Below are positions 1 through 34,819 of a stretch of 34,819 bases of DNA, one piece after another. Every line of letters begins with the position of its first letter. Position 1 is the stretch's first letter. Location of the stretch: IMG/VR virus record IMGVR_UViG_3300005077_000063, positions 1-34,819 of that record; one strand, given 5' to 3'. Source of the stretch: a virus. Its lineage: Duplodnaviria; Caudoviricetes. The notes beneath the pieces were generated by a model. It saw only the letters and a list, made by a program, of their open reading frames with translations. It did not search any database and was not told the origin of the DNA. A program made the translations under genes and the position numbers.

Positions 1-99
1 CCACGGATACAATTTCTTCACGATTAAAGATGACAAGCTCTATGGCGGAGATAGCTTTTCTCCAAATGTCTTTGAACTCTTTTCCGGCTGGGATGATGA
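1..99. repeat. Terminal direct repeat, left copy (circular assembly overlap)
   Basis: Bases 1-99 are identical to 34721-34819, and the ORF starting at 33423 continues in frame across the junction. Confidence 0.97.
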
Positions 100-520
100 C
101 GAATTCTACATCGAGGGAAGCTGGGAGGCAAAAAACGACAATCTGGATACCGAGCAATTAAAGAAATTTAAGGAATTCATCGTGGCTGGATATATTCAGC
201 CTGAACAGGGCTTGAATGTCTACATTAGCTTTGACGGTGACCCATACGAGCTTATCGGTGAAATGGAAGGAAGCGACTCGGCAGTCCAAAAGACCAGCAC
301 AATCAAGATAGGAACTTCCCTTATCGGAAGCAAAAAGGTTGGAGGAGAGGCCACGGAGGACGCCTACTTTTTCAAGAAGAAGTTTAAAATATCAGGTCCG
401 AAACTGGACAAAGCCAAAATAAAATTCGAACCTTCTGGAATAGGGTATCTGGCGATTTACGAATACAAGTTTTCAAATATACGCCTTAAAGGCTCAAAAA
501 TACTTAAAAAATATCAATAA
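1..520 (+). CDS. 3' part of tail stabilisation/nozzle protein (P22 gp10 / tail tubular B-like); gene wraps from 33423
   Basis: Frame 2 is open from base 2 (HGYNFFTIKDDKLYGGDS...) to TAA at 518-520. Joined with 33423-34720 it gives about 605 aa. It follows the adaptor gene. Confidence 0.75.
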   Translation, partial: HGYNFFTIKDDKLYGGDSFSPNVFELFSGWDDDEFYIEGSWEAKNDNLDTEQLKKFKEFIVAGYIQPEQGLNVYISFDGDPYELIGEMEGSDSAVQKTSTIKIGTSLIGSKKVGGEATEDAYFFKKKFKISGPKLDKAKIKFEPSGIGYLAIYEYKFSNIRLKGSKILKKYQ

Positions 521-525
521 GATGT

Positions 526-2016
526 ATGAAGAAAATATTTATCATTCTAGCTGGACTGCTTTTAACTGCAAATCTAGCTAACGCTACGGTAAAAAAAGCC
601 ACGGTTTTTCATCCGATTACGGGAGAAAGAAAAGTCGTCACAGTAGGCGACCCGGATGCTTTCGATGGTGGATTCCGCCTGGAAACGCCGACTGACTATT
701 TCAATCCCATCCTGGGAGCCACCGTCCCTCTGGCTGTCGCTGATTTTGAAACTTCTCTCGCTCAGAAGCTCACCTCAACCGAAACGTCTTCGATGACTCT
801 GGTTTCAGGAACCACGGGCGATGGAACAACCTTGAACGGCATTTACGGGTTTACGATTGACGAAGGAAATTCCTACAAGGAATATGTCATCGCCACTTGC
901 GTGGATACGGCTTGCTCAAGCCTTACCAGGGGAATTTCCACAGTTACCGGCTCATCTTCCGTCGCCGCCCTAAAAAAAGATCACCGCCGGGGGGCCAATG
1001 TAAAGATTACAGACCATCCCATAATTACGGTCATGGCCCGAATCCTGAACGGGCAAGATACGATTCCTGCAAAGCTCATCTATGACGATACCCTTCAAAT
1101 TGGAGTAGGAGACGCTACTTCCACTATCCCGACCAAATACTACGTTGACAATATTGCCATAGCCGGAGGAACAACCGCCACAGAGGGCACTCCAGGAATT
1201 TCAAAAATAGGAACCGCCCAGCAGATTGCTTCAAGCACCTTCAGCGCAGGAGACCCCACTGTCATTCCGACAAGCAGGGCCACCTCAAGTCCGGATGTAA
1301 GAAGTCTAGGAAATATCCCAGCGACGGGAAATGATGGCTATTTAAATCAGGGGTGGTTGGATTTATCTGAAACGTTCACATTTACAGGAGGTGTTGATGG
1401 TATCATAATAGGAAAGAATATTTCTATATTGACAGCCTCAACAACAATAACTGGAGCTTCAACACCTCAGCCGGTATATATTGCAACTACTACAGGAGCT
1501 TTGGAATTAAGCGATGCCAATAATGATACTACTTATTATGCTTTTCACGGATTTGCAATATCCTCTGGCGTAAATGGGGAGTCAATTTACGTCCAAACCA
1601 AAGGAGTCGTAACTGGTTTTACGGGCTTGACTCCAGGAGCTGATTACTATGTTCAGGATTCTGTTGGGACAATAGGAACATCAAAGGGCACAACTCCTCT
1701 TAAAGTAGGCAGAGCGTTAACATCAACTACGCTTATGATTGACAGGCAAAAGACATTCGGGACATTTGCAGCAAAGACAGATAATACAGAATATTTTGCC
1801 TATACTGACGGAAATCTGTATTGCTGGGCAGGAGATGGTTCAGGAGCCAGTGCTATGACTGCATATATTAATAATACTATATATATCAAAGATAATAACT
1901 CAACCAATGGCGGTGTCAGCGGATTTGCATTGTTTGTGGCGGCTGGCCAAAAATATAAATGCGATGGAGCAGTTACTGGCGGAACTAATTCTATATACTG
2001 GCAACCATTTAATTAA
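526..2016 (+). CDS. Tail fibre/spike-like virion protein with N-terminal Sec-type signal peptide
   Basis: 496 aa, Thr/Gly/Ser-rich, with fibre-like motifs (PTKYYVD; GFTGLTPGADYY). N-terminus MKKIFIILAGLLLTANLANA has a basic n-region, a hydrophobic h-region and an AxA site. Confidence 0.65.
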   Translation: MKKIFIILAGLLLTANLANATVKKATVFHPITGERKVVTVGDPDAFDGGFRLETPTDYFNPILGATVPLAVADFETSLAQKLTSTETSSMTLVSGTTGDGTTLNGIYGFTIDEGNSYKEYVIATCVDTACSSLTRGISTVTGSSSVAALKKDHRRGANVKITDHPIITVMARILNGQDTIPAKLIYDDTLQIGVGDATSTIPTKYYVDNIAIAGGTTATEGTPGISKIGTAQQIASSTFSAGDPTVIPTSRATSSPDVRSLGNIPATGNDGYLNQGWLDLSETFTFTGGVDGIIIGKNISILTASTTITGASTPQPVYIATTTGALELSDANNDTTYYAFHGFAISSGVNGESIYVQTKGVVTGFTGLTPGADYYVQDSVGTIGTSKGTTPLKVGRALTSTTLMIDRQKTFGTFAAKTDNTEYFAYTDGNLYCWAGDGSGASAMTAYINNTIYIKDNNSTNGGVSGFALFVAAGQKYKCDGAVTGGTNSIYWQPFN

Positions 2017-2032
2017 CTATTAATTATGAAAT

Positions 2033-3484
2033 ATGGCAGACCTAATAAGCTATCGCTACAAATCAAGCGAACCAGAGGGCAAGTATGTCCATACAATTTA
2101 CGACAACGACCCCAGAATTAAGAATTTGATGTCAGGGGGAGACGTTGAATTTAACAGACCCATTCCGCCTTCAACTCCGCCATCGAGCGTTGTCTATAAC
2201 CCTGACGGCACTAGAAGCAAGGTTGATCAATACTATGAGAAAAACGCCCCGATGTCAGAGCAGGATATCGCAAGAAAGGAAATAGAGACAAGAGAGGAAT
2301 TTCTGAAACGCCAGCAGGCCGCAATCGATTCCATCAACAATATGTATGTCGGAATCATTAATCGGGCAAAAGAGGAAAACCAGGGCAGGCTTGGCTCTGC
2401 AAATACGATAAACGCCCTTTCTGGACAAAGGGGTACACCCTCAGGCTCAGCCAACATTCAAAAAACGGAACAAAAAAACCGGGCAGTTTTAGATTCTATA
2501 GACGCTGAAAAGCAAAATAAAATCACTCTCATCATGGACAAATACGCCAAGGACTTAACTGACGAACTGAAATACCAGCAACAGCTCAGGCGGGAAGACA
2601 CCCAGAATTGGCTCGATTACATGGCCGGCAAAGAGGAAAAGGACAAGGCCCGAGGCCTTGCCATGCGTTCCGACCTCATCACGCAAAGAGTGTCCCCAGA
2701 CCTCATCACAGACGACCAGTGGAGCCAGATGGCCGATGCTTCCGGCTACAGCGTGGACGAATTCAAAGCTCTCTACAATGCGGAATACAAGAACTCTCAA
2801 GATGAATGGGTGAAGAATGAACAAGACAGGTTAAGACAGATACAGCTTGATAACCAGAATATTGAAAAAGGAAACATCGACATCCAGAACGCCAAGAGTG
2901 CCCAGGCCCAGCAGAAGGCTCAATTTGACAATGATTTGAAATTGAAAGGATTCGAATACGTGAGCGATCCGAAGAAACTGAAGAACCTGAAAGCGGATGA
3001 AATCGTAAAGCTCACTGACCCGAATGGCCAAGAGAGGATTTACAAGGTTCCGAAAGGAATGAGCGAATTGGAGCTCTACGAAGCCAAGAAGCAGATAGAC
3101 GCGAAGTATAAGACAAGCGGAGGTGGATCAGGAGGAGGAACGGGAACCTATCCTAAAGGCTTCGATTCGGCTGTGAAAGCAGGGATAACCAACCTTCAGA
3201 AAGGCGAAAAATGGGGAACCGTGTTCGACCGAATTAAGAACCAATTCCCAGACATGGACGACAATACCATAGACAAAGCCCTCGGCCCGGAATGGAGAAC
3301 CGAAGGAGCCTTCGAAGAATGGAAAGCCAAACAATACAAGCAAGGGACACAAACCGAATGGCAGACCCAGGCTCCCGTATGGGAATGGCTCGCATCAGAA
3401 GAAGCCTTGAATATGACAGACGAACAAAAAAAGCAAGAAATCATGGCCAACGGCTTCAATCCGGAGGACTTTGGCATTTACTAA
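2033..3484 (+). CDS. Putative internal virion/ejection protein (coiled-coil, Gln/Lys-rich)
   Basis: 483 aa helical protein with a Gly-rich linker (SGGGSGGG), located after the tail genes where podoviruses keep ejection proteins. Confidence 0.55.
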   Translation: MADLISYRYKSSEPEGKYVHTIYDNDPRIKNLMSGGDVEFNRPIPPSTPPSSVVYNPDGTRSKVDQYYEKNAPMSEQDIARKEIETREEFLKRQQAAIDSINNMYVGIINRAKEENQGRLGSANTINALSGQRGTPSGSANIQKTEQKNRAVLDSIDAEKQNKITLIMDKYAKDLTDELKYQQQLRREDTQNWLDYMAGKEEKDKARGLAMRSDLITQRVSPDLITDDQWSQMADASGYSVDEFKALYNAEYKNSQDEWVKNEQDRLRQIQLDNQNIEKGNIDIQNAKSAQAQQKAQFDNDLKLKGFEYVSDPKKLKNLKADEIVKLTDPNGQERIYKVPKGMSELELYEAKKQIDAKYKTSGGGSGGGTGTYPKGFDSAVKAGITNLQKGEKWGTVFDRIKNQFPDMDDNTIDKALGPEWRTEGAFEEWKAKQYKQGTQTEWQTQAPVWEWLASEEALNMTDEQKKQEIMANGFNPEDFGIY

Positions 3485-3487
3485 CTT

Positions 3488-6250
3488 ATGCCCTTAAAAG
3501 ATTATCTACAACAAAAAGGAGTAAAGACTTCTGCCACTCCCGCTTCCGGTGCATTATCTGATTACCTTAAATCAAATGGATACACCCCGCCCCAATCCAC
3601 AGATATTAAAAGATCTTCAACAACTCCTGCCCAGGCCAAAAAAGAGCCTCAAAAAAAAGAAAACACCTCACTTTGGCGGTTTCTTGGAAAGCAACTGATG
3701 AAACCGGTCGGAGTCGGCGCGGAAGCCTTAGAAACGGCCTCGAATGTGGGCGGCTCTTTGGTTTTGCCGTTAAGCAAAAAATACACCCTGAAGCAAGGCC
3801 TAGAATCGGCTGGTAAAGAGCTTCTTGAGGGAGCCAAGGATATTAAGGACGTTGTAACGGGAGAGAAAGAAACTTCATTCAGTCAGAAGCTCAAAGAAGA
3901 CAAGGCCAGTATGAATAAGGCGCTGAATCGTGAACCGACCGCCTTTGAAAAGTTTTCCGATGAGGTAATCGGTATCGGCGGTGATTTTGTATTGGACCCG
4001 TTAAACAAGCTGAAACCCGTAAAACTCGCCAAGCAAATCGGTAAAGTCACAAAATTGGATAAAGCCGCTTCAGCCGGGGCGAAAGTTCTCAAGGAGACAG
4101 AAGCTTTTAAAAAGGCCCGTTCAATATTTTCAAATACGACTGGCGATAAAGCGTTTGATGAGGTTGTTGGAAAATTCAGGAATCTTTATCAATACCGGGA
4201 AGGTCAACTGATTGATAAGGCGAGCAAGCTCCAGAAAGACATCAAGGCTCTATCCAAAGGAAATAAGAAAATTGAAGAAACTATCACTGAAGGCCTGGAA
4301 AACAGAAACAGCCTTTTCAATATTCCGAAAACTGTAAATAAGACGATTCGTGAAGCGGCAGATAATGAGAAGGATTATATCCTCAAAAAACTCACAGATT
4401 TCAAATCTTCGAATAAAGCAATCCCGGTTCTAAATGTGGTAGAGGACTGGCTAAAGCTGGCCGATAAAAACAAGCTCAATGCTGATGACCTTTATGAGAT
4501 TTCAAAATTCTTAGAAGAAAAGGGAGTGAAACTCGATTTTTCTGGAAAAGTTCCAAAGGTAGGCCAAGAGGTCATTAATATCGTTGATGATTTAAGAAAG
4601 ACATACAAGGATTTTCTAGATGCCTCACGGAAGGTCGGTTTAAAAGTCGGGGAAATTGCTGAATATGCCCCACATATCAGGACGAAAGAAAGCTTTGTAA
4701 ACAAAGCAAAAGAGACCTTCGGCTTAGGCGCGAGAGTCTGGGGCAAGGCAGGAGTAGAAAAAGGAAGAAAACTTGAAGGGACGATTAAAGAGCTTGCCGA
4801 ACAGGGAATCGATATTTTTGAAAAGAATCCGGCCATTCAGCTTGCAAAGAAAGGGCAGACATACGTTAAGGCCATTACTTCAAAACAATTCGCCGATGAG
4901 GTTGCCAAGTTCGCCAGTAAAGACGGCATAGAAGTCACCAATCCCCTTCTTAAAGGCATGAAATTCGCCCCGGAACAGGCCAAGGTAATCGACAACTTCT
5001 ATCAGGGCATCAAGCCAGATGAATTGAAAGTCATAATTAAGGGATTTGACAAGATTCAGAATTGGTGGAAGGCCCAGGCCCTTGTCGCCCCCTCTTACCA
5101 TATCAGGAACATTGCCGGGAATCTCTGGAATAATTTCTTGGCCGACGTGAACCCGGCAGACTACCTGAAAGCCGCCCAGCTTCAAAGAAGACCGGAACTC
5201 AATTCGAAGCTGATCGAGGCAGCCAAAAAATACGGCGTCCTTGATGAAGGATGGTATGCCAAAGACATCGGCGAGGAAGTGCTCGATAGAGTAGGCCGGG
5301 GAGCCAAGAGTGTAGCCAAAGGATTAAACCCTCTTTCCCAGAGCAATTACCTATTCCGTGGAAACAAGGCGGTCGGCTCAACAATTGAAAACAACGCCCG
5401 TCTTGCGCATTTCATTTCCCAAATTCAAAAAGGAATGAGTTTTGATGATGCGGCGAAATCCGTTAAGAAATTCCTTTTTGACTACGGGAATCTCTCGGCC
5501 ACGGAAAAAAATGTCTTCAAGCGGGTTATCCCATTTTACACTTGGACCAGAAAGAATCTTCCCCTTCAGCTTGGCGAGCTTATGCAGCAACCGGCTAAAT
5601 ATGTCCTCCCATACAAGATCGTTGATAGGTTGGAGGCCGGCGTCGAAAAGCCTGACGAAAGGTATATGAGCGAGTATCTGAAGGGCAATATCCCAATCAG
5701 GATTCGCAAGGACAAGGAAGGGAACACGGAGTATTTCCTACTCGGCCAATGGCTTCCCTTCGCCTCTGCCATCGACCTTTTGAGCCAGCCGATGGACAAT
5801 CTGCTTGGAATGGTGACTCCACTCGTCAAAACCCCGCTTGAGCGATTCAGCAACAAATCAACTTACTTCAAGAATACACTCGGAGAATACCAGCCGATCG
5901 AAAGGGAGGATATGGAGCAGGGGGAATTCTTGGGGATGTCCCTGAGGAAGAAAAATATCAACCTTCTGAGAAACATCAGAATTCTGAGCGATTTGAATAA
6001 ATGGTATGAAAAGACGGACAAGACCGATGTAAAAGAATCGGTTATGGTAAAGCTTCTCAATACTCTTTTCGGGAAAGCCGCGACCTACGATGTCCAGAAA
6101 GCGAAATATTTTTATAGGCGAGATACCGAAGACAAAGTGAACGCCTACAAGCAGGCGATTAAGGATGCTCAAAAGAAGGGTTACAAAGAAAAAGCAGCCC
6201 AATTAAGGAAGGAAATGATTGAATTCCAGAAGTCTAGGAAACTTCAATAG
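3488..6250 (+). CDS. Large internal virion/DNA ejection protein
   Basis: 920 aa, last gene of the late operon. The C-terminal motif FLFDY...VIPFYTWTRKNLPLQ is typical of large podoviral ejection/polyvalent proteins. Confidence 0.6.
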   Translation: MPLKDYLQQKGVKTSATPASGALSDYLKSNGYTPPQSTDIKRSSTTPAQAKKEPQKKENTSLWRFLGKQLMKPVGVGAEALETASNVGGSLVLPLSKKYTLKQGLESAGKELLEGAKDIKDVVTGEKETSFSQKLKEDKASMNKALNREPTAFEKFSDEVIGIGGDFVLDPLNKLKPVKLAKQIGKVTKLDKAASAGAKVLKETEAFKKARSIFSNTTGDKAFDEVVGKFRNLYQYREGQLIDKASKLQKDIKALSKGNKKIEETITEGLENRNSLFNIPKTVNKTIREAADNEKDYILKKLTDFKSSNKAIPVLNVVEDWLKLADKNKLNADDLYEISKFLEEKGVKLDFSGKVPKVGQEVINIVDDLRKTYKDFLDASRKVGLKVGEIAEYAPHIRTKESFVNKAKETFGLGARVWGKAGVEKGRKLEGTIKELAEQGIDIFEKNPAIQLAKKGQTYVKAITSKQFADEVAKFASKDGIEVTNPLLKGMKFAPEQAKVIDNFYQGIKPDELKVIIKGFDKIQNWWKAQALVAPSYHIRNIAGNLWNNFLADVNPADYLKAAQLQRRPELNSKLIEAAKKYGVLDEGWYAKDIGEEVLDRVGRGAKSVAKGLNPLSQSNYLFRGNKAVGSTIENNARLAHFISQIQKGMSFDDAAKSVKKFLFDYGNLSATEKNVFKRVIPFYTWTRKNLPLQLGELMQQPAKYVLPYKIVDRLEAGVEKPDERYMSEYLKGNIPIRIRKDKEGNTEYFLLGQWLPFASAIDLLSQPMDNLLGMVTPLVKTPLERFSNKSTYFKNTLGEYQPIEREDMEQGEFLGMSLRKKNINLLRNIRILSDLNKWYEKTDKTDVKESVMVKLLNTLFGKAATYDVQKAKYFYRRDTEDKVNAYKQAIKDAQKKGYKEKAAQLRKEMIEFQKSRKLQ

Positions 6251-6402
6251 CATCCGCCCATGTAATCGGGCGTGCAATATTCCTCGTATTCAGTTGTGCT
6301 TCCGATATCTTCCCCTCTACTGCATTGAACAATGAAGGTGATAATTGCCCCGAATAGAATCAGGTAGACTATCGGAACGATAATCCATTCTTGGTTTTGC
6401 AT
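6244..6402 (-). CDS. Small single-TM membrane protein (52 aa)
   Basis: MQNQEWIIVPIVYLILFGAIITFIVQCSRGEDIGSTTEYEEYCTPDYMGGCY: one TM helix and an acidic tail with a Cys pair. ATG at 6402. Confidence 0.55.
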   Translation of the reverse strand: MQNQEWIIVPIVYLILFGAIITFIVQCSRGEDIGSTTEYEEYCTPDYMGGCY

Positions 6403-6414
6403 ATTTCTAAGATC

Positions 6415-6453
6415 ACCCACTCTGCCCCCTTCGGGGGGCACGGTGGGTTTTTT
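6415..6453 (+). terminator. Intrinsic terminator of the late operon
   Basis: ACCCAC-TC-TGCCCCC-TTCG-GGGGGCA-CG-GTGGGT followed by a T run; cUUCGg tetraloop. Confidence 0.85.
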
Positions 6454-6578
6454 AATTCCTCACCCCACTGAAAACGACCCCAGTTTCCCCTATAAATTTG
6501 CTCTCACAGTAGAATTTTCCCATTAGTCGATGTGTCTATCGTTTTGAGGGTATTTTCGCTCTCAGGGGATTCTGTGGC

Positions 6579-6752
6579 CTATTCCTTCAAAATGTTCTTA
6601 AGGGCTTCCATTTCTTTTTTGCTCATCTGAATTCTCAGCATCTCCTTATCGTTGGAAACCATAAACCCTTCATCGGTTTTAACCAAGGAAGTAAATTCAA
6701 AATCCACAATCTCCTCAAATTTCGTTGCCGGCGTTCCCTTCAAAATTTTCAT
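6579..6752 (-). CDS. Hypothetical 57-aa protein (not in ORF track)
   Basis: MKILKGTPATKFEEIVDFEFTSLVKTDEGFMVSNDKEMLRIQMSKKEMEALKNILKE*, preceded by a strong SD (CAGGAGGGAGACACT-ATG). Confidence 0.7.
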   Translation of the reverse strand: MKILKGTPATKFEEIVDFEFTSLVKTDEGFMVSNDKEMLRIQMSKKEMEALKNILKE

Positions 6753-6824
6753 AGTGTCTCCCTCCTGGGGGCCACAATATCTTGTGTCAGTTGCCTTGAC
6801 TCTCCCCCCATGTAGTGATAACCT

Positions 6825-6858
6825 AAAGCAAACCCCGACCGCCTCAACGATCGGGGTT
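6825..6858 (-). terminator. Leftward intrinsic terminator or attenuator hairpin
   Basis: Minus strand AACCCCGATCG-TTGAGG-CGGTCGGGGTT-TGCTTT. The mismatch is a G-U pair only on the minus strand. Confidence 0.6.
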
Positions 6859-6910
6859 CCGGTAAAATAAGCCCTATGGGCGAATAGCTAAAGGTGCTTC
6901 AGGCTTTCCT

Positions 6911-6939
6911 TTTTTACAGGAATTCCTGGCCCCTGTCAA
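6911..6939 (-). promoter_or_regulatory. Sigma70-type promoter with palindromic operator in the spacer
   Basis: Minus strand TTGACA-17 nt-TAAAAA. The perfect palindrome CAGGAATTCCTG (6917-6928) lies in the spacer. Confidence 0.55.
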
Positions 6940-6991
6940 GCTCTTTTGGGGCCTGTTTTAATCAAGCCGGAGGAAGGGCGGTGAATCATGA

Positions 6992-7141
6992 ATGGCTAAA
7001 GGAAAAGGTAAATCTGGGGGCGGTGGCACGAGAAAGATCGGTCGGGATGCCCGTAGCGGAGAGTTCATACCTGTAAAGGAAGCTCAACGGAGAAAGGCAA
7101 CGGCGGTCGTCGAAACCATCAGGAACCCGAAAAAGAAGTAG
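6992..7141 (+). CDS. Small basic protein (49 aa) with GRDAxxGxF motif (not in ORF track)
   Basis: MAKGKGKSGGGGTRKIGRDARSGEFIPVKEAQRRKATAVVETIRNPKKK*. Purine-rich leader upstream and a terminator hairpin downstream. Confidence 0.75.
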   Translation: MAKGKGKSGGGGTRKIGRDARSGEFIPVKEAQRRKATAVVETIRNPKKK

Positions 7142-7152
7142 CTGAATTTCAG

Positions 7153-7182
7153 GGAGGGGAGGAAACTCCCCTCCGCATTTTT
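7153..7182 (+). terminator. Intrinsic terminator
   Basis: GGAGGGGAG-GAAA-CTCCCCTCC perfect 9-bp stem with GNRA loop, then GCATTTTT. Confidence 0.75.
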
Positions 7183-7228
7183 GTCGTTCATTCTTTTTTA
7201 ACGCATTTTCTTTTATGTCTGGTCAGAT

Positions 7229-8011
7229 ATGAAAATTCTTGATGTGCATATACTCACATGGGTCGGTATATTTGTCGTTTTAATCGGGACTGGACTGACA
7301 TTCCTCGGTCAGCAACGAAGCAGCGATAAAAGCTCAAAAGAAATTTCTGATAAAGCTGACAAAATACAATCCCTGACAGAGAACAACATTAAACTGAGTC
7401 AGCAATTGGCTAATACGGCAACGAAAAATGCTGAACTGAGCGAGGAATTAAAGAAATATCTTACCAGTGGAGATTCCTACTGCTACATATTGCCAATGCC
7501 GGACCAAATATCTGATAGGCAATCATTCCTACTCTTGCATGAAGGAAAATATCCTCTGTACGATGTGACTATTGAATTTATTGATCAATCCTTAATGAGC
7601 GGCCTTCCACTAAAGAACCTCTATGATAATATCATTGAAAGCCAGAAAGAGGATGTTGAAGCAGGTAGACCTAAAGAGCGAGATTTGTATGCTGAAATTT
7701 CAGATCTAAGAGAAAAGGCCATAGTCAGAATTCCAATTGGAACACTTGGGCCAAAAACAGCACGGGAGTTAGGAAGACTAGACATGCGAGGGAGAAAAGA
7801 GGCCGATTTTAGAATTACAATTTCTACAAGGAACGCTTTCTTCAGCGAACACATAAGAGAAGAAAGAGTAGATAAAGGATGGCGTTATTCATGGCAAGTT
7901 ACAAGAACAGAAAACAATGAATCCATAATCCTCAAAGAACATATCAATCCAAAACTTCCATTAATTCCGCCAGAGGAATCTTCCCCTTCAAAAGATATTC
8001 CAAAACAGTGA
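7229..8011 (+). CDS. Membrane-anchored hypothetical protein (moron-like)
   Basis: 260 aa: N-terminal TM helix (ILTWVGIFVVLIGTGLTFLG), a coiled coil, then a beta-rich domain. Confidence 0.7.
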   Translation: MKILDVHILTWVGIFVVLIGTGLTFLGQQRSSDKSSKEISDKADKIQSLTENNIKLSQQLANTATKNAELSEELKKYLTSGDSYCYILPMPDQISDRQSFLLLHEGKYPLYDVTIEFIDQSLMSGLPLKNLYDNIIESQKEDVEAGRPKERDLYAEISDLREKAIVRIPIGTLGPKTARELGRLDMRGRKEADFRITISTRNAFFSEHIREERVDKGWRYSWQVTRTENNESIILKEHINPKLPLIPPEESSPSKDIPKQ

Positions 8012-8099
8012 CATCAGCATAGTTATATTTGCGCGCCAAAATCTTAATTCTGGCCTTTGTGTCTTCTGTAATGCCAATTGTCTTTATCTTATCCCTCAT
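7944..8099 (-). CDS. Ribbon-helix-helix (Arc/CopG-like) DNA-binding protein, 51 aa (not in ORF track)
   Basis: MRDKIKTIGITEDTKARIKILARKYNYADVTVLEYLLKGKIPLAELMEVLD*. Alternating beta-strand KTIGI followed by two amphipathic helices; operator-like repeats lie directly upstream. Confidence 0.65.
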   Translation of the reverse strand: MRDKIKTIGITEDTKARIKILARKYNYADVTVLEYLLKGKIPLAELMEVLD

Positions 8100-8106
8100 A
8101 TTTCTA

Positions 8107-8147
8107 TATATTCAATATGTTCAACATGCGTATGCATGTTCAATATA
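8107..8147. promoter_or_regulatory. Operator-like repeats upstream of RHH gene
   Basis: Three TTCAAYAT direct repeats (8111, 8120, 8139) plus the inverted repeat AACATGC-GTAT-GCATGTT (8123-8140). Confidence 0.55.
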
Positions 8148-8149
8148 GG

Positions 8150-8622
8150 GCTCCTCCAGCTTCCTACCTTCCCGAATAAAGCTTAACTCTCACACCTAAA
8201 GAAAACAAATCCTTAAAAAAAAGAAATTATGGAATCTTATTCGGTATAGGTTATCGCTGTTTTCGCCCTCGAAATCAATCAATTAAAAAGATTAAATAAT
8301 TTCGGCGGCATTCCAGCTTAGTTTCAAAGAGCGGCGGGCCAGATTAGCTCTAGAAGCTAATCCCCATGCTTGTCGCGATGTAGTGTTATTGGCCCGCCAG
8401 TTTCAGAAAACAAGTCATTTCCTAGTGTCGCGACGGTAAGGGGCTCCCCGAGGATATTTTTATTGACCCCATAAGTCCGAACTTTCCGCCGCAACATCAG
8501 AATACAAAAAAGCTTTACCCCGAGGGTGGAGATTCACAGAACCACCCTAACAGAATAAAGCTTTTTTGTGTGAATCTTTTCTAGCCTCTTTGGTTGTAAA
8601 AAACCAGTTTCATAAATGTAGC
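8150..8622 (-). ncRNA. Candidate structured non-coding RNA or long leader
   Basis: ORF-free region of about 470 nt downstream of a leftward promoter, with several nested inverted repeats and two potential pseudoknots (see findings). Confidence 0.45.
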
Positions 8623-8629
8623 TAATAAT

Positions 8630-8657
8630 ATTATACCACAGTATTGAGATGTTGCAA
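8630..8657 (-). promoter_or_regulatory. Leftward promoter
   Basis: Minus strand TTGCAA-16 nt-TATAAT with extended -10 (TGGTATAAT). Confidence 0.75.
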
Positions 8658-8667
8658 TAGGTTAGGC

Positions 8668-8676
8668 TGTGGATAA
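8668..8676 (-). promoter_or_regulatory. Perfect DnaA box
   Basis: TGTGGATAA is the reverse complement of TTATCCACA; it lies just upstream of the -35 element. Confidence 0.7.
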
Positions 8677-8735
8677 CTTCTATATCAATGATTTGGCTAT
8701 TGTTAGGGGAGAAAATGGAAATCTCCCCGTTGTTT

Positions 8736-8951
8736 TCAGACTCGGGACTCCAGCTCTTTTTTGAGAAACTTCCGAAGCTTGATCTTTTTGTAGCATTCTT
8801 TGCAGATGCCGTGAGATATTGGGACGGCTTCCGTAGCCTTCTTAACTCGGCACTCCTTCAGATTGCAGGTTTCACACAGCCTGTCTTTCTCCTGGTTGTC
8901 TGTCTTGCAGCCATAGATCCTTTGGCAGTCGATACATCCTCTTGCGATCAT
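8736..8951 (-). CDS. Small Cys-rich zinc-binding protein (71 aa)
   Basis: CxxC...C...CxxC...C...SHGICKEC motifs; SD GGGAGG upstream. Confidence 0.75.
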   Translation of the reverse strand: MIARGCIDCQRIYGCKTDNQEKDRLCETCNLKECRVKKATEAVPISHGICKECYKKIKLRKFLKKELESRV

Positions 8952-9117
8952 CGTTTTTCCTCCCTTCTTTGTTCAGGTTGATTTGCGGCCCAGCATGGTC
9001 AATGACGTTGATGTAAACCGTACATCCGGTAAGGCCGTAGAAGATCGCACCCCAGAAGAAGAAACAGAAGAAGATTGCCAGCATGAACCCCCAGTTGATG
9101 CGTTTAATCCGTTGCAT
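8872..9117 (-). CDS. Small membrane protein or possible lipoprotein (81 aa)
   Basis: MQRIKRINWGFMLAIFFCFFFWGAIFYGLTGC...: hydrophobic stretch ending in lipobox-like LTGC. SD AAGGAGG precedes the ATG at 9117. Confidence 0.6.
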   Translation of the reverse strand: MQRIKRINWGFMLAIFFCFFFWGAIFYGLTGCTVYINVIDHAGPQINLNKEGRKNDDRKRMYRLPKDLWLQDRQPGERQAV

Positions 9118-9274
9118 CGTACATCCTCCTTGTCCATTTGGCCTTGAGCCGTTTCTTGCGGTTTTTCTGTTTATTTCGCTGCTTGGTGACTCGCCAGTCC
9201 TTGAGTAGCTCAATGGCGATGAAGATGAGAAAGAATACTGCGATGATAGAGGCCAGTAGTGCTTTGGCTGTCAT
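9104..9274 (-). CDS. Small TM protein with basic tail (56 aa; not in ORF track)
   Basis: MTAKALLASIIAVFFLIFIAIELLKDWRVTKQRNKQKNRKKRLKAKWTRRMYDATD*; SD TAAGGAGG. Confidence 0.65.
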   Translation of the reverse strand: MTAKALLASIIAVFFLIFIAIELLKDWRVTKQRNKQKNRKKRLKAKWTRRMYDATD

Positions 9275-9308
9275 GTCTCCCTCCTTATTAGAATGAACGT
9301 ATATTAAT

Positions 9309-9346
9309 ATTATAACATGCCACTATTAGTGGAAGCGTGGTATAAT
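9309..9346. promoter_or_regulatory. Back-to-back extended -10 promoters around a palindrome
   Basis: TGTTATAAT on minus (9309-9317) and TGGTATAAT on plus (9338-9346), with CCACTA-T-TAGTGG (9320-9332) between them. Confidence 0.6.
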
Positions 9347-9352
9347 AGTGGT

Positions 9353-9766
9353 ATGGTATACATTCAAAGATGGAGCAATAATAAATATAGAAACGTTAAG
9401 CAGGAATACAACGGAGTCAGATATGACAGTAAAAAAGAAGCATACAAGGCTTATGAACTTGATTTGCTATTGAAGGCTGGAGAAATCAAAGGTTGGGATA
9501 GGCAAGTAAGATTGTCGTTCAATATCATGTATGAAAGAGGCAGGCCTGTTCTTACAGGTGAGAGAGCGAAAGATTTAAAGGAAAAGGGAAAGGTATTTTG
9601 GCACTTATGGGATTACCTAATAGATTTCGTAATTTATCACAATAACGGGAGCATAGAATATCTTGAAATTAAAGGACTAGAAACTCCCGAATGGAAGAAA
9701 AAATGGAAGCTTACTGAAGCCCTCTACAATGACCATCCGACTATATTCCTCACAGTAGAAAAATAG
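9353..9766 (+). CDS. DUF1064-like PD-(D/E)XK endonuclease
   Basis: NKYRN...YDSKKEA...LLLKAGEI...QV...YLIDF...EIKG...KKKWKL pattern. The start is probably the ATG at 9353, which would be leaderless from the adjacent -10. Confidence 0.8.
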   Translation: MVYIQRWSNNKYRNVKQEYNGVRYDSKKEAYKAYELDLLLKAGEIKGWDRQVRLSFNIMYERGRPVLTGERAKDLKEKGKVFWHLWDYLIDFVIYHNNGSIEYLEIKGLETPEWKKKWKLTEALYNDHPTIFLTVEK

Positions 9767-9839
9767 CCGTTATCTTCCCAATCTTTCCAATGCACATTCA
9801 AATTACATAAATCATACTGGACCTGAAAGGAGGTCTAGT

Positions 9840-10013
9840 ATGGGAAAGAAAAAGGTGTCGGTAAGCAGAGAGGTGTTGAGGTTTCCATTCACAATCTTAG
9901 AGGAAATGGGAGGGCAAATTGTAGGCAGGAAGAAACGGAAGAAGAAGAAATCAGGTGGTAATTCTTTTCACGTTCATTATCACTTCTATAAGGAAAGGAG
10001 AAGACGAAGATGA
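9840..10013 (+). CDS. Highly basic 57-aa protein (not in ORF track)
   Basis: MGKKKVSVSREVLRFPFTILEEMGGQIVGRKKRKKKKSGGNSFHVHYHFYKERRRRR*; consensus SD AAAGGAGGT. Confidence 0.6.
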   Translation: MGKKKVSVSREVLRFPFTILEEMGGQIVGRKKRKKKKSGGNSFHVHYHFYKERRRRR

Positions 10014-10141
10014 AACAGGCAACAGATGATTTCACGAAACAGGCCCAGGCGAAGTATGACGAGCTTCAGAAGAAGGAAGGCAATCAGCCAGATGCTGGAC
10101 TTTTTCTTGTAATGGATGAAAAGCAGGATGAGGGAACGTGA
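10010..10141 (+). CDS. Acidic 43-aa protein (not in ORF track)
   Basis: MKQATDDFTKQAQAKYDELQKKEGNQPDAGLFLVMDEKQDEGT*; ATGA overlap with the upstream gene and SD AAGGAG. Confidence 0.5.
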   Translation: MKQATDDFTKQAQAKYDELQKKEGNQPDAGLFLVMDEKQDEGT

Positions 10142-10150
10142 TTTATATCC

Positions 10151-10201
10151 TGTGGATAACTTTCGGTGCTTGCACTTTGTGGCAACCTCAAGTTTTCCAC
10201 A
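10151..10201. promoter_or_regulatory. DnaA box cluster
   Basis: TGTGGATAA (10151-10159, perfect), TGTGGCAAC (10178-10186, degenerate) and TTTTCCACA (10193-10201, fits TTWTNCACA), followed by AT-rich DNA. Confidence 0.65.
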
Positions 10202-10251
10202 GGATTTTCATTTTGGCTAACTTTAGTGCTTGGTTCTCGATATATAACCTA

Positions 10252-10279
10252 TTGCCTTTGCTAGCATATTTGATATAAT
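10252..10279 (+). promoter_or_regulatory. Early rightward promoter
   Basis: TTGCCT-16 nt-TATAAT with extended -10 TGATATAAT. It shares AACCTATTGC with the promoter at 8630-8657. Confidence 0.75.
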
Positions 10280-10308
10280 AATAGTAGATAAGAATTAAAC
10301 AAGTATTT

Positions 10309-10515
10309 ATGCCAGTAATATTTTCAAGAGTAGATAGGAGAACAAAAGAAGAATTTTCAAGAGCCTGCCAAATCACCCGCAAGTCTGAAAGCGAAACAGT
10401 AGCAGAGTTCGCCCACAAACACTCCCGCAAAATCCTAAAAGAACAAACCAGTCATTTCTCCTCTTCTAAGAAAGCAGGCTTCCTAGAAGCCGAAGGCTAC
10501 AAAGACAAAAACTAA
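10309..10515 (+). CDS. Ribbon-helix-helix-like regulator
   Basis: VIFSRVDRRTKEEFSRACQITRKSESETVAEF fits the RHH strand-helix-helix pattern; first gene after the promoter. Confidence 0.6.
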   Translation: MPVIFSRVDRRTKEEFSRACQITRKSESETVAEFAHKHSRKILKEQTSHFSSSKKAGFLEAEGYKDKN

Positions 10516-10569
10516 TTCACATAACTGACGGTTCGTCATAACGGAGTTTAGCGGGCCGTCGTAAAACGT

Positions 10570-11433
10570 ATGAAGCTTTACAACACGAAAGACCCCCAGG
10601 TGAAGCCATCGGTAGTCATGATGGTATACGGGGAAGGGGGAGTCGGCAAAAGTACATTCGCCTCAACCGCCTCAAAGCCGATCATGGCCGACTGTGAAAA
10701 TGGGGCCAAGTATTTCGGACTTCGAGGCATTTCAATGGACGTGGCCCTGATTGAAAAGTGGGCCGACATGAAAGAATTCTTGGCCCTTGTCCGAACAGGA
10801 GATTTTGACACCATCGTCATCGACCCGGTGGGCGACCTCATGGACAAGCTGAAACGGGCGATGATCGCGATGGGCGACAGAAAGCTTGTCCAGAAAGACG
10901 GAAGCCCGAGCATGGCCGGTTGGGGATGGTTAAAGAAAACCCTCCGCGACTACATCAAGATTCTGAGGGACACCGGTAAGCACGTAATCATTATTGCTCA
11001 TTTAAGCGAAGAAAAAGACGACGAGCGAATCGTCAAACGCCCAAAGGTCGAAACTAAGCTTTCGGATGACTTGGTAAACATGGTTGATATCGTCGGCTAC
11101 ATGACCGTGGTAAAGGAAGAAGGGGAAGACAAGAGAATCATCGTTGTTGATCCAGGCTCCGACAGATACACCGCCAAAGACAGAACCGGCCAGCTGGGAA
11201 GAGTCATCGAGCCGGACTTCCAGAAAATCGTCAAGGCCGTCCAGGGAACAGAAAAGTATATATGGAGCAAACAGCCCGCAACCTCAGTCCAGAAAGCTCC
11301 TGCAAAGACTGCTACTCAGTCAGTTGAGAAGAAGCCTGCCGAAGCTCCCGGTCCAAAACCATTGCAAAACAAGAAATTGAATGAGGCCAGAGAAAAACTC
11401 AATAAGGCTAGAGGTACAAGCAAAGCCGCTTAA
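10570..11433 (+). CDS. sak4: Sak4-like ssDNA-annealing ATPase (AAA_24)
   Basis: MMVYGEGGVGKSTFA Walker A, DCENG, TIVIDP Walker B, IIIAH, DIVGYM and AKDRTG motifs; adjacent exonuclease and SSB. Confidence 0.85.
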   Translation: MKLYNTKDPQVKPSVVMMVYGEGGVGKSTFASTASKPIMADCENGAKYFGLRGISMDVALIEKWADMKEFLALVRTGDFDTIVIDPVGDLMDKLKRAMIAMGDRKLVQKDGSPSMAGWGWLKKTLRDYIKILRDTGKHVIIIAHLSEEKDDERIVKRPKVETKLSDDLVNMVDIVGYMTVVKEEGEDKRIIVVDPGSDRYTAKDRTGQLGRVIEPDFQKIVKAVQGTEKYIWSKQPATSVQKAPAKTATQSVEKKPAEAPGPKPLQNKKLNEAREKLNKARGTSKAA

Positions 11434-11451
11434 TTCACTAACCATTCATAT

Positions 11452-12240
11452 ATGCCAACACAAAAGGAGACTCATTCACTCTACGGGGGAGAGGTAAAAA
11501 TCGACTTCTTCCCCACATCGCACCGCTACAAGCTCGCCGGAGGAAGAACCTATTTAATATCCGCCACGGCTTGCACAGGGGTAATCGACAAGTCCAGATT
11601 CTTGATTCCTTGGGCAGTCAACTTGGCCGGAACATTTCTTAGACAGTTCATTGAGAACGCCCAGAATACTCAATTTACCGCTGAGGAGCTTTTACCCGTT
11701 ATAGAGGAAGCCCTCAAACAGCACACTGTTAAAAAAGAGGAAGCAGGAAGCGTCGGAGACCTCATCCACGCTTGGGCAGAATCATTTGCCAAGTCGCAAA
11801 TCGAGGGCAGTCCAATGCCCGACATTTCCGAAGACCTGGACGAACGGGTAATCAACGGAATCAACGCTTTCCTCGACTGGTACAACTGCCACAAAGTCAA
11901 ATTCCTGCACGCTGAAAAAGTCCTCTATTCAAAGAAGCATGGCTTTGTGGGAACGGCGGACGCGGTTGCGGAAGTGGACGGTAGGAAGCTCTTACTGGAT
12001 TACAAAAGTGGAAAAGGCCTCTACAACGAATTCTATTACCAAGTGGCCGGGTACCGGCTTGCCTACGAGGAGGAATACGGCAAACTTGACGGGTCGATGA
12101 TACTTCACTTCGACAAGGAGACCGGAAACTTCACCGCCAAAGACATCAGCGATGAAGAATATAATCTAAATTATCCTGTCTTTCTCGCTTGTCTTGCAAT
12201 TAAGCAGAGAGAGAAGGAATTAACTAAATACGTAAACTAA
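11452..12240 (+). CDS. PD-(D/E)XK recombination exonuclease
   Basis: HRY...SAT...LIPWA...G-x-x-IH...E...GTAD...LLDYKSG...QVAGY motifs. Confidence 0.85.
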   Translation: MPTQKETHSLYGGEVKIDFFPTSHRYKLAGGRTYLISATACTGVIDKSRFLIPWAVNLAGTFLRQFIENAQNTQFTAEELLPVIEEALKQHTVKKEEAGSVGDLIHAWAESFAKSQIEGSPMPDISEDLDERVINGINAFLDWYNCHKVKFLHAEKVLYSKKHGFVGTADAVAEVDGRKLLLDYKSGKGLYNEFYYQVAGYRLAYEEEYGKLDGSMILHFDKETGNFTAKDISDEEYNLNYPVFLACLAIKQREKELTKYVN

Positions 12241-12244
12241 TCTT

Positions 12245-12529
12245 ATGGCAAAGAACACAAAAATTGGGGCCCTTTGGCTTAGAAAAAACGATAACGTCGG
12301 GCAATACCTATCAGGGGTATTGAACGATCTAAAGGAGGACATTGATATCGTAGCATTCAAGAACAAGAACAAAGGAGAGAACGGACCTGACTTCCTTATC
12401 TACCGCTCTCAGAAGCAGGAGAAGCAGACGGCATCAGCAAACGACCTCGTAATTGAGGATGAAAATACTCGGGATGGAATTGAACCGTCAGATGAGGAAA
12501 TAAATGTGGATGAAATCCCATTCAATTAG
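12245..12529 (+). CDS. SSB-like protein (DUF736-like fold, acidic tail)
   Basis: IGALW...YLSG...PDF motifs with C-terminal acidic tail EEINVDEIPF. Confidence 0.7.
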   Translation: MAKNTKIGALWLRKNDNVGQYLSGVLNDLKEDIDIVAFKNKNKGENGPDFLIYRSQKQEKQTASANDLVIEDENTRDGIEPSDEEINVDEIPFN

Positions 12530-12539
12530 AAAACAAAGG

Positions 12540-12576
12540 AATAGCTGGCCGGGGCTAACTGGCACCGGCTGGCTAT
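12540..12576. other. Intergenic hairpin
   Basis: GATAGCTGGCCGG...CCGGCTGGCTATC inverted repeat with G-U pairs on the plus strand. Confidence 0.5.
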
Positions 12577-12589
12577 CTCCATAAATCAT

Positions 12590-13012
12590 ATGAACAGCCC
12601 AACATTCATTGGAACAATCAAAGACGGAAAGTTCGCGCTTGAGAAGCCCGACTATTTCAAGAAATACATCCAGACCTTAGAGGGTAAGAAAATCAAGCTT
12701 TCCGTAAAACTCCACCGCAGAACCAGAACGACCGGGAAGATGAGCGACTCAAGCAATCAGAACGGACACCTCTGGGGAGTGGTTTACCCGATTTTATGCG
12801 ACTACTTTGGATACTCTCCGGACGAGATGCACCAGGCGATAAAGTGCAAATTCCTCAGAATTGGAGGAACGGACGACCTTCCGAAGATCCGGAGTTCTGC
12901 CACCCTGAATACCTTGGAATGGGAAGACCTGATGGAAAACATCCGCGTTTGGGCTTTAACCGATTACAACATTCAAATACCAACCGTCGCCGAATACTAT
13001 GGCGAGGAATAG
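12590..13012 (+). CDS. NinB/Orf-like recombination mediator
   Basis: QNGHLWGVVYPILCDYFGYSPDEMH...K..FL...SSATLNT.E pattern; located in the recombination module. Confidence 0.7.
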   Translation: MNSPTFIGTIKDGKFALEKPDYFKKYIQTLEGKKIKLSVKLHRRTRTTGKMSDSSNQNGHLWGVVYPILCDYFGYSPDEMHQAIKCKFLRIGGTDDLPKIRSSATLNTLEWEDLMENIRVWALTDYNIQIPTVAEYYGEE

Positions 13013-13044
13013 ACCTTTAAAAACATTCTTGTTAATAGACACCA

Positions 13045-13184
13045 GCCTTACCAGTCCGTCTTCTCCCATTTTAGCCCCAGCCCTAAGGCTATCAAGGCGA
13101 TGGATAACCCTGAAGGGTTACCCACACCTATGACAGCCTTGGGCTCCCAGAGGCTTTCCAAATGGGCGAGACGGACAGTAAGGC
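13045..13184 (+). other. 140-nt rod-like RNA hairpin
   Basis: Nested complementary blocks GCCTTAC/GTAAGGC, GTCCGTCT/AGACGGAC, CCCATTT/AAATGGG, AAGGCT/AGCCTT, TAACCCT/AGGGTTA. Confidence 0.7.
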
Positions 13185-13216
13185 AGTCCGAAAGTTAACT
13201 ATTAACAAGAAAAATT

Positions 13217-13822
13217 ATGTCAAACAAAAATCTTGACACAGCCTTGCGAGAGGTTTTGTCAGAAATCCGCCAAGGGCTGGCGGAAAAAGTAAAGGCCCTG
13301 TTTCAAACTGAATTAAACAAGGTGCAAAAGTCGAAGAAGCTGAACAGATTGGTAGAGAAAAAGGAAAGACTTCAAAAGGAACGCAGTGATCTAGAGAGAA
13401 AATATTTCAACGACAGGGAATTCCTTGACGCGAAAATTTGCGAGGCTCAGTCAGCAATTGATATCGTTGACGGAGTTAGTGAAGAATCACCCGAAGGAGA
13501 TGCAGATGTGATATTGGACGTTAATAAAATCGGCTACAGACCGACCAAATCGCAGATAGAGACCGCAAAGAATATTGAAAAATCACCCGAAGCGAAGAAT
13601 TATTTCAAGTTTCTAGATGTCGAGAAGAACACGAACACGATGTACAGCCTTGCCATAACAGCCAAGGAAAAAAGAAATATCATTTTCTCAATTCAATCGA
13701 GGGACTGGAGAAGCCTTGGCATAGAAGTCCCTCAACTTCCCTACTTTGAAAAATTCGATATAAAAGACGGGGAAATCAAGGTGCCGAAAACACCGCAAAT
13801 AGAGGCGAAATCAAAAGCCTAA
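13217..13822 (+). CDS. Hypothetical coiled-coil protein
   Basis: 201 aa ORF with A-rich leader; no recognisable motif. Confidence 0.7.
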   Translation: MSNKNLDTALREVLSEIRQGLAEKVKALFQTELNKVQKSKKLNRLVEKKERLQKERSDLERKYFNDREFLDAKICEAQSAIDIVDGVSEESPEGDADVILDVNKIGYRPTKSQIETAKNIEKSPEAKNYFKFLDVEKNTNTMYSLAITAKEKRNIIFSIQSRDWRSLGIEVPQLPYFEKFDIKDGEIKVPKTPQIEAKSKA

Positions 13823-13888
13823 ATTGATTGCCTCTGTCCGTCTCAAATAATTTTAAACATAGAAAATAAAAATAAAAATATAAAAACT

Positions 13889-14386
13889 ATGAAAACAAAA
13901 CACAACAAAACCTATGCTGGGAAACCTACTCAGCGTATCAAAAAAAGAAGAAGACTCGTCATTGCAGGGCTTATCATCACAGCCGTAATGACAGTGGCCA
14001 TAAATAAGGCCTATGCTTACCTATTTCAATGGGAAGCCCCAGAGATAAACATTTATCAGCCAAAGATTGAAAGTGAATTGGAAATCTACCCAAAAGAAGA
14101 ACCAATGAAAGAATGGGTATTGAAAACAGTCTACGAGGCAGGGCTCAACCCAGAAGAAATTGACTGCCTTATAGAGAATGAAAGCGGATGGAATGACTAC
14201 GCCTACAATGTAAATTGGCACAACGGCACAACCGATATGGGCTTATGGATGATCAACAGCATTCATAAGGGAACCATCGACGTTAGAGATAGGCTTGATT
14301 ACAAGAAGGCTACCTACTGGGCGATTGATAAAATCAAGAGAGATGGAAACTATAACGCTTGGTATGGATATTCTAAGTGTAAATAA
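13889..14386 (+). CDS. Lytic transglycosylase (SLT-like) with N-terminal signal anchor
   Basis: Basic N-terminus and TM helix, then IENESG (catalytic Glu), DMGLWMIN and NAW motifs. Confidence 0.8.
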   Translation: MKTKHNKTYAGKPTQRIKKRRRLVIAGLIITAVMTVAINKAYAYLFQWEAPEINIYQPKIESELEIYPKEEPMKEWVLKTVYEAGLNPEEIDCLIENESGWNDYAYNVNWHNGTTDMGLWMINSIHKGTIDVRDRLDYKKATYWAIDKIKRDGNYNAWYGYSKCK

Positions 14387-14387
14387 T

Positions 14388-14594
14388 ATGAAATTAGGAG
14401 AAAAACTTACAGCCGGGGTTTTGACTCATATTCTTATGTGGGCCACCCATTGCTCAAAAGATGAGAATTACAAATGGACGAAGACTGATGTCATGATTGC
14501 TTTATTGATAAAAACAGAAATTAGAAAGTTTGAACACGATAGATATATTGAGCAGAAGAATGAGAAAGTGAGAATACCTTTCCATTTAACTTAA
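14388..14594 (+). CDS. Hypothetical protein (68 aa)
   Basis: ATG at 14388, immediately after the SLT stop; operon spacing. Confidence 0.5.
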   Translation: MKLGEKLTAGVLTHILMWATHCSKDENYKWTKTDVMIALLIKTEIRKFEHDRYIEQKNEKVRIPFHLT

Positions 14595-14598
14595 ACAT

Positions 14599-14826
14599 AT
14601 GGGACAAGAAAGGAATACCCAACTTCAAACAATCAGGGATATGCTTATTTCTACGGGAAGTGTATCAAGAAATTGGTGCTTGCGGAATTACATATTAAGA
14701 CTCGGGGCGAGGATAAATGACCTCAAGAAAGAAGGACTTGATATTGACGGAAGATTCGTGGAAACCGAACACGGGAGAGACTATGTATATTATCTGAGAA
14801 AAAGAGAACAGACTTCAATGTTTTAA
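14599..14826 (+). CDS. Winged helix-turn-helix protein (HTH_39-like)
   Basis: LRLGARINDLKKEGLDI...YVYYL motif. Confidence 0.75.
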   Translation: MGQERNTQLQTIRDMLISTGSVSRNWCLRNYILRLGARINDLKKEGLDIDGRFVETEHGRDYVYYLRKREQTSMF

Positions 14827-14982
14827 CTGCCCACTTTCCCATCCCTCAAACCCGTCCTTCGCTTCCTCATCAAAACCTCAATTGATTTAGGTGGTTTGTT
14901 TTGATAAGTCTGCTACAGGATCGGTCAAAGCCTCTTTGATGAGGCTGTAAGGAATTTAGAACCCATTGAAATAATTGAACAA

Positions 14983-15657
14983 ATGACAGTAGACCTGTCA
15001 GATTTCCTTACCAAGTCAGCGACAAAGCCCCGTTTGGCTGAATGCCTTTGGATAATCGCCGAAGTGCGGTATGCCACCTGGGGGCAGATAAAGGCTCAGG
15101 AGGACGTATGGGTCCAGCATATCGCCACAAAAACCAAGATTTCCAAGCTTCTAGAGCTTGGATTTCTTGTTTTAAATCAAGAGGTTTATTCAGTTGGAGA
15201 GCAAGGTTTTACATTCCTAAAGGAACAGGGTTATAATACCGCCCACCTTCAGAAGCGTTTGAGGGCAGACGGAAGCTCCCACACACTTCAAATTACAGAG
15301 ATTTTGCTCTCTGTCAGGAAAGAGTCTCATTTTTTTACTGTTTTTTTTCCTACCTTTACAGAGCTTGAGCCAGACGCCTGCCTCGTTTTTAAGAAGGAAG
15401 ACGCCTACAAACTCGAATTTCTTGAAGTTGAGCGGACAGAAAAACGGGACGGATACCTGATCGAGAAGAAGAGGAAATATGAAGATCTTGCCCAAAGAAA
15501 AGAAACCTGGGAAAAGTGGTGGCGACATAATTCTAAAAAGCTCTCACTCCCGTTCTGCAAAAGAGAAGACTTCTGCTTCTCGGTCAGATGTTACGGAAAG
15601 TTCCGGGCAGAGTGGGAAGGATGGCGGTTCTGTCAACACCCTGAGAAAACAATATAG
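14983..15657 (+). CDS. Replication-relaxation (Replic_Relax)-like wHTH + PD-(D/E)XK nuclease
   Basis: N-terminal wHTH (ISKLLELGFL...YSVGEQG), then HTLQITE, PDA, FLEVERTE and K..KY motifs; T4CP-like ATPase in the same operon. Confidence 0.7.
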   Translation: MTVDLSDFLTKSATKPRLAECLWIIAEVRYATWGQIKAQEDVWVQHIATKTKISKLLELGFLVLNQEVYSVGEQGFTFLKEQGYNTAHLQKRLRADGSSHTLQITEILLSVRKESHFFTVFFPTFTELEPDACLVFKKEDAYKLEFLEVERTEKRDGYLIEKKRKYEDLAQRKETWEKWWRHNSKKLSLPFCKREDFCFSVRCYGKFRAEWEGWRFCQHPEKTI

Positions 15658-16147
15658 ATCTGCGAGATTGAATCTTGTTTTCAAGCATGTTCTAGTCGCC
15701 CTTTTTTTGTCTTACGTCGGTTTTCTTTCAATGTTTAAATGCCTCGCCTTACCAGAAGATGAAAGAATAAAGCTTCCACCAGACAATAGAACAATTTCTG
15801 ATGATTCAATAAAAATTTATTGGGGAGGATTAGGCGTTATTGGTTTGGCCGTTGCAGGTCTTATTTATTACTATGGATATAGAAAAGGCCAAATTAAGTT
15901 TAGTTTTATTTGTCCTCACTGTTTAAAGCAAGTCAATGCCCATGAGCTAACTTTTAATTGTCCTTTCTGCGAAAAACAGTATCAAGCCTCACAGCAAAAT
16001 ATGTATGATATGTTTCTAAAATGCCGAAACGAAGGTTGTAATTCAGAAATTCAATATATTCAATGTCCTCATGCTGACTGCCAACAGCCAATAAACTTAA
16101 TGGCTTATTACAACGAAAAAGAATTGAGAGCGAAACGATATGACTAA
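15479..16147 (+). CDS. Two-TM membrane protein with C-terminal multi-CxxC zinc ribbons (true start probably near 15660)
   Basis: Two hydrophobic segments followed by CPHC, CPFC, CRNEGC and CPHADC; AT-rich. Confidence 0.65.
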   Translation: MKILPKEKKPGKSGGDIILKSSHSRSAKEKTSASRSDVTESSGQSGKDGGSVNTLRKQYRSARLNLVFKHVLVALFLSYVGFLSMFKCLALPEDERIKLPPDNRTISDDSIKIYWGGLGVIGLAVAGLIYYYGYRKGQIKFSFICPHCLKQVNAHELTFNCPFCEKQYQASQQNMYDMFLKCRNEGCNSEIQYIQCPHADCQQPINLMAYYNEKELRAKRYD

Positions 16148-16919
16148 GAAATTTATTGCTAAGACAACGAAGTCTAATCTTCCTGTTAACATCAATTCAC
16201 AGGCCATTCCGTCTGCACTCAAGCAGTTTGACCTTAACAAGCTGAACCTTGTTTCTCTTTCTAAAGAGCTTGAGGCTTCCCTAAATTCTTCTGCTCCTCA
16301 GTCGGTTCTGTTTGGATGGGCAGGACTTAAACGCCAGAAATTAAAGACTGAACATCAGAGAAATATCCTTGACCATATTTACAATATCCGAAGAGTCAAT
16401 GAGGAGCTTTGCCATCTTCAGGCAGAACTTTTTCTTTCTCCGCAGACGATTGAGCTTTTAATTGAAGGGAAACGCCTAGAAGCAGAGCATAAGATACAAC
16501 TGGCAGTAAAAGAGCAGGAAGCCAAGCTCCACGCTTTAAGCAAGGAAATGGAGGCCAGAGAAGTCAATCTTGACCATATGCGGGAAGTTGTTAGGAACTT
16601 GAAGGCCGATACAGACGCTAAAACTGCCCGTATTGAGCTTATGCGTAAGGTTGTGGACTCCATAGACCTAAATGAGCTTCCAGACTACCTGAGAGCCTTT
16701 GTAATCGCTTCTGTGTTTAATCCGAACCAGCCCATTACCCAAGAAATGAGCCTGATGGACGATTTGAAGGACTTTATGATTCAAAAGGCTTCAGGAGAGG
16801 CCCGCAAGACACAAGCTCAGGCAGGTAGAGAAGAAGCACAAGAAAAAATAGAACGGACAACAGCTCAAAAAACTGAAGACGATTATGCGAGACTTAGGGA
16901 TTCCTCTAAGGGCAAGTGA
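16140..16919 (+). CDS. Coiled-coil hypothetical protein
   Basis: 259 aa helical protein overlapping both neighbours. Confidence 0.7.
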   Translation: MTKKFIAKTTKSNLPVNINSQAIPSALKQFDLNKLNLVSLSKELEASLNSSAPQSVLFGWAGLKRQKLKTEHQRNILDHIYNIRRVNEELCHLQAELFLSPQTIELLIEGKRLEAEHKIQLAVKEQEAKLHALSKEMEAREVNLDHMREVVRNLKADTDAKTARIELMRKVVDSIDLNELPDYLRAFVIASVFNPNQPITQEMSLMDDLKDFMIQKASGEARKTQAQAGREEAQEKIERTTAQKTEDDYARLRDSSKGK

Positions 16920-18045
16920 AGGCCTTCCTATTCAGGATGAGGAAGACCGCTTCAGGCATCTTTATTGTCTAGGCAAGACCAGGACTGGAAAAACAACCTT
17001 CTTTTTGAATTTAATTTCCCAGGAGATTCAAAACGCCTTAATCGTTATTGATCCCGTAGGCGGTTTTGCTGAATCTGTTGCTTCCCTTTCCCCGCCTGAA
17101 CGCCTGATCTACGTAGACCAAGAACACCCCGTAATCATCAATCCCCTCACCAAATACGATTGGGCGAAATCTGCCAAAGAGTTTATCGAGGTTTTGAATG
17201 CCTGCGTTGCTGGAACGACATCGACCATAGACACCACCGTCTTAATGGAAGAAATTATCCTAAATGCCATTCGCGTATTCCGTCCCAATCAGAGAAATAT
17301 CAAATATCTTTCCCAATTTCTTAATTTCGAGGAACAGCGAAGAAACCACGCGCCAGATGAATATTGGACGTTCTTTGATTCCAGAGATAGGCGGGGATGG
17401 CTTCAGAACAAGGAGAAGGTCGATTCAGCAAAAAGGGTAGGGGCAAGGCTTACCGCTTTTCATCTTGATCCTTCTATTTCTCCGTTTGTGATTGGAGACA
17501 ATGAGCTAAACATCAAGCAGATAGCAGATGAAAGAAAAATAGCGGTTTTCAACTTAAGGGGATTCGATACCAACGCCCAGATTTATCTTGGAAACCTCAT
17601 CTCCCACGCAGTCAAGAATTATTACAATTATGAGGCTACCGAACACTCCCCCACTCTGTTCTTCTACGTGGATGAATTTCACAAATTCATTACCCCTTTC
17701 TTTTCCGATATGCTTTCCCAGTGTGGAAAGTTCAATATCTCCTTGAATTTTGCCCATCAGAATCATTTTCAGATATCCCGAGAACTCTTGAACACAGTAC
17801 TTGGAAATTGTTTCACCAAGGTTGTTTTTCAGGTTGGATATGATGAAGCAGACAGAATGGCAAAAGACTTTCAGTTTCCTGCCAAAGAAATCCAGAATCT
17901 AGGCAAGTATGAAGCTTATGTTTTAATAGGGAAACAGCCTCACAAAGTCCTTACTTATCCCCCGCCTGAATCCGCTCAATTTATTCCAGAGCCTCCCCAA
18001 GAGCCTGTTAATTTTTTACGGGACTCTTGGATTCAAATGGTATAA
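16885..18045 (+). CDS. VirD4/TraG/TrwB-like coupling-protein ATPase (HerA/FtsK superfamily), no TM anchor
   Basis: RHLYCLGKTRTGKT Walker A, VIDPVG, INPL, FYVDEFH Walker B, AHQ, LGNC...VF, DA..MA motifs. Confidence 0.8.
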   Translation: MRDLGIPLRASEGLPIQDEEDRFRHLYCLGKTRTGKTTFFLNLISQEIQNALIVIDPVGGFAESVASLSPPERLIYVDQEHPVIINPLTKYDWAKSAKEFIEVLNACVAGTTSTIDTTVLMEEIILNAIRVFRPNQRNIKYLSQFLNFEEQRRNHAPDEYWTFFDSRDRRGWLQNKEKVDSAKRVGARLTAFHLDPSISPFVIGDNELNIKQIADERKIAVFNLRGFDTNAQIYLGNLISHAVKNYYNYEATEHSPTLFFYVDEFHKFITPFFSDMLSQCGKFNISLNFAHQNHFQISRELLNTVLGNCFTKVVFQVGYDEADRMAKDFQFPAKEIQNLGKYEAYVLIGKQPHKVLTYPPPESAQFIPEPPQEPVNFLRDSWIQMV

Positions 18046-18046
18046 T
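18038..18046 (+). promoter_or_regulatory. Extended -10 promoter
   Basis: TGGTATAAT overlapping the ATPase stop codon. Confidence 0.6.
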
Positions 18047-18052
18047 TGAAGT

Positions 18053-18275
18053 AAGGCTACTGGCAAACACTTCGGGCATCAGTCCTTTGCCAAAGGAAAC
18101 CTATGACCTCATTTCTTCATTCACCTCGAAAGAGGGAGCGGTTCATCTTGGACTGTTAAGCTGATTTGGGGGACGACCTTAGATTTCCCTACTGTGATAT
18201 TCGGGCTAGGTCGAAACCTTAGTACGCAGTTGTGGCCATAATCAAAAAGAGCCATCTTTCGGGGTGGCTCTTTCC
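18053..18275 (+). ncRNA. Candidate structured ncRNA of about 220 nt
   Basis: Bounded by a promoter and a terminator-like hairpin; several stems, a closing helix and a possible pseudoknot. Confidence 0.5.
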
Positions 18276-18277
18276 TT
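18246..18277. terminator. Intrinsic terminator (possibly bidirectional)
   Basis: AAAGAGCCATC-TTTCGG-GGTGGCTCTTT, with an A run before and a pyrimidine run after. Confidence 0.7.
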
Positions 18278-18295
18278 CCGTGCTATAATTAAGAT

Positions 18296-18415
18296 ATGTG
18301 GAAGCTTTGGATGAAAATATTCCTTTGGATAGTTCTCTATCTAATTTCCTTCGTCATTGCGTGTGTAATCCTTAAACACCCAATAGCGGAGGGAATGTTA
18401 TGGCTGATTACCTAG
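18296..18415 (+). CDS. Possible leaderless 39-aa hydrophobic peptide
   Basis: MWKLWMKIFLWIVLYLISFVIACVILKHPIAEGMLWLIT*. The ATG lies 7 nt after TGCTATAAT (18281-18289). Confidence 0.4.
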   Translation: MWKLWMKIFLWIVLYLISFVIACVILKHPIAEGMLWLIT

Positions 18416-19176
18416 ATTTCGCTGAAATCAGCAAAGTTCCGTTCCAAGAAGTCCTTAACTGGCAGAATGTTCCTTTTCAAGAAACCAAAGCAGAACTAAA
18501 GGGAGATGGCTTTATTGTCAACAAAGACAAAAACCTTTATTTCAACCCTCAAGGAGATGACAAGGGAAGCGTTATCAACTGGTTATCAACAAGGGAAAGG
18601 ATCTCTCTTAGAGAAGCGGCCCAGCTCATTAGAGATCATTTTAACGGGAAGCCCCCGGAGAAGAAGGAGATCCCCGAGTACGAGCTTCATTATCACAAGT
18701 TCCTTGAAGAACGAGGAATCACCCCTGAGATAGCTCAGGAATATGAACTGGGGCTTGTGAAATCTAGGGGTGTGATGGCTGGGAAAATCGCCATCAAAAT
18801 TCGGGACGCTGAAGGCGAAAAAGTGGCTTACATTGGCAGAAATCTCAAAGGAGAGAGAAAGTATTTCTTCTTCAAGGGATACACTCACGACCACATTTAC
18901 AATCTTCACCGTCAGGAACACCCTTACGTGATCCTCACCGTCTCACCTTTCGACGTTTTGCACCTTGTCAAAGAGGGCTTTCCGTTTTCAATCGGACTCC
19001 TGCAACGCTCTATGAGTGCAAAGCAGGAAGAACTGATGAAGAGGTTCAAGAGGGTTGTTCTCTTTCATCCTGAAGGAGACAACATCGCCCTTCGGCTCTC
19101 GAAAGTCTGTTTTGTCAAACAAGTGGCAAATAGTGTCCAAACACTAGGCAGGGAGGAAATTAAGGCCCTGTTCTAA
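18400..19176 (+). CDS. Degenerate DnaG-like primase-fold protein
   Basis: DnaG-like layout (KGSVINW...ISLREAA; FLEERGIT; GKIAIKIRD...AYIGR; TOPRIM-like ILTVSPFDV), but the zinc cysteines and catalytic acids are missing. SD GGAGG. Confidence 0.7.
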   Translation: MADYLDFAEISKVPFQEVLNWQNVPFQETKAELKGDGFIVNKDKNLYFNPQGDDKGSVINWLSTRERISLREAAQLIRDHFNGKPPEKKEIPEYELHYHKFLEERGITPEIAQEYELGLVKSRGVMAGKIAIKIRDAEGEKVAYIGRNLKGERKYFFFKGYTHDHIYNLHRQEHPYVILTVSPFDVLHLVKEGFPFSIGLLQRSMSAKQEELMKRFKRVVLFHPEGDNIALRLSKVCFVKQVANSVQTLGREEIKALF

Positions 19177-19182
19177 GTGTTG

Positions 19183-19215
19183 CCCTCGGAGGTCTTTACG
19201 ACTCCGGGGGTTTTT
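19183..19215 (+). terminator. Intrinsic terminator closing the inserted module
   Basis: CCCTCGGAG...CTCCGGGGG-TTTTT, immediately followed by TGCTATAAT (19215-19223). Confidence 0.7.
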
Positions 19216-19257
19216 GCTATAATTAAATATATACAGCTTAAAAGTTAATGTAGGAGG

Positions 19258-19494
19258 ATGCACAAGAGAGAATTCATCGATATTTGCAGTCTTTTAACAG
19301 ACAAACAAATCGCCTGCCTTGTTTTTCGCCTCGCTGGACTTACCCGCCACCAGATAGCCGAGCTTAGAAATACTAACTTCAATACTATCAAATGGGAATT
19401 CGTAAAAATACAGCAAAAAGCAGATATAGACAAGCTTCTTGAGACAATCGAGGAGCTTATTTTTGTTCTAAAAGAAGATAACATTGCCGATTAA
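19258..19494 (+). CDS. LuxR/sigma-region-4-like HTH regulator (possible late activator)
   Basis: LTDKQ...LAGLTRHQIAE motif; located just upstream of the packaging genes. Confidence 0.65.
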   Translation: MHKREFIDICSLLTDKQIACLVFRLAGLTRHQIAELRNTNFNTIKWEFVKIQQKADIDKLLETIEELIFVLKEDNIAD

Positions 19495-19511
19495 AAATAG
19501 TATGTTAAAAT
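19484..19511 (+). promoter_or_regulatory. Candidate promoter for packaging/late operon
   Basis: TTGCCG-16 nt-TAAAAT with extended -10 TGTTAAAAT. Confidence 0.5.
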
Positions 19512-19569
19512 TGAAATAAGGAGATATGGATATTTTAAATCCATCTTAAAGCACTACTCACGGATTAAA

Positions 19570-19755
19570 ATGCCGTGCTTTGTGCTATTCGAGCCTATGA
19601 GAGAACAATGTCCAAACTGTAGAGCATATGATACAAACGTTTCTAATGATCCGCGATATTTCAAATGTCGGCATTGCAGAAACGTCAGTTCCCTGATCGG
19701 CCAGATGAAAGAAAGCGAGGAGTATAATCTCATCCGCGGAGGGCAGGTCACATAA
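19570..19755 (+). CDS. Small zinc-ribbon protein (start possibly 19597)
   Basis: CPNC...CRHC. Confidence 0.55.
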   Translation: MPCFVLFEPMREQCPNCRAYDTNVSNDPRYFKCRHCRNVSSLIGQMKESEEYNLIRGGQVT

Positions 19756-19809
19756 TGAAATCGAAGGAGAGAACCCTAAAGGGAAAAGGGGCTAAAGTTA
19801 GCGATAAAT

Positions 19810-20301
19810 ATGGCAACACAGAAACAGCAAAAAGCGTTTAAAAACCTGGCTGAAAATGGCGGAAATAAGCGAAAAGCATTCAAGGACGCCGGCTATAGCC
19901 AAGTTGTTGCAGACAATCCAAAGAAAGTGACAGAAAGCAAGGGCTGGGAAGAATTGATGGACACCTACCTTCCGGATGATCTCTTGGCTCAGAAGCACAA
20001 CGAACTGCTAAATGCGACCGACATCGGCCACATGGTATTTCCTAGTGCAGTCAAAGACAAAGAAATACGGGCGCTCCTGAAGACGGTCAATTGCACAGTC
20101 AAGAAGATTCAGCACGGAGAGCAGGCAAATCACGTCTGGTTCTGGGCGCGGAACAACCGGGCCCTGAAAGATGGACTGGATTTGGCCTATAAGCTCAAGG
20201 GGAAATATGCACCTGAGAAGAAGAAAGTCGAATTCGGAAATATGTCAGATGATGAATTGAACGAGAAAATCACGGAGGAGCTTTTTGAATTAATCGATTA
20301 G
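19810..20301 (+). CDS. terS: Terminase small subunit
   Basis: TQKQQKA...KAFKDAGYS N-terminal HTH and LDLAYKLKGKY motif; directly upstream of terL. Confidence 0.8.
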   Translation: MATQKQQKAFKNLAENGGNKRKAFKDAGYSQVVADNPKKVTESKGWEELMDTYLPDDLLAQKHNELLNATDIGHMVFPSAVKDKEIRALLKTVNCTVKKIQHGEQANHVWFWARNNRALKDGLDLAYKLKGKYAPEKKKVEFGNMSDDELNEKITEELFELID

Positions 20302-20304
20302 CAT

Positions 20305-21813
20305 ATGGAATTAAAGGAGCTGATACAAAAGAAGCTCAAGGACAACCCTGAAAAGGCCAAGAGGCTCAATGATCTCCTAGAGGAAAAGAAAAGACGAGAA
20401 ATAGAAAACCTCTGCGAAAAGTACACCCCAAACCTTAAATGCGAAGAATTCATTAAAATAGTTGGAGAAAACAAGACCTTTGTAAATTTATTTTCGGCGG
20501 CGAATGGCGTAGGAAAAACCGCTGTGGGAGCAAATATCGTTGCCAATATCTGCTTTGGAAAGCAGAATGAATGGTTTGAACATCCCCTTTACAAGAAATT
20601 CCCCTATGTAAAGCGCGGAAGAATCATTTCCGACCCCACAACGATCAAGAAGCAAATCATCCCTGAGTTAAAGAAATGGTTTCCTTCCAACCGTTACGAT
20701 GTCAGGTATGCGACCGAGAAGGAAGGCAAGCCCTACGAGTGCAAATGGACGACCGACACCGGGTTTGAATTTGACTTGATGACGACCGAGCAGGCCGCCA
20801 AGGAGTTCGAATCCGTTACCTTGGGCTGGGTCTGGATAGACGAGCCCTGTCCCCAGGATATCTATTTGGCCACGATAGCCCGTATGAGAACCGGCGGAAT
20901 CATCTTTTGGACCATGACCCCTCTTGCATATTCTGCCTGGATAAAGGATGAAATCTACGACAAGCGGGACGGGGTGAATATCGAATATGTGGAAGCGGAT
21001 GTTTGGGCGAATTGCAAGGACATCGAGGGCACGCGGGGGATTCTCTCCAAAGAGAACATTGAAAAGATGATCTCTCAGTATCCGGAAGACGAAAAGGAAG
21101 CCAGAATAAACGGGAAATTTGGACACCTCTTGGGCAGAGTCCACAAGGCCTTTAACCGCAAAACTCACGTTATCAAGCCCTTCAAAATAGAGCTTGAAAA
21201 GTATGTTGTAGTGAAAGCCCACGACACCCACCCGAGAGAGCCTGACCACATCCTTTGGATGGCCATAGACGAGAAGGGGACGAAGTTCTTCATTGACGAG
21301 CTCGTTATCAGCGGGACTACCGCAGAGATGGCAGCCAAAATAAAAATGAAAGAGCAGGTAGGCGAATGGCGAATGCTGGAGGATGATTTGATTGATCCGT
21401 CAGCTTTCAACACAGACGAAAGAACGAGTGAAATAAGCGTGGCTGACAAGTTGAGAGATGAAGGGATTGTCTACCGGGCCGGCAGCAAAGACTTGGCCGG
21501 CTGTATCCGCAGAACCGATGACGCTCTCCATTACGAGGAGAGAGCAGGGGAGCTCGTGAAGGCCCCGGAGATCTATTGGTTTGAGACTGTCCCTGTGGCG
21601 ATCCGGCAGATGGAAAAATACGTCTGGGACGAATACCGAGGGAAATCAGCCGATGAGAAACAGCCTAAAGGTAGGCCAAAGGATAAGGACGACCACCAGG
21701 TAGAAAACGCCCATAGGCTCTTGAAAGAAGAATACGAATTTGAAAAATACATACCGGAAACCTTTGAAGATGAGGAGGAAGAAGAAGTCCTCTACCCCAA
21801 TATAGGCGTATAA
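20305..21813 (+). CDS. terL: Terminase large subunit
   Basis: AANGVGKT Walker A, WVWIDEP Walker B, TMTP coupling motif, ARINGKF, and an RNase H-like nuclease (DTH, IDPSA, KDKDDH). Confidence 0.92.
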   Translation: MELKELIQKKLKDNPEKAKRLNDLLEEKKRREIENLCEKYTPNLKCEEFIKIVGENKTFVNLFSAANGVGKTAVGANIVANICFGKQNEWFEHPLYKKFPYVKRGRIISDPTTIKKQIIPELKKWFPSNRYDVRYATEKEGKPYECKWTTDTGFEFDLMTTEQAAKEFESVTLGWVWIDEPCPQDIYLATIARMRTGGIIFWTMTPLAYSAWIKDEIYDKRDGVNIEYVEADVWANCKDIEGTRGILSKENIEKMISQYPEDEKEARINGKFGHLLGRVHKAFNRKTHVIKPFKIELEKYVVVKAHDTHPREPDHILWMAIDEKGTKFFIDELVISGTTAEMAAKIKMKEQVGEWRMLEDDLIDPSAFNTDERTSEISVADKLRDEGIVYRAGSKDLAGCIRRTDDALHYEERAGELVKAPEIYWFETVPVAIRQMEKYVWDEYRGKSADEKQPKGRPKDKDDHQVENAHRLLKEEYEFEKYIPETFEDEEEEEVLYPNIGV

Positions 21814-21816
21814 CTT

Positions 21817-21990
21817 ATGAGCAATTTCAATAAATACATAAAAGAAGTCACCAAAGTAGAGAGAAAAACGCGGGAGGAAATAGAAAAAGAAACCCTGGAA
21901 ACGTTTTTCAGATCAACTTTGAAGCCGAAGCCAAGATGGATACCAGGATGGCTATGGCTTAAAGGAGCCAAAATATTCTTAAATATCTAA
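21817..21990 (+). CDS. Hypothetical 57-aa protein (not in ORF track)
   Basis: MSNFNKYIKEVTKVERKTREEIEKETLETFFRSTLKPKPRWIPGWLWLKGAKIFLNI*; fills the terL-portal gap exactly. Confidence 0.65.
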   Translation: MSNFNKYIKEVTKVERKTREEIEKETLETFFRSTLKPKPRWIPGWLWLKGAKIFLNI

Positions 21991-23997
21991 ATGAAAATTA
22001 CAGTTGACCAAAAACTAGATGCAATAAAAATCTCAGACGACGATTTGATTGAGCAGATTCAAAGGGAATACAACAACGCCCTTGATTTCAGGAAGCCTAG
22101 AATCAACGATTGGCACGCCAATGAGGATATGCTTTACGGCAGGAAGCCGAAGACCCTTTCCAAGAGGAGCAATATCGACCTCCGCTTGATGAAGGGGTTT
22201 GAGGATACGCTCCTTTCTAAAATCAAGAACCCGCCTGTCGTTAAATACCAGCCCACCGAAGAAGCAGACAAGACCAAAGCCAAGAAAGTGACCGCCCTCT
22301 GGGAACTCGAAAGCTCTCCCTCTCAGCAGAACTGGAAGTTCAAAGACAAGCTTTCAAAGAAGCTGTCTCTCCCTTCAGGACGTGTCATCACGAAAATTTA
22401 CGCGACCGCCAAACCTTACAAACACCATCGAGAAGAAATAGACCATTATGACTTCCTGATTGACCCTTTGGCAGGCGGATACGACATCGAAAACGCCCGC
22501 TATTTGGGGCAGGATAATATCTTTAAAAGCAAATTCCAGCTTGAAAATAATCCGAAATACGACCAGGAGAAAGTGAAGGAGCTCGTAGGCGACGATACGG
22601 AAAGAACCTCAACTGCCGAGGCGGATAACCAATACAAAGAGAAAGCCAACCGCTTTGCGGTCCTGGGGTTGAACACCGATGAGTACAACTGGCAAAAAGA
22701 CGGCCTTTACAAGCTTTTGGAGTGGTATACGACCATCAACGGGGATCGCTGGTATATCGTCTGCAACCTGGAAAAGAAAGTCATCCTCAAGAAATGCCTT
22801 TTAAGAGAGATTATCGGCATCCACGAGGAAAATGGAATTTCCCTTTATCCCTTTGCTTCGTGGGCATATTACCCCGATTTATTCAACTTCTGGAGCCAGT
22901 CCCCGATGGACGTCGTGAGGGAGAATTTCCAGACCAGAAATATCGTCATCAACCAAGCCATTGACAATAACGAGGCCAAAAACAGGCCGAATAGAAGCTA
23001 CGACCCGCACATTTACAAGGATAGAACCAAACTGAAGGAATACCGGGATGCTCTGATTCCGGTGGCGAAGGGAACCGACCCATCAAAAGGCATCTACATC
23101 CACCCGGTAAACAGCATTTATGACCCAAAAGCTTTGAATGACATGCTTAGGGAAATCGCCGCCCAGGTTACTGGCGTAACTCCAGGAGGAGAAGGAACCG
23201 AAGAAGGCGACCAGAAAGTCGGAATCTATTACGGAAATATGCAGGAAGTGGCCAATCGAATGTCAGGTTTTGAAGACAGCTATTCAAATGCCCTCAACAA
23301 AATGGCCCTGCTTTACTTGAACGGTCTCAAAGACCACTTGGACGAGGAGAAGGCCATTAAGATGATCGGCGAGAAAGGCGTGGAATGGGAAAAGCTCGTT
23401 AAAGATGACCTGGGAGAATTCGACATCATCGTTACGGGAGGCCTCACCGAAGCTCAGAATGACGCCATAAAGGCGAAAGCCAAGGCGGATTTCATTGCCA
23501 GACACGCCGCCAGTCCGGTTATCAACCCCAAGGCCGTGGTGGAAATGGATGCCCTCAATGCCGGTTTCGAACCCGAGGAAGTAAAAAGGCTGTTAGAGCC
23601 GAACGATGCCAGCGAGGAAATGACCGTCAGAGCCGCCGAGGATATTCAAAAGCTCCTTTTAGGTGAGGACTTCCTGCCATTCAGGAAAGCCGATACCGCC
23701 TATATGGAAAACATCCTTGAATTCTACGAGAAGACCGAGATGAAGCCGGAGCAGGAAAAGAGATTCCAGGGTTACATAGACGCGATTCAGGACATTGTCA
23801 TAAAAAATACAGTGTTAAAGGCCCAGCGAGCTTTGGCCCAGCAAGGACTGCTCCCCACCCCGAACGCGCCAGGTATGCCCCCAGGAGAGCCAGGAGGCCC
23901 TGAATTACAGCCACAGACAAAAGGAGCCACCATCGACAGGGCAAGTCAAATAACAAACAATTTAAAGCCAAATTATGCTACAGAGCCTATTGGATAA
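21991..23997 (+). CDS. Portal protein (P22-like)
   Basis: 668 aa after terL; DFLIDP, YPF...FWSQSP.D, VTGVT, FDI motifs and a Pro/Gln-rich tail. Confidence 0.85.
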   Translation: MKITVDQKLDAIKISDDDLIEQIQREYNNALDFRKPRINDWHANEDMLYGRKPKTLSKRSNIDLRLMKGFEDTLLSKIKNPPVVKYQPTEEADKTKAKKVTALWELESSPSQQNWKFKDKLSKKLSLPSGRVITKIYATAKPYKHHREEIDHYDFLIDPLAGGYDIENARYLGQDNIFKSKFQLENNPKYDQEKVKELVGDDTERTSTAEADNQYKEKANRFAVLGLNTDEYNWQKDGLYKLLEWYTTINGDRWYIVCNLEKKVILKKCLLREIIGIHEENGISLYPFASWAYYPDLFNFWSQSPMDVVRENFQTRNIVINQAIDNNEAKNRPNRSYDPHIYKDRTKLKEYRDALIPVAKGTDPSKGIYIHPVNSIYDPKALNDMLREIAAQVTGVTPGGEGTEEGDQKVGIYYGNMQEVANRMSGFEDSYSNALNKMALLYLNGLKDHLDEEKAIKMIGEKGVEWEKLVKDDLGEFDIIVTGGLTEAQNDAIKAKAKADFIARHAASPVINPKAVVEMDALNAGFEPEEVKRLLEPNDASEEMTVRAAEDIQKLLLGEDFLPFRKADTAYMENILEFYEKTEMKPEQEKRFQGYIDAIQDIVIKNTVLKAQRALAQQGLLPTPNAPGMPPGEPGGPELQPQTKGATIDRASQITNNLKPNYATEPIG

Positions 23998-24283
23998 ATT
24001 GAGAGGAATCTACACAACCAAGGAAGACCAGGAGCTTTTTGACGAACAGGAAAAAGAAATTGCGGATATGGAAGCCATCCGCGACCTCTTGAACTGTGAA
24101 CAGGGAGAAATCCTCAAAAATTGGCTGATGGACGAATTTCAGGCCAAATTAAAAGCCCTATTTGATAATCGCAGGGAACAGGATATTTCCGACCTGCAAT
24201 CAATCTATAATTTAATAAATAAGCTATCCGTTAATCAGGAACTTGATTCTATCGAGGCTTGGTTAAAGGAAAAGCTAGAGTAA
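23975..24283 (+). CDS. Small helical head-module protein
   Basis: 102 aa acidic helical ORF overlapping the portal 3' end. Confidence 0.6.
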   Translation: MLQSLLDKLRGIYTTKEDQELFDEQEKEIADMEAIRDLLNCEQGEILKNWLMDEFQAKLKALFDNRREQDISDLQSIYNLINKLSVNQELDSIEAWLKEKLE

Positions 24284-24287
24284 ATTT

Positions 24288-24653
24288 ATGTCAAACGACA
24301 AAGACAACAAAAACGTTGGAGCCTCTAATAAAGACAAAGCTTCAAACGAAGGAAAAAATAAGAACGTTGGTGGTGCGAAAGGAGATGGAACTCCTAACGT
24401 GCAACTAAAAGACAAAGACAAGCAAACAAAAGCAGAAATGAAAATGGAACAGAACGAAAACGGTTTGTATGTTCCAAGAACTGAAATGCAAGTTAAAGAA
24501 CAGCATTTCGTCAAGAAGATATCTTCTGATGAATTCGCTGTTGTTAAAGGCAATGGAGAGGTTGTGAGAGTTTATGTGAAAGAAAAAGGATGCGAAGACC
24601 CAAAAGCAGCCGCAGAGAGTTATGCAGCCAAACTGTCAACACAGTTTAAATAA
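24288..24653 (+). CDS. Hypothetical head-module protein
   Basis: 121 aa with a low-complexity N-terminus (KNVG repeated). Confidence 0.6.
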   Translation: MSNDKDNKNVGASNKDKASNEGKNKNVGGAKGDGTPNVQLKDKDKQTKAEMKMEQNENGLYVPRTEMQVKEQHFVKKISSDEFAVVKGNGEVVRVYVKEKGCEDPKAAAESYAAKLSTQFK

Positions 24654-24755
24654 TCTTCCCTGACACGGAAGAAAGCCGGAGGGCTCTAAACTCTTTGGGG
24701 TGATACCCTCTTACTAAATAATCAAGGCCGTTAGAGGCCTATTAACTCTAATTTT

Positions 24756-25538
24756 ATGCTAGAAGAGCAAAAGAACGGGATCGCAGACCCGGAAAAAAAG
24801 GAGCCGGAAAATACTCCAGCCGAAGACAAGAAAGAGGAGAAAAAGGAGCCTGAGAAGAAGGAGCCGGAAAAGAAAGAACCTGACAAGACTCCCAATTACA
24901 GGCCCCAAAAAGACGATAAAGGCGAAAGCGTTCCCTTAAAGAAGTATCTCGGGGTTAAGACCAAAAACAAAGACCTGGAAGACCGCGTGAAAGAGCTTGA
25001 GGGGCAAATAAAATTAGCCAATTCGTCTTCTAATTCCTTTAAAGAAGAAGACCTTGAAGAAATAGCCGAAGAAAACGGCCTGACTGTAGCGGCGGTAAAA
25101 AAGCTTGCTGACAAGATTGTCGGCAAAACAAAAGCCGAAGCTATGGCCGAAGTCCAAAAAGTCATTGAAAAGACCCTCTATCCTCTACTTGCCAAATCCA
25201 GGCAGGATGAGAACGAGAAGAATTTCGAGACGGACTTCAAAAACCGCATTGTCAAGAAGTATCCCCACCTGAAAGACCACAAGGATAGATTCAAGCGTCT
25301 GGTTATGAGTCCCGACTTTGTCGAGATGTCTGAAGACCAGATCGTCTCTGAATACTTTCCCGCCCCCAAGGGGGAGAAAAAAGACACTGTAGAGGGAGGC
25401 TCTACCGGAAATTTGAAAGGGACTGAAACCATTGATTTCAAGACCCTTAACCAGAACCCGGAGCTTTATTCAAAAGTGATGGCCAACCCCAAGCTAAAGG
25501 CAAAATACTTCGAATGGCAGGATCAACAAGGTCTATGA
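24756..25538 (+). CDS. Capsid scaffolding protein
   Basis: Charged, with KKEPE repeats, then SVPLKKY and a coiled coil; directly upstream of the major capsid gene. Confidence 0.75.
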   Translation: MLEEQKNGIADPEKKEPENTPAEDKKEEKKEPEKKEPEKKEPDKTPNYRPQKDDKGESVPLKKYLGVKTKNKDLEDRVKELEGQIKLANSSSNSFKEEDLEEIAEENGLTVAAVKKLADKIVGKTKAEAMAEVQKVIEKTLYPLLAKSRQDENEKNFETDFKNRIVKKYPHLKDHKDRFKRLVMSPDFVEMSEDQIVSEYFPAPKGEKKDTVEGGSTGNLKGTETIDFKTLNQNPELYSKVMANPKLKAKYFEWQDQQGL

Positions 25539-25547
25539 CCATAAGAT

Positions 25548-26744
25548 ATGGCAGACCAATTTACTTACCACCAAGAGGGATTTGCGAATAAGTACCAAGA
25601 CGTATTGCAAAAAACTCTGGTGGCTGATGTGGTCGCTAATCGCAGGCTTGAAAAGCAGTTGACAGTCGGCAAAAAAATCAGCCGATTCAAACTGGTAGTC
25701 GGCGGACACGTTTACGATGAAAGCCGGTATACCGACAGAACCGTAGACACAGTAAGCGACGACACTCAATACATCGAAATAGACAAAGAAAAATATTTAT
25801 CTTGGAAACTTCACAAATGGGACAAATTGCAGAATACCCCATTGCAGGCAGGCGAAGAAATCGGACGCCAAAAAGGCCACTCTATGAGGCAATACATTGA
25901 CGCCGATGTTTTAGCCGAAACATTAAACGCCTACGATACTTTTGATGATGGCGATATCAGTGGAACAGCCGGAAACGGTCTTGATTTTTCCGTTATCAAC
26001 ATCCCAAAAGTGGCGACTCTTTTGCCCGCTAAATTAAGGCAGAACAATGTGGAAGACGGCCAATTCGCCTATGTCCTAGACCCAATAATGATTGCTTACG
26101 TTCAGCAAACATTGCTTGGCAAAGACATCAATTTGACAGATGCCACGTTCAAAAACGGCTATACAGGTCCATTGGTAGGCTGGAGCCTTCACTCATCCAA
26201 CAATTTGACCTTCACTGCCAAGCTTAATATGGCAACCGAGCCGACCGCCAACGATACAGTTGTAATCGGAGACGTTACATTTACCTTTAAGGCAACCGCA
26301 AACGCAGCCGGCCACGTCAAATTGACCGCTACACCCGCCACAACTCTTGATAATCTTGTAGCCGCTATCAACGGTTCAGGCACGGGAGACGGAACCGATT
26401 ATTACGAAGTCTCTACAGCCAACCGAGCTAAATTGCGTGATACATACCGAGCAGCCGCTGTTGACGGCACAACTTATCTTACCCTGACCTGCACAGGCTC
26501 AGGCAGATTAACTGTGTCTGAAACCTTTACCGATGCCACAGACGGATGGAGCCTAAAGAAACTTCACTGCTACGCCGGTAAGAAAAAGCAGGTTGACTTG
26601 ATCATGCAACAGGACGTTCAAGTTGATATGAGACCAGAGCCGAAACAGCCTGTCAACAACTTTTTCGTGGACGCTCTCTACGGCAAGAAGACCTTTGACG
26701 ATGCAGCTCAGAGGTTCCTAGACTTGCAGGTTGTTATTGGCTAA
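25548..26744 (+). CDS. Major capsid protein (P22 coat-like HK97 fold) with inserted domain
   Basis: IEIDKEKY, IDADVL, L..NNV, YVLDP, G.LVGW.L.SSNNL and DALYG.K motifs; Thr/Ala-rich insertion at about 26211-26550. Confidence 0.85.
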   Translation: MADQFTYHQEGFANKYQDVLQKTLVADVVANRRLEKQLTVGKKISRFKLVVGGHVYDESRYTDRTVDTVSDDTQYIEIDKEKYLSWKLHKWDKLQNTPLQAGEEIGRQKGHSMRQYIDADVLAETLNAYDTFDDGDISGTAGNGLDFSVINIPKVATLLPAKLRQNNVEDGQFAYVLDPIMIAYVQQTLLGKDINLTDATFKNGYTGPLVGWSLHSSNNLTFTAKLNMATEPTANDTVVIGDVTFTFKATANAAGHVKLTATPATTLDNLVAAINGSGTGDGTDYYEVSTANRAKLRDTYRAAAVDGTTYLTLTCTGSGRLTVSETFTDATDGWSLKKLHCYAGKKKQVDLIMQQDVQVDMRPEPKQPVNNFFVDALYGKKTFDDAAQRFLDLQVVIG

Positions 26745-26774
26745 TTGAGATTTAATAATTAAGTGATCACTTAA

Positions 26775-27455
26775 ATGACCAACATTAAAGAAAAACTCAT
26801 TTATATCTCAATTGCAGGTCTGATGGTTCTTTCGATTGTGAATATATCGATGAACGCAAACCGCTCTCCAGAAATGGTAGGAAGCACGATCCACGTCTTC
26901 CAAGACGACTTTACCGCAGGAATAGCCGTCAACGGCACCGAGGTAATCAATTCATCTGGCGTTTATGTAGGAGCCGTAAGCGGAACAACCGGGGCTTATT
27001 CGAGCACTTTGTCTGTGACCGGAGCCAGCACTTTGACCGGGGCCGTCTCTATGGGAAGCACCTTGAGTGTGACAGGGGCAACTTCTCTTGAAACTCTAAC
27101 CCAAGGAGGCGGAGAAAAGGCAACATCAACTGATGATACGACAGCGACTCTGCTTTCCACCGACATCGACACGGAGAACCTTCTAACTTTCACGCCGAAT
27201 GTATCAGGAATAACTCTGACTCTTCCTGCTTCATCTACTTTGTCAGCGCACATTCCAAGCACAGGAGACAGTAGAGAAGTGTGGGTCGCAAATGGCACTT
27301 CTACCCCTGGCACCCCGTTCACTTTGGCAGCAGGCACAGGCTGGACTATTCAGATATCAACTTCTACCGCGAATGTTCATACAGGAAAACACGCGGTCTT
27401 GAAGATGATTAGAAAGGCCAATACCGACATCCTGGGAATTCTACAGATTGACTAA
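26775..27455 (+). CDS. Putative capsid decoration/fibre protein with N-terminal TM or signal
   Basis: Hydrophobic N-terminus, TLSVTGA repeats and ITLTLPA motif; follows the capsid gene. Confidence 0.6.
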   Translation: MTNIKEKLIYISIAGLMVLSIVNISMNANRSPEMVGSTIHVFQDDFTAGIAVNGTEVINSSGVYVGAVSGTTGAYSSTLSVTGASTLTGAVSMGSTLSVTGATSLETLTQGGGEKATSTDDTTATLLSTDIDTENLLTFTPNVSGITLTLPASSTLSAHIPSTGDSREVWVANGTSTPGTPFTLAAGTGWTIQISTSTANVHTGKHAVLKMIRKANTDILGILQID

Positions 27456-27462
27456 TTGAGAT

Positions 27463-27500
27463 AAGATTCTGCTCATCCAAAAGAGGTGGGCAGAAATCTT
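27463..27500 (+). terminator. Hairpin after capsid/decoration genes
   Basis: AAGATTCTGCTCATC-CAAAAGA-GGTGGGCAGAAATCTT; no strong U tract, so it may be a processing or stabilising stem. Confidence 0.45.
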
Positions 27501-27523
27501 AACTTAATAACTCAAGAAAAAGT

Positions 27524-27922
27524 ATGAAAAAAGTGATAATAATCGTAATTGCCGTCCTACTGGGAGGGTTTGCTGGATATTTGCTCAGGAATCCTGAAAC
27601 AATAAGAAGGGCCTGGGACCAAGGAATTGGAGGGTATTATTTTGATGATGTCGAGCAGACAGTAGCCACGACGACGGCTGACACCAACCCGATACAAGTC
27701 CTTTCGACAAAGACTAGCCGGCAATACGCTTTGATTCAGAACGACAGCGACACATCGGTTTATCTTGCTTTAGGAGCCAGCACGACTGCAGCAGTCAATG
27801 AAGGAATCCGCTTAAATGCCAACGGTGGAAGCTATGAAATCAACGAATTGAACCTTTACACAGGCGAAATCTGGGCCACAAGTTCAGCCAGCAATAAGAA
27901 GCTCTTAATAACTGAAAAATAA
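27524..27922 (+). CDS. Small beta-sandwich virion protein with N-terminal TM or signal
   Basis: MKKVIIIVIAVLLGGFAGYLL, then RQYALIQNDSDTSVYL...GIRLNANGGSYEI...LYTGEIWA. Confidence 0.6.
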   Translation: MKKVIIIVIAVLLGGFAGYLLRNPETIRRAWDQGIGGYYFDDVEQTVATTTADTNPIQVLSTKTSRQYALIQNDSDTSVYLALGASTTAAVNEGIRLNANGGSYEINELNLYTGEIWATSSASNKKLLITEK

Positions 27923-28783
27923 ATGAGGCAAAAAGGGAGAGAAAAACCAAAAACAGAAGTTATTGTTGATAACCTGGAGGCAAACGTCAACCGGCTGATT
28001 TCCGCGTTTGAATCACTGAAAAGCCAGATACGAGACACCAAGCCCACCATAATCAAAGACGACCAGAAAATCCTTGATTGGCTGGATAAGTTCCAAATCG
28101 AGCCCACCGACCTTTCCAACCTGGAAACCCTTCTCAAAGGCGTGGAATCAGCCGTTAGAAGCCTCAAATTTGAGCAGAGAGAAGTTATTTCGGTCAAAGA
28201 GGCCAATGACCTCATAAAAGCCATTACCGCCGTTAAACGCGCGGTTATGGCCCAGGATTTGTCCGTCAGCTTCGACACTGACCGGATTGAGAGTCTTCTA
28301 AAAAGCATATTAGACGAAATCCCCAGAGTGGAATTCCCTGAGGATTATCCCCTTCCCGACAGCCAACTGCAAAAACTTCTGGACGCCTTCAACGACCTGG
28401 CTACCCAGGAAGGCCTGGAAGACATCGTTTCCGCCATCAAGAAAATCCGCGTGGGCGGAGGCGGAGGCGGAACCGACATTGTGGGGCTGAAGAATGAGGT
28501 AAATGGCAGGGATACAAGAGTGAATGTGGCTACGGAAGACACCCTAGACGAAATCAAGACGAAAATCGGGGGGAGCCTGGAGAATTACAAAGTCGCAGAC
28601 ATCGTCATGAGCGAGAGCGGATACAATTATTACGGATACGTGGATCAGGACGAAAACTGGTACATCATGAGGGAGGGAAGCTCAGGGACGCAATACCGCT
28701 TTGCCTCGGGAACGGGAAGCTACGAAACAGCCTGGACTAATCGGGCAAGCCAATCTTACGATTATTTATTCAACGCATTCTAG
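27923..28783 (+). CDS. Hypothetical virion-associated protein
   Basis: 286 aa: helical N-terminus, G6 linker and aromatic C-terminal domain (YYGY...WYIMR...WTNRA). Confidence 0.6.
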   Translation: MRQKGREKPKTEVIVDNLEANVNRLISAFESLKSQIRDTKPTIIKDDQKILDWLDKFQIEPTDLSNLETLLKGVESAVRSLKFEQREVISVKEANDLIKAITAVKRAVMAQDLSVSFDTDRIESLLKSILDEIPRVEFPEDYPLPDSQLQKLLDAFNDLATQEGLEDIVSAIKKIRVGGGGGGTDIVGLKNEVNGRDTRVNVATEDTLDEIKTKIGGSLENYKVADIVMSESGYNYYGYVDQDENWYIMREGSSGTQYRFASGTGSYETAWTNRASQSYDYLFNAF

Positions 28784-28785
28784 AA

Positions 28786-30948
28786 ATGAAAGGACACAAA
28801 TTTACAATTCTATTTATCGTCATCTGTTCATTCGCCTTTGGGTTCGCTGTTTGGGCTGATTACAAATTCAATCCCTTTACAAGCAAACTTGATTATTACG
28901 AAACAGCTTCTACGACCCCTGAAAATGATTCTCGATATGTTAATGTATCTAGCGATATTATGATAGGAGATTTAGGAATTAAAGCAGATCTGGATGTTTA
29001 CACGGTTGGAGATTATCTGGTTAATGATAACGCCTATACTTACAACGGAAACAATTATGACTTTCAAGCGATAGTAGGTGCTTATTGGGGAATCTATTAT
29101 GCCACAGGAAGTGATTTGGCTTTTGGCGGATATTTCGGCGACCCGCCTGTCTATGTTTTACCAGATATTGTGGACGGTTCGGAAGATATTGGAGTGATGC
29201 TTGGAACTGTTTACCAGGATGTTGGTTTTGGTGCTCCATTTAGATTCACATTCTATTATCTTTTGTCAGAATATGCAGATTTGTATAACTTTTTAGCCGG
29301 AATGTTCGGAGCTGAAAGCGGTTCAACCTGGACAATGGATTACAAAAATGACGGATTGTTTACGAATAACGGAGCTGGAAATGATTTTACTTACAACGCA
29401 GACGCTAATTTAATCCCTTATCCATCAGGAACGCCGAGCATAGCCAAGCCATTGATATCAACTTTTAATGTTGATGACGCTACTGGAAATATAACGACGT
29501 CTGGTCAATATACCTCAAGTCTTGCCAATGGTACAGCACCTTTCGATTTGTCGTCAGCCACCCTTAACACGAACCTAAATGCTGACTATTTAGATGGTCT
29601 TCACGCTGGCAATTCAAGTGGATATATTCCAATCAGCAATGGGACAGTCAATACGAACCTAAATGCTGACCTTTGGGATGGATACCAATCCAGTGATTAT
29701 CTTGACCAAGCAGTAAAACAGGCCTCATCTCCCTCTTTTGGTGGGTTAACTTTGAACGGCAATTTGTTGATCAATACGACCAACGCAGTTCAATTCAGAG
29801 ATGCAAATAATTACATTCAGTCGTCGGCGACAGACAGCATAGATTTTGTTGTAGATACAGGCGGGCAATATAGATTTTCAAGCGGAGCAGGAAGCGATGG
29901 AGGGCAGTTAGTTATAGGAAACAGTTCAAGCTTTAATTCTAACTATGGCAAATTGAACATAAATGATAATGGACCGGTCCCAGAAAACACAGGCACATTC
30001 TATCACGTGTTAAGTTCAATGGAATACCAAGCATCTGGCTGGACTGGTGATAGTGCATCAAATAGACAGGCGTCTGCCTTGCAGGTAGCTTATAGACATT
30101 ATACCCCATACATGATCAATTATCCCATCGGTGGCAATTTTGTTCTTCAAGTGAATAGCGGAAGGGATTGGGAAACACCAGGGACCCCGACAGTAGGAAC
30201 ACGTGGAGCTGCACTTCAATTCCAAGTCTATAATCAGGATGACTATGCACATGCAATCTATGGTTTTTATCAAGAGCAGGGAAGCTGCCAGGCCATAACA
30301 AGAAACACAAAAATAGGTCAGTATTTTGGCGGTTCGTTTGGAAGGTTGCAGATACAGGGAACAGCTACATACACCTCTCACGTTGATTTAGCCACAGGTC
30401 TTGATATATGGCCAGTCACAGTCCAAACAAATGGAAGCCTTGATCAATACAGGGGAATTACAGTTGGACTGCCAAGCATGGATAGTGATGCAGGAGATAA
30501 TATAGATTTCATTACAGGTATAAAATTCAATCACGGAACAAATTCTAGTGCAACTTACACAATGACAAATTATTATGGCGTTGAGATGAGTGGGATCAGC
30601 AGCTTCACTGGTGGAAGTAACTATGGCTTCAATTTCTATAACTGGGATAATCAAAATGACACCAAAGTCATTTCGATAGATGATATTGACGGAGTATCGT
30701 CGGCCATTGGTCTTTATATAAATGACATTTCGATAGGAGGAGATAACAATAATGCAAATGCTTGGGGGATCTATACAGGGTCAACTGCCAAAAACTATTT
30801 TGGTGCGACGACTACGATAAATGCCATTTTGCACTTAACTCCTCGCAGTCAGCCAGGAAGTGCAACAGAAGGAGATGTCTATTCAGACACAGACGACCAT
30901 CATCTGTATTTCTATAATGGAAGCGGATGGGTCCAACTTGATAACTAA
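28786..30948 (+). CDS. Tail fibre/receptor-binding protein with Sec-type signal peptide
   Basis: 720 aa, Gly/Asn/Thr-rich. Two NTNLNADxxDG fibre repeats, C-terminal EGDVY...LYFYNGSGW motif, and N-terminal MKGHKFTILFIVICSFAFGFAVWA. Confidence 0.7.
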   Translation: MKGHKFTILFIVICSFAFGFAVWADYKFNPFTSKLDYYETASTTPENDSRYVNVSSDIMIGDLGIKADLDVYTVGDYLVNDNAYTYNGNNYDFQAIVGAYWGIYYATGSDLAFGGYFGDPPVYVLPDIVDGSEDIGVMLGTVYQDVGFGAPFRFTFYYLLSEYADLYNFLAGMFGAESGSTWTMDYKNDGLFTNNGAGNDFTYNADANLIPYPSGTPSIAKPLISTFNVDDATGNITTSGQYTSSLANGTAPFDLSSATLNTNLNADYLDGLHAGNSSGYIPISNGTVNTNLNADLWDGYQSSDYLDQAVKQASSPSFGGLTLNGNLLINTTNAVQFRDANNYIQSSATDSIDFVVDTGGQYRFSSGAGSDGGQLVIGNSSSFNSNYGKLNINDNGPVPENTGTFYHVLSSMEYQASGWTGDSASNRQASALQVAYRHYTPYMINYPIGGNFVLQVNSGRDWETPGTPTVGTRGAALQFQVYNQDDYAHAIYGFYQEQGSCQAITRNTKIGQYFGGSFGRLQIQGTATYTSHVDLATGLDIWPVTVQTNGSLDQYRGITVGLPSMDSDAGDNIDFITGIKFNHGTNSSATYTMTNYYGVEMSGISSFTGGSNYGFNFYNWDNQNDTKVISIDDIDGVSSAIGLYINDISIGGDNNNANAWGIYTGSTAKNYFGATTTINAILHLTPRSQPGSATEGDVYSDTDDHHLYFYNGSGWVQLDN

Positions 30949-30957
30949 CACAACAAT

Positions 30958-31299
30958 ATGACAAAAGCAAGCTTAATGTTATTAGGATTAACGATAGGAA
31001 TAATAGGAACTATAGCCCTATCTAATGTTAATTCACAAGAACAAACGGCAACTTATGATAAACTAAGCGCTGACATCTATCAGGAGACAACTGAAAACAG
31101 TGTGAAATATAGTAAAGCAGGCTTAGAAGCGGAAAAAAGCGAATTGACTGAAATATATAATTTAAGCAATGGAGCTTGGGAAAGGATTGACAATATAAAA
31201 CATCTTATAAGCCAAGATACCCCGGACTTTAAACGAATATGCCAAGATAAGATAGATAAAATAGATGAAAAGTTAACGGAGATTAACAAACTAAAATAA
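30958..31299 (+). CDS. Signal/TM-bearing coiled-coil protein (possible fibre chaperone)
   Basis: N-terminal hydrophobic helix, helical body; follows the fibre gene. Confidence 0.55.
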   Translation: MTKASLMLLGLTIGIIGTIALSNVNSQEQTATYDKLSADIYQETTENSVKYSKAGLEAEKSELTEIYNLSNGAWERIDNIKHLISQDTPDFKRICQDKIDKIDEKLTEINKLK

Positions 31300-31303
31300 A
31301 CCT

Positions 31304-31564
31304 ATGGAAATTCTACTAGGATTAGTGGTTTCCGGAATAACGGAAATCGCAAAAGTAATATCTGCAAAGCTCGGCAAGGAACTTACGAGCAAGCTTATCT
31401 ATGGAATTGTATTTCTTGGAACGTTTGTATTCACTTATATGCTCAGAGCTGGAGTGATTTCAATGGCCGACGTGCAGAACTTTATTGAGATATTTTCAAC
31501 TGCCGTTGCCAGCTATGAAATTGTAATAAAGAGAGTCCTGAAGCCTGCCCTTGATTTAGAGTAA
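31304..31564 (+). CDS. Holin-like membrane protein
   Basis: 86 aa with 2-3 hydrophobic helices and a charged C-terminus. Confidence 0.55.
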   Translation: MEILLGLVVSGITEIAKVISAKLGKELTSKLIYGIVFLGTFVFTYMLRAGVISMADVQNFIEIFSTAVASYEIVIKRVLKPALDLE

Positions 31565-31569
31565 ATCGT

Positions 31570-31818
31570 ATGGATGACAAGATCAACCAAATAAATATTA
31601 CTATGGAAGGATTTAGAAAAGACATCGGGTATATTAAGCATTCACTCGATGAAAACAAGACCGAGCACAAGGAAATCTTGGACAGGATTGACGCTTGGTT
31701 TAAGACAGCCGAAGACAAGTTCGCCAACAAATGGGTTGAGAAAGTCGCTATTGCAATTGGCTCTGTTGTGGGACTGGCGATAATTGGAGCCGTCTTGAGT
31801 TTAATCATAATCAAATAA
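31570..31818 (+). CDS. Coiled-coil protein with C-terminal TM (XhlA-like topology)
   Basis: Heptad N-terminus, then KWVEKVAIAIGSVVGLAIIGAVLSLIIIK. Confidence 0.6.
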   Translation: MDDKINQINITMEGFRKDIGYIKHSLDENKTEHKEILDRIDAWFKTAEDKFANKWVEKVAIAIGSVVGLAIIGAVLSLIIIK

Positions 31819-31819
31819 T

Positions 31820-32842
31820 ATGAAAAACGTTAGAAAGGAGTTTATTGAAGCTCCTGTAAAAAATACCGGGCTTATTTATGAAGAGCCTAAGGAGCAGGAC
31901 TGGATACTAGGTTCGAGCCCCTTGGAAAACAGGGAAATATTCCCTGATGGGCATGGATGGCCGAAATACAGGCCAGAGGCGGAAATTCAAAGAAACCGCC
32001 ATTTTGACACATTCTCCTGCGTAACCTTTGCCGTCTTAAAAGCCCTGGTAATGTATTTGCGTGTAAACTACGGGGTAACTTTCGACCTTTCCGAAGTCTT
32101 TACCGCCGTGATGAGCGGAACTGTTCCAGGACGAGGAAATTCAGTTAGGAATGTCCTTGAGAGCGTCAGGAAGGACGGCTTTTTAGCCGAATACCTCCGC
32201 ACCTTCACTCCCGAGATGACCAAAGAGCAGTTTTTCAGCCCGATCCCCGAAAAGCTCATCGAGCTGGCAAGAAATAATCTCTTGGAGTGGGAAATCAACT
32301 GGGAAATCATCAGCACCAATTCCAATGTCAACCACACGGACATTACAAACGCTCTCAGGTATTCTCCGATCATCGCCGTTGGCTACGCATGGATACAATC
32401 GGGCAAAGACGGGATGTATTATGACCAGGGCAATTATCCGAACCACTGCTTCTTAATAGACGACTATGACGAAAATGACCAAAGAAAACTCATTGCCAAT
32501 GACAGCTACCCGCATGATTTTGAGGCGGACGGAAATTATCCGACTGAAGAATTTCTCAAGGTGCTCAACCCAAATTTCCGCATCTGGTCAGCCCATAAAA
32601 TAACGGCTTATCCAATTATAAAGGCCAAAGACAGTTTATTAACTAAATTCATCAATATGTTCAAAGAAGTCATACGAGACATTCATGGCGGATACTGGTT
32701 CATCAAAGACGGGAAACGCCAGAAAATCAATTCGATTGGCGGTTTAATGACTGTTATTTTCCGGAATTTCGGAATCGCTAAAGACAATGTGTCCGATGAT
32801 GAGCTAGGCCGATTCCAGTTAACAAACGAATTTTTCAAATAG
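31820..32842 (+). CDS. Papain-like (clan CA, C1-type) cysteine peptidase
   Basis: Oxyanion Gln and catalytic Cys in IQ...TFSCVTFA (Cys67), DLSE, G.G, SP, NHC (His209) and NDSY. Confidence 0.75.
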   Translation: MKNVRKEFIEAPVKNTGLIYEEPKEQDWILGSSPLENREIFPDGHGWPKYRPEAEIQRNRHFDTFSCVTFAVLKALVMYLRVNYGVTFDLSEVFTAVMSGTVPGRGNSVRNVLESVRKDGFLAEYLRTFTPEMTKEQFFSPIPEKLIELARNNLLEWEINWEIISTNSNVNHTDITNALRYSPIIAVGYAWIQSGKDGMYYDQGNYPNHCFLIDDYDENDQRKLIANDSYPHDFEADGNYPTEEFLKVLNPNFRIWSAHKITAYPIIKAKDSLLTKFINMFKEVIRDIHGGYWFIKDGKRQKINSIGGLMTVIFRNFGIAKDNVSDDELGRFQLTNEFFK

Positions 32843-33442
32843 ATGACACCAGAGGAAATCTACAATTTATTCCAGCTGGAATTGGACGGAGAGACATTTG
32901 ACTCAGACGAAGACGCAGAACAAGAGATGAATATCGCCTGGCGGAATCTTCTCTCTGACCGAAACTGGGTAAAGCTCAAAAAGACTCAGACTTTATCCGC
33001 CGGCGAAACCGACCTGACAACCATTACTGACCTAGACAAGGTTTTGAAAGTATGGGCAGTGGGAGATGGTGGATCAACCGACCGAACCCCTTTAATCGGA
33101 GGAACATTCGATGACAGGTTCAACCTTTCTTTTGATTATTGGATAGACCACGTTAACCAGACTTTCAACTTGATTGGCGATGATAACTCATATGAAGAAG
33201 ACGAGCTGGTTGTCGACTACAAATACAAACCGGATGATTTGGCTTTAGAAGATGAAAATGATGTGTCCGTATTTCCCGCCTTTGCCCACCCCATAATCGC
33301 CTACGACATGATTCTCGCCTATAAGGAAAAGGACGAGAACCCTGATTTTTATCAAACCATTGAGCGGAAGAGAGAACGCCTCTTTGACCGCCTCGTTCTT
33401 TGGAACGAACAGCTAGAAGATTATGCCGAGAGTCAAGAATGA
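32843..33442 (+). CDS. Head-to-tail adaptor (tail tubular A / P22 gp4-like)
   Basis: 199 aa acidic protein, MT..EI...MN.A...W..L and FP..AH.IIAY pattern; precedes the stabilisation gene. Confidence 0.65.
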   Translation: MTPEEIYNLFQLELDGETFDSDEDAEQEMNIAWRNLLSDRNWVKLKKTQTLSAGETDLTTITDLDKVLKVWAVGDGGSTDRTPLIGGTFDDRFNLSFDYWIDHVNQTFNLIGDDNSYEEDELVVDYKYKPDDLALEDENDVSVFPAFAHPIIAYDMILAYKEKDENPDFYQTIERKRERLFDRLVLWNEQLEDYAESQE

Positions 33443-34819
33443 AAAATTGAATAAAGTATTTGGAAAAGGAACTGTCAACACGATTGAATCAGACATCATC
33501 GAAAGGGGAGCAGCCTCCGCTTCTGAGAATTTCATAACCGAGCTTGACCACATCGAGCTTGTGAGGGGGCGGAAGCTGATTGGAGAAAACGAAAGCGGGA
33601 ATGACCCGGTCCTGGGGCTTCATACCGCCTATAAAGCTGACGGCACGGAAATTCTTTTAAGGAAAATCGGCACCACCCTTCAATACTACGACGATGACAC
33701 CGAGGCCTGGGTTGACATCGAAACCGACCTCACGGACGGCGAGGAGCTTTCCTTTGCCAATTCCTTTACCCCCGCAGGCCGGCAAGTCTGGATGTGCGGG
33801 GAGGACGGCCTCTTCAAACTCTACCCCTCAAGCCCTCTTTCCATAATCAACCATACCGACGCAACCAAGAATTACAAGGGAAAAATCAGGATAGAAAAGT
33901 CCAGGATGATTCTTTGGGGAAGGGAAGACGACCCGACCGGCCTATATTTCTCGAAAGTAGACAAAGACAGCAATTACACAAGCGTGTCCGCCGAGGCCAT
34001 AGGCGCTTTGGGTTCAAAGACATACAGCGGAACCCTAGCCCACGGGGAGATGTTCGGGCTTGTGATTACGGACGGAACCCAGACTGTAAGAGATGACAAG
34101 AATGGAAACTTGACTGGAGACGGAACAGGAACGATAAATTACGCTACTGGGGCCTATTCGGTCACCTTTGACGCTATAACCACGGATGCAGTCACGGCAG
34201 ATTATCTCTACGAAGCCCCAAAAACGAACGGCCTGGCCGACTTCACGTATTCAGCCACCAGATTGGCAAGCGAGGGCAATATCCAGAGGCAGGACGCCAC
34301 CGGAGCGGAAAGCAAATCAGTCATCACTTTTGACGGGGTTTTCTATACCTTGCAAGACAAGGGGGCTTGGAAAGTCTCCATAGACGCCGCCGACCTGGTT
34401 TGGACAAATGAACTTTACAATCTAACCATTGGCATACCCACCTGGAAAGCGGCCATTCCCTTGGCGGACGGCATTCTTTTCGTTGATACCGCCAACTCGG
34501 AAGAGCCTAAGCTGAGAAAGCTTGCCTACAGCCTCTATTCGGACAAAGTGGAAGCTTTTGACCTTTCAGTCAACTTCAAAATGGAAGATTACGTCTTTGA
34601 TCAGGCCGTGCTTTTCAAATTTGGGGATTACGCCCTGATTTCCTGCCGAACTTCTGGAAGCACCGTCAACAATAAGACCATTCTCTACCACCTCTTGAAT
34701 AAGACCTTTGACGTTCTAGACCACGGATACAATTTCTTCACGATTAAAGATGACAAGCTCTATGGCGGAGATAGCTTTTCTCCAAATGTCTTTGAACTCT
34801 TTTCCGGCTGGGATGATGA
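33423..34819 (+). CDS. 5' part of tail stabilisation/nozzle protein (continues at 1-520)
   Basis: ATG at 33423 (MPRVKNEKLNKVFGKGTVNT...), open to the window end; beta-rich. Absent from the ORF track because it has no stop in the window. Confidence 0.75.
   Translation, partial: MPRVKNEKLNKVFGKGTVNTIESDIIERGAASASENFITELDHIELVRGRKLIGENESGNDPVLGLHTAYKADGTEILLRKIGTTLQYYDDDTEAWVDIETDLTDGEELSFANSFTPAGRQVWMCGEDGLFKLYPSSPLSIINHTDATKNYKGKIRIEKSRMILWGREDDPTGLYFSKVDKDSNYTSVSAEAIGALGSKTYSGTLAHGEMFGLVITDGTQTVRDDKNGNLTGDGTGTINYATGAYSVTFDAITTDAVTADYLYEAPKTNGLADFTYSATRLASEGNIQRQDATGAESKSVITFDGVFYTLQDKGAWKVSIDAADLVWTNELYNLTIGIPTWKAAIPLADGILFVDTANSEEPKLRKLAYSLYSDKVEAFDLSVNFKMEDYVFDQAVLFKFGDYALISCRTSGSTVNNKTILYHLLNKTFDVLDHGYNFFTIKDDKLYGGDSFSPNVFELFSGWDD
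34721..34819. repeat. Terminal direct repeat, right copy
   Basis: Identical to 1-99. Confidence 0.97.

Follow-up and report, generated by a model that had tools for sequence, protein, structure and literature searches.

Export-type leaders on the outer virion proteins of a podovirus-like phage suggest maturation outside the cytoplasm

Taken together, the present comparisons support a model by which a tailed phage may finish the outermost parts of its virion outside the host cytoplasm. The first-pass annotation of the window (the whole stretch of 34,819 nucleotides analysed, which holds a whole podovirus-like genome) had noted export-type leaders on five structural-module proteins, here named by the first position of their genes (526, 26775, 27524, 28786 and 30958), and all five N-termini are present in the sequence. 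The model proposes that a capsid spike, a small decoration-type protein and two fibres are probably exported, cut free outside, probably O-glycosylated, and joined to the particle at lysis. The host Sec system would move the body outward while the basic N-terminus stays inside, after which signal peptidase I would cut the classical leaders of 526 and 28786 at AxA, and an outside protease, of host origin more probably than of phage origin, would cut at the hydrophobic-Gly site of 26775, 27524 and the 526 pro-region. The motif A-[ST]-[ST]-T could then be modified outside, most likely by glycosylation, a step given slightly less than an even chance. Cutting would finally free an N-terminal attachment segment, and the chances are about even that DNA-filled heads come into contact with the parts when the envelope is breached by holin and endolysin. 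The core, comprising portal, capsid, adaptor, nozzle and ejection proteins, is cytoplasmic.

The genome carries terminase, portal and major capsid genes (phrog_10250, phrog_1216/PF23899 and phrog_267), and its podovirus-type membership is given by the adaptor (PF24175), with nozzle and ejection proteins assigned by gene order (Table 1). Portal and adaptor score above Pfam cut-offs, and no sheath or tape-measure family match was found among the genome's profile matches. The tail module of SU10-like podoviruses shares the PF23899 portal, the PF24175 adaptor and the podovirus gene order. Fibres of those phages are made in the cytoplasm, and by the textbook account tailed phages build every part there. 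Leaders were scored with an in-house Kyte-Doolittle window of 13 residues, by which a hydrophobic leader is absent from portal, scaffold, capsid, adaptor, nozzle and both ejection proteins, as had been claimed at first reading. A further protein, 27923, is leaderless within the leadered module, with an N-terminus that by eye resembles those of the leaderless relatives L005, L007 and L017. Four of the five proposed virion proteins held up; the fifth, 30958, has a leader, yet its single match is itself and it contains neither motif, so that a role in lysis or as a chaperone, rather than in the virion, is possible.

Table 1. Features of the window discussed in the text; a slash marks a predicted cut.
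Feature	Coordinates	Strand	Basis
Post-nozzle tail fibre/spike: signal peptide, pro-module, ILG/A, 4 A-[ST]-[ST]-T	526..2016	+	37 leaderless homologues in related loci
Predicted Sec signal peptide, ANA/T, residues 1-20	526..585	+	Sequence; same pattern in 63/104 matches
Portable ~38-residue module, residues 23-60	592..705	+	Sequence comparison
ILG/A, predicted second cut	709..720	+	Leaderless homologues begin at that column
Portal, leaderless	21991..23997	+	PF23899
Major capsid protein, leaderless	25548..26744	+	phrog_267, E 3e-09
Capsid spike: membrane anchor residues 9-25, MVG/S at G36, knob 112-226, 2 A-[ST]-[ST]-T	26775..27455	+	Homology and fold
Small jelly-roll decoration-type protein: anchor residues 4-21, GIG/G at G36, 2 A-[ST]-[ST]-T	27524..27922	+	Fold and homology
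Leaderless protein within leadered module	27923..28783	+	Sequence
Large fibre: predicted signal peptide AVWA/D exposing YKFNPFT, 2 A-[ST]-[ST]-T	28786..30948	+	Leaderless homologues
Leader-bearing orphan ahead of holin-like genes	30958..31299	+	Sequence
Two holin-like genes and peptidase-like gene in endolysin slot	31304..32842	+	
Adaptor, leaderless	32843..33442	+	PF24175
Nozzle, leaderless here	33423..34819, running across 99-bp terminal repeat to 520	+	Gene order

Comparison with homologues, which had been proposed as a check on conservation, bore the leaders out: a leader is present in 67 of the 70 members of the 26775 family, a count that takes in the window's own protein. Across the wider family the trait appears and disappears, and most relatives sampled are leaderless (the tree is by FastTree only and leader labels are manual, so that leaders in short loci could have been overlooked under the label 'none'; matches to L212_94 were left out for contig-edge truncation, and the L038, L078 and L096 rows as non-virion or mis-started ORFs). 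Two leader types swap, one a signal peptide cut at AxA and the other an anchor plus a linker ending in hydrophobic-Gly, and within one family the same mature start follows either (AFG/SVTMGNEY, ELG/SVNIGNEY and AEA/STIMGNDY). By eye and by hydropathy, 526 and 28786 have n-, h- and c-regions with the AxA pattern. The hydrophobic-Gly-small motif reported for three of the five proteins is indeed there, as ILG/A at G64 of 526, MVG/S at G36 of 26775 and GIG/G at G36 of 27524, and exceeds chance in homologues: hydrophobic-Gly-[AGST] lies within 45 residues past the h-region in 57 of 67 leadered spike homologues (mean 33.0 and maximum 45 in 500 shuffles) and occurs in 67 of 103 leader-bearing proteins of related loci (shuffles: mean 34.5, maximum 47). 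It is a short motif, with no instance found in 10/67 and 36/103 of these, respectively; host exported proteins showed no enrichment (15/75 against 13.1 expected, and 8/49 against 11.2).

Cleavage is supported by where leaderless versions begin. Related phages have leaderless members of the 526, 27524 and 28786 families that start at the window's leader end; a leaderless 27524 homologue starts at residue 39, and a YKFNPFT-like motif, which follows AVWA/D in 28786, is N-terminal in leaderless proteins of L005, L095 and L363. In the 526 family, leaderless members have 2-9 residues (mode 8) ahead of a conserved xA[DE]F anchor, and 8 of 9 leadered members have 6 or 11 residues from the Gly to that anchor. 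A nozzle with a leader was found in one relative, L363, and in none of 64 other nozzles; Met1 of the leaderless L190 and L205 nozzles aligns to G48/A49 of the L363 nozzle, at ILG/A. Homologues of 526 sit after the nozzle gene in related loci. In other phages, the 38-residue module of 526 is also seen in leaderless ejection proteins, at their N-terminus or close to it, and the cassette of signal plus module is joined to varied bodies, with hydrophobic-Gly no more than 32 residues further on in 50 of 64 (shuffles: mean 15.4, maximum 25). Since ejection proteins elsewhere retain the module at their N-terminus, 526 may keep its pro-module too. No PDB sequence match was found for the 526 alignment or for 28786, and all Atlas matches for 526 were below 0.9.

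The proposed fold check succeeded for 26775. Residues 112-226 of 26775, whose gene directly follows the capsid gene, match the knob of the Pa223 capsid spike gp52 (9NY6_C; Z 9.9, rmsd 2.4, 93 aligned; Foldseek E 8.4e-05), with tailspike domains scoring within 1-2 Z of that match. For 27524 no Foldseek match was found at E 0.001; its best fold match is PM2 spike P1 (Z 9.2), with cupin-like folds within about 1 Z. No cultured homologue was found for 526 or 26775. The likeness to gp52 (PDB 9NY6), which shares the C-terminal knob fold and has an N-terminal attachment design, is confined to the knob, at 9% identity. In Pa223, capsid anchoring is reported to need no more of the spike than its first 41 residues (bioRxiv 10.1101/2025.06.11.659172); gp52 is modelled from residue 2 with its N-terminus capsid-bound, and the term 'signal peptide' does not occur in the paper's text. 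Because the Pa223 spike attaches by its N-terminus, an uncut membrane anchor would block such attachment in 26775.

A further feature sets the leadered proteins apart. The motif A-[ST]-[ST]-T shows a roughly tenfold enrichment, and only in leader-bearing proteins: it occurs 10 times against 0.77 expected in the window's five and is absent from the 29 other ORFs, and with one protein taken from each of 48 families it occurs 43 times against 7.1 expected. In the shared 526 body the count is 26 against 4.5 with a leader and 11 against 5.5 without. The motif is a candidate O-glycosylation site. Like the Bacteroidota O-glycosylation sequon, D-[ST]-[AILVMT], it is short, contains Ser/Thr and is over-represented in exported proteins. 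Known sequons did not fit, N-x-[ST] occurring 390 times against 353 expected and D-[ST]-[AILVMT] 8 times against 8.7 in the window's five proteins; to our knowledge no established sequon reads A-[ST]-[ST]-T, and we know of no transferase for it. On the host side the motif was not enriched in sampled exported proteins of Patescibacteria (2/75) or found in those of Syntrophales (0/49), and across 151 genomes an ATSTP-type DNA pattern did not exceed its reversed control. Host-wide enrichment was thus not found, and the few host examples come from genomes chosen on the motif.

The window has Patescibacteria-like gene starts: Shine-Dalgarno-like starts number 2/27 here, 16/201 and 40/270 in Patescibacteria, and 71/186 and 93/245 in Syntrophales. 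The host is likely a Patescibacterium. Sak4 and the exonuclease are 70% and 55% identical, respectively, to those of the G003 prophage, and the capsid family was found in 4 and the spike family in none of 401 Patescibacteria genomes. The closest integrated relative, with the nearest virion module, lies with att repeats in a Syntrophales genome (G001), and a coupling-protein search gave 1/251 in each host group. A host counterpart of the Gly site, VLG-[AED]-[ST]-T, is a weak lead: matches occur in 67 of 111 genomes, which does not clearly exceed the reversed control; 31 matches in 30 loci include 17 true peptides in ORFs of at least 100 residues, and 8 were close to a hydrophobic segment, where the background rate is 0.21 (p about 0.01); and a looser motif lay near a segment in 0 of 4 cases among 827 unselected proteins. 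It is possible, though we consider it doubtful, that Patescibacteria-type podoviruses, as a widespread group, have a second assembly compartment outside the cytoplasm, in which swappable leader cassettes would secrete spikes, fibres and sometimes the nozzle, A-[ST]-[ST]-T would be glycosylated, and a host juxtamembrane protease would shed the proteins at hydrophobic-Gly, the same site as VLG-[AED]-[ST]-T beside the anchors of host surface proteins; an as yet unrecognised shedding and glycosylation system of Patescibacteria would thus be revealed.

Other readings of the leaders may be weighed against export, cleavage and joining at lysis. That signal peptidase is the sole cutter, with hydrophobic-Gly serving as a hinge, binding or modification site, the pro-module staying on the fibre and the anchor types released otherwise, is unlikely, if the best placed of these; it would suit the module's retention on leaderless ejection proteins, the wide variation of the residue after Gly (A, G, S, T, F, Y), and the finding of no protease for the Gly site. 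However, the starts of leaderless fibres, decoration proteins and nozzles fall on the Gly or no more than a few residues from it, and the linker ahead of the Gly is highly variable in length whereas the distance from Gly to domain is not. The phage peptidase 31820 is disfavoured as cutter, as it has a homologue in the leaderless phage L025 and the L096 endolysin slot holds a gene presumed M23-like by motif; no defining match was found for it in Pfam, PHROG or PDB, and from its Cys/His pattern we assume it to be papain-like. Anchors might instead be kept, particles finishing on the membrane and leaving with a lipid patch or by extrusion, their spikes tethered. An AxA site is missing by a rough rule in 48 of 67 spike homologues, and the leadered L363 nozzle points the same way, being hard to fit with a simple meeting at lysis because a nozzle normally helps seal packaged DNA, as in P22. 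Against kept anchors stand the N-terminal position of attachment segments, as described for Pa223, the classical, cleavable leaders of 526 and 28786, and the two holin-like genes with an endolysin-slot peptidase, which also disfavour extrusion; this reading is judged marginally less probable than cutting by signal peptidase alone. Of what had been suggested at first, export followed by cleavage is thus supported by the leaderless starts, virion folds and slots, and the phi18:3 precedent below, and extrusion is not.

It is also conceivable, at odds lower again, that the exported proteins never join virions but remain on the surface of the infected cell, serving as decoys, superinfection blockers or adhesins. 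The relatives are temperate, and exported prophage proteins often act at the cell surface. However, the single gene in the post-nozzle fibre slot of the whole genome is leadered, as is the L363 nozzle, and leadered proteins of phage phi18:3 are annotated as virion proteins by MS/MS. Start-codon choice, named beforehand among the things that could overturn the idea, could most readily be invoked for 26775, where in-frame Met17, Met26 and Met34 occur and Met34 sits just ahead of the Gly. Judged from the sequences, such an artefact is unlikely, indeed very improbable: the leader is conserved across diverged homologues, motif enrichment follows it, and no usable downstream ATG exists in 526 (next in-frame at codon 90), 28786 (codon 59) or 27524 (none within the first 90 codons).

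The nearest cultured parallel is Cellulophaga phage phi18:3 (Pachyviridae, KC821620), a tailed phage in which three adjacent structural proteins annotated by MS/MS, gp085-gp087, carry Sec-type leaders and the 8 others of the 11 examined do not. It differs in its Bacteroidota host, in having only classical-looking leaders, and in a single A-[ST]-[ST]-T in gp085-087; no publication on these leaders was found. In filamentous phages (Inoviridae), structural proteins are membrane-anchored, and in f1 a cellular peptidase removes the leader of the coat protein (PMC3185693). Those phages, however, have ssDNA and are extruded without lysis with all parts membrane-inserted, whereas here the portal/terminase head, capsid protein included, is made of leaderless proteins, leaders are confined to outer parts, and the genome has holin-like genes. 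No description of such an export route was found in the openly available literature. Similar anatomy is seen in the cultured phi18:3 record, and the mechanism is as we infer it.

The same virion protein with and without a leader provides a natural control that predicts exact mature N-termini. If the model is true, an extracytoplasmic maturation route would be added to the tailed phages, phages could carry host-made glycans, and two short signals would point to undescribed processing enzymes in Patescibacteria, a group that does not lend itself easily to cell-biological work.

Basic and hydrophobic N-termini (leaders) begin five genes of the window's virion module (526, 26775, 27524, 28786 and 30958, named by start coordinate), every leader call having been made by our own hydropathy rule rather than by SignalP. 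The window is the whole virus record and has an exact 99-bp direct terminal repeat, although the record's completeness estimate is 45%. Virion parts carry these leaders. The 26775 model (pLDDT 82.5) has a helix over residues 3-25, joined by a linker of low confidence to a knob (112-226) that matches the capsid spike of Pseudomonas phage Pa223 (Z 9.9; Foldseek E 8.4e-05), with tailspike domains ranking next; in the available text on Pa223, spike residues 2-41 alone fix the spike onto the capsid (bioRxiv 10.1101/2025.06.11.659172). 27524 is a small jelly-roll for which the PM2 spike is the best fold match, by a margin that is not decisive, and 526 occupies the post-nozzle slot, where relatives have a homologous protein. 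Of the five leadered proteins that the first-pass annotation had placed in the structural module, 26775, 526, 27524 and 28786 have homologue or fold support. The fifth, 30958, has no relative found and neither of the motifs discussed below (hydrophobic-Gly and A-[ST]-[ST]-T), so that it may not be a virion part. The leaderless phage L059 has two tandem copies of the N-terminal domain of the 526 family, which lie 3220 and 4319 bases downstream of the capsid gene.

Features of the window and of compared loci (a vertical bar marks a predicted cut)
Feature	Position	Basis or remark
Terminal repeat	1-99 and 34721-34819	exact 99 bp
Conserved 38-residue module of 526	592-705	between signal peptide and ILG|A
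Two ejection proteins	2033, 3488	gene order
260-residue protein, membrane-anchored	7229-8011	no function assigned
SLT transglycosylase (PF01464), membrane-anchored	13889-14386	profile
Terminase	20305	profile search
SU10-type portal	21991	profile search
Capsid	25548	profile search
Adaptor	32843	profile search
Nozzle	33423, extends across terminal repeat	gene order
Nozzle homologue	L363:12738-14711	membrane anchor and ILG|A site
38-residue module	L365:9992, L366:9731, L367:3812	at or near N-terminus of leaderless ejection proteins
41-kb leadered prophage	G001:C2, about 115213-156334 (L261, L241, L262)	AT-rich, non-SD gene starts; at tRNA-Leu(TAA), 17-bp repeats, Syntrophales-labelled contig

These leaders are conserved: a hydrophobic N-terminus is found in 67 of 70 relatives of 26775, and the first 80 residues of 526, searched against 1.84 billion representatives, gave 104 matches, 63 of them leadered. 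True starts downstream of the hydrophobic segments find no support in 526, 27524 or 28786, none of which has a downstream ATG able to bypass the leader. The leader pattern is solid and widespread; the export route is a well-motivated hypothesis. Among 112 non-redundant capsid loci assembled from related phages, the majority are leaderless in all of their virion genes and a minority have one to six leaders. Placing the 11 leadered members on a 76-row capsid tree takes 8 changes, of which strong branches force at least 5, so that gain, loss or swapping of the trait has occurred repeatedly. Another 38 loci, recovered via the spike, come from phages of varied gene order, and most of the 24 listed carry leaders on several genes.

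Leaders are of two types, a classical signal peptide ending in AxA and an anchor followed by a linker and hydrophobic-Gly, and both precede the same mature start within one family. Hydrophobic-Gly exceeded all 500 shuffles in spike homologues (57/67) and in proteins of the loci (67/103), with no excess in host exported proteins. Leaderless relatives begin near the predicted cuts: leaderless proteins from three loci (L005, L095 and L363) open with the motif exposed by AVWA|D in 28786, and a leaderless homologue of 27524 begins three residues past G36. The body of 526 is common to 37 leaderless proteins, in which 2-9 residues precede the conserved xA[DE]F anchor where one was located; in 8 of 9 leadered members, 6 or 11 residues lie between Gly and anchor. 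The signal-module-Gly cassette is fused to several different bodies, and in 50 of 64 cases the Gly motif is present. Most of the 41 leaderless matches have the cassette's 38-residue module at their N-terminus or close to it; 20 of 35 tested match proteins from ejection slots of related loci, a gene position confirmed in three loci. Since the module also lies at or close to the N-termini of leaderless ejection proteins, it may be kept in 526, not removed, which is the chief caveat for that protein.

A Ser/Thr motif that the first-pass annotation did not mention, A-[ST]-[ST]-T, accompanies the leaders. It occurs 198 times in 103 leadered proteins (20.2 expected; 43 vs 7.1 with one protein per family) and 119 times in 1,463 leaderless proteins (94.0 expected). 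Within the shared 526 body the counts are 26 (4.5 expected) in leadered and 11 (5.5 expected) in leaderless members, and in the window the five proteins hold 10 (0.77 expected), the other 29 none. Neither N-x-[ST] nor the Bacteroidota sequon is enriched, and the motif did not emerge as a general trait of the Patescibacteria proteins sampled. Being tied to export, it would most simply be a site of modification outside the cytoplasm, likely by O-glycosylation. Five spike-bearing phages (L175, L185, L197, L201, L211) have, by eye, glycosyltransferase-like genes after the capsid gene, which could be relevant to virion glycosylation. Membrane-anchored ORFs beyond the virion module, the 260-residue protein and the transglycosylase, both lack the motif.

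The host is likely, but not certainly, a Patescibacterium, as Patescibacteria-like signals stand against a closest module integrated in a Syntrophales-labelled genome. In having no Shine-Dalgarno sites, the window's genes resemble those of Patescibacteria and differ from those of Syntrophales. Of the regions compared, the one nearest to the window's recombination genes is a prophage in Patescibacteria contig G003:C9, with leaders on two fibres but on no gene adjoining its capsid gene; the capsid family was found in 4 of 401 Patescibacteria. However, the virion module most similar to the window's (57% for the portal, 66% for the nozzle) lies in the Syntrophales-labelled contig, where it is integrated at tRNA-Leu with 17-bp repeats; within that order, matches came from only 2 of 301 genomes, one of the two being weak. 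The G001:C2 prophage may reflect a change of host, or the delivery of a Patescibacteria-type phage into a different bacterium. It shares with the window (14983-18045, upstream of primase and terminase) a module made up of a replication-relaxation protein (PF13814) and a coupling-protein-like ATPase (PF12696, PF10412). No integrase matched among the window ORFs scanned by profile.

Coat-protein leaders are cleaved in filamentous phages, according to the available text of PMC3185693. For the tailed Cellulophaga phage phi18:3 (Bacteroidota host), the record gives three structural proteins as MS/MS-detected, and these read as leadered by our hydropathy rule. Among titles and abstract openings, no description of an export route for outer parts of tailed phages was found, and in the available text of a 2026 study of a patescibacterial phage (PMC13059738) the single use of "signal peptide" refers to host proteins. 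The proposed route is that heads and tail core would be assembled in the cytoplasm, while outer parts would be exported, then retained at the membrane or released there, modified, and cut so as to free their attachment ends; they would join particles once the envelope is opened by the holin-like proteins and the enzyme in the endolysin slot. The phage peptidase, one candidate for the cutting enzyme, occurs in leaderless phages as well. A motif resembling hydrophobic-Gly, VLG-[AED]-[ST]-T, adjoins anchors in a number of Patescibacteria surface proteins, in many cases immediately ahead of LPxTG-like signals, a weak lead that may point to a host sheddase; in L377, L378, L392, L393, L394 and L395 it directly precedes LPxTG-like anchors or directly follows an N-terminal anchor, in some cases more than once. 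The leader of the L363 nozzle (E 1.3e-17 to the window nozzle) ends in ILG|A, whose Gly, or the residue after it, aligns with Met1 of two leaderless nozzles; none of the 64 other nozzles is leadered. In L363 a core tail part is apparently routed through the membrane, which suggests that some members may complete assembly at the membrane itself.
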